DNA of 64,000 bases, from positions 896,001 through 960,000 of the forward strand of contig CBDCNP010000002.1 in NCBI GenBank assembly GCA_965219415.1. Direction: 5' to 3'. This stretch comes from Candidatus Marinacidobacterales bacterium (GTDB lineage Bacteria; Acidobacteriota; Vicinamibacteria; Marinacidobacterales; DATDRI01). Shown here in pieces: positions 1 through 64,000 of the stretch. Numbering within the stretch: position 1 is the stretch's first letter; the number at the start of each line of letters is the position of its first letter. The notes beneath the pieces are model-generated. The model did no database searches. It had not been told where the DNA came from and worked only from the letters and a program-made list of their open reading frames with translations. Both the position numbers and the translations under genes were made by a program.

Positions 1-507
1 TGATCTCGTCTCGGTATAGCCCTCCCGACGCGCCATCATCATGGGGGTCAGTCCCCTTCTTTCGATCCTGGGGTTGGCGCCCGCGTCCAGAAGCGCCCTC
101 ACGATCTGGGGACGGCGTTCCATTGTGGCAAGCACCAGCGCCGAGGAATCATCCTCGTTCTTGAGGTTCTTGTGCGCCCCCACCTCTAGCAAGACTTGGA
201 GCGCGTCAAGATGGCCCCAGAGGGCTGCCATCATCAAGGAAGTCGTGCCGGAGCTCGTCTTGCTATTGACGTCGGCACCCCCCTCGATCGGTGTATGGAC
301 CACCGTCGCATCGCCCGTTCCGGCCGCGACATGCAATGCCGTCGAGCCGTTCTCGTCCCGAAGGTTCGGGTCTGCGCCGTCTTCCAAGAGGCCGCGTATC
401 TCGTCGGCGTCACCTTGTTTCGAGGCCTCGATCAAGGCGGTGTTGGGATCTCCCTGACAGCCTGCAAAAGCGGTTATGAAGCTTGCGAGCAGCGCGTTAC
501 GGAGCAT
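1..507 (-). CDS. Ankyrin-repeat lipoprotein (3' end runs off the window)
   Basis: Own translation of minus strand from ATG 507: MLRNALLASFITAFAGC (lipobox-like), then ankyrin repeats (GADPNLRDENGSTALHVAA, GADVNSKTSSGTTSLMMAALWGH, AGANPRIERRGLTPMMMA). Not in the ORF track because there is no stop in the window. Confidence 0.85.
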   Translation of the reverse strand, partial: MLRNALLASFITAFAGCQGDPNTALIEASKQGDADEIRGLLEDGADPNLRDENGSTALHVAAGTGDATVVHTPIEGGADVNSKTSSGTTSLMMAALWGHLDALQVLLEVGAHKNLKNEDDSSALVLATMERRPQIVRALLDAGANPRIERRGLTPMMMARREGYTETRS

Positions 508-585
508 GTCATCTAATGTACAGGCAGGCACGCGGAACGCCACAAGGTCGAACCTGCACACTTTTAGATCAGACCCTTGCTATAT

Positions 586-1353
586 TTAGGAAGCTGCCTC
601 GCCGAGCCCGGTAACAATGTAAGTACCGCTTCTCTTGTCCTTGCTGATCTTGATGAGGTCTTGCCGCGCCGCGTCCTCAAGCAACTCGTTGAACCGACTG
701 TAGCCGTAATAGGACTCGCTGAAGGATGGATTCTTTCGCTTGAGGGTCTGCTTGACCATCGAGCCCCAGATGACTTCTTTGTTTTCGCGCTCGAGCGCTT
801 CGATGGCGCCTAAGACCAGCTTGAAGCATTCCTGCTTCTTCTTTGGGAGCTTGGCCATGCCTGGAAGTGTGCGAGGCATTTGCCGGACGAGATCATCGTA
901 GTAAATAAACTCGTCACAATTCGACGCCAAAAGATCAGAGGTGGAGTTTTTGACACCCACCCCGATCACCGTCTTGTCGTTTTCCTTGAGCTTGGATACC
1001 AAGGGGACGAAATCGCTGTCCCCCGAGGCGATCACGAAGTAGTTGACGTGCTCTTTGGAGTAAGACAGGTCGATGGCGTCGACCACCATCTTGATGTCGG
1101 CGCTGTTCTTGCCGCTGTAACGTCGTTGCGGGATGTCGATGAGCTCGATGCCCGCTTCGTGGAAGGGACGCTTGAAGTCTCGATAGCTGCCCCAATCGGC
1201 ATAGGCCTTTTTGACGATGATCTTGCCCTTTTCCACCAGCCGCTCCAGGATCCGGCCGATCTCGAAGCCTTTGCCTTTGGGCTTCGAATCCCTCACCCCG
1301 AGGGCAATGTTCTCAAGGTCGACGAAGAGGGCAAGCTTTGGTTCTTCTGCCAT
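586..1353 (-). CDS. NYN domain (LabA/DUF88) protein with C-terminal OST-HTH/LOTUS domain
   Basis: FVDLEN, KNSADIKMVVDA, SGDSDFVPL motifs; C-terminal FSESYYGYSRFNELL typical of OST-HTH. Confidence 0.9.
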   Translation of the reverse strand: MAEEPKLALFVDLENIALGVRDSKPKGKGFEIGRILERLVEKGKIIVKKAYADWGSYRDFKRPFHEAGIELIDIPQRRYSGKNSADIKMVVDAIDLSYSKEHVNYFVIASGDSDFVPLVSKLKENDKTVIGVGVKNSTSDLLASNCDEFIYYDDLVRQMPRTLPGMAKLPKKKQECFKLVLGAIEALERENKEVIWGSMVKQTLKRKNPSFSESYYGYSRFNELLEDAARQDLIKISKDKRSGTYIVTGLGEAAS

Positions 1354-1426
1354 GGGAAACCGTGGGGCCTACTCTATTACAGCGAGGCCAATGGAGCTAG
1401 TGGTAAAGGAAGGGAGCGTCAGGCTG

Positions 1427-2434
1427 TCAGGCTGTGCCCAGCTCGTCGCGAGATTTGTCGTGGCGTCGCTTCAGCTCGCCGTTCCACGGCGGCGTCACGA
1501 GAGTCACGTCTCCCTCGCACTGGGTTTGACAAGCAAGGCGAATCAGTGGCTTCGAGTCGTCGGCTCCGTTGATCGCGTCGTATCCAAAGTAGTTCAACCG
1601 CTCTTTCTCAAAATCGGAAATGTCGGTCAAGTTGCTGTTCCCCTGAATCACGCCGACCCAACAGTATCCGCAAGATGCGACGCGACACTCAACCGGGATG
1701 GGTCCATCGATGCAGCGATAGTCCATCGCCCGGTAGTCGCGCGAGTCGGTCGCCGCCGCCATGGCCAGGTCCTGCCCGTGTCGGGCTTCGAAGAACGCGT
1801 CTGCCTTGCTCTCGTCCCAAACCACCCGATAGCTTTGGCCCAACCCCTTCAGGTATCCGATCACCCCTCCCCCACTCTTCTTTCCGCGCTTCTTAACAAC
1901 TCCGTCAGGAGTGTGGGATGTCCGATCTTTGCGAGCGGGGGGAGCGGGCTTTTCGGCAGCTGCAGCAAAGGCTTTCATCCCCACTTGCTGCAGGATCATG
2001 AACGCGACCGCGCTAATGCCGACAACGATAGATTCCTGGGTCTTTTCCTGGGACGCCACACCGCCCGACACTTCTCGAATGCGCTCTTCTAAGCTTTTGC
2101 CCTCGGGTTTGTCGTAGCCCTCGGCATGCGCAAGGACCGCTTTCTTGACCGCCGGCCAATACCGCGAGCCGTAGAGAAAATCCACGGACTCGTCGATCTG
2201 TTCGCCGAGCCGCCACTTCCCCTCCAGATCCATCACGCGGGCCATCTCCCCGAAGCCGGAAGACTCACCGAGCGACTCGTTGAGCTCGAGAGGCCAGAAG
2301 CCGAACCAGATGCGAGTGGCGGTCTGGTCGACGGGATGGATAGAAGGAACGAGGCTACTCAATATTTCGTTCCAGGTCTGCTGATTGTGTTCTTGTAGGA
2401 AGGAAACGAATCGATTCTTTTCTTTGACGCTCAT
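1427..2434 (-). CDS. Protein with C-terminal 2Fe-2S ferredoxin-type domain and uncharacterised N-terminal domain
   Basis: CRVASCGYC...RLACQ ligand pattern in the last ~110 aa; the N-terminal ~200 aa is not recognised. Confidence 0.8.
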   Translation of the reverse strand: MSVKEKNRFVSFLQEHNQQTWNEILSSLVPSIHPVDQTATRIWFGFWPLELNESLGESSGFGEMARVMDLEGKWRLGEQIDESVDFLYGSRYWPAVKKAVLAHAEGYDKPEGKSLEERIREVSGGVASQEKTQESIVVGISAVAFMILQQVGMKAFAAAAEKPAPPARKDRTSHTPDGVVKKRGKKSGGGVIGYLKGLGQSYRVVWDESKADAFFEARHGQDLAMAAATDSRDYRAMDYRCIDGPIPVECRVASCGYCWVGVIQGNSNLTDISDFEKERLNYFGYDAINGADDSKPLIRLACQTQCEGDVTLVTPPWNGELKRRHDKSRDELGTA

Positions 2435-2620
2435 GGACTTCTTCGAAAACTCCTTAGGGGGGGAAACTTCCCCGAGAGGCTACATCCTAGCACAACGGAT
2501 TCTTGACCTCCCGCCAGTGTTGCGGCGAGCACACAATAATGTAGAGTAGGGGGTCCGCCGCAAGCCCGCGGCAAGCCCGCTTTAGACGACCGAAAGCGTC
2601 GAGAAAGGAGAACCTCTAGC

Positions 2621-3226
2621 ATGAACATGTATCTCAAAATCTTGGCCCACCCGGTGTTTACCGATCTCGGCTTCCACATGCCCATGATCATAGATCTGTC
2701 TCACCCTCTGATCCTGCTGCAGGGAGAGAACGCATCCGGGAAGTCGACACTGCTCCAATCGTTGTACATGGCTTTCAGGGGGGAGCAGACCGACGGGTAC
2801 GTCTACAAGGCCGAGCTCGAGGGCATCCATGCCAAGGAGACCTTCTTGTTCGACGCCGAGCAGCACAACCCGCGGAACCAACTCGGCTTCTTCGAAAACC
2901 AGCCGGCGATGAAGGAGTTCCTTGAAATGGCGAGTCATGGCCAAGTGATGTTGACTCTTTTCAAGGAGAGCTTTCCCAAGTTGCCGGAAGGCACAGTACT
3001 CCTCCTCGACGAACCCGAAATGGCACTTTCGACATCCAATCAGAGGCGCGTGCTCAAGATGCTCTTGGAGCTCGTCGACCAGAAGAATTTCCGAATCATC
3101 GCCGCCACCCACTCCCCGACCCTGATCGAGGCCAATGAGACATACGTGATCAATCTGGATAACCACATCAATAAGAACGTGATCCCCAGCGACATGGGAG
3201 TCGAAGGACATAGCACGCTGCATTAG
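2621..3226 (+). CDS. AAA/ABC-type ATPase (COG3910-like, stand-alone)
   Basis: Walker A GENASGKST, signature-like SHGQ, Walker B LLLDEPE, switch ATHSP; RBS AAGGAG upstream. Confidence 0.85.
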   Translation: MNMYLKILAHPVFTDLGFHMPMIIDLSHPLILLQGENASGKSTLLQSLYMAFRGEQTDGYVYKAELEGIHAKETFLFDAEQHNPRNQLGFFENQPAMKEFLEMASHGQVMLTLFKESFPKLPEGTVLLLDEPEMALSTSNQRRVLKMLLELVDQKNFRIIAATHSPTLIEANETYVINLDNHINKNVIPSDMGVEGHSTLH

Positions 3227-3556
3227 CTGCACCCATAACTCGAGTTAATACAAGCAATTGCGGGCTTACCGCTCGGTCGCGGGGAATCCCCGACGGCTTT
3301 AAAAGGTTGTAAACAAAGCGCTTCTTTGGCTGGGGAACCGACTTCCCGACCATTGGGGACCATTCGATGGTCCCGAGGGCCATTACAGTCCGGATTCCGG
3401 CTAGTTCGTTGATTTCTGGTAGCTTGCGCGGTTCGACTCCCCTATTTTGTATCGCGTGTCGATTCATTTGTTCGTTTATGTTGGTGGGAGGATACAACTT
3501 ATTTCTCAGACTCCCCCAACCATAACCGCCCTATAACCGAAGAGGTGGAGTTTCTC

Positions 3557-5614
3557 ATGCATCGACCGGTCAAGTACGTTGAAAAGGCTGTCACCTACGT
3601 CGCAAACGGTGCGTGGTTCGTCTTCGAGAGACTGAACCGCGTCCGTCCCAGGCCCTCGTTCACACCTAAGTGGTCGGACAAACCGCTGCAGAAGTCGTGG
3701 CAGAAGACCAAGCCAACTCTGGGCTGGCCCCGGACAACGGACTCCTTGTGTCCGAAGTGCATCCCGGAGGCGCGGGACCAGATCATCAACGGCGATGCGG
3801 ACTACAAAGTCTTCATCAACGAGAAGGTCGGAGAGATCAAGGCTCAGATCATCGAGCGTGACGGGAACATCATGATGGTCAAGGACTGCCCGCGGCACGG
3901 GCACTTCGAGGACCTCATGGCCATCGATACCGATTTCTTCGCGCACCTCGAGAAGACGTTCCCCGGTCGGGACATCCGCGCCCACAACGACTCCAAGCTT
4001 CACAATCACGGCAGCAGCACCATCAAGCACGGCCGGGGGTCGATCCTCACTATCGACCTTACCAACCGCTGCAACATGATGTGTGATCCTTGCTTCATGG
4101 ACGCCAACCAGGTCGGCTTTGTCCACGAGCTCACATGGGATGACGTGAAACAGCTCCTCGACAATGCCATGACCATCAAGCCCAAGCGCCAGATGTCGGT
4201 GCAGTTCTCGGGTGGCGAGCCTACGATGTCCCCGTATTTCCTCGATGCGGTTCGTTACGCAAGGAAAGTAGGCTACATCAGCACCCAGGCAGCAACCAAC
4301 GGGATCGAGTTCGCCAAGAGCACGACGTTTTGCCGAGAGGCCGCAGAGGCCGGCTTGCGCTACGCGTACCTGCAGTTCGACGGTATCGGAAACGCCGCCA
4401 ACTCGCACCGTCGCGTCGGCAACCTCTTCGACGTGAAGCTCCAGGCGATCGAGAACCTGTACTCCAACGGCGTCGACATCGTACCGGTCATCACCCTCAT
4501 CAACGGTATCAACAACGAGCAAGTCGGTTCGGTGGTCCGGTTTGCGCTGGATAACCCCAAGAAGATCCCGTTCCTCTCGTTCCAACCGGTGTCCTTCACC
4601 GGTCGCGACGAGGCGATCACCCCGGCGCGGCGCATGGCGCAACGCTACACGCTGTCTCACCTCGCACACGACGTGAAGAACCAGACCGGACTCGGCGAGC
4701 CGGCGCGCGATTGGTTCCCGATTTCGTTCCTAGGAACCTTCTCCGACTGGGCGGACCTCGTTCACGGTCCGGAAAAAGATTGGGGCCAGTTCGCCTGCGG
4801 CTGCCACCCGAACTGCGGCGTGGGCATGGCGGTCATGGTCGACAAGGAAACCAAGGAGCGGGTACCGGTCACGGCGTTCTTGAATGCCGATCGGCTATCC
4901 ACGGATATCGCCACCCTGAATGACGCGGCGCGAGGAAAGTTCTGGTCGGCTTTCGGCATGGCGTTGTCGGTGACGCGAAACTACGATTCGTTCAAGTCCC
5001 CGACCCACTTCACGCTCAAGGCCTTCCTCGAGAAGTTCGACAAGACCTACAACGTGACCGGAAAGAACTACGGCAAGGTCACCGGCGACCGGACCATGGC
5101 GGACATCGAGAAGCGGCGTGCCGACCGGTGGAACTTCCTGTTCATCGCCGGCATGTGGTTCCAGGATCTGTTCAACTACGACTTCCGTCGCACCGAGCAG
5201 TGCATCATCCCTTATGCCACGCAGGAAGGCGAGATCTCCTTCTGTGCCTACAACACTGGCGTTGGCTGGCGTCAGATCATCGAGAAGATGCATCAGACGG
5301 CAACCATCCACAAATGGTATGAGGAGCGCGGCCGACATCTCATCTACGCCGGCGGCAAGGAAGTCGATCTGCCATCCAATGGGCACTCTCTCGTGCTAAA
5401 CCAGACCGACGTCGATCACGGTGTGCAAACCGATCTCGACGAGAAGGGTATCGCCAAGAATGCTCGCGACGAGAAGCGGCAGGCCCGTGACGCGCAGCTG
5501 GTCAAGACGCCTGAGGACGAGCGGATGGCAAAGCTCTACGAGGAAGTAGTCCTCAAACAGACGCCGAGCACACCGCAACAAGACATCGTGAAGATCGATC
5601 AGATCGACGTCTAA
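3557..5614 (+). CDS. tes: Radical SAM protein, tetraether lipid synthase (Tes/GDGT-MAS, MJ0619-like) family
   Basis: N-terminal TDSLCPKC...KDCPRHG metal site, CNMMCDPC radical SAM motif, SGGEPT, YLQFDG, FQPVSFTGR, CGCHPNC, GMWFQD, CIIPY...SFCAYN; GAGGTGGAG RBS before ATG 3557. Confidence 0.8.
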   Translation: MHRPVKYVEKAVTYVANGAWFVFERLNRVRPRPSFTPKWSDKPLQKSWQKTKPTLGWPRTTDSLCPKCIPEARDQIINGDADYKVFINEKVGEIKAQIIERDGNIMMVKDCPRHGHFEDLMAIDTDFFAHLEKTFPGRDIRAHNDSKLHNHGSSTIKHGRGSILTIDLTNRCNMMCDPCFMDANQVGFVHELTWDDVKQLLDNAMTIKPKRQMSVQFSGGEPTMSPYFLDAVRYARKVGYISTQAATNGIEFAKSTTFCREAAEAGLRYAYLQFDGIGNAANSHRRVGNLFDVKLQAIENLYSNGVDIVPVITLINGINNEQVGSVVRFALDNPKKIPFLSFQPVSFTGRDEAITPARRMAQRYTLSHLAHDVKNQTGLGEPARDWFPISFLGTFSDWADLVHGPEKDWGQFACGCHPNCGVGMAVMVDKETKERVPVTAFLNADRLSTDIATLNDAARGKFWSAFGMALSVTRNYDSFKSPTHFTLKAFLEKFDKTYNVTGKNYGKVTGDRTMADIEKRRADRWNFLFIAGMWFQDLFNYDFRRTEQCIIPYATQEGEISFCAYNTGVGWRQIIEKMHQTATIHKWYEERGRHLIYAGGKEVDLPSNGHSLVLNQTDVDHGVQTDLDEKGIAKNARDEKRQARDAQLVKTPEDERMAKLYEEVVLKQTPSTPQQDIVKIDQIDV

Positions 5615-5642
5615 ACAGCTCAACCAGGCAGTACCTCCTAGC

Positions 5643-5680
5643 AAGAAGAGCCCGCCGGAAACGGTGGGCTCTTCTATTTT
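5643..5680 (+). terminator. Rho-independent terminator after tes
   Basis: GAAGAGCCCGCCG-GAAA-CGGTGGGCTCTTC followed by TATTTT. Confidence 0.8.
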
Positions 5681-5714
5681 GCTTATCCCCTATGCTAACT
5701 TCTCTTTCGCACCT

Positions 5715-5989
5715 ATGAGCCTCTTTGATCGCCTCATCGCTTCTTCCCTTCCCACGAGGCGCCCGTCTTGTCCCGCCACCGCGCCAGCGTTAGGCGGCCG
5801 TCCGGCCAGCGTCTCAGGGGCGCCCACCCGGTTTCCGGTGCGCGCCCCCGGCAGAAAGAACGACGTCGGCATAGGCGGAATCGGCGGTGAGCTGCCGGCC
5901 GATGCAAACGACAAAATCCAACTGGAGAGAGTCTCGGAATGCGATAAGGCTCTCTCCCTTCAAGACGGCGTCCAGAAGCCCGCTGGCGT
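5715..5989. pseudogene. Collapsed remnant of a proline dehydrogenase + molybdopterin oxidoreductase locus
   Basis: 5715-5753 matches 13532-13570 (MSLFDRLIASSLP); 5856-5923 and 5937-5989 match 16502-16569 and 16645-16695 (LDFVxCIxRQLTADSAYADVVL; ASGLLDAVLKGE). Confidence 0.8.
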
Positions 5990-6198
5990 ATGTGGGGGGA
6001 TGTTGTTCGCGGCTTCCTTGCCTCCCAAAGCCTGCGAGAGAGTCTCCAGATACTGGGTTCAACCATCCCGTTCTCCCCACTTCTCGAACGGAAACCAGAA
6101 AATGTAGGTCGGGCCCCCTCGACGACTTTCTTCACGAAGTCTTCGAATTGAGGGGCCGCGGTGGGGCCGATCTCGAGCCCCTTCGTCCTGCCTTGTTG

Positions 6199-6629
6199 TC
6201 AGCCCATGCTCGAAAGAAGCCCGCCGAGAGCGCCCTCGAGCGAGCTCGACTGCGGCACTTCGCCTTTCGGTGTGAGCTGATTGACGAGGGAAGGAAGCAC
6301 AGCGGCGAGCGCAGGTCCTGCCTCCGCCAGCCCGATCCCCGCCTTGCTCGCAAACTGACTTATCGTATCGTTGCCCAACACGCTCGCAAGCTGGTCCGCC
6401 CCGATCGACTCGTTCTTGCCCGAGCCCACCCAGGACGACATAACGCTGCCGAGACCTTCACATCGAACGCGCTCATGAGCCCGCTTAGACCTGCGTCGCC
6501 GCCAATCGATGAGTCTTTGGAGCTCAGCAGGGTCGCCGCGGCCGCGATGAGCTGCGGGTTCTTCGCCGCCATGCTTGCCATGCCCTCAAGGCCGCCCATG
6601 TTTTTCATTACGTCATCCACTAATCCCAT
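6199..6629 (-). CDS. YidB/DUF937 family protein (frameshift near 6455)
   Basis: Joined frames give MGLVDDVMKNMGG...GLSGLMSAF...SSWVGSGKNESIGADQLASVLG...LAAVLPSLVNQLTPKGEVP; RBS AAGGAGG. Confidence 0.85.
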
Positions 6630-6885
6630 GATTTCCTCCTTTTCCTTGTGTTGTTTTCTTGTTGCGCTCAAAGCCGCCGATTATAGGAACCCGCCTTGGC
6701 TTTGAGCTTCGCCGTCTCGCGCCGCTACTCGGCTCCGTTCGTCTTGAGCGTCGACCGGGCGACGCTCCCCCAGTAGCACGAGTTGATCTCCCGCGTCAAG
6801 TTGCTGATGCGGGCGTGGTGGGTGGAGTGGTCCATGAAGAGAAAGTTCTGGACCAAGTGCGTGGTACCTGTTCACCCAAGTGGGT

Positions 6886-6941
6886 GGCACTTGGTGGCCT
6901 GGCGCTTGGTGGCGGCACTTGGTGGCCTGGCGCTTGGTGGC
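6886..6941. repeat. Perfect 28-bp tandem repeat x2
   Basis: GGCACTTGGTGGCCTGGCGCTTGGTGGC at 6886-6913 and 6914-6941, built from CTTGGTGGC subunits. Confidence 0.9.
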
Positions 6942-7020
6942 GCTGGTAGCCGATTCACGGAGGGCGGTTCGGCAGGAATCGCCGCCTAGACCGGGGAAAC
7001 GCTCTTCTGTTCATGAGGTC

Positions 7021-8459
7021 CTAAGATCTCGAGAAATCGGGTTTCACTTTCAGCACGATCAGCGTCATATCATCGTCCGCGGGCCGTCCTCCGCTCCAAC
7101 GCTCGGCCTCGGCTACGAGATGCTCCACGACCTCCCTCGCGGCGCGTGGACCCGCTTTCTTCAGCACATCCTTCGCACGATCACGGCCGAACATCTCCCC
7201 CGCATCGTCGAAGAGCTCTACCAGTCCGTCCGACATGAGCACGACCGTGTCACCCGGCGATAGCGCGATGGCCTTTTTCTCGTACGGGACATCGACGTCC
7301 ACCCCGATCCCGAGCGGCAGGCCGCTCAAAGAAACCTCCTCCACCCGCTTTGACCCGCAACGACAAACCATGGCCGGTGGCATGCCGGCCCCAACTAGCT
7401 CGAGCCTGCCCTCCCGAAACCGGCCCGCCGCCAGAGCCATGTAAAGTTGGGGCGGCGCCACGCCTTCGAGCGCTCGCGCCGCCTTAGACAGCACCGTTTC
7501 GAGCCGACCTTCCTTGGAAAGAAGCTCGAACAGGCTCTTCATTGCGGTTACCAAAATGCCTGCTCGAGCTCTGTGCCCGGCCGCGTCGCCGATGACGAAC
7601 GTGAGCGCACCGGTCTCGTCCAAGTCGAAGTCGTAGTAGTCACCTCCGACCTCACTTGCGGTGAGCATGTAGGCTGCGATCTCCAGGTCTGGATGGTCGG
7701 GCAGAGTCGCCGGAAGCATCGAGAGCTGGAGCTCTCTCGCCTCCTCGAGCTCGCGCGACTTGCGTTCGTTCTCCTTTTCGAGAAAGCTCCGCTCGAGCTC
7801 GCTCCGCCGTTCCTCTTGCGCCTCGTAACGACGGCTGACGGTACGGGCCGCTATCGACGCTGGGACGCCAATCAACAGCCCCAGGATCAGGGCGACCGCG
7901 ACGAGAGCGATTCGCAACCTCTCAACCTCCCGTATACGCGCGCGGAGTTCTCATGCGACGAGACCGTCCATTTCGTGTTCGGCAGAGATGTGAAATGGAC
8001 GATCTCCGAAGGCATGCCGGCCCCGAAATGGAGTAACCCGCTGGCGCTCTCGCCGCCATGGATGAGCTCTTGCCATGGAACTTCGCCTCTTCCGCTGAAC
8101 TCACGGTCGAACGTGGCGTCCGGTTTTACGGACATGCCGAGCACGTCGAAGTCCGGGTGGCTCAGGTACTCCACGTCGTTCTGATCGATGAGACACACAT
8201 ACCCTCGGTCCGCCTGAGTGCCCTCGATCGCGTCCTGAAACTCTTCGATGACATCGGCACGGCTCGCGCCCGATGCCAAGCGATTCTGGAGAAAGCGGGA
8301 CATCGCGAGCGCCTGGCGGCGGTTCACGTCCGATTGAAGGCGAAAATAGCCTCGCTCCACGTACCTCACGATCACGGGCAGCGCTACGGCTCCGACGACG
8401 AAGAGAACGAGGAACACCGCCAAGAACGTGTATAGCGAAACGAGTTTGGGTCTTAGCAC
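7021..8459 (-). CDS. PP2C/SpoIIE (RsbU-like) phosphatase with N-terminal membrane-flanked sensor domain (frameshift near 7920)
   Basis: EVGGDYYD, IGDAAGH, SDGLVE, DDMTL motifs in 7021..7917; TM plus Cache-like extracytoplasmic region in the 7887..8555 frame. Confidence 0.85.
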
Positions 8460-8596
8460 TGTTGGATTCGCCTCCGTCGGGCCAGTCGCTGTTGGAGTAT
8501 GCCGTGGATGCCGGCGTGAGTGTGCACCGTAGCCCTCCTCGCCGCCAACGGGCATCCCACCGCCTTAATGATGGCGAACAAAACAATGCGCTGCAT
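8453..8596 (-). CDS. Possible small protein (47 aa) or degraded gene
   Basis: Strong RBS AAGGAG ~9 nt before ATG 8596, MQRIVLFAII..., TAA at 8453-8455; lies downstream of a putative ECF promoter. Confidence 0.3.
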   Translation of the reverse strand: MQRIVLFAIIKAVGCPLAARRATVHTHAGIHGILQQRLARRRRIQQC

Positions 8597-8701
8597 GAAA
8601 TCATCTCCTTTTCGTCTTGTCAGGTCGTGCCGTTCCGACTGGCTGTAGCCGGACTCCGGTCGAACTGACTGACCGCTGCAACCGGAGGCGTGAAAGCCCC
8701 T

Positions 8702-9494
8702 CTATTGCCTAGGAAACAATCTCAAGCGTGGGAAAGTTCCCGCTGGTTCTATAGAGGGTAGGAACTGCGGTCCGCTGGCTGGGAGAGTCGCCTCGGTTCG
8801 TCTCCCGCTATTCAGGTGCCCCTCGTTGATGCGCACGTCGTCGAACCAAGCGATCGATGATGACTGGGTATCGTCGGTGTCCACGATGACGGCGATGGCT
8901 CCTGGCGAGCCTTCCGGGGGTCGACCGAATCCCATCTGAAAGTCGTCCCAAACGTCTCGCTGTTCGAGAATCCATTCGCCGCTCTTTTCGTTTCCGCGCT
9001 CGAGGACGATGGTGGCGACGTTGTCCAAATGAGGGCTTCGGAACACGGCCCCGACCGGCTCGCCGGCCGCCCAAACATAGCAGAGTCCCCGCGTGCTTCG
9101 ACTGAACGTGCCCGACCCAAAAGTGAGGAGAACGCGGGCCGCGTAATCGTCGCCGTCCTTCGAACGTTCGTTCCGGTTTGCTGTCAGGCTCGACGCGACT
9201 TTCCAACGCCAAGAGAGCTCGAGCGTTTTCCGAGGTTCGACATCGAGTAACCGAAAATGCCGACGCGGAAGCGTCGCTCGTTGCTCGCAGCACGCGTTCC
9301 CCGGAGTCAACAACCACATCGAAACGGGTGGACCGAGAGGCCAGCTTGCGGGTCATCCAGTTCTCGTCCCAGCCGGAGCGGAATCCACCGAAAAGATCGC
9401 GCGACTTGCTCTCCAACAGCTGGCCGAGAGCGAGAGACCCGAGGAGCGACACCAGGAGCGCGACGCGAACCAACCAGCGTGGTCGGATCAACAT
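8702..9494 (-). CDS. DUF3047 domain protein, secreted (frameshift near 9255)
   Basis: Signal peptide, then LSWRWKV, ERSKDGDDYAARV, LCYVWA, IVDTDDT motifs. Confidence 0.8.
8715..8740 (-). promoter_or_regulatory. Putative ECF (SigH/SigR-type) promoter
   Basis: Minus strand GGAACTTTCCCACGCTTGAGATTGTT = GGAAC-N18-GTT. Confidence 0.5.
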
Positions 9495-9584
9495 CCTTAC
9501 CTCTCGACGAATTTCAGGGTGCAACGTTCTCTTTCGCCGATCTAGTCTCATGCGCAATTCTCCCTGACGGAGCTCTACCCACGG

Positions 9585-10418
9585 CTAAGCGGCGAGCGCC
9601 GCGAGAGCCTCCGGATTCCGAATCACGACGCGGCCGTCGACTAGCAGGACAAGTCCGCTCCTCTTTAGCTCAGACAACGTGATGTTCACCATCTCCCGGC
9701 TCATCCCGACAAGGTTGCCGAGCACCGACTGGGAAAGTTTCATGGGAAGTAGGATTCCTCGAGCGTCGTGAATCTCGTGGGTCTTGCCCAGCTGCAGCAG
9801 CAGCTCGGCAAGTCGCTGAGGTGCCTTCTTGTACGCGATGTCGAGAAGGCGTCTTTCGAGCAGGCTTTGCCGGTGCCCCAGGAGCTGCGCGAGCTTCAAT
9901 GCAACCTCGGACCTTTTCGTCAGGAGGGCGCGGAAACGGCTTGCTCGGACGACCCAAACGGCGGCACGCTCGAGCGCCTCGGTAAACGTTTCGCGTGGTT
10001 CCGAACGGAGAACCCCAGTCACCCCGAACAGGTGGCCGGCCCCCAGGATGTCGAGAATGAGCTCCTTGCCGTGTGTGGATAATCGGAAGACCTTGACCCT
10101 CCCTGAGGCCAAGAAGAAGGCGGCGTTGGAAGCGTCACCCGGTAAGTACAAGAACTCTCCCTCCTGGAAGACGCGCAGAAACGCTGCGCGCTCGATCTCG
10201 GCAAGATCAGCTGCGTCGAGACCTTCCATCAGGGCGAACTCACTCAAGCGTCTAGCACCTCTAGGATTCCCAGGCTCTCTGCAGTGAGGACCGCCACCAG
10301 CCACGGCGATGCCGGGCTGTACGCCGTCATGTTCGTTGTCGACGGTCGTTGTTAGGGAACGCCGGGACGATTCCATTAATCGTCGCTGCGACCTGCTTTT
10401 ATGATTGTCTGTAGTCAT
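9585..10418 (-). CDS. Crp/Fnr family transcriptional regulator (true start probably downstream, ~10250-10310)
   Basis: cNMP-binding region (SGRVKVFRLSTHGKELILDILGAGHLFG) and HTH LSQSVLGNLVGMSREMVNITL. Confidence 0.9.
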   Translation of the reverse strand: MTTDNHKSRSQRRLMESSRRSLTTTVDNEHDGVQPGIAVAGGGPHCREPGNPRGARRLSEFALMEGLDAADLAEIERAAFLRVFQEGEFLYLPGDASNAAFFLASGRVKVFRLSTHGKELILDILGAGHLFGVTGVLRSEPRETFTEALERAAVWVVRASRFRALLTKRSEVALKLAQLLGHRQSLLERRLLDIAYKKAPQRLAELLLQLGKTHEIHDARGILLPMKLSQSVLGNLVGMSREMVNITLSELKRSGLVLLVDGRVVIRNPEALAALAA

Positions 10419-11115
10419 TCGTTTTTGTCGGACTTATCCGAACTTCCCCTGAGCTCGATGACGAGTCGCACCAAGGCATCGGCGGCCAGTCCCAAGCCGA
10501 ACCGAGTGAGTGTCTCCTTGGCGCCGCGATCTTCGCCCGCGTGCCAGAGGTTCGCCAGGCCAGAGGCGGCCGCGAGCCCGCCAAGGTTCGACACGTTCAT
10601 CGTCACGCCGCCGCTACCAGAGCGTACGCCGACACTCGAAGCCACGGCATGGCCCGCGCGTTTCCAGAAACCGCCATGCGATAGAGGTTGATGGCGCGGA
10701 TCCTGATTCAAGAGGCTCGCGAGCGCGAACGTGCCCCACCAGGTCTTTGGAGGCCCAGAACGCCGTGTGGCTTCCGAATCTCTTGAGGTAGCCATCGAAG
10801 CCGTTTCCATAGCCGCGCTGCAACGGCGAGTCTGTGGCTTGAGAAAGACCTGCAGTGACAGCGGTCCCCACGAGCCTTTCTTTCGAAAAGATCCGCTGCT
10901 GTGCCAAATGGAGCTTGTCACTGGAGTCGAATGGCTGCGGTGCTTGGACTGTCGAGTCATCATCCGCGTGGGGCTCCGATGGTTCGAAAACGAACAACGA
11001 CCGATCGGGCAGGGTGAAGGACCACCCAGCGGGTTCGGCCGCCCCAACCGGCTGGGACATCAGGAACATCGACGTGACCAGGAGAACCGAGTACGAGAAC
11101 GCGGGTCTGGAGCAT
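10415..11115 (-). CDS. Hypothetical exported/membrane protein (about two frameshifts)
   Basis: Joined frames: signal-like N-terminus, AGLSQATDSP..GYGNGFDGYLKRFG, ASLLNQDPRH, NVSNLGG..AASGLANLW. Confidence 0.6.
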
Positions 11116-11216
11116 CCGCTGTTTCGATCGACGGCTGAACATCATGTGTAACCCTCCTTTGTCCATCTCCACTCGTGGAAAACGGCGCCACCTCGACGGC
11201 GCCTCTCGAGAAAAAG

Positions 11217-11242
11217 AACAGCGGCTCCGGCGAGAAAGTTCC
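11217..11242 (-). promoter_or_regulatory. Putative ECF (SigH/SigR-type) promoter
   Basis: Minus strand GGAACTTTCTCGCCGGAGCCGCTGTT = GGAAC-N18-GTT, ~100 nt upstream of ATG 11115. Confidence 0.55.
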
Positions 11243-11343
11243 CGACTCGCGCAACAGAATCGACCAAATTGTGAGTCGTTTCTGCGACGGTTCGCTCGAT
11301 TCTCGGACGGTGCGGGTTTCGAAGTTCTAGGCCTAACGCCATA

Positions 11344-11945
11344 ATGGCCGCCGCAGACGGCTCACTCATGAACAGCTCGGACGATCGGCGATCGCAGTTT
11401 GAGGCGGAGGCGCTCCCTCACATGAGGGCGGTTCACGCGGCGGCCTTCCGTTTGAGCGTCGATGCAGACGTGGCGAAAGACTTGACCCAGGAAGCCTACT
11501 TACGCGCCTACCGTACGTTCGATAACTTCGAGCAGGGAACTAATTGCAGGGCCTGGTTGTTAAAGATCGTGTACACGGTTTTTGTGAATCGCTACCACAA
11601 GAATCGCCGCGAGCTCAACAAGTGTCCCTGGACGAGCGCTTTCATCATGCAGTGGCGAGTGGAACCGGGACCGAGCACGTCGAGTTGGAGAGCACGCGGG
11701 CTAGGCTTGTAGGCGCGAGCCCCGACGTGGATGACGCGCTAGCCGCGCTTCCCGAAGCGTTTCGAAGCACCATCGTGCTCGTCGACATCGAAGGGTTGTC
11801 CTATGAGGAGGCGGCGTCGGTTCTCGACGTTCCCGTGGGGACCGTCCGCTCGCGCCTCTATCGAGCGCGAAAAACGTTGTATGTGTCTCTATTGGAATTT
11901 GCCCGCGATCGCGGTTACTTAGACGAACGGTTTACAAAGGGATGA
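11344..11945 (+). CDS. ECF sigma-70 factor, SigH/SigR-like (frameshift near 11615)
   Basis: Region 2 FEAEALPHM...AKDLTQEAYLRAYRTFDNFEQGTNCRAWLLKI; region 4 LSYEEAASVLDVPVGTVRSRLYRAR. Confidence 0.9.
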
Positions 11946-12745
11946 ACGCGACAGAGCACGACGGCGAGAAACTCCAGGCCCTCCTCGATGGGCGTCTATC
12001 GGCGGACGAGCGCGCGCGTGTCGACGCACATGTCCAGGCTTGCTCGACCTGCCAGAAGGAACTGCGAGCGTTGAAATGGGTCAAGTCTGTCGCCGCTGGC
12101 GCCCCAGAAATCCCTTTGCCGAGCGAGCTTCCCGAAACGCTGAGACGCGCGCTCGACCTCGAGGACCGTCGCGATCCAGCCGCAGAAACGAGCCTGGGCG
12201 GTCTCAAACTGTGGGCCGTCGGTTGGCGTCTGGCGGCATCTGTGGTCGTTGCGCTGGGCGCGGTCGTCACGACCGTCATCATGCTTGCCAAACTGGACGC
12301 CCCCGAATTGGCGGCAAGCGACTTCCTAGCGGTCCAATCGGGAGAGTTGGAACTTCAAATGAGAACGGTCGACGGTCCGCAACTCGAGCGCTTCTTCGGA
12401 GAGCGCAACATCTCTTTTCCGACGCGCGTGTTCGACCTGGCGATGATGAACTATCACGTGACGGGCGGTCGCGTACACGCTATGGCCGGGGGCCCGAGCG
12501 CGCTCTTTGCTTACGAGGGCGAAACTGGAACGCTCGTGGTCTGCCAGATGTACGAGGGACATGTGGAAGGGCTTCCGGAGGGCGCAGAGCTCCACGTCCA
12601 CGAGGACATTCGTTTCTACGTTTTTCGAGAGGAAGCACTCACCGTGGTCTTCTGGCAGGAAGGCGACGTCACGTGCGTCATGACTTCGGATATCGACTCA
12701 GAGGCATTGATTCAGCTCGCTTTCGCAAAAGCCATCAAGGTCTGA
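11942..12745 (+). CDS. Zinc-binding anti-sigma factor (zf-HC2), membrane-anchored
   Basis: HVQACSTC (HxxxCxxC), one TM segment, ATGA overlap with the sigma gene. Confidence 0.88.
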   Translation: MNATEHDGEKLQALLDGRLSADERARVDAHVQACSTCQKELRALKWVKSVAAGAPEIPLPSELPETLRRALDLEDRRDPAAETSLGGLKLWAVGWRLAASVVVALGAVVTTVIMLAKLDAPELAASDFLAVQSGELELQMRTVDGPQLERFFGERNISFPTRVFDLAMMNYHVTGGRVHAMAGGPSALFAYEGETGTLVVCQMYEGHVEGLPEGAELHVHEDIRFYVFREEALTVVFWQEGDVTCVMTSDIDSEALIQLAFAKAIKV

Positions 12746-12828
12746 GAGGCGTCGCGAGACGGCCCAAGGCGGAAATCGCGGCGTTCCCTTTCTAGGGAGC
12801 GCTCGCAGCTTATCGCGCGTAGGGATCC

Positions 12829-12991
12829 TGTTCGGCCCTTCACCGCTGTACGCGGCGGCTACTATGGCCTCGGCTGATTTCTGCCCATCCTTCGCCACGC
12901 CTCTCAGCTTCGCTAGCCCTTGCGGCGCACCTCCTAGTCACTTCCCGCTTCGCTTTCGCTCCGCGCTTGACAGCGCCAGGCCCTGGCGCAC
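12829..12991 (-). mobile_element. Group IIC intron remnant (5' end, partial DII, DIII; no RT ORF, no DV/DVI seen)
   Basis: Minus strand starts GTGCGCCAGGGCCTGGCGC immediately after a terminator U-tract; contains GCAGAAATCAGCCGAGGCCATAGTAG...GAAGGGCCGAAC, the typical DIII signature. Confidence 0.75.
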
Positions 12992-13023
12992 AAAACAAAG
13001 AGGCGGGCATTCCTGCCCGCCTC
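12992..13023 (-). terminator. Rho-independent terminator of 13051..13368
   Basis: GAGGCGGGCA-GGAA-TGCCCGCCTC then TTTGTTTT on the minus strand. Confidence 0.85.
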
Positions 13024-13050
13024 GAGCAAGAAAATACGGCCTGCCAGTCT

Positions 13051-13368
13051 CTAGTCCTTTGTCACCTCGAACAGCGATTTCAGGGCCACCACCAGAACCG
13101 CGGGAGAAATAAACGTGACCATATTCGCAAGGATGCGGGTTAGGCCTCCACCCACGTATGGAAGCGAGTGAATCGCGGAAGCCGAGAGAATGAGGCCGAT
13201 TGCCGCGAGGAGAAAGCCCCGGGTCTCTTTCGAAGTGACGTTCAAGAACCCAACGACGAGGCCGAGAATTGCCAGGGCCCAAACCACCCAGGTTGCCTCG
13301 AAACCGAGGCCGGCTATCACGGCAAGGGCGAGACCGGCAATGAATGCATACTTTCCTGCTTGATCCAT
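13051..13368 (-). CDS. Small integral membrane protein (about 4 TM), unknown function
   Basis: 105 aa hydrophobic ORF with LGLVVGFLNVT.KET..FL motif, RBS AAGGAGGGAG and its own terminator. Confidence 0.85.
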   Translation of the reverse strand: MDQAGKYAFIAGLALAVIAGLGFEATWVVWALAILGLVVGFLNVTSKETRGFLLAAIGLILSASAIHSLPYVGGGLTRILANMVTFISPAVLVVALKSLFEVTKD

Positions 13369-13461
13369 GGTATGACTCCCTCCTTTTGGTAATGAAGCAA
13401 CGATAAAATAACCGAGAGATGGTATGATTTTTGACTATTCCAAGGCCGACCAGGCGTCCGA

Positions 13462-13486
13462 GGAATCCCTCCCGGTTGCGGGAGTT
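13462..13486 (+). promoter_or_regulatory. Putative ECF promoter upstream of proline dehydrogenase
   Basis: GGAATCCCTCCCGGTTGCGGGAGTT = GGAAT-N17-GTT, 45 nt before ATG 13532. Confidence 0.45.
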
Positions 13487-13531
13487 CTATCAGTCTCCGG
13501 CCGGCCTGGCAAGTCCGCCGAGTCGTAGCTC

Positions 13532-14434
13532 ATGAGTCTCCTCGATCGCCTCATCGCTTCTTCCCTGCCCTTCGTCCCGAAACCGATAGTGGGGCATTTC
13601 GCTCGTTCTTACATCGCGGGTGAAACACTCGAAGACCAGGTACGCGTAGTTCGCTCCTTGAACAGCGAGGGCTTCATGGCGGCGAGCGGCATACTGGGTG
13701 AGTTCGTGGAGCACCGCGAAGAAGCGGAAGCTGCTGTCAAGGACTACGAGAGTGCTCTGATCCGGATCGGCCAAGACAAGCTGGATAGCAATATCCACGT
13801 CAAGCCGACTCACCTCGGGCTCAAGATCGACAAAGAGTTCTGCTACCAGAATATCCGCAGCCTGGTCGCCTTGGCGCGTGAGCACTCGAACTTCGTCCGC
13901 ATCGATATGGAGGACTCGGGCTGCACCGACGAAACGCTCGAGATCTTCCTCCGGCTCCGCGAGGAGTTCGACAACGTGGGGGCAGTCCTTCAAGCCTACA
14001 TGAGACGCAGCCTGGTGGATGCGCGGCGGCTCGCCAAAGTGAAGGCCAATGTTCGTGTCTGCAAGGGCATCTACATCGAGCCGCACGAGATCGCGTATCA
14101 AGACAAGGAGCTGGTGCGGTCGAACTTCACGTACCTGCTGGAGGAGCTCTTGGGTGCGGGCTGCTACGTCGGTATCGCTACTCACGACGAGAGGATGGTC
14201 TGGGAAGGCTTCCGCATCGTCGACCGTCTCGGCCTCGATACTTCACAGTACGAGTTTCAAATGTTGCTCGGAGTAGAAGCACCCTTGCGCCGGATCATTC
14301 GGGATGCGGGACACCGGCTTCGGGTGGCGGTCCCGTTCGGCCCGGCGTGGTATCCGTACTCTCTGAGGCGATTTCGAGAGAACCCGACCATCGCCGGCTA
14401 CGTCTTCAAGGCCCTGCTAAGCAGGTCCAAGTAA
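13532..14434 (+). CDS. Proline dehydrogenase (monofunctional)
   Basis: YIAGET, VKPTHLGL, RIDMED, VLQAYMRRS, RVCKGIY.E, IATHD, EFQMLLG, RRFRENP motifs. Confidence 0.95.
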   Translation: MSLLDRLIASSLPFVPKPIVGHFARSYIAGETLEDQVRVVRSLNSEGFMAASGILGEFVEHREEAEAAVKDYESALIRIGQDKLDSNIHVKPTHLGLKIDKEFCYQNIRSLVALAREHSNFVRIDMEDSGCTDETLEIFLRLREEFDNVGAVLQAYMRRSLVDARRLAKVKANVRVCKGIYIEPHEIAYQDKELVRSNFTYLLEELLGAGCYVGIATHDERMVWEGFRIVDRLGLDTSQYEFQMLLGVEAPLRRIIRDAGHRLRVAVPFGPAWYPYSLRRFRENPTIAGYVFKALLSRSK

Positions 14435-14437
14435 GGC

Positions 14438-17400
14438 CTACTTGCAGGGGAGGAACCGGACCGTAGTCTCCATCTCCTCAAGCACGTGTGCCAACGCCGA
14501 TATCGTCTGGTCGATGTCTTCTTCCTTCGCGCCGTGAGATAAAGACAGCCTTACCGCGCAGTGCGCCTCCTCCTCGGTTCGTCCCATTGCCATCAGCACA
14601 TGAGTCGGTTTGGGAGAGCCCGATTTGCATGCGGAGCCCGATGATAACGAGATCCCGTGTTGGTCGAGCGCCACCACCAGCGATTCACCGCGTAACCCCG
14701 GCAGGGTCAAGTTGAGAGTGTTGGGAAGCCGGTTGTCGGTAGGGCCGTTCAGTCGAGCCTTCGGCACTAGTCTTCTGATACCTGCCTCCAGTTTATCTCT
14801 CAGAACCGTGAGGTTGTCGCCGTCCTTGACGGCCTGAAGGGCGAGCTCCGCTGCCTTGCCCAATCCCACGATCGCCGGCACGTTCTCGGTCCCCGCCCGG
14901 ATACCATTCTCCTGCTTGCCACCGTGGATGAGCGGCTCGAGGCGGACGCCGGTCTTGACGTAGAGCACACCAATACCCTTGGGCCCATGGAACTTGTGAC
15001 CCGACAGGCTGAGCATGTCCACGTCGAGATCCTCCACATCGACCTTGATCTTTCCGACCGCCTGAACAGCGTCGGTGTGGAACAAAACGCCCCGCTCGTG
15101 CGCGATGGCACACAACTCTTTGATCGGAAGAATCGTCCCCACCTCGTTGTTGGCCATCATGATGGAGACGAGAACGGTGTCGTCTCGGATGGCTTCCTTC
15201 AGTTCCTCAGGAGCCAGCCAGCCGTCTTCGTCAACGTTCAGGTACGTGACTTCGTAGCCGAGTCTCTCCAAGAAGCTACCGGCCCCCAGAATGGCAGGAT
15301 GCTCGATCGAGGTGGTCACGATGTGCTTGCCCTTGTCCTGATGCGCGAAGGCAACGCCCTTGAACGCCAGGTTGTCCGCTTCCGATCCCCCGCCGGTGAA
15401 TATGATCCTCCGCGGCCGGGTGTTGATGAGCTTGGCCACTTGACGGCGTGCATTATCGACCGCTTCCCGGGCATCCCGACCCACCCCGTGGATGCTCGAA
15501 GGGTTGCCAAGGACCGCCTCCAAGAAAGGAAGCATGGCTTCGCGCACTTCATCGGCGACCCGGGTGGTCGCGTTATTGTCGAGATAGATTCTCTTCTGCG
15601 GTTTCTTCCTTTCTTGGGGCGAAAAGAGTTGCGGTTCGCAAACGCTTCCCGAGCGCACCGCGGTGCGTCGCGTCGCCTCGGTACCCTCTTCGGTTCGAAC
15701 CACCTCACAAAGAAGCGCTTTATAGACCGGAAACCCGGAGATCTCGTCATAGTTTGTTAGGTCCGTCAGCTCGTTGACGTTCCACTCCTGCCATGCCTTG
15801 GGACCCACTGGTCCGCCGCCGCCCATGTTGCACTCGACGGCGCCCTTCACGATGTCTTGGGTGACCCGAGCCCGGAACGGAACGGCCCCTCGAGGGGTTC
15901 GCACTTCCACGAGATCGCCGGTCTTGATGCCCCGCTCCTCCGCATCCTCGAGGTTGATTTCCACGGTGGGCTCGGGGTTGTCCTTTGCCAATCCGTCGAC
16001 CCCATGGTGCTGGGAGCGAAAATCGGTATGAGGGCGGGCACCAGAGTTGAAAACGAGGGGGAAGCTCGCTGCCACATCGGGACTGGCCAGCGGTCCTTCC
16101 TTCGGCTCGACGTACTTTGGTAGCGGTTCGTACCCGTAGTCCTCGAGGACCGTGGACCAGATCTCGAACTTACCTGTCGGAGTATCGAAACCCGGCTTCC
16201 CGTCGTTTCGAAGAGCCCCTTTCTCCCATTTCTTGTACTCCACCATCGCGGTGGGGATCTTGACCGACCCCCCCTTGGCCTTGACCTCCTCGAGAGTATG
16301 ACCCGACCCTTCGAGGGCGAGGCGGATCATCTCCTCTTCGGTCTGAGGGTAGAGATGCCCGTAGCCTAGCCGCTCAGCCAGCTCCGCCATGATCAGATAG
16401 TCGTTGCGAGATTCCCCGACGGGGTCGATCACTTTCTCTCTCAGCTTGAAGATGGGACCGTAGGTCATGTAGGAGTCGATCTCGAACATCGTGGTCGCGG
16501 GAAGCACAACATCTGCGTACGCGGAGTCGGCAGTGAGCTGGCGGTCGATGCACGCCACGAAGTCCAGCTTCGAAAGCATCTCCCGCCAGGTCGTCGTCTC
16601 GGGCCAGGAAGTCAGGAGCGACGCGCCATGAATAAGTAGACCTCGAATGCGATAAGGCTCTCCCTTCAAAACGGCGTCCAAAAGCCCGCTGGCGTGGGAC
16701 TCCTCGCGATAATGTGTGTAGATGGGAAACTTATCCCGTGCCACCGCCAGATCGGTGTCCGGGTTTTCTTGATTCGCAGACCGGTTGATGGGGAAATGGC
16801 TATCGAGCATGCCGAGCCCGATGCCACCGGGAACATCTAGTTGACCGGCCAGGGCGAACAATGTGTGTACTGCACGAATCGCCTGGATTCCAGTGTTGGA
16901 ATACTCGAGTCCGGTGTACATCACCGGGCAGGCCCCCGTCGCGTAATTCAGTCGTCGCGCCAGCTCCCGGATCGTCTCCGCCGGAACGCCGGTGATGGAT
17001 TCTGCGACCTCGGGACGGAAGTGCTGTACGTAGGTCTTCAGCTCTTCGAACCCGTGACACCAATTCTCGGCGAAATCCTCGTCGTAGAGTTCCTCGTCGA
17101 TCATGACCTCGATCATGCTAAGAGCCAGAGCGCCGTCGGTACCAGGGCGGATCGGAATCCACCTGGCGTTGGTACGCGTTGCGGTCTCGGTGTTGCGCGG
17201 ATCGATGACCACGATCTCTGCCCCACGCTTCGCCGCGGCTTCCAGTCGGTGCATGTCGAGGGGAGGAGAATCGGTAGCCGGGTTAGCCCCACACACGATC
17301 AACATCTCGGCATTTTCCATGTCGGTAAACATGTTGACGAGCATGCGTCCCATGGTGACGTGAGGAGCGATAATGGCGAAGGACACGTAGCAGAGTGCTC

Positions 17401-17878
17401 CGACTCCCATCGTGTTCGGGGAACCGAAGGGGAACAAAACACTGGAGGCGGAGGACACACCAACCCCTTTGGGTTGGAACGTGTCGCAAAGGGATAATTC
17501 GAATGAGCCGCGACCGGTGTAGACTGCGACCGCCTCTGGGCCTGATTCTTCTTTGATCTGGGTTAGGTTCTTGGTGATGAGGTCGTAGGCTTCGTCCCAG
17601 GTGATGCGCTCGAACTCATGGCTGCCCTTGGGGCCTACGCGCCGCATGGGGTATTTGAGGCGGTTTTCGGAGTAGATGATCTCGGGAGAATGCTGACCCC
17701 GACGACAAATCATTCCGAGGGGATGGGAGGCGTCCTGCTTGATATTCACCAACTTCCCGTCGTCTAGACCCACTTCCACCCAGCAGCCGGCTGGACAGAT
17801 TCCGCAGATGGCGCTTTTCCACTTAAGCTCCTTCTTCTGTTGTTCGATTGGATCTAGGACGGTTTCACTTTGACTCAT
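14438..17878 (-). CDS. Molybdopterin (bis-MGD) oxidoreductase fused to IscS/NifS-type cysteine desulfurase
   Basis: N-terminal CGICPAGC...CRRG 4Fe-4S motif, NRLKYP, ADVVLPA, C-terminal MGD-binding domain (FRSQHH); then IYLDNNATT, GNPSS, HTDAVQ, SGHK (PLP Lys), SSGSAC (catalytic Cys), all in one uninterrupted frame. Confidence 0.92.
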   Translation of the reverse strand: MSQSETVLDPIEQQKKELKWKSAICGICPAGCWVEVGLDDGKLVNIKQDASHPLGMICRRGQHSPEIIYSENRLKYPMRRVGPKGSHEFERITWDEAYDLITKNLTQIKEESGPEAVAVYTGRGSFELSLCDTFQPKGVGVSSASSVLFPFGSPNTMGVGALCYVSFAIIAPHVTMGRMLVNMFTDMENAEMLIVCGANPATDSPPLDMHRLEAAAKRGAEIVVIDPRNTETATRTNARWIPIRPGTDGALALSMIEVMIDEELYDEDFAENWCHGFEELKTYVQHFRPEVAESITGVPAETIRELARRLNYATGACPVMYTGLEYSNTGIQAIRAVHTLFALAGQLDVPGGIGLGMLDSHFPINRSANQENPDTDLAVARDKFPIYTHYREESHASGLLDAVLKGEPYRIRGLLIHGASLLTSWPETTTWREMLSKLDFVACIDRQLTADSAYADVVLPATTMFEIDSYMTYGPIFKLREKVIDPVGESRNDYLIMAELAERLGYGHLYPQTEEEMIRLALEGSGHTLEEVKAKGGSVKIPTAMVEYKKWEKGALRNDGKPGFDTPTGKFEIWSTVLEDYGYEPLPKYVEPKEGPLASPDVAASFPLVFNSGARPHTDFRSQHHGVDGLAKDNPEPTVEINLEDAEERGIKTGDLVEVRTPRGAVPFRARVTQDIVKGAVECNMGGGGPVGPKAWQEWNVNELTDLTNYDEISGFPVYKALLCEVVRTEEGTEATRRTAVRSGSVCEPQLFSPQERKKPQKRIYLDNNATTRVADEVREAMLPFLEAVLGNPSSIHGVGRDAREAVDNARRQVAKLINTRPRRIIFTGGGSEADNLAFKGVAFAHQDKGKHIVTTSIEHPAILGAGSFLERLGYEVTYLNVDEDGWLAPEELKEAIRDDTVLVSIMMANNEVGTILPIKELCAIAHERGVLFHTDAVQAVGKIKVDVEDLDVDMLSLSGHKFHGPKGIGVLYVKTGVRLEPLIHGGKQENGIRAGTENVPAIVGLGKAAELALQAVKDGDNLTVLRDKLEAGIRRLVPKARLNGPTDNRLPNTLNLTLPGLRGESLVVALDQHGISLSSGSACKSGSPKPTHVLMAMGRTEEEAHCAVRLSLSHGAKEEDIDQTISALAHVLEEMETTVRFLPCK

Positions 17879-18075
17879 GGAAATCCCCTCGATGCGACGG
17901 CGAGGCCGCCGCACGGCCGCTTGTTTCTTCGATTAGGTAAATTCAATGTCTCGTTTTCGTACCGCGAAAATTCAAAGCCGTCTAACCTAGGCGATCGTAA
18001 TTGGAAACGATGAGCGACGCAAGTGGGTTGAGTGACTCGCACTCATATTCAATTTCGGCGATACTTCAGCCGATC

Positions 18076-20869
18076 TCACTTGTCATACCAGTGATCTTGC
18101 AGGATGACGGCCTCCCCGCGCAGCACCGTACCATCAACCCATAGCTCGACGGTGTATTCGCCCGGCGCCACGCGGAAATACGCGTAGTCGCGCTCGGTGA
18201 TACCGGCCTCGGCGTGAACACGCGTTTGGAGCGATCGTCCCCACTTGTCCACCTCTTCATCGGGAGCGCCGTAAAAATCCACCGTGTCGTAGTAGTCGAA
18301 GAACTCTTCCTCGTCTGCGGATTCCTTGTCCCATTCTTCCCAGCGCTCGATTTCCTTCGAGGTCCGTTTCCCTTCGCTTCGTCATACCCCACTCGACACT
18401 GTTGAGCCCGGCCGCCCCGGAGCCCTTTATCTCATTTATCAGCCGCGTCCCGTCGTAGATCCGGATCGACACGCCATCCGGGCGTTCTCCCTTCGAGTAG
18501 TAATTAACAACCACTCCGTGTGGCTGGTTTTCGCCCTCGAAATTCTGCGCACTCACCGCTGGCTGGCTGGGCATGACCCATTGCACCTGGGGCTCGATCT
18601 CGAACAGGTGTACGTCTGAGGCCAATAGCTCTTGGGTGAGCTCCTGCAAGGGAGAGATGTCGGTAATGTAGAATCCCCGGCCGTGAGTGCCCACCACGAG
18701 ATCGTTCTCTCGCGGGTGTATGACGAGGTCATGAACCGCGACGGTGGGTATGTTATTTTTCATCCGCACCCAATTCCCGCCGCCATCCAAGCTCGCATAC
18801 ACGCCCCCATCGGTTCCGACGAAAAGTAAATCGGGATTCTTTCGGTCTTCCTTGATAACGTTGACCGACTGCTGGGGCAGGTTGGAAGCGATCGAAATCC
18901 AGGACTTGCCGAAGTCTGTGGTCTTGTAGACGAATGGCCTAAAGTCATCGCGACGCAGTCCGGTGAAACTCAAGTACGCAGTTCCCACGTCGTGATGAGA
19001 GGCGGTGACTCGGGTCACCCAGTAGCCTGGATTGTCGGGAACATTCCCGTTCAGGTCCGCCCAAGTCTCACCGCCGTCCTTCGAGAGCTGCACGTTCCCA
19101 TCGTCGGTGCCCACCCAGAGAACTCCCTGTTCAATGGGCGATTCGTCGACGGTAGTGATGGTGCCATAGCTCACCGCGCCGACACCTCTGTATTTGCTGG
19201 AGTCGTTCTTGGTTAGATCGGGACTCACTGTCTCCCAACGCTCGCCTCGAAACGGAGACCGCAGCAAGACATTAGCACCCACGTAGAGGACGTCGCTGTT
19301 ATGCGGCGAGATGAGAAGCGGCGTATTCCAATTGAACCGGCGGTCGGAGTCACGGTCACCGAGAACCGTTTTTCGAACTCCGGTCTTCTGATCGATCCGC
19401 TGAATATGTCCGAATTGAGAACCGCTGTAGAGCCACCGGCTGTCTGTTGGGTCTACCTGATTGTAGAACCCATCCCCTCCGTTCATGTGCTCCCAGTCCT
19501 CGAACCGAATCGGAAAACGACCCTTTTTCGTGCTAGGCCCCTTCCAGGAGCCGAAATCCTGCGTTCCGCCGTAGACGTTGTAGGGGTAATCCATATCGAT
19601 CCCAACCGCGTAGAGCTGCGCCATCGAAAGCTCATCGGGGTGGTACCATTGCGCCCCCGCGTCGTGGGTGATCGCCATCCCGTAGTCATAACCCATGATC
19701 ATGTGCCGGGAGTCGGCGGGGTCGATCCACAGGACGTGATTATCCCCTCCGTAGCGAATCGGGAGGGTCCAGGTCTTGCCTCCGTCCGCGGATACATCCA
19801 CCCTCGAGCTCAGCACGTAGAGGTGGTCCTCGTCATTGGGGTCGACGATGATCTGGCCGTAGTAGTTGGACCGGTTGCCGATGCTCTCGCCCTCCTTGCT
19901 GACTCGACGCCACGACTCTCCGGCGTCGTCGGAGCGATAGATCCCATGGCCCACCGTCGGCTTACTGGCTCGCTTTCCATCGAAGAGCTCGCTCCGCCTA
20001 ACGTCATCGGAAACGCCGGGAGAGTTCGCATTATCGATCGTCGCGTAGAGGATACGCGGATTCCTCAAATAGATGTCGATGCCGATCTTCCCGAGCATGC
20101 CGCCGGGCAAGCCGTTTTCGAGCTTTCGCCACGACTTCCCAGCGTCCGTTGATTTGTGGATGCCACTGCCCGGCCCCGCGGTCCTGAAACTCCAAGGCAT
20201 CCGCATTCGGTCATAAGCGACGGCGTAGAGCGTATTCGGATCGTCGGGAGACACGATGACTTCGGTGGCGCCGATGTGCCTTCCTTCTATGACGACTTCG
20301 AGCGATTTGGTCCATGATTTCCCACCGTCCGTTGTCTTATACACGCCTCGCTCGGGATTCTCCGTGTAGAGATGCCCTTGCGCGGCGACGTAAACAATTT
20401 CGGGGTTTTCAGGATGGATAAGAACGCGACCGATGTGGTGAGATTCCAGCAACCCCATGTGCTCCCAGCTCTCGCCACCATCGAGGGACCGGAAGATCCC
20501 CTTGCCATAATAGGTGCTGTTCCGAAGGTTTGCTTCGCCGGTGCCTACCCATACGATGTTGTCGTTCGACGGAGCGACGGCGACATCACCAATCGATGCA
20601 ACGTCCTCGTGGTCGAAGACCGGTTCGAACGTTGTTCCGTTGTTGACGGTCTTCCAGACCCCGGCCGGCCCAGCGGCGACAAGAAACGTTTGCGGGTCCT
20701 GCCGAGACACGGAAACCGCGACTACTCTCCCCCCTTGGCGAGTAGGCCCGATCTCCCGAAAGACGAAATGATTCAAAAGCACGGATGGAGCAGGCAGCGC
20801 AGAAACGTTCGGTAGACCTGGAGCGAAAACGATAACGACGAAAAGTAGGATTATTCTTTGGCTTCGCAT
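18076..20869 (-). CDS. VPS10/BNR-repeat (sortilin-like) secreted glycosyl-hydrolase-like protein (frameshift near 18370)
   Basis: FREIGP...GGRV, repeated S/TxDxGxT/SW Asp-boxes, VGTGEAN, GTHGRG; the C-terminus continues in the 18076..18282 frame. Confidence 0.88.
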
Positions 20870-20914
20870 GGGAACTCCCCTATATACGAAAATTATGATA
20901 TATCACACGTCCGA

Positions 20915-21976
20915 ATGAACAGCTGGCGGAAGATAACCGGACATCCACTCGTCCTACTGGCTTCCCTCGTCACGGCATGTGGCAACGCCGATCCCGTTGT
21001 CGACGTCCCCGAGGAAGTCACCCGCTTGCAGGACGTAGCGGCAGGCATCGAAACGAACGCACAAGGGTACGGGGAAGCCAAGATAGCAGAGGGCCACGTG
21101 ATGATCGAGGTTCCGGCTGGGAATTTCACGATGGGCACCGACGACGGCCCCGAGAACGAGCGACCGGCACACACGGTCTACCTGGACGACTACTGGCTAT
21201 CGAAGCATCCGGTGACGGTGGGGCAATTCAAACATTTCGTCGAGGAAACCGGTTACCTCACCGATTCCGAAAGAGGGGTCGGATGCTGGGTGTTCGTAGG
21301 AGAGGAATGGGAGCCGAGGTTGGACGGCACGTGGAAAAACACTTACTTCCAACAAGAAGACTCCCATCCGGTGGTCTGTGTGAGTTGGTACGACGCGATC
21401 GCATACGCGGACTGGTTCTCCGAGAAAACCGGCGTCGGGTTCAAGCTGCCCACCGCGGCGCAGTGGGAGAAGGGCGCCAGGGGCAACGACTCGCGAACCT
21501 GGCCGTGGGGCAACGAGATTCCTGACGGAACGCGAGCCAACTACGCCGACACCAAATACTGGAACAAGTATGGCGAGGCACGGGTCGCGGACAAGGACGT
21601 CGACGACGGCTACGTCGAAACGTCTCCGGTGGGAAGCTACCCGGCCGGTGCGTCTCCCTATGGGCTACTCGACATGGCCGGCAACGTGTGGGAGTGGTGC
21701 CACGACTATTATGCCGGCGATTATTACTCGCGATCACCGGATCGCAATCCTCTCGGCCCCGCGGAAGGTAGAGTAGGCGACGATGGCGTTGCCGATCGCG
21801 TCAACCGGGGTGGCGGGAGCTGGACCGACCGCTCCGGCCATCTCACCACGGAGGGTGGTCACAACCTGCGATCCGCCGGGCGAACCGGGGACGGCGACAA
21901 CAGCAGCGACGATCACATGGGTTTCCGTCTCGCCATCGACGACGTCATTCGCCCGCAACACTCGAGGCCGCAGTAG
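20915..21976 (+). CDS. Formylglycine-generating enzyme (SUMF1/EgtB/PvdO) family lipoprotein
   Basis: Lipobox VTAC; FTMG, HPVVCVSWYDA, LPT.AQWEKGARG, YGLLDMAGNVWEW, GFRL. Confidence 0.9.
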   Translation: MNSWRKITGHPLVLLASLVTACGNADPVVDVPEEVTRLQDVAAGIETNAQGYGEAKIAEGHVMIEVPAGNFTMGTDDGPENERPAHTVYLDDYWLSKHPVTVGQFKHFVEETGYLTDSERGVGCWVFVGEEWEPRLDGTWKNTYFQQEDSHPVVCVSWYDAIAYADWFSEKTGVGFKLPTAAQWEKGARGNDSRTWPWGNEIPDGTRANYADTKYWNKYGEARVADKDVDDGYVETSPVGSYPAGASPYGLLDMAGNVWEWCHDYYAGDYYSRSPDRNPLGPAEGRVGDDGVADRVNRGGGSWTDRSGHLTTEGGHNLRSAGRTGDGDNSSDDHMGFRLAIDDVIRPQHSRPQ

Positions 21977-22048
21977 CTGAATTGGCCACCCTGTCCATCC
22001 TGCGAATCCCGTCCCTGATTATTTGAGCGAACTTCTGGAGACACACCT

Positions 22049-23494
22049 TTGACACTAATCGGTTTTTCGATCATCGCGTTCATCGTGGCCACGATGATCA
22101 TCGGCATCCGCACCTACGCCAAGATCAAGGGCCACGCCACAAACTACTACGTGGCAGGCAACTCGATGCCGGTCTGGGTGATTGGCATCACCCTGTGCGC
22201 CCAGGCGTTCGACGCGAATGGATCCATGGGCAACGTGTCCTTGGCTTTCGAGAGTAGCTTCTGGGCGGGCGCCGCCATCCCCATCGGCCTCGCCTCCTGT
22301 CTCTTCTTGACCGGCACCTTCTTCGCCAAACCGATCCACCGCATGCACCTGATGACCCTCGCGGATTTCTACCACCGCCGGTACAGCCAAACGACGGAGA
22401 CCCTCGCCGCACTCGCCATGTTCGTCAGCAACATCATACTCGTTGCCGGAAACCTAGCCGGACTCGGATTGCTATTGGATCAAGTCTTCGGAGGCGGCTA
22501 TCTCGCGATGTTGATGGTCATTGGCGCTTGCATCCTGACGTACGCGGTCACCGGGGGCCTCTATGCGACGATCACCACCAGCGTGCTGCAGGTGGGTATG
22601 TTCGTCGCCGCAACCATCGTCGGTTTCCTTTGGTTGGTGGGGGCGCATGGGTGGACCGAGCTGATGTCCAGGGTGCCGGCGGAGGCCACGAATCTGTCGG
22701 GTCTCTTGAATCCGGACAACAACGCCTACGTCAATTGGGCGGCCCTCGTGTCCTTGGCCCTCGGTGATGTCGTCGCCATCGATTTCATTCAACGCGTGAT
22801 CTCGGCGGATTCCCCGCAAACGGCGCGTCGAGGCTGCTATGTGGGAGGGTTTCTCACGCTAGGAGTCGGCCTACTGGTCTCGTTTATCGGATTGTTTGCG
22901 TTCTCCTTCGACAAGGAACCGAGTCGATTCTTGCTGGTCGATCTTTCCATGAACAATATGCCCGCCGCCGTCGGGACCGCAATTCTCCTGGGCGTGATCG
23001 CCGCGAGCATGTCTACCGCAGCCGGAGTGGTCCTCGATCTAGCCAACGTCATCACGCGGAATCTCGTGCAGCGCTACACCAAGTCGACCTGGGGCGATCA
23101 CACGATGTTGCGCTTCTCCCGCTGGATCGCACTTCCCACCATGGCCGCATCGATCGCCTTCGCTTACTTGAGGCCTGAGCCTGGTATCCTGCTGATTCTG
23201 GCGTTCGACGTCGTTCTCGCCGGATGCTTTGTACCGATGGCGCTGGGTATCTATTGGAAACGGTCAAACACGCCGGGGGCCATTGCCGCCATCGTCGTCG
23301 GCACCCTGACGCGAGTCGTTCTGTACTTCTTGATTCCGGAACCGTACGCAGGGCTCGACACTCTAATTCCACCGGTGGTGAGCCTCATTACTTTCGTCAC
23401 GGTTTCGCTCGTGACTCAGGGGACTTCGAAGCCCAACCACGATGCGTTGACTTACGTTCCCACCGATGAAGAACTAGTGAAGGGAATTTATTAA
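22049..23494 (+). CDS. Sodium:solute symporter (SSS/SLC5, choline-transporter-like)
   Basis: About 13 TM; YYVAGNS, TLADFY..RY, YAVTGGL, QRVISA, AASMST motifs. Confidence 0.9.
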   Translation: MTLIGFSIIAFIVATMIIGIRTYAKIKGHATNYYVAGNSMPVWVIGITLCAQAFDANGSMGNVSLAFESSFWAGAAIPIGLASCLFLTGTFFAKPIHRMHLMTLADFYHRRYSQTTETLAALAMFVSNIILVAGNLAGLGLLLDQVFGGGYLAMLMVIGACILTYAVTGGLYATITTSVLQVGMFVAATIVGFLWLVGAHGWTELMSRVPAEATNLSGLLNPDNNAYVNWAALVSLALGDVVAIDFIQRVISADSPQTARRGCYVGGFLTLGVGLLVSFIGLFAFSFDKEPSRFLLVDLSMNNMPAAVGTAILLGVIAASMSTAAGVVLDLANVITRNLVQRYTKSTWGDHTMLRFSRWIALPTMAASIAFAYLRPEPGILLILAFDVVLAGCFVPMALGIYWKRSNTPGAIAAIVVGTLTRVVLYFLIPEPYAGLDTLIPPVVSLITFVTVSLVTQGTSKPNHDALTYVPTDEELVKGIY

Positions 23495-23506
23495 CGAGTG
23501 AGGTGA

Positions 23507-24857
23507 TTGATGCCAACGAACCGGATCCTGCTCATGCTCGTGTTCTTGGTTGCGACAGGTCAGGGAACGCGCGCCACCCAAGAAAGTAAGAAGGAAGAGA
23601 CCGCCGAGGAGTTCATCGCCCGCGTCAATAAGGAGCTCGACGATCTCGGCAAGGAGGCCGCCGCCGCTTGGGTCCGTGCAACCTACATTACCCCCGATAC
23701 CGCGGTTCTGGCCGCCAAGGCTCAATCGCGTTTTCTCGAGTATCAGAATCGAGTGGTGGAAGAGTCGAGGCGCTACCTGGATGAAGATGTGGGGGCCGAT
23801 GCCGCCCGATCGCTCAGGCTGCTCAAGTTGCAGGATACGCGCCGGCCGGCGCCCGCGGATGCAGCGAAGCGCGAGGAGCTGACCGACCTGTACCAGGAGC
23901 TCACCGGCGCCTACGGCGAAGGCAAGTATTGTCCCGGAGGTGAGGACACTTGCAGGACGTTACCGGAGTTGGAACGGGTGCTCGCCGAAAACCGAGACTA
24001 TGACGAGCTATTGGACGCTTGGCAGGGGTGGCGGACCGTCTCGCCGCCCATGCGTGGGTCCTACACTCGGTTCGCAGAGCTGGCGAACGAGGGCGCGCGA
24101 AACCTTGGGTTCCAAGACCTCGGACAAATGTGGCGCTCCGCCTACGACATGAGCCCGGATGCATTCGCACAAGAGACGGAGCGGCTTTGGAGCCAGGTAG
24201 AGCCCCTATACGAGCAGCTGCACTGCTACGTCCGAGCTCGGCTGGGCGAACATTACGGAGAGGGGACAAAGTCCCCGCCGATGGACCCATCCCCGCCCAT
24301 CTCCTCGGAAATATGTGGGCGCAGGAGTGGGCCAATATCTACGACCTGGTGGAGCCCTATCCCGGTGTGGCGAATCCGAATGTGGGCGAGGCCCTCGTCG
24401 ATCAAGACTACGATGCGGTGCGCATGACGCAACTCGCAGAGGGCTTTTTCGTCTCTTTGGGCATGCCCAACCTTCCGGAGACCTTCTGGGAGCGATCCCT
24501 GTTGACCAAACCGCGTGACCGCGAGGTCGTATGCCACGCCAGCGCCTGGAACATGGACTCGGGAAAGGACGTGCGCATCAAGCAGTGTATCGAGCCCACT
24601 TCGGATGAGCTCGTGACCGTGCATCATGAACTGGGGCACGTCTACTACTACCTGTACTACGGCCACCTGCCCGCTCTCTATCAAACAAGTGCCAATCCCG
24701 GGTTCCATGAGGGTATCGGCGACACGATCCCTGGCAGGACACCTTGGAGGAGCTCACCGGCGGACGTGAGATGGATGCCAGCGCTATCATCGACTATTTC
24801 CAGCCGTTGATGGCGTGGCTAGAAGAGCAGAATCAGGGACGAACTTGCGGCTGGTGA
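23507..24857 (+). pseudogene. Peptidase M2 (ACE/peptidyl-dipeptidase A), frameshifted and internally deleted
   Basis: [38 protein letters not shown], then a direct jump to the C-terminal [11 protein letters not shown]...[16 protein letters not shown] in another frame. Confidence 0.85.
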
Positions 24858-25097
24858 TGCGGCGAACACCGGTACTGGAAACCAGCCCCCAACCCCGACT
24901 CGCGGGGCTCGAATGGAACCTCCCTACACACCTCCACGACCTCGATCGCTGAGGGATGAAGCAGCGCGCCAAGTTTCGGAAAAAAGATTCGGCGCCAACG
25001 AAAAATAGAGTAGAATCAGCAGCAAGCCCTGGGACCGGTAGGGCCTTACATCGCTCTCAATCCACTCCGAAGATCCACCGAGCCTAAGACGGTCTTC

Positions 25098-28000
25098 ATG
25101 GCTAGGAGAAAGAACATGCCTTTCCGATCTGCAGCGAAAGTCCGTTCGCTCCTCCTCGGACTCAGCATCCTGTTGCCCGCTTCTTCTTCCTCCCTTGCGC
25201 AAGTTGCTGCCACCGATCCGAATGCGTTTCCGTTCTACAACTGGGCGGGCGCATCGGGTGATACCAGTGGCGGCCTCGTCAAGCCCTCGCTGTTTACCGG
25301 AGCGGTTGTTGTACCCATCCATATCGTGGTGCCGGCGGGCACAGGAGGCATTCAGCCGTCCTTATCACTCGCTTACAACAGCCGTCAGGGTCGCGGAAAC
25401 GCCGGAGTGGGATGGAGCCTGGGGCTTTCGAAAATCATTCGCTCCACGAAGTACGGGGCGGATAAGGCTCAGGAGTGGACGCCCTCGGAGGCGGTTTACC
25501 TCTACGGGGATCAGGAGCTCATTCGCGGCGTAGGGGAGTCCGATCCCTTTGGCTGCCCAGCTATTCGCTACCACCCTAAATCGGAAAACTTTCAAAAGAT
25601 CCTCTTCTGCGCAACGGAAGACTACTGGACCGTCCTCGGTAAGACCGGAACGAGGACGACGTTCGGGCGACACGCCGACACTCGCCATAGCAAGCTCGCC
25701 CAGGACGGCGTGACCTTCGAGTACTTCCTCGACGAGTTGACCGACCCGCACGGTCTGTCGTGGCAGGCGACTTACTCCCCCACGACCGCCTACAGCGCTC
25801 CCCGGTTGGATCGGTTGGACTGCACCTTCCACGACGGCAGCCCCTTGGGTGAGCCTCGGCGCGTAGAGATTCGGTGGGGACCAAGGCCCGATGGGAGGCC
25901 CGAGTACGTCAACCTCCGCTATGGGTTTCCGCTGTTGCAAGACCAGCGCATTGATCGATCCGGGTCATGCTCGGGTCGCGCCGGGTACGCGAATACGTTC
26001 TCGGGTACGACGCCGACAAGGATTCGGGGAACGGAGAACAGTACAGTCCGGATAGCGGCGCCAGCATGTTGCGCTCGGTGACGCTGTGCGGAACGAATGA
26101 CGACTCGTGTCTCCCGCCGCAGCTCTTCGAGTATCAGTACAACGCCCCGACACCTGGCTTCAACGAGGCACCCGTCCAGCAGCCATTCCCAAAGAGCTGG
26201 GGCGCCTCTACGCCCAACTATGGGACGCGTCTAGTGGAAGTGCGGGCGAGGCCATTACGTTAGGTGATCTCATGGACATCAACGGCGACGGTCATCTCGA
26301 CGTCGTCGAGGCCTACTGCCCTGCGTCCTCGACACTCGAGTGCAAGCCACCCGCGGTGAAGTGGCGAATTTGGCCGGGAGCCGGAGCTTCGGGATTCAGT
26401 TCGAGCCCAATCTCCTGGCCCGGTGCCGAGCACTACCTGAGACGCTCGCCTTGGGATCCCAATGACTCTGGCTCAGAGCAGGATGTTAGCTGGGAACGTT
26501 GTCGACATGAACGGCGATGGGCTTCCCGATCTGTTCACTGGTCGTTCGCTCTATCTCAACACCGGCAGTGAATTCGAAAAGAAGCCATGGAGCTGGCCAA
26601 ATGGAAACACCCAAGATTGGGTTCGCGACTACCGGCGAGTCGGCGGCACCGGCACATTCGTGGTCGCGGACCTGGTCGATGGCAATGGGGATGGGTGTCC
26701 GGACCGATTCGACATCGACGCGACGGCGGGCGTCTGGCGGTACTGGCGCAACCGGCTTTGTGATCCCGTGCCCCACGCGGGCTACGAAACCCCGCCGCAC
26801 ATGGGACTGGGGACCGGTAGTGCCCCCTACCTACCTGGGGCGCGATGTCTCCTTCACAGGGCCGATGGGCGATGGGTCTTTGTTTTACTCGACGGACGGG
26901 TTCATTGAGCTCAACGGGGACGGGCTACTCGACTTTCTATATCAGGGAAGGCTCTACCTCGGCACCGGTCGCGGCTTCCGACCGGAGACGGGCACAACCT
27001 ACGCCTCTGATCTAGTGGAGATCTTGACGGCGTTCAAAGAGATCACATCACCGTTTCTCAAGAAGTATTGGTCGAATGAGCTCGACCTCCCCACGCGTCG
27101 CCAGCTTTACGGTTTTCTCGACTTGAATGGCGACGGCCGCCGGGATTTCGTGCGCCTCGAATCGTCAGCCCATTGGAAGGTGTGGCTCAATACCGGAAAC
27201 GGTCTCAAAAGCGAGCCTCTCGAATGGCCGATGCCGATGGTATTGCAGAACGATGCCTTCCCCGGACTTCAGAAAAGCATCATGCAAGGAACCAACCCAG
27301 TCCGCCGTGTTTACGGCTGGCAACGTCTATTCGATCTGGACGCTTCTGGAGCCACGGATTTGGTCAACTATCCCCTGCTCGGTGGGTTCACACACTTCAA
27401 TTTCTTCGCCAACAAGGGCCCCGAGCCCGAGCTCCTCGTCGAGGTGACGAACGGGGTCGGGGGGTCCATTCATCTCTCTTACACGGCGAGAGTGGGTGGT
27501 GGGCTAGAGGTCCAGGTAGGAGGGGAAACTTTTGAAGGCGGCAACCTGCACTTCCCGGTGCACGTGCTTTCGAAGATGGAAGCCGACGATGGCTACGGCA
27601 ACGTCTATGCCAGCCGCTATCGATATTGGGACGCTTATTATGATTCAGAAGAACGCCGTTTCCGAGGTTTCGGTCGCGTGGAAGTCACGAGCAGCGACAA
27701 CCTTGGCGCGGCTCCTAACTACAGCCTCCACGTCTTTGCCAACGGGGATCCCTCACGCCTTATCCAACCGCCGCATACATCACAGAGTTGGCCCGACCAC
27801 CCATCGCTTGCCGGGCGGGGATTCGCGATTCGAACGGGTCCGGATCGTGGCACCATCGAATACGAACCTCGGCGATGTGACCTCGGGCGATACAACCCGC
27901 GTCGAGACACTCGTGAAATACGCCACCGAACCGCCGCTCTGGGCGGCGAGCGAGTCCAACTATGATGCCTACGGCAACGTAGTACGGTTGCAGGGACCGG

Positions 28001-31000
28001 AGGGAGAGCTTGCTACGATTGACTACTCGCCGGGGAGCTTCACCTATCCGATCCGACAAACGACAACTGTGACCAAAGGGAAGAGCCCCGGAGAACAGAT
28101 TACGCTGGTGAGCACTTCGCAATGGGACGATCGGTTCGGCGTCGTCGTAGAAACAGTTGACCCGAATCGGCGGCGGGTAGAACGCGAGCTCGACGGTCTC
28201 GGGCGGCTGGTTCTCGTGACCAGCACGCCATCGTCGGATCCGACCGCCCCGCCCATCACACTCCAATCCTTCGAGTACTCGCTCGGCACCCCGTTGGGCT
28301 CTAACTATCTGGAGCGAACCAGCGCCATAAACGAGGGTGAATACGTCGTGAGCCGAACCTATTTTGATGGGATGCTACGTTCCGTTCAAGAGAAGACACC
28401 GGCAGCCGATGGACAGTGGACGACGAAACATCGACGATACGGTCTTCACGGAGTCGAAATCGAGACCCTGCCCTTTTTCACCGGCTCTAACTCCTACACC
28501 TTCCTTCCCTACCTCCCGGCGCGACCTTTATACCGCACGGCCTACGATTGGGAGGGCCGCGTCGTCAAGAAATGGCTCGAAGACTCTAATGGCAATGCCC
28601 ACTACCCGACGGCAACCGAAACGCGTCTCTGGGATACCGTCGTGACCGATCCACGAGGAAACCGAAGGACCGCTCGCCGAGACGGCCACGGGCGGATCGT
28701 GAGAATCGAGGAACAGGAGGGCTCTACCCTTCGTGCCGTAACGCGTTTCGATTACAACCGGATCGGAAACCTTGTGCAGGTTATGGATAACGCCGGCAAT
28801 ACCACCCGACTGCAGTACGACAGTCGAGGTCTCCGGCGAGCCATGGAGGATCCTGACCTTAGCAACTGCGGCAATCCATCTGACTGCCCTTGGAGGTACG
28901 CATACAACCTCAGTGGGCAGATCATCCGGCAGGTCGACGCCAAGGGCCAACACATCGACTTTTACGCTGACGAGTTGGGCCGCGTTTACCACAAGGACTT
29001 CCAGGGCGACGACGACGTCCTTTTCTCTTACGACGAGGGTCAGAACGGACTTGGACGATTGTCGTCGGTTAGAAACGGTATCGGGAACAAGGTGTCGTAC
29101 GAGTACGACAACTGGGGCCGGACGTTGCGGCACGAGCGTACCGTTGCCGACTCCACGTTCGTGTTGAACACGATCCACGACCTCCTGGGTCGGATCACCA
29201 AAGTTCAGTACCCGACCGGTGAGACCGCGGAGTACGTTTTCGACGGCGGCGGTCGGGTCAGTTCGGTCGCGTTCAACGGGGCGGACATCCTTCGCTCGGT
29301 CGTCTACGATCCCCTATCCCGTATTGTGGAGATCCAATGGGGAAACGGCCTGACAACGAATCAGGAATACGGACCGAATGAGAAGCTCAAGTCTCTTTCC
29401 GTCGGGGGCGGGGGCGACTCCCCGCTCCACCGACTCGCGTACGAGTTCGACGAGGCGGGTAACACCAAGGCCGTGTACGTCGTCGAGGAAGCCTGGCGCC
29501 GGGTCTATGCGTACGATTGGGCCGGTCGCCTAATCGATGCCCAACACCAGGATCGTGTCGTGACGCGAACTTGCCCCGAGGGGCTTTCCTGGCCGTCACC
29601 GCTTTGCGACATCTTCATTGATTGGGAGACCCTGAAGGAATGGAGATGGGAATACGACGAGATCGGAAACATGACCTACAACTCGGACTGGGATACCGCC
29701 GATCCTTTTTCGGATGGTCGGTACAGCTACGGTTCCGGCGCCGGGCCTCACGCGGTTACCCGAATCGGAACCGCGACATCACCCCATACATTCAGCTACG
29801 ACGCGAACGGATTCATGGTCGGGGAAGGCGAGTCAGTAGGTTTCGCATACGACACGGATGGCAACATGCTCAGTGTTTCCGACGTGTCGGGAGGCACTGA
29901 TCTGGTTGCACGGTTCGAATATGACGGTGACGGCACCCGGACTCGCAAGATGGTCACCGGAAGCGAAACGGAACTCGAGATCCGCTATTCCGGCACGCAT
30001 TTCGAGGAGCTTCTTGAAGACGGAGTAAGAAGTGGCAATAGGTATGTCCTCTTGGGCAATAGCCGGGTCGCACTCATCACCGATCGAAACCCATCCAAGG
30101 TGCTCTACCTCCATCCAGACGTGCAAGGCACCATCGGCCTAGTGACCGACGAAAACGGTGAGGTGGTGCTGCGTCGACAGTTCGCGCCTTACGGAGAGCT
30201 CGAGAGCGAAGAGGGCACCGATCCCGGAGTTCGTTACGGATTCACGGGCGCCGAGCACGACCGGGAAAGCGAGCTGCTCCACCTAGGAGTGCGTCAATAC
30301 CGGCCCAAGATTGCCCGCTTCGTTCAGCCAGATAGCACCGTTCCCAACCCTGATGATCCCCAGAGTCTCAATCGCTACGCCTACGCCCGTAACAACCCAG
30401 TCCGCTATACCGATCCCAGTGGCTTCCAAGAAGAAGAGGAGGACGAATACGACCCCCTCGACCGCCACGCCAACCGGGGCGAGCTGCCACCCTCACCGCT
30501 TATGCACGTAGCCGGCGAGGGACTGATGCATGCGTCCGAATACTTCTACCTGCAGACGGCAGAGTTCGACGAGAAAGTCACCGTGCCCGTAGCATCGTGG
30601 TTCGGGGAAGAAGCCTTCCGGCGCAACCCAGACATGGCCTGGGTTGAAGCCACGGTAGCCCACTTCGGTCTTTCCTTCATTACGTTCCTTCCGAGACTTC
30701 TCGCGACGCCCGCCTGGCTCAGGAGGCTCCCGGAGCAAACCGCCAACGACATCAGCGTCCTGCACCAGAGCGATGATCCAGACGCCCGGCTCGACGCATG
30801 GCTTTCTCTCGGGGGAAATGGAGCAACCCTCCTCGGGCTGGTCGCCGGAGGGGCGAAGGCCGCCCGTGGTGCAGGTGCGCGTGGCCCTAGGCTGAACCTC
30901 TCCAGGGTGGCCGCGGGAGAGCAACGCCCGATTCTGGTGCGCATTCGATATACAGAAGCGATGGCAAGAGCTGCGGGCGATGCGAACTTCCTCCGAGCGG

Positions 31001-31356
31001 CGATCGAATGGGCGCAGATGGAGGATGGCGTCCAACTACGGGTCGGCGCTCGCGCGGCAACGGACGCGACTGCCCGCGCTTGGTCCAGGCGGACCATGCA
31101 GCGTCTCGGTTTCGATATCGAGGGCAGGCAGGCGATGCATCCGGTAGACAGCATCATCAACCCCTACTTCATGCCAGAGTACGCTGGGTACTACTTTGGC
31201 AATTCGAGCGCGAATCTCTCCATGGGCGCACAGCTCGGCAACCAGTTGCGAGGCGTGCCGTCAAATACACCGGTCTTTGTCGAGTTCGTGGGGTTTCCTG
31301 CCTACGAGGTCGCGCCTGCTATAGCACCGCCGGTGGTGCCTACGACCTGGCGCTAG
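25098..31356 (+). CDS. SpvB/FG-GAP/TcdB-midN/Rhs (YD-repeat) protein with C-terminal putative toxin domain (several frameshifts 25960-27870)
   Basis: Signal peptide; IVVPAGTGGIQPSLSLAYNS..G.GNAGVGWSL (SpvB-like); DxNGDG repeats; YYDSEERRFRGFG; YD repeats; core GFTGAEHDRES...RFVQPD...NRYAYARNNPVRYTDPSG. Confidence 0.9.
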
Positions 31357-31424
31357 GCCAGATTTCGCCTCGAGTTCTCAGAGGCGTTTAAAAAGTCGAT
31401 TCTCGTCCGGACGAGACACTCCCC

Positions 31425-31597
31425 TTAGTCCAAGAAGTACAGTTTCCAGAAACTGGTCTGGCCTTCATCTCGGGCAAGGTTCACGAGCTTGCCATCCTTG
31501 ATGACCATTGACAACGTGCGAAGGTTGGAGATGTGCTCGAGTGGATTTTTTTCAACGACAATGAGATCGGCCAGCTTGCCGGCTTCGACGGTTCCCA
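31425..31597 (-). pseudogene. Diverged copy of the 3' end of the amidohydrolase gene (33134-33306)
   Basis: Encodes LGTVEAGKLADLIVVEKNPLEHISNLRTLSMVIKDGKLVNLARDEGQTSFWKLYFLD*, colinear with 33134-33306, differences mostly at third codon positions. Confidence 0.9.
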
Positions 31598-31606
31598 GGC
31601 GGATCG

Positions 31607-33085
31607 TTAGCGTGCCGCCGGGATTGGATCGCCCTTGGGGATCGGTCCGGCCCACCGCAGCACGGTCAACCCGCCGCCACTTCCGTCGGTGACGTAGAGG
31701 AGTTCGGTATCGGGATCCTGAAAAACCTCTCGAGTATGCCGGTCAACCCTGCCAGGAGCCGCGTACCGCGGCGAAACGTAGAACCCTACTTCCCGCGGAA
31801 GGAATGGGTTTGAGATATCCCAGACACGGACTCCCTGGTCATACCATGCTTGGTAGAGAAGACTCGGCGCTCGGGAGTCGAACCACGGCAAGTGAGCCGA
31901 TTGCTCACCCGGTGGGCATCGAAACTCGCCTTCCATGGAGTTGAAGTCGTCGTCCACGTGAGGAATACGGTAACTCGAAACCACTTGCGGATTGGACAGG
32001 TGCGAGATGTCGACCAAGCGACCAAAACCAGGCGGGCAGTCGAAGATCTCGTCCGTGAGTACGAGCAAGCTTGGATGTTCATCCGGATCCGTGACGACGG
32101 GAGCGGAAGTGTGAGCGGCTCCGATTGAGCCGCCACCAAAGGGGGGCACGTAATCGAGCCTCGAGATAATCGTTGGCTCGAAAGGATCGTTCACATCCAC
32201 GATCACGAGGCCTGCGTCCCGCCACGCGATGTAGAGTCGCTTCTTGTGAAGCGTAATCTCGTGGCACCAGACTTTCTGTTCGGTTCCGTCAGGATTGAAC
32301 CGATCGCGTCCTTCAAACTCCTCCCCTTGATGTTGCCCCGCGATGTGCAATGAGCTGGCAAGCGTGGGGGATGTCGAATCTCGATAGTCGATGATGAGCA
32401 GCTCCTGGTTTCCTCCGGGAACGCCCAGTTTGCTGTCCGGCGTATTCGCACAGGCATAGACGAAACTGTCGTCGATCTCGAACCCGTGCGTCCTCCCAGA
32501 ATCCCGAGTCAGGAAGAAAGCCAAAGGCTGGGGGTCGCGGGGATCGGAGATATCATGGAAGCTAATGCCAGCCCTGACCGGTTCGCCTGGGGGTGGCTGG
32601 GTGGGGTTCGACGCGCGTGTGTCGTGTGTCGCAACCAAGATCTGCCGCATCGTGTTCAAACGAAGGTAGGGGCAACGCGTTCCTGGGTTGCACGGGATGA
32701 AGCTCCACGCCTTCATGTTCTTCGGGTTGGACACGTCGGCGATGAGGATTCCGAAGAGCGTTGGCGGGCTATCGTAGCCGGCAAGGAAGGCGATGCCCTT
32801 GTGAATCCGCGGTGTATTGAAGCCGGCCCCTAGACCGTTCTGTCGTGCGAAAAGAGTCAGCCAAGGGCCTTTGAAGTAGCTATGGCCCACTACCTCGAAG
32901 TTCTTCAAACTCGAGAACGCTTCTGTTTCGCTGAGGGTTAGATCGAAAACGTCTTTACCTTCGGGCAACGATTTCTGTTCCACCTTCCTTCCCGGCCCTT
33001 GCCCGCATAGGAAATTCGGCTGGAACGCCAAGGCCACCGAGAACAATATCAACAGGCTCGCCACGACCCGAATCCTCGAGCTCAT
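31607..33085 (-). CDS. LVIVD-repeat (beta-propeller) secreted protein
   Basis: Signal peptide; repeats IADVSNP, HDISDP, GLVIVDVNDP, LVDISHLSNP, VWDISNP. Confidence 0.85.
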   Translation of the reverse strand: MSSRIRVVASLLILFSVALAFQPNFLCGQGPGRKVEQKSLPEGKDVFDLTLSETEAFSSLKNFEVVGHSYFKGPWLTLFARQNGLGAGFNTPRIHKGIAFLAGYDSPPTLFGILIADVSNPKNMKAWSFIPCNPGTRCPYLRLNTMRQILVATHDTRASNPTQPPPGEPVRAGISFHDISDPRDPQPLAFFLTRDSGRTHGFEIDDSFVYACANTPDSKLGVPGGNQELLIIDYRDSTSPTLASSLHIAGQHQGEEFEGRDRFNPDGTEQKVWCHEITLHKKRLYIAWRDAGLVIVDVNDPFEPTIISRLDYVPPFGGGSIGAAHTSAPVVTDPDEHPSLLVLTDEIFDCPPGFGRLVDISHLSNPQVVSSYRIPHVDDDFNSMEGEFRCPPGEQSAHLPWFDSRAPSLLYQAWYDQGVRVWDISNPFLPREVGFYVSPRYAAPGRVDRHTREVFQDPDTELLYVTDGSGGGLTVLRWAGPIPKGDPIPAAR

Positions 33086-33133
33086 CTCTCACCTCACCGA
33101 GAAAGAATCTCCTCCGGACGAGATTCGCCCCCC

Positions 33134-34456
33134 TCAGTCCAAAAAATACAATTTCCAGAAGCTAGTCTGGCCTTCATTTTCGGCAAGGTTAACGAGCTTG
33201 CCATCCTTGATGACCATCGACAACGTTCTAAGGTTGGAGATGTTCTCGAGTGGATTCTTTTCAACGACAATGAGATCGGCCAGCTTGCCGGCTTCGACGG
33301 TTCCTAGAACGTCCAGCATCCCCACCATCTCCGCGGAATTTCTCGTCGCCGCCATGATGGCGCCCATCTCGGTGATGCCGGAAAAAACCAGTTGCTCGAT
33401 CTCCAACATGCCTATCTCATCGATCGGATTGGAATCGCTCCCGGTAATGATCTTAACGCCGGCTTCGAAGGCCTTGTTCAATACCACCCGAGCACTGCGG
33501 GCCATCTCCGGTGATCGTTCATCGGCGTAAGCAACCAGAACCCTTCCCTCGACGACGTCTTCAGGTGACTCGAAACCCGCGTCCTTGATGAGCTGTTCCC
33601 GCTCGGCGATGTAGTCCGCGCTCAAGTTGCAAACGATGGTGGGATCGAGAAAAACATTCTTTTCGGCCATCAGGCGAATCGTTTCATCGGTCAAACGATT
33701 GCCGTGCTCTATACCGTCCACGCCGTGTACGATCGCGATGCGAGCAGTCTCGCCCCCGGAATGGGCGGTGATGGGAACGCCTTGTTTGTGGGCTTCATCG
33801 ATGGCGGCAAAGATCTCCTGAGAGTTCATCCGACTGGCGATAATCTTGATGATCTCGGCACCGTTCTCGACGTGATTCCTGACTATCTGCCGGATTTCCT
33901 CTGTACTGCTTGCGGAGACGACCAACCAGTCGTCCTCATCTCCAACCGAAATGGGATTGCCGGAAGGCACGATGCGCGGCCCCGCGAAGACACCCGCATC
34001 GAAAGCTTCTTTCCAGGCCACGTCCACAAAATCACGTTCGCCGGTCATCCTCAAAGAAGTAAATCCACCCTTCAAGGCATCCATGGCGTTGCGACCCGCC
34101 CGTATCGTCGCGCGCAAAAGCGGTTCATCGTCTAGCAACCCTTTAGGGTCCGGTAAAAGGTCCGCTAGGTGAGAATGGTTGTTCCACAGCCCGGGCAAAA
34201 CATAGCCACCCTCTAGATCCAGAACGCGAGTGTTCTCGTCGGCCTCAGAATCCGTGAACGGGGTAGAGCGAACCTCCGATATTCGATTGCCTTGGATAAT
34301 GACGGTAGCGTTCTCAATCGGAGGTTGCCCGGTGGCGTCGATCACGGTGCCATTGATCAAGACGGTCGTTTGCGTGACTTCCTGAGTAAACCCTAACCCC
34401 GCCGATGCGAGTATCAGCCCGACCAGTATCGCTGCATTTAACATCATTGCTATCAC
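33134..34456 (-). CDS. Metal-dependent amidohydrolase family protein
   Basis: VLPGLWNNHSH, IKI, TAH, GIEHG, GSD, GTVEAGKLADL; signal peptide. Confidence 0.92.
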   Translation of the reverse strand: MIAMMLNAAILVGLILASAGLGFTQEVTQTTVLINGTVIDATGQPPIENATVIIQGNRISEVRSTPFTDSEADENTRVLDLEGGYVLPGLWNNHSHLADLLPDPKGLLDDEPLLRATIRAGRNAMDALKGGFTSLRMTGERDFVDVAWKEAFDAGVFAGPRIVPSGNPISVGDEDDWLVVSASSTEEIRQIVRNHVENGAEIIKIIASRMNSQEIFAAIDEAHKQGVPITAHSGGETARIAIVHGVDGIEHGNRLTDETIRLMAEKNVFLDPTIVCNLSADYIAEREQLIKDAGFESPEDVVEGRVLVAYADERSPEMARSARVVLNKAFEAGVKIITGSDSNPIDEIGMLEIEQLVFSGITEMGAIMAATRNSAEMVGMLDVLGTVEAGKLADLIVVEKNPLENISNLRTLSMVIKDGKLVNLAENEGQTSFWKLYFLD

Positions 34457-34495
34457 CCTCCATGTTCAAGCCATGGAAACACCCGAGAGAGCGGA

Positions 34496-35536
34496 TCAAT
34501 CGGGCACGGACGTCTTCATCCAGTATGCGGTGTTGTGAAAATTGGCGACCACGCTACCCGGTGGCACTAAATGGTCACACGCGACCCGCGTCTCGTCGTC
34601 CAGTTTCATCTCGGCGACCGGCAACAGGTGCTCGAGATGCTGCAGCGTCCTCGTACCCAGAAGAGGCGCCGTGATCCCGGGTTGGTCCTTGCACCAAAGC
34701 ACCGCTAGCTGGGCCGCGGAAATCCCGAGCCGAGCCGCGATCTTGGCAAACTCGCGGCCGATCTCGATGCCGCGCCGCGTCACCCGATCGGCGTAAAAGC
34801 CGCCGCGCTTGGCCGCTCTCGAGTCGGCCGGATACTGCTCGGCATCCGCGTACCGGCCGGCGAGAACGCCCATCGCGATAGCGCCCCAAGAGATAATGCC
34901 CAGCCCATGCCGCTGGCACATGGGTACGAGCTCGTTTTCGATCCGCCGGTCGAGAAGATTGTACGGCGGCTGTTCCGAGGCATACCGCACGTATCCCTTC
35001 AGCTCCGACACCATGATCGCCTCCATGACCAACCAGGCGGGGTGGGTCGAGCAGCCTACGTAGCGCACCTTCCCTTGACGCACCAAGTCATCCAGAGCAC
35101 GTATCGTCTCGTCCAACGGAACGTCGAACGACGGACGATGGATCTGGTACAGGTCGATGTAATCGGTCTGTAGCCGCTTCAGCGCTTCCTCGCAGGCCCG
35201 CATGAGGTTCAGGCGCGAGTGTCCGGTGCGGTTAGGGCGCGTCTCGGGGACAAAGTCGTCCAGCGAAACGCCGCGCCGCCGCCAGCCGTGGTCGACTTTG
35301 GTAGCCAGTACGACGGAATGGCGAAGGCCGCGCTCCTTCACTGTCTTACCGATGATCGTCTCACTCATGCCCTCTGCATAGACGTCACCGGAATCGACGA
35401 GGTTGATGCCCGCCTCGAAGGCTCGGTTGAGGATTTTCGTCGCGTCCTCGGCCGATGTTGCGTCGCCAAAATTGTCGGAGCCGAGACATAGAGCCGAGAC
35501 CTTGACCCCGGTACGTCCTAGAACCCGGTATTCCAC
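34496..35536 (-). CDS. Aldo/keto reductase
   Basis: YRVLGRTGVKVS.LCLG, D.GDVY, LATK, LQTDYIDLYQIH, GKVRYVG. Confidence 0.95.
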   Translation of the reverse strand: MEYRVLGRTGVKVSALCLGSDNFGDATSAEDATKILNRAFEAGINLVDSGDVYAEGMSETIIGKTVKERGLRHSVVLATKVDHGWRRRGVSLDDFVPETRPNRTGHSRLNLMRACEEALKRLQTDYIDLYQIHRPSFDVPLDETIRALDDLVRQGKVRYVGCSTHPAWLVMEAIMVSELKGYVRYASEQPPYNLLDRRIENELVPMCQRHGLGIISWGAIAMGVLAGRYADAEQYPADSRAAKRGGFYADRVTRRGIEIGREFAKIAARLGISAAQLAVLWCKDQPGITAPLLGTRTLQHLEHLLPVAEMKLDDETRVACDHLVPPGSVVANFHNTAYWMKTSVPD

Positions 35537-35643
35537 AAGAGCACTCCCTTTGAGGCGACACTATACTCCGCCACACCTGGCCGCTGAAAGTGAATGAACT
35601 AGCCCTTTGACTTTTCGGCCCCCCCGAGACTATTTTCGGTCGC

Positions 35644-36095
35644 ATGGGGGACAAAAGAATCTATTACCGCGAGCTCAAGAAGTACAAGTACCAGCTCATG
35701 ACCGAGTACTCCCACTCGACGGATCTAGAGATCAACGGGGATATCGGCACCATCGACGACTACGTCTACCTGAGCAAGAACGGTGAGCTGGACTGAAGAA
35801 AAGCTACGCCTGGGATGGTCCGAGCGGGCCAACGGTCGACACTAAGAACTTCATGCGGGGTTCTCTCGTTCACGACGGACTCTATCAACTGATGCGGGAC
35901 GGACTTCTGGACCATGAGAAATACCGGAAAGACGACGACCTGCTGAGGGTCGTCTGCAAGGAGGATGGCATGTCCAGCTTCCGCGCCTGGTACGTGTACC
36001 GGAGCGTCCGCATCTTCGGCGGCTCCTCCGCGGAACCTCGGCCAAGGGAGCCTGCCGATTGCGTTTGGGCACCGACTCCTCCTCCCAGTGAATGA
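35644..36095 (+). CDS. DUF1353 domain protein (frameshift near 35790)
   Basis: MGDKRIYYRELKKYKYQL... joined to YAWDGPSGPTVDTKNFMRGSLVHDGLYQL...EDGMSSFRAWYVYRSVR. Confidence 0.75.
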
Positions 36096-36179
36096 AGCCG
36101 TTAGGCCGAAGCTGAATCGCGATGTCAACCAGGAACACATCGCCGCCATTTTGACGCACGATTTTGGACGGAGGTGACC

Positions 36180-38232
36180 ATGAGACCTTTCCTCGCAACC
36201 GCGATTGTATTTTCTGCAGTCACTAGCTTTGCCGAAGAATCGAACCGATTCGAGTACGTGGACGTATTCCAGCTCGAGTACGCCTCCGATCCACAGATTT
36301 CTCCAGACGGAACGCGCACCGTGTATGTCAGGAACTCCATGGATGTCATGGAGGATAGGAGGCGGTCGGAGCTCTGGCTGGTCAGCGCGGACGGCAACGA
36401 TCACCGCCGGCTCACCGCCGGCTCACCGCCGGCACCGGAAACGAATCCTCACCTCGCTGGTCACCGGACGGAACAAGGCTCGCCTATGTCTCGAGCGCGG
36501 AGGGATCTTCGCAAATTTTCCTCCGCTGGATGAAGACCGGACAGATCGCCGAGCTGACACAGCTTCTCAAGTCTCCGAGCGGTATCACCTGGTCGCCGAA
36601 CGGTGAACAGATCGCTTTCTCCACGCTCGTTCCCGAAGATCCGCACGCCTCGCCGAGCTTCCCGCAAAACCCGAGGGAGCCCAATGGGCCGATCCTCCCC
36701 GCGTAATCACCAGATTGAAGAATCGAGCCGATGGCGAGGGGTACGTGCCTCACGGTTACCATCATTTGTTCGTGCTCCCGGCCGATGGTGGAACACCGCG
36801 TCAGATCACCACGGGTTCCTTTCATCACCGGGACGCGCCGGCGTGGACTCCGGATGGGAATTACCTCGTTTTCTCGGCCAATCGGAATGAGGAATGGGAA
36901 TACGAATTCCGGAATTCCGAGGTCTACAAGGTATCTCTGTCCGATGGCAGCATCGCGGCGCTCACCGATCGAAACGGTCCTGATCACAGCCCCACCGTCT
37001 CTCCCGACGGGCGTCAGATCGCGTACTTGGGCTATGAAGATCGCATCCGCACCTACCAAGTGACACGGCTCTACGTCCAGAGCGCCGATGCGAGCGACAA
37101 ACGGCTCGTCACCGAGAGTTTGGATCGGTCCGTTTCCAATCCTGTCTGGTCACCGGACGGACGGGGCCTCTTCTTTCAGTACACCGACGAAGGGAATACC
37201 AAGGTCGCCCACGTCACGCTGGGAGGAAAGGTGACGATCCTCGCCAGTGACCTCGGCGGCACGTCCTACGGACGGCCATACGCCGGCGGCTCCTTTTCGG
37301 TGGCAGAGAACGGCCGGTTCGCGTTCACGCAGACGCGGCCAGAACGACTCGCCGACGTGGCAATGGGCTCGCGAGATAGCACCGGCGTCGAGCGGGTCAC
37401 GTCGTTGAACGACGATCTCTTTGGACACAAGACGCTGGGGAAGGTCGATGAGATCTGGTGGGAATCTTCTTTCGACAAGCGCCGGATACAAGGATGGATT
37501 GTGACACCGCCCGATTTCGATCCCAGCCGCAAGTATCCTCTTATTCTGGAAATCCACGGTGGGCCGATCTCCCATTGCGGTGACCGCATTTCTGCAGAAG
37601 TGCAGCTTTACGCATCGGCAGGTTACGTCGTGCTCTACGCCAATCCCCGGGGCAGCACGAGCTATGGCGAGGAGTTTGGCGACCTTCTCTACCACAACTA
37701 CCCGGGCGAGGACTACGATGATCTCATGTCCGGCGTGGACGCCGTGATCGCACGCGGCTACATCGACGAGGAGAACCTCTTCGTCACGGGTGGGAGTGCG
37801 GGCGGTATCATGACCGCCTGGATCGTCGGCAAGACGTCCCGCTTCCGCGCCGCCGTTGCCGCAAAGCCCGTCACCAACTGGTACAGCAAGGTCCTTACCG
37901 CAGACAATTGGTACGGGTATTACAACTATCGCTATCCCGGCTTGCCATGGGAAAATCCCGAAGCCTACTTGAAATTCTCGCCGATCTCCCTCGTGGGAAA
38001 CGTCACCACGCCGACCCTGCTCATGACGGGTGACGCCGACTTGAGAACGCCGCTTTCGCAGGCGGAACAATTTTTTCACGCGCTCAAGCTGCGCAAGATC
38101 GACACCGCGCTGGTGCGCATTCCCGGCGCCTCACACAACATCGTCCGCCGGCCGAGCCAGCTCATCACGAAAGTAGCTCACGTCTTGGCATGGTTCGAGC
38201 GCTACCGCACGCGGAATGCAAGAACTTCTTAG
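36180..38232 (+). CDS. S9 family peptidase (acylaminoacyl/dipeptidyl aminopeptidase) (frameshifts 36430-36680)
   Basis: PD40-like SPDG repeats, IHGGP, NPRGS.SYG, GGSAGG nucleophile, D.RTP, ASH. Confidence 0.92.
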
Positions 38233-39606
38233 CGGATCAAAAGGATCTTTTCGTTGCGCGGGTAGAGTAGCTCGACCCCTTGTGCGGTGACGATGGTATT
38301 GTCCTCGAAATTGATTCGGAGGCGCCTGCCGCCGTAAGAAGGCATCGCGGTGTGGGTGATAAATTCGAACGAGAAGATGTTGTTCGGCTGGATGGTTAGG
38401 AGCGCCCGCAACGCCCGGAACGGCGCGATGGAGGGACCGACTGCTACCTGGCTGTTGCCGGTATTACCAACGACGTGGCAGTCGATCGAGATCCCGGTGA
38501 CGTCCGGCCGATCGAAACTCTCGACGATCTGGCGGTCGATGGCGCCATCGTTGACAAAGGGCGTATAGACGAAACCCTCCTCCTCAAGAGCACTCACCAT
38601 GGCCTCGAGTGTTTCGGCGGCGGTGCGGCCGACCTTGATGTTCCGGCGCATGATGTCGCGCGCACGGCGACCTTCGTCGAACGCACGCTGGGATGTCTGC
38701 CGGTACCGACGTCTCTCCCTCACGCAGGATGTATGCGTTCCGCTTCATATCGGTGCCGAAGTTCAAGTACTTGACACCCATGTCGAAGGACAGCAGATCT
38801 CCACGCTGAAAGGCGTACTGACGGGAGCGAAGTTCGGATCGCTCGGCCGCGGAAGAGTGAATGACTCCCGGCCTGCTGAGACCGAAGGACGACTGGAGCC
38901 CACGCTCCATCAATTGGTCCTGGACCCACCAAGCGACGTCCTCCCGCGTCGTGACGCCCGGCGTGATGACGTCGCGGGAGAGAGCCTGTTCCAAAATCCG
39001 GCGGGTCATTTCGCCCGCATTCGCGAAGGCGACGATCTCGGACTGTACGCGACGGACGCGAAAATCAGTGATGAGTTTCTCGCTGGAGACGAGCCGGGCC
39101 GCGAACGTTTCGCCCAGTGTCTCGACGAGTTTCTGATAGCCGGAGTGCGAGAGGCCGTCCGCGGCGGCCAGCCACGCCGAAGTGTTCACGGCGATGCGCT
39201 CCGGATCGCGCTCTTGCACGAACTGCCGCAGCTCCGTCGAATCATTGGACGGGTACCACGCATCCCAATCGGAGAAAGTAAAGATGTCGTAGGCACCGCT
39301 GGTGCGCATACCTTGCCCCCGCCCGGCGAGCACGGCGCGCTCGATCCGGTCGCCCCCCCGGTCGGTGAAGATGAAATAGCCGGCGGTTCCCCCCATGTCG
39401 AGCGACAGTGCGTCGGGATCTCCATCGCGGATGACGTGAATCCACATGTCGATGCCGTTGTCACGCATCGCACCCGGCAAGACGGTGTCGAACTTCTCCC
39501 GCTGAATCAGATCCAGTAGCTCGGCGCGGGCGCGGGCTTCCTGCGCCGCTAAATCGAGTGCCGCGGCGAGACATGCGATCGCGACCAGCATCCCCTTCCT
39601 GACCAT
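38229..39606 (-). CDS. M24 family metallopeptidase, secreted (frameshift near 38695)
   Basis: ITPGVTT.EDV.WW, GDLLSFDMG...GTDMKRNAY, CHVVG, FSFE, FED. Confidence 0.85.
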
Positions 39607-39672
39607 GGTCCTTCTCCTTCCTGGCCAAGCGCCCGCAGGATAGACTATCACGCGCCTGGTATCATGTTTACA

Positions 39673-39693
39673 GTATCACGTGTTCCGTGATAC
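39673..39693. promoter_or_regulatory. Inverted repeat, probable HigA operator
   Basis: GTATCACG-N5-CGTGATAC ending 10 nt upstream of the toxin start. Confidence 0.7.
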
Positions 39694-39702
39694 CCTTTAC
39701 GG

Positions 39703-39984
39703 GTGATCCGGTCGTTCCGTGACAAGGATGCCAAGAGTCTACTGGCCGGAAACGTAGCTCGTAGACTCAGGGCAGTCGCGAGGGTAGCACAGAGAAAACT
39801 GCGGCAACTGCACGCTGCTCATCGGCTGGAGGATCTGGCTACCTTCCCTGGCAACCGGCTGGAGGCACTCAAAGGCGACCGCCGTGGACAGCACAGCATT
39901 CGGATCAATGACCGACTCCGCATCTGCTTTGTTTGGCGTAACCGCGATGCGTATGACGTAGAAATCGTCGTCGACTATCACTGA
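39703..39984 (+). CDS. higB: HigB (RelE/ParE family) toxin
   Basis: MIRSF.DK, PGNRLEALKGDR.GQHSIRIND..RICF.W, DYH; toxin-first order. Confidence 0.95.
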   Translation: MIRSFRDKDAKSLLAGNVARRLRAVARVAQRKLRQLHAAHRLEDLATFPGNRLEALKGDRRGQHSIRINDRLRICFVWRNRDAYDVEIVVDYH

Positions 39985-39999
39985 GACGGAGAGCCAACT

Positions 40000-40308
40000 A
40001 TGGTAAAAAAGAAGGCAACGCTTCCACCGGTTCATCCGGGCGAGATCTTGCGCGAAGATCTCATGCGGCCCTCGGGAATCAGCATCAATCGCCTCGCCCG
40101 AGACCTGAGGGTTCCGGTGACACGCATCAGCGAGATCGTGAACTGCCGGCGGGGTCTCAGTGCCGACACGGCACTGAGACTCAGCCGCTATTTTGGAAGT
40201 ACACCGGAGTTCTGGATGAACCTGCAGGCAGCGTATGACCTCGAAGTCGCCGGGCGAGAATCGAAACGCGAGATCGAGCGCGACGTGCACCCTCGCGAAG
40301 TCGCGTAA
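40000..40308 (+). CDS. higA: HigA antitoxin (Xre HTH)
   Basis: PVHPGEILRED, RISEIVN..R, ADTALRL.RYFG.TPEFWMNLQ..YDL. Confidence 0.95.
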   Translation: MVKKKATLPPVHPGEILREDLMRPSGISINRLARDLRVPVTRISEIVNCRRGLSADTALRLSRYFGSTPEFWMNLQAAYDLEVAGRESKREIERDVHPREVA

Positions 40309-40553
40309 TTCGCCCCGAGACATAGATGCCAGGAACTACGCATCGGGCGTGACACCATCCTTGTCGCGGTGTCGATGCCGATGATTTTTTTCTTCTCCCA
40401 TGCCCCTTGGTGGGCCGAGTAGTCCGTCGTCCGTTTGACCGGTCAACAACCGTCCCGTAGGATACCTCTGGTTTCAAATGGAAACATTCGGACCGTTCAC
40501 CGCCGGCTCGGTGCGGCAAGGGTGCCGGGCCATTCTTCCGAGGAGGTGATCGC

Positions 40554-41218
40554 TTGACGCTTCAACCGTATGTCAAGGAAAGAATCCTCGCATTCCTGAT
40601 CATCCTAGCCCTATACCTCTTATCGGTCGCGCTAGGCATCTATACGTTGCCAGCCTATGAGCATGCTTCAGGCATCCGGGACATCGGCCACCTTTTCGTT
40701 CCATCACTATTGTCGATGTACGGACGGGAGACGACCCAATATATATGGTGGCTCGGCACTCTGCCAGAAGAGCTTCTCTACGGCGTGATCGTCCTTGTCA
40801 TACTGTTCACCGGCAAGGGCATCCGATTGGGGTTCTGTCTGTATGGAGTTTACTTCCTTCACTGGCTTTTCTTGCATGCAACCACCCTACCGGTGCCCGA
40901 CGATATGGTGGGACTATTTCCGGAGGGGGTGTTTACCCTTGCGAAATTGGACCGGCCGGATTTTTGGTTCAGCGGACATGTCGCGAACGGCTTCCTCATT
41001 GCCTTGGCGACCGCCAAGAGCCCGCATGGTTAAAGATTCTTGCCTGGGTTTTCTTTGTTTTCCAAATATATCTCGTGCTTGCGACGAGAACGCACTACAC
41101 CATCGATGTGCTGGGTGCCCTGTTTGTCGCCTTCACAGTCCACCATTTTTCGTTTGGGGCCGTAGCCGCCCTCAAGCGTTGGGCGGGCATGCCGGTGCCC
41201 CAGCCCACCGGCTCGTAG
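40554..41218 (+). CDS. PAP2-superfamily membrane protein, sphingomyelin-synthase-like (frameshift near 41025)
   Basis: RDIGH, TTLP.P, DFWFSGH and RTHYTIDV motifs; multiple TM. Confidence 0.75.
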
Positions 41219-41220
41219 GA

Positions 41221-42737
41221 TCAAGCCAGCATTTTCCGGTAGTGGCGGTACCAGTCGCTCTGGAAGCGTTCGTTGGGATCGTATTTCACCTTGAGCGCCA
41301 GAAACTCCGGGAATTGGGGGTAACAGGCGAGCACTTGCTCCTTCGTCGCCCATTTGTGGTAGGTCAGGAAATAGTTGCCGCCCCGGCTGCGGGCGAGATC
41401 GATTAGTTTGCGGAAACAGCGCTTTGCGCGCTCGATCCCTTCCGTGTCATGGTCGACGTGGAGGTTCATAACGATCGAGGCGTAGGATTCCCTCGCCCAC
41501 GCAAGGAAACTCTCGTCGTCCTGCTCGATGAGCCGGACGGTCCCGTAGATTACACTTCCTTTCATCTCTCGCAGGACCCGTGCGGCCTCGGCGAGAAACC
41601 CGTCGAGCTCGCCGCGAGGCACATATAATTCTGTGAGCATCTCGCTACCGGGTACTTTCGCTCCCACTCGCTCATCGATATCCCGATGATAGTGGTCTGG
41701 GTAAATGGAGAGCTGCTGAGTGTCCGCCCAGTATATTTGTCCTGAGAGGTCGACGTGTAGTAGGCGGCATAGCGCCTAAACGCCTCCGCCTTGTCGGCGT
41801 GTGCCAAGTGCAGAAAGTTTACCCAGTCCTCCAAGGCGAGCTGCTTCTGGTCGTCTGGCATGGGTGTGTCTGCAGCTACCGGCCGGTAGCAAGGAAAAAT
41901 ACCCCGTGTGAGGAAGGTCTCAGAGGTTTCATCGGTCTCGAATTGGAAGTCTCCGTAAAGGAAGCCATCATCGATCCTCTGCTGAAAGGCTTCCGCAATT
42001 CCATCTGCGCCGCGCACTTCCACCACGCGTTCCACCTTTTGACGCTTCTTCAATCGAAGCCTAACCGAGTAGATGACACCAAAGAGACCATAGCCACCAA
42101 TCGCTAAGCCGAACAGCTCGGAATTCTCGCTCCGACTGCACGTTTGAACTTCACCTTTGGCGTCAACCAAGGTGAACGATTCGACGTCACCAATGATCGG
42201 TTTGAGAGTCAGGCCTCGTCCATGGCCGTTCGCCGAGAGAGCTCCTCCAAGCGCGAGGCGATCCGCACCCGTTTGCTTCTGGGCGATGCCCCACTCATTG
42301 GCGCTTCCCTTTTGCTCGGAAAGATACCAATCGATGAGATCCGGCCATTGGATGCCCGCCTCGACCTCGATGATCCCTGAGTCCGCGTCCAGGCCGAGCA
42401 CTCGCCTCATGGGCCGCGTGTCGAAGTGCACGGTGTCCGTGCCAAACTGCTGAGTCCCCATGGAGTGGCGGCCACCGGCCACGGATATCGGTTTGTCCTC
42501 CTGGGCCGCTCTATGGACCTGATCCACCAGCTCATCCATGGACCGGATCGGGACGACGCGATCGACTCGCGTGGCACTGAGCTGAGCATGGATGTCGTTG
42601 AGCTCGACGCCGCCGGGCGCGGCTTGACCAGGAGCTGTCGACTCCGTACTCGGCGAGCCCGTTTCTTGACGGCTACAGCCTGCAGGTGCCAACGCAAGTA
42701 AGCCGGCTGTCCGAAGAAAGTCTCTTCTGTTCATCAT
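41221..42737 (-). CDS. FAD-binding oxidoreductase (ALO/DprE1-like) with Tat/lipoprotein signal (frameshift near 41740)
   Basis: NRRDFL...AGC; GGRHSMG.Q, GGALSANGHG, GGYGLFGVI, K.KYDP.ERFQS. Confidence 0.88.
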
Positions 42738-42771
42738 CCTGCGGTCCCTCCTTTGGATTCGTCCCGTCCTG

Positions 42772-44278
42772 TCACCGATCGCTGCCCGTTTGTAGCGGAT
42801 AAAGCTCCGCCTTCGCGGAGCGGGCGAGATTCAAGAGCTCCCAGTAGGGAGGCCGATAACCCCTATCCTTCTCGAACTTCGATACGCGCGAGAGAACACC
42901 GGCCTTAATGGCACCGTGCTTTTCATCAAAATCAAGAAACAGCAGGCCGACCGTCGCGCTCATCACTTCGGGAATGGGCCCCTCCTTGCCAAACCGGTTC
43001 ACGACCATGCTATATGCCTTACCTATCCGAGCAAATGGCAACATCAGTGGTGGGTACTCGAGCCGATCGCCCCGATCCGCGTCCTCCAGCATCACCTCGA
43101 TGACCGCATTGTCCACGTGATCTTGAAAGAGACTTTCGGGATCTCTCCATTCCGCGACCACGTCGAGCTGCGGGTCGTATTCGAGATCGGATGGCTCTTG
43201 GGTCTCGAAGTGTCGAACGCCAGCCGCCGTAAGCCACGCCCGAATTCCGGGTGCGGAAACATAGGACATGGCCGTCCACAGATCGATTCCTCTTGCTCCA
43301 CTGCAGAGACTACCTCCGAACAGAATTGCGCCGAGTGGTCCGAGTAGTTCATTTCTAGATCATAGGGAATATGCCGACTCGTCGCGTCTTCCAGCGCTGC
43401 TGCCGCTGCCTTGTCAGGCAGCAGCGGATATCTGAGAGGAGCTCGGGATGGTCATCCCTCAACCGCAGCAGCGAGATGCGAAGCGGGCGGTCGTTCAGAT
43501 AATCCTCGAGGGAATGGACGGCAACGCCTCCGATCATATGAGCTTCGATAAAGGAGGGCGTGCCCTGATCATCGATGTGGACCAGAGCAACGTGGGAGAA
43601 GTTCCCCGGGTAGTCATGGCCCCGCGCAATCAGCGCCGAGTAGGACGCCGCGCCTCTCGAGAGGATCATGTCGCCGCTGTGGATGTTCATGCCCAGCATT
43701 TCAACGCTGAGGGTGCGGGACAGTACTTCCCTCCCCTTCAAGACGACAGGAACCTGGCTTGTATTTGCTTGGAGCATGACCTCTTCGAGCGCGGCTCGAC
43801 CACCGTAAATGAGCCGGTACATTCGTTGACGCGCTTCGATCGAGTTCATCTCCCAGTGCTCAGATTGCCTCTTCGTAACGTGTCTCGTTTCATCGTATAT
43901 CTGCATGAGCTCGGGCAATCGCTCCGGGCAGACAGCGATTTTTGGAGATAGCCGGAAGAACGTGTCTTCGGCCACCTCGAACCGCGCATCGTCCGGGAGA
44001 GCTCGACCGCTCGAGATGGTTTCCAAGAGTTCGCGTATCTCGGAGAGTCCACTGTCAATGGAGTTGGCGAGCGAGCCACATCCGGAAGCACGAGCCTCGA
44101 GAAACTGTTGTTCCAGTGAAGACCAGACCTCGTCCTGATTCCACACGAACGGCTGATGCGGGACGGCTTGACCGGCGTGTGGCTTAGAGTCTGGAACCAG
44201 AAGCACCAGGTAAAGCGCGACGAGCGCGAGGACGCTTCCGACGAGGAGTTTGGTCCAGGCGATGGGTCGAAACCTCAT
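42772..44278 (-). CDS. YiiX/YebB-like permuted NlpC/P60 papain-like amidase (two or more frameshifts)
   Basis: SGDMILSRG...FSHVALVH...EAH before YDxxMNY...FCSEVV (His-before-Cys permutation); N-terminal TM. Confidence 0.8.
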
Positions 44279-44312
44279 CCCTTCTCCGGAATTGGCATCG
44301 GCCGTTCCACGC

Positions 44313-45182
44313 TCAGTCCTTAAAGACGAGCTTCCGGAAGCCAAAGTACACCAACCAGGCGCGGAGATGGTGGGGCAACAAGCGGCGAAGTAACTCGAGC
44401 GCGCGCGAGTCAAATCCGACCAGCGTGCGAAGCGGCACCCGGCGCCGGTCGCAGAGCCTCGCGAGAACCTTCGCCACCGCCTTCGGATCACCTGCAAACT
44501 TGTCTGCAGATCCGAGGAGGAACTCATTCATGCGTCGGGATCGGTCGGCATATAAGGAACCTGAGGGTATGTCAGCCGTCGCTTTTGAGGATGTCTTGAT
44601 AAACCCGGTTCTTGATCCCCCCGGCTCGATGAGACCCACTTGAATGCCGAAAGGCTCAACCTCGGACCACAAGGCTTCTGTATACCCCTCGAGCGCGTGC
44701 TTGCTCGCGGCGTAAAGAGCATAGAAGGGATAAGGAACGAATCCGGACACGCTGCTCACGTTGAGGATCCTTCCCTTCGCGGCGCGCAAGGTCGGAAGCA
44801 GCTCTTGGGTCAGTAAGATGGGCCCGAAAAAGTTGACCTCGAGCTGATGTCGAGCTGTCTCCTCGGGTGCATCCTCCGCGGGGCCCACCAATCCATAGCC
44901 CGCATTGTTTATCAATACATCGAGGCGGCCCTCGTACTTGTCCTCAATGAACTGCCGTACTCTTGGGAAGGACTCTGGTCGGTCCAGGTGCAGGTCGATG
45001 GCCTTCAGGCGACCGGCGTCCGCGTCCTCAGCGCCGAAGATTTCTCGCAGTCGGTCATCGCCGCCCCGAACTCCAGCAATGACTCGGTGTCCGCGCTGCA
45101 GCAAGAGGGGTACGGTCAACCGGCCAAACCCGCTCGAGGCACCAGTAAGAAGGATGGTTTTTTGTTGCATGGGCGCCTTCAA
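44313..45182 (-). CDS. SDR family oxidoreductase
   Basis: TGASSGFG, INNAG, YAASK, IEPG. Confidence 0.95.
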   Translation of the reverse strand: MKAPMQQKTILLTGASSGFGRLTVPLLLQRGHRVIAGVRGGDDRLREIFGAEDADAGRLKAIDLHLDRPESFPRVRQFIEDKYEGRLDVLINNAGYGLVGPAEDAPEETARHQLEVNFFGPILLTQELLPTLRAAKGRILNVSSVSGFVPYPFYALYAASKHALEGYTEALWSEVEPFGIQVGLIEPGGSRTGFIKTSSKATADIPSGSLYADRSRRMNEFLLGSADKFAGDPKAVAKVLARLCDRRRVPLRTLVGFDSRALELLRRLLPHHLRAWLVYFGFRKLVFKD

Positions 45183-45342
45183 ATTAGGGAGAGTTGGCCA
45201 ACTTTAACGACAAGCCGCCAAGAGAACAACAAGTTTATAGGCCCAGGGGCTACGCATCGGGCGGCTTTACCATCCGTGTGGCGCCGTCATCCCCGACGAT
45301 TTCACGATGCCACAGCTCATCGAAGATGTCGAACGGTCCTTC

Positions 45343-46464
45343 CTAGCGACCGCCCGCCGTGCCAGTGGTGTAGATCTGTAGCAGGGTTCGGACGAATGCC
45401 GGGTCCTCTTCGCCTTTCGGGTTGTTGTTCTGCGCGAACGCGATCATCCCATCTTCCTCCACCAGCTCGAGCACGACGAAGTTGAAGCCGAAATCGTTTC
45501 CGCCCGCTTCGCTGCGAACCAGGTGACCGCTAGCTGTGCGGAACGGCTGGTTGTACTCCTGGTACTTCTCAAGCCCTTCGCCACCCAGTACCGAACCGGC
45601 GGAAAGGGCGCGTGACCACTTGTGAAGATCGCCGACCGCGCCAAAGACGCCACCGCTCCCCGCGAGCGCCCAGGTGACGGCTGGCCAACTCTGAAGAGCG
45701 TTGCTTTTTCCGAAGGTGGTGATCCCGCCGTAGCCGACGGCGACCAAGTCGTCGGGAACGACCGGCTCGCCGTAGAAGCCGGTGCTGGTCATCCCGGCGG
45801 GCTTGAAGAGCTTATCCTTCACGAAGGCTTCGAAACTGGTGCCCGACACGATCTCGACGATCGCAGCGAGCAAGGTGTAACCAGAATTTGAGTACGCTCG
45901 ATCCGTTCCCGGCTCGAACAGCAGTTGCTCCGAGAGAATGCGCTCGATCGCCTCTTGGCGATCCATCTCCTGGAAGTCGCCCGTCTCGTCGTGGTACTCC
46001 ACCAACCCCGCGCTCATGGTGATCACCTGGTCGATCGTAATCGCCGACTTGTCGGGCCGAACGCTTTCGAAGAAAACGGAAAGTGGATCGTCCGTGGTGA
46101 GCTTCCCCGCCTCCTCCAGCTTGAGGATCGCAGCCAGCGTGAACGACTTCACGACGGAGCCCAAGTCGAAAACGGTGTCAGGAGTGTTCGGGTGCTGGGC
46201 TTCCGGATTGGCGAGTCCGAATCCTTTGGTGAATACGACCTCGCCGTTTTTGACGACAATCATGGAGCCAGCGAAACCGGCGTCGGCCTGCTCCCGCATG
46301 TAGGTATCGAACGCCTGTCCCAGCTCTCCGATTACGACGGAAGATGTCTGGGCGGCCGCCCGCACCGTCGGCGAGTGTACTACCGGAACGACAGCGGCCA
46401 AGGCAACCCCGAGCATCACGGAGCGGATTGGTGCCGACCCCCAAACTCTGGCACCCGCTACCAC
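45343..46464 (-). CDS. Serine hydrolase, beta-lactamase family (start probably ~46416)
   Basis: FDLGSVVK (SxxK), YSNSGY.LL; signal peptide. Confidence 0.9.
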   Translation of the reverse strand: MVAGARVWGSAPIRSVMLGVALAAVVPVVHSPTVRAAAQTSSVVIGELGQAFDTYMREQADAGFAGSMIVVKNGEVVFTKGFGLANPEAQHPNTPDTVFDLGSVVKSFTLAAILKLEEAGKLTTDDPLSVFFESVRPDKSAITIDQVITMSAGLVEYHDETGDFQEMDRQEAIERILSEQLLFEPGTDRAYSNSGYTLLAAIVEIVSGTSFEAFVKDKLFKPAGMTSTGFYGEPVVPDDLVAVGYGGITTFGKSNALQSWPAVTWALAGSGGVFGAVGDLHKWSRALSAGSVLGGEGLEKYQEYNQPFRTASGHLVRSEAGGNDFGFNFVVLELVEEDGMIAFAQNNNPKGEEDPAFVRTLLQIYTTGTAGGR

Positions 46465-48032
46465 GGCCGTGGCGCGGGGCGAGGCAGACGCTCATCCCGC
46501 ATGGCGGCGTGATACACGAACGTCGCCAGAATCACCGAATTAGCCATGAGGTCCTCCGACACCAGGCGATCGTAGACGTCCATGTTCGAATGGTAGCGAC
46601 GGCTGTCGACGCGCTCTTGGCGAAAGTAGTAGCCCGGAAGACCCACTTCTTCGTACGACTCATGGGCCATCCCGGTTGTGAACAGATGCCGCATTCCCAG
46701 GTTGTGGAGCGGCCTCATCCATTCGGAGAAGATGGCACGGATGGTTTCACTGCCCTGCACGGAAACGCCTCGGATCCGGCCGCCGCCGTTGTCGACGTTG
46801 AAGTAAGCCGACAGGTTGTCGTAGTCGGGCTTGTACTCCTTTTTCTCCGGATCGGCGAAGTGTTTCCGGACATGACTGTTGTTCCCATACAGTCCCATCT
46901 CGTGTCCGCCAAAGAGCCCGATCCGAATCGTCCTTCGCGGCTTGATCCCGAGTGCCTGCAAGATGCGGACAGCCTCCATCACAATGACACAGCCCGCGGC
47001 GTCGTCGGTCGCGCCAGTCCCGATCGGTTCCGATTGCAGGTGGGCACCCAGCACGACGAGCTCATCCGCCAGGTCGGTGCCCGGTATCTCCGCCACGACG
47101 TTGTAGTCGATGGCGTCGTCGCCTGGGAAGTCGACCCGAACCTCGGCCTCCATCTCCACCGGAACACCCTTCTCCAAGATACGCACCATCCGGTTGTAGT
47201 GCTCCGCGGCAAGAATCCACTCGGTGATGGGCGAGGGCGCGTCCATTTCCCACATCTTCCGCTCCAGGCCGTAGCCATTTACCGCACCGTCGACCGTGCC
47301 GTAGGCGTTTTCGCCGTCGGTTCGCGCCACCGCCGCGGCGCCCGCGTCGAACACGAGGTCGATGCGCTCCTCCATCGTCAGCCCACTACGGGATCGACGG
47401 CGTTCGCGTTGCTCGGTGGGACCGATCGGGATCCTCGCCATCTCGTCGAGCTCCGCCTTGCTGTATCGCGTCGTCGATGGCCAATACTGATCGCTCAAGT
47501 CCCGCAGCGGTTCGATAAGAACGACGGTCCCCTTGATCTTGTCGCCGTATCGGTCCAGATCGGCAGCCGATTCGATCTCCTCTAGATTCACGTATACGGC
47601 TTGCAGTCGGACCTTGCCGTCGGTACCAGCCGACCAAGCGGCGGGATAGCCGATGATCGGCATGTACGTCGGAGCCACCATGTGGAACGACGAGTATAGG
47701 TTCTCCCAGCCCCGACCGAACTCGAAAGGCTCCAACCGGGCATTCGAAAGCCCGTAATCCTCGAGTTTTTGACGTGCCCAGTTCGACGCGTCGACGTAAC
47801 CGCTCGACTTGGAGTTCCGCGGCCCGTAGACATCGGTCAGCCAACCAGCATTCTCCATGACCTCGGACCGTTCGAAGGCCTCGTCGAGGATCTGGTCGAA
47901 TACGTCCCAATGGACCGGTTCGTCCGAGTTAGTAGACGCCGGAGGTGCCGAAGCGAAAGTGCCCACAAGAAAAGCAATGGAACAAACAATCGAACCCAGC
48001 CAAACATTCCTTTTCATCGGCTCCACCTCCAC
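46458..48032 (-). CDS. M28 family peptidase (carboxypeptidase Q-like)
   Basis: LTDVYGPR, NVVAEIPGTD, GAHL, GATDD, YHSNMD; signal peptide. Confidence 0.9.
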   Translation of the reverse strand: MEVEPMKRNVWLGSIVCSIAFLVGTFASAPPASTNSDEPVHWDVFDQILDEAFERSEVMENAGWLTDVYGPRNSKSSGYVDASNWARQKLEDYGLSNARLEPFEFGRGWENLYSSFHMVAPTYMPIIGYPAAWSAGTDGKVRLQAVYVNLEEIESAADLDRYGDKIKGTVVLIEPLRDLSDQYWPSTTRYSKAELDEMARIPIGPTEQRERRRSRSGLTMEERIDLVFDAGAAAVARTDGENAYGTVDGAVNGYGLERKMWEMDAPSPITEWILAAEHYNRMVRILEKGVPVEMEAEVRVDFPGDDAIDYNVVAEIPGTDLADELVVLGAHLQSEPIGTGATDDAAGCVIVMEAVRILQALGIKPRRTIRIGLFGGHEMGLYGNNSHVRKHFADPEKKEYKPDYDNLSAYFNVDNGGGRIRGVSVQGSETIRAIFSEWMRPLHNLGMRHLFTTGMAHESYEEVGLPGYYFRQERVDSRRYHSNMDVYDRLVSEDLMANSVILATFVYHAAMRDERLPRPAPRPW

Positions 48033-48044
48033 CGTCAGTCAACT

Positions 48045-51000
48045 TCACGCCGGCATATCGCCCTCGTACGGCACTCGGAACAAAATTGTATAGAGCACCG
48101 GGACCACGACGAGTGTTAGTACCGTCGCCACCAGCAAACCGACCATGATGGTCACCGCCATGGCGATGAAAAACGCGTCACTCAATAGGGGGATCATACC
48201 CAGAATCGTCGTCGCCGCCGCCATCATGACCGGCCGCATGCGGCTGACCCCGGCATCGACGACCGACCAGAACTGGCGTTTCCCTTTGCTGAGGTTCAAG
48301 TTGATCTCGTCCACCAACACGATGGCGTTCTTGATGAGCATGCCCGTCAGGCTCATGAGCCCGAGCAGAGCCATGAACCCGAACGGCTGGCTGAAGGTCA
48401 GGAGCCCGAGGGTCACGCCAATGATGGAGAGTGGAACCGTCAGCTAGATGATGAGCGGCTCGCGCACGGCGTTGAAGAGTGCGACCACGATGACGATCAT
48501 GATGGCGATGAAGATCGGGAACGACGTGGCGAGATAGGCCTGCGCCTTCGCCGAATCCTCGTCTTCACCACCCAAAGCCATGTAGTAGCCCGGCAAACCC
48601 TTGAGCGGGATGAGATCCGAAAAGCGGATCGGGATGGTGCTTGCGGTATGGTTCGCGAACGGTTCCTCACCGAACGATCGTCCGAAGTAGGCGTCTAGAT
48701 CAACATTCAATGCTTCTTCGATTCGTGGCTTGATTCGGACCATGAGCTCGCTGGGGAGCTCCCCTGCCAACGCATCGGCATGGATCCGAATCGTGGTGCG
48801 GCGATCACGTCGCCAGATATTGGCGTTTTCGTAAGTGGTCTCGAATCCTGTCAGTACCTGTCGCATCGGAACCATCCGGCGAGCGACTTCGCTCCAGATC
48901 TGGAGGGCCCGTATGTTGTCCACGTTGTCGCGTTCGAACTCGGGTGAGCGGGCGACGATGGGCAGAAGCTCATCCCCTTCCCGGTAGACGCTGGTCTGGG
49001 TGCCATCGAAGGCACTTTGAAGTGCCCGGGCAAGTTGCGGTCGGTCGATACCGAGCTGTCGCGCCTGGGCTTCGGCGAGCTGAGGCTGCACCACTTTGAC
49101 TTGCTCCCGCCATTCGTCACGAACCCCCTGCCCACCCTCTTCCATGATGATGTCCTTGACCTTCTCGGACATCTCGCGCAGCCGCGTCCCATCCGCCCCG
49201 CTGATACGGAGTTGAATCCGGCCGCCTTCGCCCGGTCCCAGGCGGAACTGGCGTACGTTCACAACCGCCTCGGGCACGAGCTCCTCGAGGTCAGCCTGCA
49301 CTTGCGGCGCGAGGGCTGCGATCATCCGGTAGTCCTCGACCGACGCGAAGACGCTCGCGTTGGCGCTCGAGGTGCCCAGTGGCTCGTAGGTGAGAAGGAA
49401 GCGAGGGTCGCCTCCGCCAATCGCGGTGGTCAGGTCGCCCACACCTTCCAGACCCTTCAGGTACTCCTCCACTTGCTGCATGCGCGCTTCGGTGTCGAAG
49501 ATGTGAGTCCCCTCGGGAAAGTAGAACTCGACGAAAAACTGCGGGCGGATCGAGTCGGGGAAGAACAATTGCTTCACCGATCCGAAGGCGATGAGAGAAG
49601 CCACAAAGACGCCCAGCACGACCGCCATGGTTATTCCTCGGAAGCGAATCGCCGTCATGAGGCCCGTTTTGTAGAGCCGGAACATCCCCCCGCTGTGGGC
49701 GTCTTCCGCATCACCGCCGCCACCCTTCTTCGGTTTGAACAGCAAGTAAGAGACGAGCGGTGTCACGGTTACGGCGGTGAGCCAGCTCAAGCTGAGGGAG
49801 ATCAAGATAACGGCGAAGAGCGAGCGACAATACTCACCGGTACTGTCATCCGACGTTCCGATGGCAGCGAAAGCAGTGATGGCCACCGCGGTACCACCGA
49901 GAAGCGGCATGGCGTTTTGATTGACGACTTCCGTCGCCGCTTTCAAACCCTCCATGCCGGCCTCGATGCGCACCTTCATCCCCTCGACGATCACAATGGC
50001 ATTGTCCACGAGCATGCCGAGCGCGATGATCAGTGCGCCGAGCGAAATACGTTCGAGGGTGACTTCGTAAAGGCCCATGAAGACGAACGTCCCGAAAATC
50101 GTGAGAACGAGAATGCCGCCGATGATGAGCCCGCTCTTGACGCCCATGAACAAAAAGAGCACTACCAGCACGATGATGACCGCCTCGACCAGGTTGACGA
50201 GAAAGCTGTTGATGGAATCGGTCACCGATTGCGATTGGAGCGACATCACGTTCAGCTTCATCCCCAGCGGAATCTGAGTCTCGAGCTGATAGAGCTTGTC
50301 TTCGATCGCCGCGCCCATCACCACCACGTTGCCTCCTTGCACCGTGGAGATGCCGAGACCGATGCCTCTTTCTCCGTTGAACCGCACGATGTTTCGAGGT
50401 GGCTCGACGTATCCGCGCCGGATGGTGGCGATGTCCCGCAGGAAGACCTACTGCCCCCCTTCGCGCGTGGTGATAAGGAGGTCTCCGAACTGCTGTTCGG
50501 AGGTGAACTCTCCCGTCGGGTTGATGGGAATATACTCGGGCGGCAACCGCACTCTTCCCGCATCGGCGGGAAGGTTCTTGGCGCTGAGCTTGTCGTAAAT
50601 CTCTTCCTGTGAGATGCCGAGAGCCGCCATTTTCGGGGCGTGACATCTCGACGTAGACGGCCTCTTGCCAGACACCCCAGAGGACGATGCGCTTCACGTC
50701 ATCCGCTTGGAGCAGATCACGCCTCAAGAGCTTGGCGGTCTCATTGAGCTCCGCGTAGGAGTACCCCGGACCAGTGAGCACCAGGTAGATGCCGTAGACA
50801 TCGCCGAAATCGTCATTGACGGTCGACGGCCCGGCGCCTGGAGGAAGGCGGCTCTGGTAGTCGTTGACCTTTCTTCGCAGCTCGTCCCACACCTGAGGCA
50901 ATCCGTTCTTGTCGTACTGGTCCTTGATGGTGACCTTCACGCTGGACACACCGCGGGAGGAGGTCGACTCGACCCGAAGGAGCTGGCCGAGCTCCTGGAC

Positions 51001-51207
51001 GGCGCGCTCGATGACGTCGGTGACTTCCTGTTCGACTTCGACTACCGAGGCACCGGGATAGGGCGTGGTGATGATGGCGTTCTTGATCGTGAACTCAGGG
51101 TCTTCCAATCGGGAGAGGCTCTGAAACGAAAGCCAGCCGGCGACGAGAAGCCCGAGGGTGAACGTCCAGGTGATAACGCTCTTTTCGATGGCAAGTTTGG
51201 CAAGCAT
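48045..51207 (-). CDS. RND efflux permease subunit (frameshifts near 50635 and 50450; in-frame TAG at 48444-48446)
   Basis: LEDPEFTIK, DDFGDVYG, ALGMLVDNAIV, GMLIKNAIVL, SRMRPVMM. Confidence 0.9.
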
Positions 51208-51220
51208 CAGCTTCTCCCGC

Positions 51221-52306
51221 TCAGTTCCGGCGCTCCATCAGCCGGATCCTAGAGCCGTCCTGAAGCTGGTGAACGGCGGCGACGGCAATGGTCTCTCCCC
51301 GTTCCAGCCCGTCTAAGATGCGGATGGAGTTCTCTCCAGTCACCTCACCCACTCGAACTTCTCGCTGGCGAACTGTGATCTCGCTGGTATCAACCACCCA
51401 GACCCGAGGCTCGCCGTTCGCGGAGGCGAAGACCGCCTCCGCCGGGACGAGGAACTCCGCCGCGGCAGTGTCTTCGGCGCCGAGCCCACCAAGGTAGGCG
51501 TTTACTTCCGCCGTCATCCCCGGGAGTACCCGCAGCTCTTCGGGCTGCGGCATCGAGAACGTCACTTGAAATGTCTGGGTCTGAGCGTCGGCCTCCGCGG
51601 CGGCCTCTTTGAAGCTCAATTCAAACTCGATTCCGGGTGCAGAGGTGAAGCCCGCGGTGAACCGCCGGTCGCCGCGATCCCGGAAGGTGGCCATCACGTA
51701 CTCGGGAGCATCGATGACGACCTCCACCTGGTTCACGTCGTGCAGCGTGAGAATGCGTTCCTTGGCGACAACGTCTTCGAAGTTCTCGACGAACTTCCGG
51801 CCGACCCGACCACTGAACGGTGCCAGTAACTTCGTATCACGGAGGCTCGCTTGTGCTTGATCGAAGCCCGCCGCAGACACGTCGCGTTGCGCCCGGCGAA
51901 GCTCGAGCTCTGCAAGCGGCACCGCATTCCGTTCGTACAGGTTCTTATAGCGATTGTAATCGGCTTCGCCTTTCTCGAAGGCGGCTCTTGCTTCCGCCAG
52001 CGCGATCTCAAAATCGCGGGGATCGATGCGGGCCAACAGCTGTCCTCGGCGAACCTCGTCGCCCTCGTCCACCGGTAGCTCGACGATCGGCCCCGCGACT
52101 CGAAACGAGAGCTCGGCTCGGTCGGAAGCCTGAACCGTGCCCGGGAACGAGAGGCGTTCGCCTTGATCGCCTCCCACGACCATCGTCTTGACCGGTCGTA
52201 CCACCGGCTCGCGCTCGGCAACCTCACCCGAGCCGCAGCCGGTCAATGTCAATGCCGCGGCAATCAGAGAGACGAAAATTGTACTGCTAAGTGCCAACCC
52301 CTTCAT
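51221..52306 (-). CDS. RND periplasmic adaptor (membrane fusion protein), lipoprotein
   Basis: LTGC lipobox, RPVK, LSFRV.G, L.APF.G, PGMTA. Confidence 0.92.
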   Translation of the reverse strand: MKGLALSSTIFVSLIAAALTLTGCGSGEVAEREPVVRPVKTMVVGGDQGERLSFPGTVQASDRAELSFRVAGPIVELPVDEGDEVRRGQLLARIDPRDFEIALAEARAAFEKGEADYNRYKNLYERNAVPLAELELRRAQRDVSAAGFDQAQASLRDTKLLAPFSGRVGRKFVENFEDVVAKERILTLHDVNQVEVVIDAPEYVMATFRDRGDRRFTAGFTSAPGIEFELSFKEAAAEADAQTQTFQVTFSMPQPEELRVLPGMTAEVNAYLGGLGAEDTAAAEFLVPAEAVFASANGEPRVWVVDTSEITVRQREVRVGEVTGENSIRILDGLERGETIAVAAVHQLQDGSRIRLMERRN

Positions 52307-54749
52307 GGCTTCCTCCCGGAGAAAACATCCTGCCTACCGGCCCGCGCTCGAGTTGAAGCGAGTCGACTAGGCGCCACCAAGTCAAGGACCCCGGCGCCCT
52401 CGCCCTCTGCGGGCGGAGGCGACGGCTTGTCGATGTAGGCGCGTGCCTGTTCCAGAAGCTGATCCCGTTCTTCCTTGGTCTTCATATCTTCGAACCACCC
52501 GATGGCTCGCTGGAGAGCGACCAAATCGAGTAGGAACGCGTACTGCGCACCCGCGCGCGGTCCGCTCGGTTGTGAAGCGATCGTTCTGGGCGTCCAGGAG
52601 GTCGGTGACGTTGACCAGCCCCTCGGTGTAACGATCTTGAACGATCTCGAAGTTCCGCCGCGCTGACTCCGCGGCCGCGTTCAGATAACCGATACTGGGG
52701 AAGGAGCCCTCGATAGCCCGCACCGAACTGCGCACGCGACGTTCGATGACCTGACGGGCGTCGATGATCTCCTTTTCCAGACGCGCAACCTCGGAAACGT
52801 TGAGCTTTTCATCCTCGGCCCGCGCTCCGCCTTCGAAAATGGGATAGGCAGCCTGGACGTCCCACATCCAGTTGGCTCGCTCCAAGTCAGGCAAATCTGG
52901 AGTGCGAGCGATGTCGTAGCCCCACTGGAAGCCGGTGTCGAAAACGGGCAGCCACCATCGTCGACCACGCTGGTCGCGCTGCAGCTGCCGAGCTTCGAGA
53001 GATTTCTGCAAAAGTGAGAGCTCCGGCGTGTTCTCGAACGCAAAGCCAACCAAGAACCCACGAAACCTGTCCATTTTTTGCGGATCCGACAGGTAGCGCT
53101 GAGACCGCCGCCAAGGAAAGGAAAAACCTTCGAATCGACATCGATCTCCTCGGGCCGCCAACGCAAGAACTGATCGAGTCCCAAGATCTGGTTGAGCGCG
53201 ATTCGTTCCTCCTCGATGTTAGCCCGACTGATAAAGAGGATGCTCTGGCGCGAGTTGAGCTCCGATTCCCATCGATACACTTCGTCGAGCCCGGCATAGC
53301 CTGCGTCCAGTCGCACCTTTGACAGCTCGAGGTTGTCCCGGGTGAGCCGAAGGTTGTCGGCGTCCACGCGAAATAGAATCTCCGAGAGCACCAAATTCAA
53401 GAACGCGCCGCCGGCATCCGCAAGGACATCCAATCGCGATCGACGTCGAACCCTTCTTGACTTCCTTCGTATAGGCGTCCCTCGGACTTGTAGTCAGTGA
53501 CGCGAGCGTCGTCGTAAATCATCTGGCGCACGCTAAGACCACCGTTGAACACTTTGTCCGCTATCAAACCTTCGAGTCCGCGAGTGTTGCGACCGAACGC
53601 CTGCGGGAGAAGCGGGCTCTTGGCGAGCTTCCACGAGTGATAAGAAGTCTGCACCCGCTTGCTCGGAAACTCGGAGGAACGCATTCCCTTCCTCCGCTTG
53701 GATGAGTGTTTCTGGGAAGCTCAAGTGCCTTTCGTCCTTCCGCATCACGTCCTCGTACAGAAAACGAGCCGTGACGAGCGCCTCGTAGGTCGGCACGTAG
53801 TTGAGTGCCATGGCCGTTCTTCCATTGACCAGGAGCTGGGGATCAGCATCCAGCATGACCGGGAGGGCGTCGGTCGAGCCGCCACGAATGAGCTCGTTCA
53901 AGTTGAGTGCTGCGCGCCGGGCTACGAGCTGCGAAATGTCGGGTGTTCTTCCGGCGAGCGCTCCCGCTTCGACATCCACGTGGCCGACGAGGCCGTAAGT
54001 CGGCACGCCGCGGGCGGTCAACGCCTCGAAGAGCTTGGCGCGATCGGAAGCGGCCCACTGTTGTGTTCGGCCGACGAATGCGGCGACGATATCAGCCGGT
54101 AGGCTAGCCACCGATTCAGAAACGCTGTCCCCGAAGCGGAACCAACTCGATTCGAATCCCGATTACTTGCTCGAAAGCTTGGAGCTCCGCGGTGACCGCC
54201 TCGTTCGCACTGATATAGGATTCGGCCACGAGCAAATGAGCGATCTCGGGAAACGGGAAGAGACTGCGTAGTGACCCGAGATCGGTCTCTAGCAGTTGCG
54301 GTATCGCCATGAAGGCCAGGTTCTCGGTTTGCGAGCGATCGTTCGCCTGTTCGTGGATGGCACCAAAATCGGGACGCTGGACGAACGTCGCGACAACGGG
54401 CTTCGACAGGAGGACCTCGGCGGCTGCGATGCTGACACCGGCTCCGAGTGCCAGGACGAAGTCGACGTTCGGGTTGTCGAGTGCGGCGCGAAGCGCCTTC
54501 TCGGGCCCCCGCGGGATCCCACCGCCCGTCGAGCTCTGGCGTCCTAACGAAATCGAGCTCTGTGTCGGGAGCGGCCACGTGCCGCAGTTCGCTTTCGACT
54601 CGCGTCGAAAAGTCCTCGGGCATGAGCCCGTCTCGAACGACGGCGATGGTAACTTTTCTGCCGCCACCCGGATCCGTCGGCCGCAACTGGGCAACTGATA
54701 AGCCAGCCGCGATCAGAAAGGTCGCGGTTGACGTTGCGATCATGCGCAT
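52303..54749 (-). CDS. TolC-family outer membrane protein with N-terminal ABC substrate-binding-like domain (five or more frameshifts; possibly a pseudogene)
   Basis: N-terminal frames: signal peptide, VPTYGLVGHVDVEAGALA, LLVNGRTA; C-terminal frames: DNLRLTRDNLELS..R...G, YPIFEGG, VQDRYTEG.V.VTDLLDAQ; ATGA overlap with the adaptor gene. Confidence 0.75.
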
Positions 54750-54834
54750 GATGTCTCCTTGAATCAGCCGTGGAAGAATGCTCGTTCTCGAGGTACGCCC
54801 CTCAAAGTGGCGGAGGATGTTACCACGGTCGCGG

Positions 54835-54916
54835 CGCGAAGTATTCCCAATTGGATGTTGAAGGCGGTGCCGTCGGGGTACACATCGACGAGCTTGCCGG
54901 TGAAATCCGTGTCCTT
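54835..54916 (-). pseudogene. 82-bp diverged copy of an internal part of the CocE/NonD gene (59448-59529)
   Basis: Encodes KDTDFTGKLVDVYPDGTAFNIQLGILR versus ...GTAYNIQLGILR; differences almost all synonymous. Confidence 0.85.
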
Positions 54917-54984
54917 CCCGTTGCAGAAGTCGTCAGCGGAGCCCTTCGGCAAGATACAGGTCGGAGTACGTTCGAATAAAAGTG

Positions 54985-56334
54985 GGGTTTACGCGGATTC
55001 GTGTGGGTAAGTTCTGACGGAAAAACAGTGTAACTCATTGTGTGGAAAAGGTATCGAGTACTTCATCAGGTGCTGAAAAGTGGTCCATTTTTAGGATAGG
55101 CTAACCGAGTGAAAAATTCCCAGTCGATCCGCTCGCTGTTTGCGCTGCCAGGTTTCGTGGTTGGTGCCGGATTGAAGGGTCTATTCGGTAACCGATACGC
55201 CCGTGTCATCCAGCTCAAGAGGCGAAAAAAACAGCTGTGTGCTCTTACTGTGGGCAACGGTGCCGGGGGCGCTATGACAAGCAAGTGTGCCGGGTCCGCG
55301 ACCTGTCGTTGGCAGGCTGGCGGATCTATCTGGAATACGAGCGTTGGCGCGTCAACTGTTCTGGGTGCGGCGGTGTGCATGTAGAACACCTAGACTGGCT
55401 GGCGAACAACTCGCGCTACACCCAGCGTTTTGCGACGCATGTGGGCAAGCTGTGCCGGGATATGCCGAACAAGGCGGTGGCCGAGATGGAACGTCTGCAC
55501 CACGGTACGGTGAAGGCTCTGGATACGCTCTACATGCAAGAGCAGGTCGACCGGGCGGGGCTACCGGCGCCTCGGGCCATCGGTGTCGATGAGATCTCCA
55601 TCCGCAAGGGACATAACTATCGCGTCATTGTCAGCGACCTGGAGCGGGCGCGTCCCATCTGGGTGGGCGGTGAGGGTCGCAAAGAAACCGACATCGACTT
55701 GTTCTTCAAGGCGCTGGGCGGAAAGAAAAGCGCCCGTATCAAGCTGGCCGCCATGGATATGTGGAAGCCCTTCCGGAACTCGGTGATTCACAACGCGCCT
55801 AATGCGCGGATCATCTTCGACAAGTTTCATATCATGCGTCATCTGTCAAAGGCCCTCGATGAGGTCCGGCGCGGTGAGTACAAACGCCTCAGCGGCAAGG
55901 ACCGGTCGTACATCAAGGGGCAGCGTTACACTTTGCTTTCCCGGCGGGAGAACCTGAGCCTAGACGGTCGCCGCGCACTCAAAAAGTTGCTCCAGGCCAA
56001 CCGGCGCCTGAACACCGCCTATATTTTGAAGGAGGCCTTCGGGCAACTCTGGGATTACCGCACCGAACGCGGCGCTCGCGCCTTTTTCACCCGTTGGAAA
56101 GACAGCCTCAAATGGCAACGCCTGCATCCGTACCAGAAGTTCGCCGGTATGATTGAGTCCCATTGGGATGGTATCGCCTCCTACTGTCATCCGGAGAACA
56201 AAGTCAGTCTCGGCCTAGTTGAAGGGGTCAACAACAAAATCCGTGTTCTGCAACGACGCGCCTACGGCTATCGCGACGAGGAATATCTCAAGCTGAAGAT
56301 CGTGGCGGCTTTCCTTCCGCCATTACCCAGAAAT
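54985..56334 (+). mobile_element. ISL3-family insertion sequence (left IR and transposase; right end displaced)
   Basis: IRL GGGTTTACGCGGATTCGTGTGGGT at 54985-55008, preceded by 8-bp TAAAAGTG (54977-54984). Confidence 0.9.
55109..56334 (+). CDS. ISL3 family transposase (frame change at A7 run 55225-55231; last ~9 codons displaced)
   Basis: CxxC...CxxC zinc finger, IGVDE, AMDMWKPF, DKFHI, EGVNNKI..L.RRAYGYR. Confidence 0.92.
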
Positions 56335-58924
56335 AGCACTTGCCGTCGTCCGAAATCTGAACGGCGTATATTTGCTCCAATCCAGCGGGATCCGAGGGCG
56401 CGATCGTTTTCCAAAGCTCTCGGCGCCCCGTCTCGATCTCGATGCGGTGGACTGTTAGGGATCGGCCGACGTTCTCCCGGACGTACAAAAACCGCCCGTC
56501 GGGCGTGAAACGAATCACCGTCATCGAAGCGGGCACGTCATCGAAGGCGCGCGGCTCTCCTCCGTCGAGAGGATAGAGCGCGATTACCCCGTCTTTGGCC
56601 GCGGCAAGCATCGAGCCAACCGGAGACACCGGCCTCGTGCCGAGACTGGCACTGGCTTGGCCCGCTTGCACTTCGCCGGTGATCGGCTGCGGCTCGCCGC
56701 TCGGTACCGTCTGGCGAAACCAGCGCAGCGGCGCGCCTTCTTCGCTGCCGGCGAACACGACTTCGTTCTCGTCGGAGACGAAAGACGCCGTGTAGAACTC
56801 GACGATGGTCGTGTTCTCGACCACGATCGGTGTGCCGGGACCCGTCGGAAGAAGCACCAGGGAGCCCGGTTCCCCGCGACGCAATGTCAGAGCCCACTCG
56901 CCATCGGGTGACAAGTCGAACGCTTGACCCTCGCCCAAGTGAACCGCTGGGGATCCGTCGACGTTTCGTAGATAGACGGAATAGCCCTCACCGCCTCCGT
57001 CCCCGAACTCGGTCAGCAGAAGCGTCCTGCCGTCGCCGCTTATGCCATCGACCTCGGTGCTGTCGAGCCAGGAGAATTCACGCTCCACGGTCTCGTCCGG
57101 GGCGACGCCCATAACGCCGACCCGCAAATTCGTGCGAGCCACGAGGGCGCGGCCGTCGCGTGCGACATCGAGAATTCGTATACACTTTTAGGGTCTACGC
57201 GGATTCGTGTGGGTTGAAAACTGCATTTCTGAACGATATCGCCGAGCGGGCAAGCAGCCTCACCTCGCCCGTAAGGGACATCGCATGCAAATCCGGGTCC
57301 CCGCCCTGATAGGTATCGAACCAAACCTCGCCGCCGTGGGGGGACCACACCAGATCGAAAAAGTCTCCCCGGAAGCCGGTGTCGAAACGCCTGGTCTCGC
57401 CGTCGAGCTCGAGGAAGACGACGGACCAGTTCGTGGCGAAGCCTTGAGCTTTCTCCCCGAACGCGAGCACGTTCCCCTGGGGCGAGACTCGAAGCGAATC
57501 GACGGCGTTCGTCGTCTCGTACAGCACCGTACCGATGGGAAGCTCGACCTGGCGGTGGCCGTTGATGAGCCGAACGACGGCCAACGGCTCACCATCCGCA
57601 GTCCAGTCGGCGAGCAGCACGTCCTCCGAGATTTCTCTTGCAGCGCTACCCGAGGCCGTCGACAGAGCGAGTGTCCCGCTCTCCTTTAGTATTCTCCCAA
57701 TTCAGTACTGCTGCTTTCCGCAGCAAGGCCATCTCGCCATTTGGCGACACACTCAGCACCTCGGCGCCCGAAAAGCCGAGCGCGCGTGACGCCCGGGTCC
57801 CAGGTAGTGTCGCGTAGATCTCAGGAACTTGTCCGCCCCAGGACGCGGTATAGATCACGTCGCGCCCGCCCGGGTCGAACTGGGCGGCGTAGACGGTCCC
57901 CCGGCGGAACGTGAGTCGTTCGTAGCTAAGGAGCGGCGCGCCGCCCGGAGCGCCGGAGCCTCTAAGCAACCAATACGCTGCGACCATGAGGAGCAGTCCG
58001 AGTGCCGCGGCGACGATGGTTCGACCTTGCGGTTTGCGAATGGCGCGCTCTACCGGGGCCGTCCCCGACTCCCGCGAGATGGACTCGATGGCAAAAGCCA
58101 GATCGTATGCCGATTGGAAACGCTCCCCGGGCTTTTTTTCCAGGCAACGATGCACGATCCGCTCGAGCGCCGGCGGCGGCACGCCGTCGAGGCCACTCAG
58201 CTCCGGCGGTTCTTCTTTGAGAATGGCCGTCATGGCCTCGGCGCTCGTGTCGCGTTGGAACGCTCTCTGGCCGGCGAGCATCTCGTAGAGGATCGAGCCG
58301 AAGGAAAAGATATCCGAGCGGTGCCCGACGCGCTCACCGCGGACTTGCTCGGGCGACATGTAGCCCACGGTGCCGAGAACCACGCCGGGATCGGTTACCG
58401 CCGCGCGGGTCGGCGCCGAGAAGTCCGAATCCTTGGTCGCCGTCTCCAGCCTTTGTGTTTTCGCGAGCCCGAAATCGAGAATCTTGACACGCCCGTCGTG
58501 CGTGACGAAGAGGTTCTCGGGCTTTAGATCACGGTGGGTGATGCCCTTCTCGTGAGCCGCCGCCAGCCCGCGGGCGACTTGCGCCCCGTACTCGATCGCC
58601 TTGCGCGTCGAAAGCGCCTCGCCCCCGAGCCGCTCGCGCAGTGTTTCGCCCTCCAGAAGCTCCGTCACGGCATAGGCGTGTCCGGCCTCGCTGTGAAAAT
58701 CGTAGATGGCGAGAATGTTCGGGTGCGATAGCGCCGCTACGGCTCTCGCTTCACGCTCGAAGCGCGCGAGCCGGTTCTCGTCCTGAGCGAAGAACTCCGG
58801 AAGAACCTTGACCGCGACGTCCCGTCCGAGCTTCGGGTCCCGGGCTCGATAGACCTCACCCATGCCACCCGAGCTCGGACAGGATCTCGTAGTTGCCAAG
58901 CTTGGTTCCAGGTGTGAGCGGCAT
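56335..58924 (-). pseudogene. Ser/Thr protein kinase with TM and C-terminal beta-propeller, interrupted and 3'-truncated
   Basis: MPLTPGTKLGNYEI, GGMGEVY, VAVK, HRDLKPEN, DFGLAK, YMSPEQ; S/TPDG repeats; frameshifts near 58866 and 57690, IS-end insert at ~57180-57231, C-terminus runs into the IS. Confidence 0.88.
57183..57231 (-). mobile_element. Displaced, inverted ISL3 right end with target-site copy
   Basis: Minus strand CAGAAATGCAGTTTTCAACCCACACGAATCCGCGTAGACCC-TAAAAGTG: continues the transposase (RN-AVFNPHESA*), IR 23/24 identical to IRL, same 8-bp flank. Confidence 0.85.
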
Positions 58925-59139
58925 GGTTCAGTGGCAATGATATTTGGTGCGCCCGCGGAACTCAAGAAAGGCCATGAACCTCGCGGAGCCACGGCGCTTC
59001 TGCGCCGAGGTGATGCCGTGACGAGCTTTTTCTTGAAGTGGGCGGCAGGGAAAAGCCTCGCCGAGAAGAGGCAAGTGTTACTTTTAGTTACTCCGTCCGG
59101 ACCGAGTGGTCGTCATGTTACCCTAGGAGTCATGTCGAT

Positions 59140-61071
59140 CTAGTCGTCCTGACTTGGTGGACTTGGCTGACTGGTCCGACTCGGGATCACTGGTAGCACG
59201 AGGTGAGAGGGATATTCCGCTGAATGATGGATGGTGTTCTTAGCGATGACCCATTCCGTCTCATCGAAATTGTTTCCGCCAGTGTTCAGATTCCTTTCAA
59301 ACAGCGGGAAATCGCTGCTGGACACCTGCAGCCGGATTTTGTGTCCCGGCGCGAAGTAGTTGCTGGTGGCATCCATATCGATTTGGATCTTATAGACCCC
59401 CTCTTCTTCCATCCACACCTTCTTAGTAAAGCCTTCCCGGTACCGGACGCGAAGTATTCCCAATTGGATGTTGTAAGCGGTGCCGTCCGGGTAGACGTCC
59501 ACGAGCTTTCCCGTGAAATCCGTATCCTTGGCCGACGACGATACGTAAAAGACGGCGGTGATTGGACCAGTGAGCTCGATGCCTTCCTCGAGGGCCGGCG
59601 TCGTGTACACCAGCACATCGTTTCGAACATCGACTTTCCCTTGATCGATCGCCCCCGCAGGCGTTCCGTACGACGTGCCGCGCGGCCCCCCCACTGTCGG
59701 GACCGGATGCCGCGGGTTGTAAACGAACGCGTCGGACGGCTCCGCGCCCGGCGTCTCCGTTGAAAGTACTCCGTCGCCGTAGCGGCTGTTCGCACTACCC
59801 TCGCTGTGCAGGTAGTACTTCGTGTATCGAGTCTCCGGCAACGGCCAAGAATCCGCTGACTGCCACGTGTTGCTCCCCATCGTGTAGTACTGCACCTTCG
59901 GCATATCGGTGACGCCGTTGTCTTTTCCCTTGAGCCAATAATCGAACCAATCCAAATAGATCGAGTAGTAGTCGCGCCTCGCATCGCCGACATCGCGATC
60001 GCCGACTTTCGTGTGCTCCGTGGCGCGTTCGTAACTGCAGTGCGTCGTGGGCGGGACGATCAAAAATTGATTATCGGCGGCGGTCTTGGAGACCGCGTTC
60101 TCTCTGAAGTAGTTGAACTCGAAAATCGTCTCCTCGACACTCGGGTCGTACCACGAGCTCATATGTAGCGCCGGCACATCGATTTTCTCCGTGCCGTCGT
60201 AGTATCCCATCGTGTCGTGCCACCACGGGTCATTGAAGTCACGTGTAATTAGTTCGAGAAAATCGTTCGGGGGTGCCCCCGCCTTGTTCATGATGTCGAC
60301 GAGCGGCAACGTCCAAATGAGTTTCTCCCAATCAGGCTCGGGCGCCTCTCTCATGTTGGGGTCGAAGAACTTGCGGATCTCGAGAATCTCGTCATCCGAC
60401 AGACCCTGGGGTGGCTTGAGCGAATACTTGTTCCCACTGCTGAAATACCACGGCAGGCTGGCAGCAAAGTCGAAGACGCCGCCCTTGAACCCGGACCAAT
60501 ACCGGTACCGGCCGTTCGCCGCCCCGATCATGGGGCCGTTTCTGGGGATCATGGTCGTGAGATTGGGGTGCCTTAAGGGCGCAGTGGCGGCCTGAATTTC
60601 GGCTGGATACGAGCACCCGTGCATGCCGACCTTGCCGCTCGACCACGGCTGCTTGGCGATCCAGTCTACGGTATCGTATCCATCGACGGCCTCGCTTCCA
60701 GCGGGCGGAGAGTAGATACCCTCGGACTCGTATTTCCCGCGGCTATCTTGAACCGTGACGACGAAACCGTGAGACGCAAACATATAGACGTCGTTGTCCT
60801 TCTCGTCTCTATATTCGTTCTTGTCGTACGGGGTTCGAATGAGCACGACCGGCAGCTTGTCATGGTTAGTGGCGGAAATCTCGGGGAAATAGAGATCGGT
60901 GGACAATCGCACGCCGTCTCTCATGGGGACCATGCGGCTCTTTTCCAGTCGCACTTCATTTTGCGGGTCGGGTCTCGGAATCACGCCCGACGACTCCTGT
61001 GGGAACGCTTCGCTCTTTGCGAGGAACGCGAGCAAAACCGCGAATCCCAAGAACAGTCTTTTTCCACGCAT
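59140..61071 (-). CDS. CocE/NonD family hydrolase (S15/PepX-like)
   Basis: VPMRDGVRLSTD, RTPY, QDSRG..ESEG, GCSY nucleophile, WYD, PepX C-terminal domain. Confidence 0.93.
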   Translation of the reverse strand: MRGKRLFLGFAVLLAFLAKSEAFPQESSGVIPRPDPQNEVRLEKSRMVPMRDGVRLSTDLYFPEISATNHDKLPVVLIRTPYDKNEYRDEKDNDVYMFASHGFVVTVQDSRGKYESEGIYSPPAGSEAVDGYDTVDWIAKQPWSSGKVGMHGCSYPAEIQAATAPLRHPNLTTMIPRNGPMIGAANGRYRYWSGFKGGVFDFAASLPWYFSSGNKYSLKPPQGLSDDEILEIRKFFDPNMREAPEPDWEKLIWTLPLVDIMNKAGAPPNDFLELITRDFNDPWWHDTMGYYDGTEKIDVPALHMSSWYDPSVEETIFEFNYFRENAVSKTAADNQFLIVPPTTHCSYERATEHTKVGDRDVGDARRDYYSIYLDWFDYWLKGKDNGVTDMPKVQYYTMGSNTWQSADSWPLPETRYTKYYLHSEGSANSRYGDGVLSTETPGAEPSDAFVYNPRHPVPTVGGPRGTSYGTPAGAIDQGKVDVRNDVLVYTTPALEEGIELTGPITAVFYVSSSAKDTDFTGKLVDVYPDGTAYNIQLGILRVRYREGFTKKVWMEEEGVYKIQIDMDATSNYFAPGHKIRLQVSSSDFPLFERNLNTGGNNFDETEWVIAKNTIHHSAEYPSHLVLPVIPSRTSQPSPPSQDD

Positions 61072-61104
61072 GGTCGACCCCCTTCGTTATCCAGCAACGG
61101 TCTG

Positions 61105-61137
61105 CCCTCACCCAGGCCCTCTCCCAGCGGGAGAGGG
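61105..61137. repeat. REP-like intergenic palindromic element
   Basis: CCCTCACCCAGGCCCTCTCCCAGCGGGAGAGGG, a widespread hairpin motif type. Confidence 0.7.
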
Positions 61138-61309
61138 ACTAAAGGAAGATTAGCGTTTTCGGAGAAGATTTGAACCGATCTCCGACTAAGGTTGCAACCG
61201 CGCATCGGCGCCGTGTCGAGACCTTATAACGCTTGACCTGCCCGTCCGGAACCGCAACGATCGCGCCGGAGCCTGGTGTTGAGGCCATAGATAGAGGTGA
61301 GAATAAGTC

Positions 61310-62763
61310 ATGAACCAAGAGAGAAATATCTCTAGACGAACATTTCTGAAGGCATCGGGAGCCCTCGGTGTTGCCCAGGCCGCTCCGATGAGCGCCGTCA
61401 CCTCGGGCCGTCCGGCGTCACAGGACGGTGTGACCGGCCGGCTCGCCCGATATGTCGTGGCCTCGAATTGGGCCGACTTTCCTGAGCCGGCGCGAAAGGA
61501 AGCGACCCGATCCGTACTGAACTGGGTCGGCTGCGCCGTGGGCGGCTCCCGGGAGGAGGCGGTGGACCGAACCTTGGCGGCGCTTTCAGAGTTCTCCGGC
61601 CCCCGGATCGCTACGGTCATCGGCCGGAAGGAACGACTCGATGTCCTGCACGCCACCCTAGTGAACGGAATCAGCTCGCACGTCTTGGACTTCGACGACA
61701 CCGATCTCGAAACGATCATTCACCCCGCCGGACCGGTGGCCTCGGCGATCTTGGCCCTGGCGGAAAAACAACTGGTGAGCGGTAAACAGTTCCTTCACGC
61801 CTTCACTCTGGGCGTGGGAGGTCGAGTGCCGTATCGGTCGTTCCGTTTACCCATCGCACTACGACCGGGGATACCACATTACCGGAACTGCGGGCGTATT
61901 CGGGGCGGCCGCAGCCACCGGCAAGCTCATCGGGCTGGATGAGCAACAAATGACTTGGGCCCTCGGGATTTCGGCTACTCAGTCGGCTGGGCTTCGGGAA
62001 ATGTTCGGCACCATGTGCAAACCCTTCCACCCCGGACGGGCTGCCCAGAACGGACTCGCTTCGGCCTTGCTGGCCTCCAAGAACTTCACTAGCTCCGAAC
62101 GGGGTCTCGAAGCGCCTCGTGGTTTTGCCCACGTCCTATCCGGAGAACGCGATTTTTCGGCCATTACCCAAGGCCTGGGTGAAAGCTTCGAGATCACGCG
62201 CAACACGTACAAGCCATTCGCCTGTGGCATCGTGATTCATCCGGTCATCGACGCCTGCATCCGGTTGCGCGGCGAGCACCAACTCGTGGCGGACCAGATC
62301 GAGCGGGTGGAGGTCCGTGTTCACCCTTTGGTTTTGGAGCTCACCGGCAAGAAATCGCCCTCTACTGGCCTAGAGGGAAAGTTCAGTGTCTACCACTCGA
62401 GCGCCGTCGCCATCCTTCGCGGCGCCGCTGGGCAAAAGGAATACACCGACGCCACCGTCCAAGATCCAGAGGTCATCGCCTTGCGCGATCGCGTCACGGC
62501 AACGACCGAAAAAAACATCCGCGCGGATGAGGCCTACGTCACGATCATCCTGAAGGACGGACGCAAGCTGACAGAGCATATCGAGCACGGCCATCGGAAG
62601 CCTGGAACGTCCCATGACGGACGCCGACCTGGAGGCCAAGTTCCGTGGTCAGGCCGAGGGAGTCTTGACGTCCAAACAGACGGAGGATCTCATCGCCCTT
62701 TGCTGGTCTGTCGGCACGTTGAAGGAAGCGGCCGAGATCACTCGAGCCTCTGCCACTACCTAG
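61310..62763 (+). CDS. MmgE/PrpD family protein with Tat signal (frameshifts near 61820 and 62590)
   Basis: SRRTFLK; NGISSHVLDFDD, HP, KPFHPG.AA, YKPFACG..IH, GKFS. Confidence 0.9.
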
Positions 62764-63084
62764 ATCATCAACGGCCACTCCTCGTTTTGAAACCCCGCCC
62801 GGGATCAGGGCAGCACTATCGTGCCGACGATGCGTCCCGGTTTCGACGTTAAAGGATCCGTCGGAACTGACAGGCTCTGCCTCTCCTCGGAGTACCGCGT
62901 CACCCGTCGCGTCTGCGAATCTCCCGCGACCTCCGGTGAAGAAATAACCCCTTCTGATCGCCGAATAACTGTCTAATCAATGGAACAAAAAAAGTTCTGG
63001 GGTCAAAGGGGTTCCGAGCGGCCGCGGCAAGCTGCCTTCAGGCGGGGCCCTGATGTACATTTGGCGAAATCTAAGGGTCTCGGT

Positions 63085-64000
63085 ATGAAGCCCGGAGAAA
63101 CGGTTGCGCAATACCGCATCATCGAGCGTCTCGGTGCGGGCGGTATGGGTGAGGTCTACAAGGCCCTCGACACCAAGTTGAACCGCCCGGTGGCGCTCAA
63201 AACCCTGCGCAAGGAGTTCGTTTCCAACCCTGACCGCCGCCGCCGTTTCGTTCAGGAAGCTCACGCGGCCTCGGCGCTCGATCACCCCAACATCGTGACC
63301 ATCCACGACATCGCCGAGGTAGATGGGCTGCACTTCATCGTGATGCAGTACGTCGACGGGGAGTCATTGGGCGAGCTGATTCGTAACCAACGCCTAGACC
63401 TGGACAAAGCACTCGACTATGCCGTTCAGATGGCGGAAGGATTGGAGCGAGCGCACCGGGACGGGATCATTCACCGAGATCTAAAGCCGGACAACGTCAT
63501 GGTGAGCGACGAGGGTCGGGCGAAGCTCGTCGATTTTGGCTTGGCGAAGCTCATCGAGGCCCCGGAGCTAAGTGAGGAGCCGAGTCGGAAGCGAACTTCC
63601 GAAGCGTCGACCGTTACCAAAGGGAAGCCGTTGACCCAGGAGGGCGAGATCCTAGGGACCGGAGCCTACATGTCTCCCGAGCAGGCACGGGGACAGAAGG
63701 TCGACGCGCGGAGTGACATCTTCTCCTTCGGAAGCGTGCTGTACGAGATGGTGACGGGTCAACAAGCGTTTTCGGGAGAGAACATCGTCTCGGTGTTGGC
63801 TTCCATCCTGAAAGACGAGCCAAAGCGGGTGAGCCAGTTGGTATCGACGGTGCCGGCGGATCTGGAAGCGGTAATAGAAAAGGCGCTCCGTAAAGACCGG
63901 GAGAAGCGTTTTCAGTCCGTGACAGAGTTTCGCGCGGCGCTCGTGCAAGTCAAGGAGGAAAGAGCCCGAAACAAGCAGAAACCAGCGCATTCCCAGATCG
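63085..64000 (+). CDS. Ser/Thr protein kinase (runs off the window)
   Basis: Own translation from ATG 63085: MKPGETVAQYRIIERLGAGGMGEVY, VALK, HRDLKPDN, DFGLAK, YMSPEQ, SDIFSFG. Confidence 0.93.
   Translation, partial: MKPGETVAQYRIIERLGAGGMGEVYKALDTKLNRPVALKTLRKEFVSNPDRRRRFVQEAHAASALDHPNIVTIHDIAEVDGLHFIVMQYVDGESLGELIRNQRLDLDKALDYAVQMAEGLERAHRDGIIHRDLKPDNVMVSDEGRAKLVDFGLAKLIEAPELSEEPSRKRTSEASTVTKGKPLTQEGEILGTGAYMSPEQARGQKVDARSDIFSFGSVLYEMVTGQQAFSGENIVSVLASILKDEPKRVSQLVSTVPADLEAVIEKALRKDREKRFQSVTEFRAALVQVKEERARNKQKPAHSQI

What the first reader, a model, noticed from the sequence alone, without database searches (positions are those of the whole stretch)
3557..5614. Bacterial tetraether lipid synthase (Tes) homolog: candidate membrane-spanning lipid/brGDGT producer
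Seen: CxxC...CxxH N-terminal metal site, radical SAM triad, CxHPxC, MxFxD and FCAYN motifs. Established: these mark the archaeal Tes/GDGT-MAS family that couples lipid tails C-C, and homologs occur in brGDGT-producing Acidobacteria. Also seen: the Cys-rich CPxxCGLC segment I recall from archaeal Tes is absent here and replaced by a His-rich stretch (AHNDSKLHNHGSSTIKHG), with ~55 aa N-terminal and ~100 aa C-terminal extensions. Inference: a mechanistically different bacterial variant.
Basis: partly seen in the sequence, partly recalled or inferred. Interest (0 to 1): 0.7.

Follow-up and report, generated by a model that had tools for sequence, protein, structure and literature searches.

The report
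Acidobacterial Tes-like lipid-coupling radical SAM enzyme
This intact gene encodes a strongly conserved acidobacterial relative of the archaeal enzyme that welds two lipid tails into a membrane-spanning lipid; it lacks one of that enzyme's iron-sulfur clusters and is a published but still untested candidate for making the bacterial lipids behind a widely used palaeoclimate proxy.

Summary
Window 3557-5614 (+) is one intact 685-aa ORF. It has the rubredoxin-like CxxC...CxxH site, the radical SAM CxxxCxxC triad, CGCHPNC, MWFQD, CIIPYA and FCAYN. A His-rich loop sits where archaeal Tes/GDGT-MAS carries the three Cys of its N-terminal [4Fe-4S] cluster.

Its best matches are Tes (NCBIfam 309 bits, below the 450 cut-off) and GDGT-MAS (PDB 7TOL, E 2e-62; AlphaFold model TM 0.85-0.87). 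In a tree it falls in a separate clade in which every member lacks the N-cluster Cys.

Orthologs (62-77% identical) were found in:
- 135 of 151 Terriglobia genomes
- 60 of 61 Blastocatellia genomes
- 35 of 39 genomes of the window's own class (probably Vicinamibacteria)
- 0 of 61 Holophagae genomes

This mirrors the published distribution of iso-diabolic acid.

The gene stands alone and ends in a terminator-like hairpin. The genome holds an ElbD-type ether-lipid cluster elsewhere and no Ger-type domains.

Most likely (about 0.6) it couples iso-branched lipid tails tail-to-tail. No experiment exists. Bacterial Tes homologs have been in print since 2022, and this scan has already reported the same family in other genomes, so the interest is moderate.

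The parts
3547..3550 (+). Shine-Dalgarno-like GGAG, 6 nt before the ATG at 3557
   Evidence: Upstream sequence printed; orthologs begin MH(K/R)P, which supports the ATG at 3557.
3557..5614 (+). Intact gene for a 685-aa Tes/GDGT-MAS-like radical SAM protein (P0001)
   Evidence: Translation without stops. Tes HMM 309.1 bits, E 4.7e-92. 7TOL E 2.2e-62. AF2 pLDDT 86.5. Foldseek 7TOM/7TOL E 4e-38/2e-36.
3557..3727 (+). N-terminal extension (residues 1-57) with an amphipathic helix at residues 4-28; absent from canonical Tes
   Evidence: Alignment A1. Helix 4-28 modelled with pLDDT about 90. Hydrophobic moment 1.75 with mean hydropathy about 0; no TM-like segment (highest 19-aa Kyte-Doolittle mean 1.12).
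3728..3922 (+). Zn-ribbon / rubredoxin-like domain with C65, C68, C111, H114 and a roughly 25-aa insertion relative to canonical Tes
   Evidence: Pfam Zn_ribbon_HMPTM, residues 58-122, E 2.5e-13. All four ligands present in 84 of 84 orthologs. Maps to native C9/C12/C33/H36 of GDGT-MAS.
3980..4033 (+). His-rich loop (residues 142-159) in place of the [4Fe-4S]N Cys motif CPxxCGxCxxH
   Evidence: Alignments. H143, H149, H151, D139, D145 present in 84 of 84 orthologs; H158 in 70 of 84 (Tyr in 14). Besides the last 14 residues, this is the only internal stretch modelled with low confidence (pLDDT 50-58).
4058..4546 (+). Radical SAM core (residues 168-330) with C172, C176, C179 at 4070-4093
   Evidence: Pfam Radical_SAM E 6.1e-17; the triad is present in 84 of 84 orthologs.
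4769..5266 (+). C-terminal auxiliary-cluster domain (about residues 405-570): CGCHPNC (C420), GMWFQD (M533), CIIPYA (C549, Y553), FCAYN (C563)
   Evidence: Aligned to the C-terminal domain of 7TOL. M533 corresponds to native M439 and Y553 to native Y459 (my count; residues named in Lloyd 2022). All present in 84 of 84 orthologs. Which three Cys are the ligands is inferred from conservation.
5294..5611 (+). C-terminal extension (residues 580-685), charged and partly helical
   Evidence: Alignment A1. Helices at 584-591, 636-647 and 652-665 with pLDDT 70-90; residues 672-685 below 50. 15 K+R and 20 D+E in 106 residues.
5644..5675 (+). Terminator-like hairpin (14-bp stem, 9 G-C pairs) followed by ATTTTGCTT, 30 nt after the stop codon
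   Evidence: This is a consensus match only: 3 sites were found in the region against 2.5 expected from shuffles.

Best explanation
The gene encodes a three-cofactor member of the Tes/GDGT-MAS superfamily. It belongs to a clade confined, as far as seen, to Acidobacteriota.

Proposed mechanism, by analogy with GDGT-MAS:
1. The radical SAM cluster (C172/C176/C179) cleaves SAM to a 5'-deoxyadenosyl radical.
2. That radical abstracts a hydrogen from the terminal carbon of an iso-branched (iso-C15-type) chain of a glycerolipid held in a hydrophobic pocket.
3. The carbon radical is parked on a sulfide of the C-terminal [4Fe-4S] cluster (C420/C549/C563, with labile M533 and Y553 nearby).
4. A second SAM-derived radical on a second lipid tail closes a C(sp3)-C(sp3) bond. 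The product is an iso-diabolic-acid-type membrane-spanning chain.

The rubredoxin-like site is kept. The surface [4Fe-4S]N cluster is not, so electrons probably enter by another route.

Shown here: the sequence, the conservation of the ligands, the fold, the clade and the distribution. Inferred: the substrate, the product and every chemical step. In this genome any ether bonds would come from an ElbD-type cluster elsewhere on the chromosome, not from a Ger-type reductase.
For: 1. Homology and fold.
- Tes is the best NCBIfam family (309 bits, covering 2-484 of 486 profile positions).
- GDGT-MAS is the only strong PDB match by sequence (E 2.2e-62; next is MoaA at 5e-5).
- GDGT-MAS is also the only strong match by fold (TM 0.85-0.87 normalised to the target, E 4e-38; next 9e-9). 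The model has pLDDT 86.5 and pTM 0.88.

2. Catalytic residues. All are kept, and all are present in 84 of 84 orthologs.

3. Strong purifying selection. Identity is 62-77% across three classes. The clade's branches in the tree are very short.

4. Distribution. Orthologs at E <= 1e-150 were found in:
- 135 of 151 genomes of the class of Acidipila rosea (132 of 148 without three unpublished genomes)
- 60 of 61 genomes of the class of a Blastocatellia-labelled MAG
- 35 of 39 genomes of the window's own class (threshold 1e-40, but all 35 are <= 4e-244)
- 0 of 61 genomes, even at E <= 1e-40, of a class whose RecA is nearest to Holophaga/Geothrix proteins
Published lipid surveys report iso-diabolic acid in subdivisions 1, 3, 4 and 6, and not in Holophaga, Geothrix, Thermotomaculum or Thermoanaerobaculum (passages; Table S21).

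5. No rival enzyme is known. No mss homolog was found in the Acidobacteria screened by Sahonero-Canavesi 2022.

6. Single copy. It is the only Tes-like gene in this 8.05-Mb genome.

7. Context in this genome. An ElbD-type cluster is present.

8. Possible transcription. Contigs identical to parts of the ORF occur in two RNA libraries labelled sponge metagenome (X12 and X17). None cover the flanks. A 2026 preprint reports tes plus elbD in sponge-symbiont Acidobacteriota, and C30-31 membrane-spanning monoethers in the sponges.
Against: - No experiment on any bacterial Tes homolog was found. This was stated as untested in 2025 and 2026 and my searches found nothing further.
- The protein scores below the curated Tes cut-off and lacks a defining cofactor site, so activity cannot be assumed.
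- No lipid gene is a conserved neighbour. In 21 loci compared, with the gene resolved in 17 by a crude ORF picker, nothing is shared across families.
- Sahonero-Canavesi 2022 recorded Tes homologs in only 3 of 14 iso-diabolic-acid-producing Acidobacteria and proposed another pathway. I argue this is a threshold effect, because identity to canonical Tes is 26-33% against their cut-off of 30%. I could not check their named strains.
- The distribution rests on three positive classes and one negative class, which amounts to few independent events. Class names rest on MAG labels and on a RecA similarity search.
- DNA carry-over in the RNA libraries is not excluded.
Confidence: 0.6

Rival explanations
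1. It is a lipid-modifying radical SAM enzyme, but it does different chemistry from omega-omega tail coupling. Possibilities are an intramolecular macrocyclisation, a mid-chain cross-link (as Gms makes) or ring formation on already coupled lipids. Under this reading another, unknown enzyme makes iso-diabolic acid.
For: - The clade is separated from canonical Tes by a fully supported split (SH-aLRT 100) and scores below the Tes cut-off.
- GDGT-MAS itself makes both macrocyclic archaeol and GDGT (abstract and passages).
- Some genomes carry a second copy at about 50% identity, and there are rarer divergent paralogs. This shows the family can diversify in function.
Against: - The C-terminal cluster, the labile Met and the Tyr tied to the coupling mechanism are invariant.
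- The distribution follows iso-diabolic acid itself, not a rarer modification.
- It is the only Tes-like gene in this genome.
Confidence: 0.18
2. The substrate is not a membrane lipid. An example is a cofactor or pterin methylation, as in the historical annotation of MJ0619 (HMPTM), which some databases still attach to these proteins. A peptide or other small-molecule substrate is another possibility.
For: - Sources name relatives '7,8-dihydro-6-hydroxymethylpterin dimethyltransferase'.
- The Pfam domain still bears the name HMPTM.
- There are no lipid genes next to the gene.
Against: - Lloyd 2022 could not corroborate the pterin activity and showed lipid coupling, with lipids bound in the structure (passages).
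- The model superposes on the whole of GDGT-MAS, including the C-terminal domain next to the lipid pockets.
- Methanopterin biosynthesis is not expected in Acidobacteria (my own knowledge, not tested here).
Confidence: 0.08
3. It is a catalytically altered or inactive relic that is kept for a structural or regulatory role.
For: - One cofactor site of the family is lost.
- Related divergent proteins have lost further sites. P0137 of Terriglobus roseus lacks the three C-cluster Cys, and P0148 lacks the radical SAM triad.
Against: - All remaining metal ligands are invariant in 84 of 84 orthologs, and identity is 72-76% across classes. This is the pattern of an active enzyme under strong constraint.
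- The three genomes that carry the P0137-type paralog also carry the standard form.
Confidence: 0.03

Closest known systems
Archaeal tetraether synthase Tes / GDGT-MAS (M. jannaschii MJ0619, PDB 7TOL/7TOM; NCBIfam NF045702)
   Same: - Rubredoxin-like CX2C...CX2H site, radical SAM triad, C-terminal cluster domain with the labile Met and the conserved Tyr.
- Same overall fold (TM 0.85-0.87).
- Probably the same kind of C(sp3)-C(sp3) tail coupling (inferred).
   Different: - The three Cys of the N-terminal auxiliary [4Fe-4S] cluster are absent; a conserved His-rich loop takes their place.
- 56-aa N-terminal extension, about 25-aa insertion in the Zn ribbon, and about 100-aa C-terminal extension.
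- 26-33% identity, 309 bits against the 450-bit cut-off, and a separate clade.
- The host makes bacterial fatty-acid lipids, so the substrate must differ (inferred).
Published 'bacterial Tes homologs' of Acidobacteria (Zeng et al. 2022; for example the single Edaphobacter aggregans homolog at 32% identity; WP_015897912.1 of Acidobacterium, used as 'putative Tes' in a 2026 preprint)
   Same: Same phylum, the same proposed role, and the same untested status. The 32% identity and E 4e-61 reported for E. aggregans resemble this protein's distance from archaeal Tes (E 2e-62).
   Different: I could not fetch those sequences, so identity with this clade is not shown. The papers I read do not separate the cluster-less long form from the closer (40-42% identical) Koribacter/Solibacter type. 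The supplementary tree of Zeng 2022 was not readable.
Bacterial membrane-spanning lipid synthase Mss (Thermotoga, Thermoanaerobacter; Sahonero-Canavesi et al. 2022)
   Same: A radical SAM enzyme that couples fatty-acid tails into diabolic or iso-diabolic acids. This is the function proposed here.
   Different: Only remotely related to Tes. It has been found in anaerobes and was not found in the Acidobacteria screened. No Mss sequence or model was available to me, so no direct comparison was made.
TrsS radical SAM (seleno)protein (NCBIfam NF045646)
   Same: It is the second-best family hit, covering the N-terminal half.
   Different: 201.7 bits against a cut-off of 490; canonical Tes proteins score higher on TrsS than this protein does.

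Membership tests
Tes / GDGT-MAS (NF045702 equivalog) | Radical SAM CX3CX2C cluster motif | tested here: met
   C172/C176/C179; aligned to native C98/C102/C105; present in 84 of 84 orthologs.
Tes / GDGT-MAS (NF045702 equivalog) | Rubredoxin-like mononuclear Fe site, C9X2C12X20C33X2H36 | tested here: met
   C65, C68, C111, H114; Pfam Zn_ribbon_HMPTM E 2.5e-13. The spacing is longer here because of an insertion of about 25 aa.
Tes / GDGT-MAS (NF045702 equivalog) | N-terminal auxiliary [4Fe-4S] cluster ligated by C73, C77, C80 and a His | tested here: not met
   No Cys at these positions in this protein or in any of the 15 members of its clade in the tree. Only the His position is kept (H158, in 70 of 84 orthologs).
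Tes / GDGT-MAS (NF045702 equivalog) | C-terminal auxiliary [4Fe-4S] cluster with labile Met439 and conserved Tyr459 | tested here: met
   M533 and Y553 align to native M439 and Y459 (my count). C420, C549 and C563 are conserved candidate ligands, present in 84 of 84 orthologs. That a cluster is actually bound is not testable here.
Tes / GDGT-MAS (NF045702 equivalog) | Score above the curated family cut-off | tested here: not met
   309.1 bits against 450. Nine representatives that score 463-638 bits form the other side of the tree.
Tes / GDGT-MAS (NF045702 equivalog) | Overall four-domain fold | tested here: met
   Foldseek 7TOM/7TOL E 4e-38/2e-36, TM 0.85/0.87 normalised to the target. The region of the N-cluster domain is modelled with low confidence.
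Tes / GDGT-MAS (NF045702 equivalog) | Catalyses tail-to-tail C-C coupling of lipid chains | not testable with these tools
   Needs expression or a deletion, followed by lipid analysis.
Mss (bacterial membrane-spanning lipid synthase) | Sequence homology to the Thermotoga / Thermoanaerobacter Mss | not tested
   No Mss sequence or profile was on hand. The other weak radical SAM hits in the genome are MoaA and unrelated families.
TrsS (NF045646) | Score above the curated cut-off | tested here: not met
   201.7 bits against 490.

The most novel reading that the evidence does not exclude
This cluster-less clade is the long-sought iso-diabolic acid / brGDGT tail-coupling enzyme of aerobic Acidobacteria. 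In this reading its invariant His/Asp loop (D139, H143, D145, H149, H151, usually H158) replaces the oxygen-labile surface [4Fe-4S]N cluster of archaeal Tes. The loop would act as a mononuclear metal site or a docking site that provides a different, oxygen-tolerant electron entry. This would be a re-engineering of the enzyme that allowed membrane-spanning lipid synthesis in oxic soils, and here possibly in a sponge-associated member of subdivision 6.
Probability: 0.15. Interest if true: 0.8.

Novelty: new variant of a known kind. Interest (0 to 1): 0.5.

Why it matters
brGDGTs and their iso-diabolic acid relatives underlie widely used temperature and pH proxies, yet the enzyme that couples the tails in Acidobacteria, the best-known producers, has not been identified. 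Mss is absent from the Acidobacteria that have been screened.

A single, near-universal, highly conserved gene whose class-level distribution follows the lipid would give geochemists a marker gene for producers. It would give biochemists a defined target. The marker would need to be a clade-specific profile, because a 30%-identity BLAST cut-off falls in the middle of this family's distance from archaeal Tes.

It would also show how a multi-cluster radical SAM enzyme works with one cluster fewer in aerobes.

The idea itself is already in print, and this scan has met the same family in other genomes. The value here lies in the sharpened, testable case rather than in a discovery.

Tried and rejected
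- Conserved operon. I fetched 20 ortholog loci with 8 kb of flank on each side and clustered their ORFs. No neighbour is shared across families. A crude longest-ORF picker lost the gene itself in 4 of 21 loci, so 17 were compared. One subgroup of 4 loci has a divergent NfuA-like Fe-S carrier gene next to it. That is suggestive only.
- Ger/PlsA in the own genome.
  - PF06050 gave nothing, but its control did not ring in Thermotoga, so that search says nothing.
  - PF09989 and PF01869 gave nothing and their controls did ring in Thermotoga.
  - So no Ger-type domains were found in a genome that is 96% complete.
- B12-binding domains. Eight hits were found and not followed up, so nothing can be said about Grs-like or methylase genes.
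- Mss. It could not be searched, because no model or sequence was available.
- Named strains with known lipids. The supplement of Zeng 2022 gave no hits for acidobacterial orders and one of its files is images only.
- The Terriglobus roseus protein P0137 as a counter-example. It lacks the C-cluster Cys. However, its relatives were found in only 3 of 401 genomes of that family, and all 3 also carry the standard form. T. roseus itself was not in the samples.
- Protein atlas. It returned only the family's own clusters.
- Literature search with the term 'bacterial Tes'. It was swamped by 'bacterial testing'.
- RNA runs X18 and X19. The pieces laid are 95-99% alike, so they come from relatives and not from this organism.
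- Promoter scan. No sigma-70-like site was found upstream. The consensus may not apply to this phylum.
Full report
**What is there**

Window 3557-5614 (+) is a single open frame of 685 codons.
- A GGAG lies six bases before the ATG.
- A terminator-like hairpin with a 14-bp stem lies 30 bases after the stop (a consensus match only).
- Orthologs start with the same MH(K/R)P(V/I)KY, so the ATG at 3557 is preferred over the GTG at 3545.

Pfam finds a Zn_ribbon_HMPTM domain (residues 58-122) and a Radical_SAM domain (residues 168-330).

There is one small correction: 'CxHPxC' is really CGCHPNC.

**Comparison with the solved enzyme**

- The best NCBIfam family is Tes, at 309.1 bits and E 4.7e-92, covering profile positions 2-484 of 486. 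This is below the curated cut-off of 450. TrsS is second at 201.7 bits against a cut-off of 490.
- The only strong match among solved structures is GDGT-MAS of M. jannaschii (7TOL, E 2.2e-62); the next is MoaA at 5e-5.
- An AlphaFold2 model built on a 40-sequence alignment has mean pLDDT 86.5 and pTM 0.88.
- The model matches 7TOM and 7TOL with E 4e-38 and 2e-36, and TM 0.85 and 0.87 normalised to the target. The next hit is at 9e-9.

Lloyd et al. 2022 (abstract and passages read) describe four cofactors:
- a rubredoxin-like Fe (C9, C12, C33, H36);
- a surface N-terminal [4Fe-4S] cluster (C73, C77, C80 and a His);
- the radical SAM cluster;
- a C-terminal [4Fe-4S] cluster with a labile Met439 and a conserved Tyr459. 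This cluster holds the substrate carbon on a sulfide during coupling.

I counted along the HMMER alignment (chain number = native number + 20). The mapping is:

| GDGT-MAS (native) | This protein |
|---|---|
| C33 / H36 | C111 / H114 |
| C98 / C102 / C105 | C172 / C176 / C179 |
| M439 | M533 |
| Y459 | Y553 |
| C73 | a gap |
| C77 | S153 / S154 |
| C80 | T155 |
| His ligand H83 | H158 |

The likely C-cluster Cys are C420, C549 and C563. This is inferred from conservation; I did not see the ligand numbers in the text.

The N-terminal cluster has no Cys ligands here, and everything else is in place.

**The family**

The word-indexed search returned 8000 of 8000 scored candidates at E <= 0.001. 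The best 120 listed are 75-95% identical and 677-715 aa long. Where a source name is given, it is Acidobacteriota, Bryobacteraceae, Blastocatellia and one Acidimicrobiia label.

The exhaustive search of 50%-identity representatives gave 6201 proteins at E <= 1e-3 and 563 at E <= 1e-30. The long form collapses to very few representatives.

I scored 22 full-length representatives on the Tes model:
- nine score 463-638 bits (canonical);
- four score 421-447 bits;
- P0001 and its nearer relatives score 171-309 bits.

A maximum-likelihood tree of 27 proteins (quick IQ-TREE, midpoint root, several long branches flagged) splits with SH-aLRT support of 100.
- On one side are 12 proteins. Eleven of them carry the CPxxCGxCxxH motif.
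- On the other side are 15 proteins. None of them carries it.
- Within the second side the long form (9 rows) is one group with support 99 and very short branches.
- The one canonical-side protein without the motif (P0261, 584 bits) carries candidate-phyla-radiation labels. The loss has therefore happened more than once.

Among 84 long-form orthologs (the window's protein plus 83 read from fetched loci), every metal ligand listed above is present in 84 of 84. In the loop that replaces the cluster:
- D139, H143, D145, H149 and H151 are present in 84 of 84;
- H158 is present in 70 of 84, with Tyr in the other 14.

That loop is the only internal stretch modelled with low confidence (pLDDT 50-58). 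A strongly conserved loop that cannot be modelled suggests a ligand-dependent or partner-dependent site. That is a lead, not a result.

**Who has it**

A pattern scan of one genome per species found 599 stretches with NRCNMMC or AGMWFQD, and 598 of them encode a relative. The 80 kept are 72-77% identical. Their labels are Acidobacteriaceae, Terriglobia/Terriglobales, Bryobacterales, Solibacter, Acidiferrales, Vicinamibacterales, Blastocatellia, the isolate Acidipila rosea, and one MAG labelled Bordetella, probably mis-binned.

In a sample of the window's phylum, 237 of 401 genomes match at E <= 1e-40 (234 of 398 without three unpublished genomes). By my count of the rows, 46 of these are weak (1e-41 to 1e-137). 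That leaves about 191 genomes with an ortholog and 164 with no match at all.

| Class | Genomes with a match | Threshold |
|---|---|---|
| Window's own class | 35 of 39 | 1e-40 (all 35 at <= 4e-244) |
| Class of Acidipila rosea | 135 of 151 (132 of 148 without three unpublished genomes) | 1e-150 |
| Class of a Blastocatellia-labelled MAG | 60 of 61 | 1e-150 |
| Class of G036 | 0 of 61 | 1e-40 |

The RecA of G036 is 79-90% identical to proteins named Holophaga, Holophagaceae and Geothrix, so that class is Holophagae.

The window's own class is probably Vicinamibacteria. A genome flagged 'same class' is the same record as a MAG labelled Vicinamibacterales, and a Terriglobia genome is flagged only 'same phylum'.

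Published surveys place iso-diabolic acid in subdivisions 1, 3, 4 and 6, and not in Holophaga, Geothrix, Thermotomaculum or Thermoanaerobaculum (passages; Table S21, read).

The gene and the lipid therefore share their class-level distribution. The caveats are:
- these are few independent events;
- kin are not independent;
- the class names rest on labels;
- I could not test the cultured strains themselves.

**A published objection**

Sahonero-Canavesi et al. 2022 recorded Tes homologs in only 3 of 14 iso-diabolic-acid-producing Acidobacteria and suggested another pathway. They required at least 30% identity to an archaeal Tes. The long form is 26-33% identical to canonical Tes, so it straddles that line. 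This makes a threshold effect likely, but I have not shown it for their strains.

A possible counter-example is Terriglobus roseus protein P0137, which lacks the three C-cluster Cys. It belongs to a rare extra paralog. Relatives were found in 3 of 401 genomes of that family, and all three also carry the standard form at 73-74% identity.

**Context**

The neighbours in the window are unrelated to lipids: ankyrin, NYN, an AAA ATPase, a SpoIIE-type phosphatase, DUF3047, Crp, and a sigma/anti-sigma pair. Across 21 loci, nothing is conserved between families.

In the own genome (8.05 Mb, 96.3% complete, 8.45% contamination; the window lies on a 5.69-Mb contig):
- This is the only Tes-like gene.
- No Ger-type domains were found, with working controls.
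- About 1.05 Mb away on the same contig lies a 1471-aa ORF with reductase, AMP-binding, carrier and acyltransferase domains.
- Next to it are a LarA-homolog gene (813 bits on LarAH14/15/16), an epimerase, a HAD hydrolase, a divergent FabH, and a diacylglycerol-kinase-like gene.
- This is the ElbD/ElbB-type ether-lipid cluster by architecture. I did not compare it with M. xanthus ElbD by sequence.

A 2026 preprint (passages read; its supplements are closed) reports:
- elb-like clusters in sponge-symbiont Acidobacteriota of subdivision 6;
- tes co-occurring with elbD or ger in those MAGs;
- C30-31 membrane-spanning monoethers in the sponges.
It states that the role of tes has not been validated.

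Contigs of two RNA libraries labelled sponge metagenome match parts of the ORF.
- Four pieces match with no difference over 142-288 bases: 3564-3851, 3777-3962, 4745-4957 and 5143-5284.
- Further pieces lie up to position 5385.
- No contig covers 3300-3560 or 5388-5900.
This is compatible with transcription, but DNA carry-over is not excluded.

**Verdict**

The gene is a genuine member of the Tes superfamily but not of the curated Tes equivalog. It fails two defining tests, the N-cluster ligands and the cut-off score, and passes the others.

It most likely works like Tes on iso-branched bacterial lipids (confidence 0.6). The rivals are a different lipid modification (0.18), a non-lipid substrate (0.08) and an inactive relic (0.03).

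Bacterial Tes homologs and their possible role have been in print since Zeng et al. 2022. They were still called untested in 2025 and 2026. My searches found no experimental test.

This scan has already reported the same family, with the same reading, in other genomes: look-alike stretches in 74 windows, with eight reports shown.

- the class-level presence and absence counts, including the empty Holophagae;
- the invariant His/Asp loop;
- the resolution of the T. roseus paralog;
- the ElbD-type, not Ger-type, context of this particular genome.

Noticed in passing
window 25098-31356 (+): Three partly overlapping ORFs carry SpvB, TcdB_toxin_midN plus FG-GAP, and RHS-repeat / YD-shell domains. 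This looks like a Tc-like BC or Rhs-type polymorphic toxin locus that appears split over several frames. It is described only.
   Followed up: no
window 14438-17914 (-): A 1158-aa ORF fuses a molybdopterin oxidoreductase (Fe4S4, Molybdopterin and Molydop_binding domains) to a class-V aminotransferase / cysteine-desulfurase-like domain. This is an unusual fusion.
   Followed up: no
window 61310-62852, 48444-50387, 23507-24427: Several genes look split or truncated. MmgE/PrpD lies in two adjacent ORFs. An AcrB-like ORF covers only profile positions 273-865 of 1021. A Peptidase_M2 ORF covers only 2-227 of 581. These are either assembly indels or pseudogenes. The Tes-like gene itself is intact.
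   Followed up: no
window 1-1353 (-) and 55237-56508 (+): An ankyrin-repeat protein that runs off the window start, an NYN/LOTUS-domain protein, and an ISL3 transposase. RNA and DNA runs that hold the Tes-like stretch include ones labelled sponge, marine sediment and seawater metagenome. Only the two sponge-labelled RNA runs were laid.
   Followed up: partly
L116 = G000:C3:1938000-1957000 (own genome, outside the window): An ElbD-type ether-lipid cluster: a 1471-aa ORF with reductase, AMP-binding, carrier and acyltransferase domains, a LarA-homolog (ElbB-like), an epimerase, a HAD hydrolase, a divergent FabH and a DAG-kinase-like gene.
   Followed up: partly
P0137 (Terriglobus roseus DSM 18391) and P0148; loci L112-L114: These are divergent paralogs of the clade that have lost further cofactor sites. 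P0137 lacks the three C-terminal-cluster Cys, and P0148 lacks the radical SAM triad. The P0137 type was found in 3 of 401 genomes of its family, always beside the standard form.
   Followed up: partly
genomes (for example G768, G777, G919, G939): Some Terriglobia and Blastocatellia genomes carry a second long-form copy of 660-675 aa at about 50% identity to the window's protein. Its ligands were not examined.
   Followed up: no
L017, L018, L019, L028 (upstream of the ortholog): In one lineage a NifU plus Fe-S_biosyn (NfuA-like) gene lies directly upstream in divergent orientation. NfuA-type carriers are known (recalled, not checked) to rebuild sacrificial auxiliary clusters of radical SAM enzymes.
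   Followed up: partly
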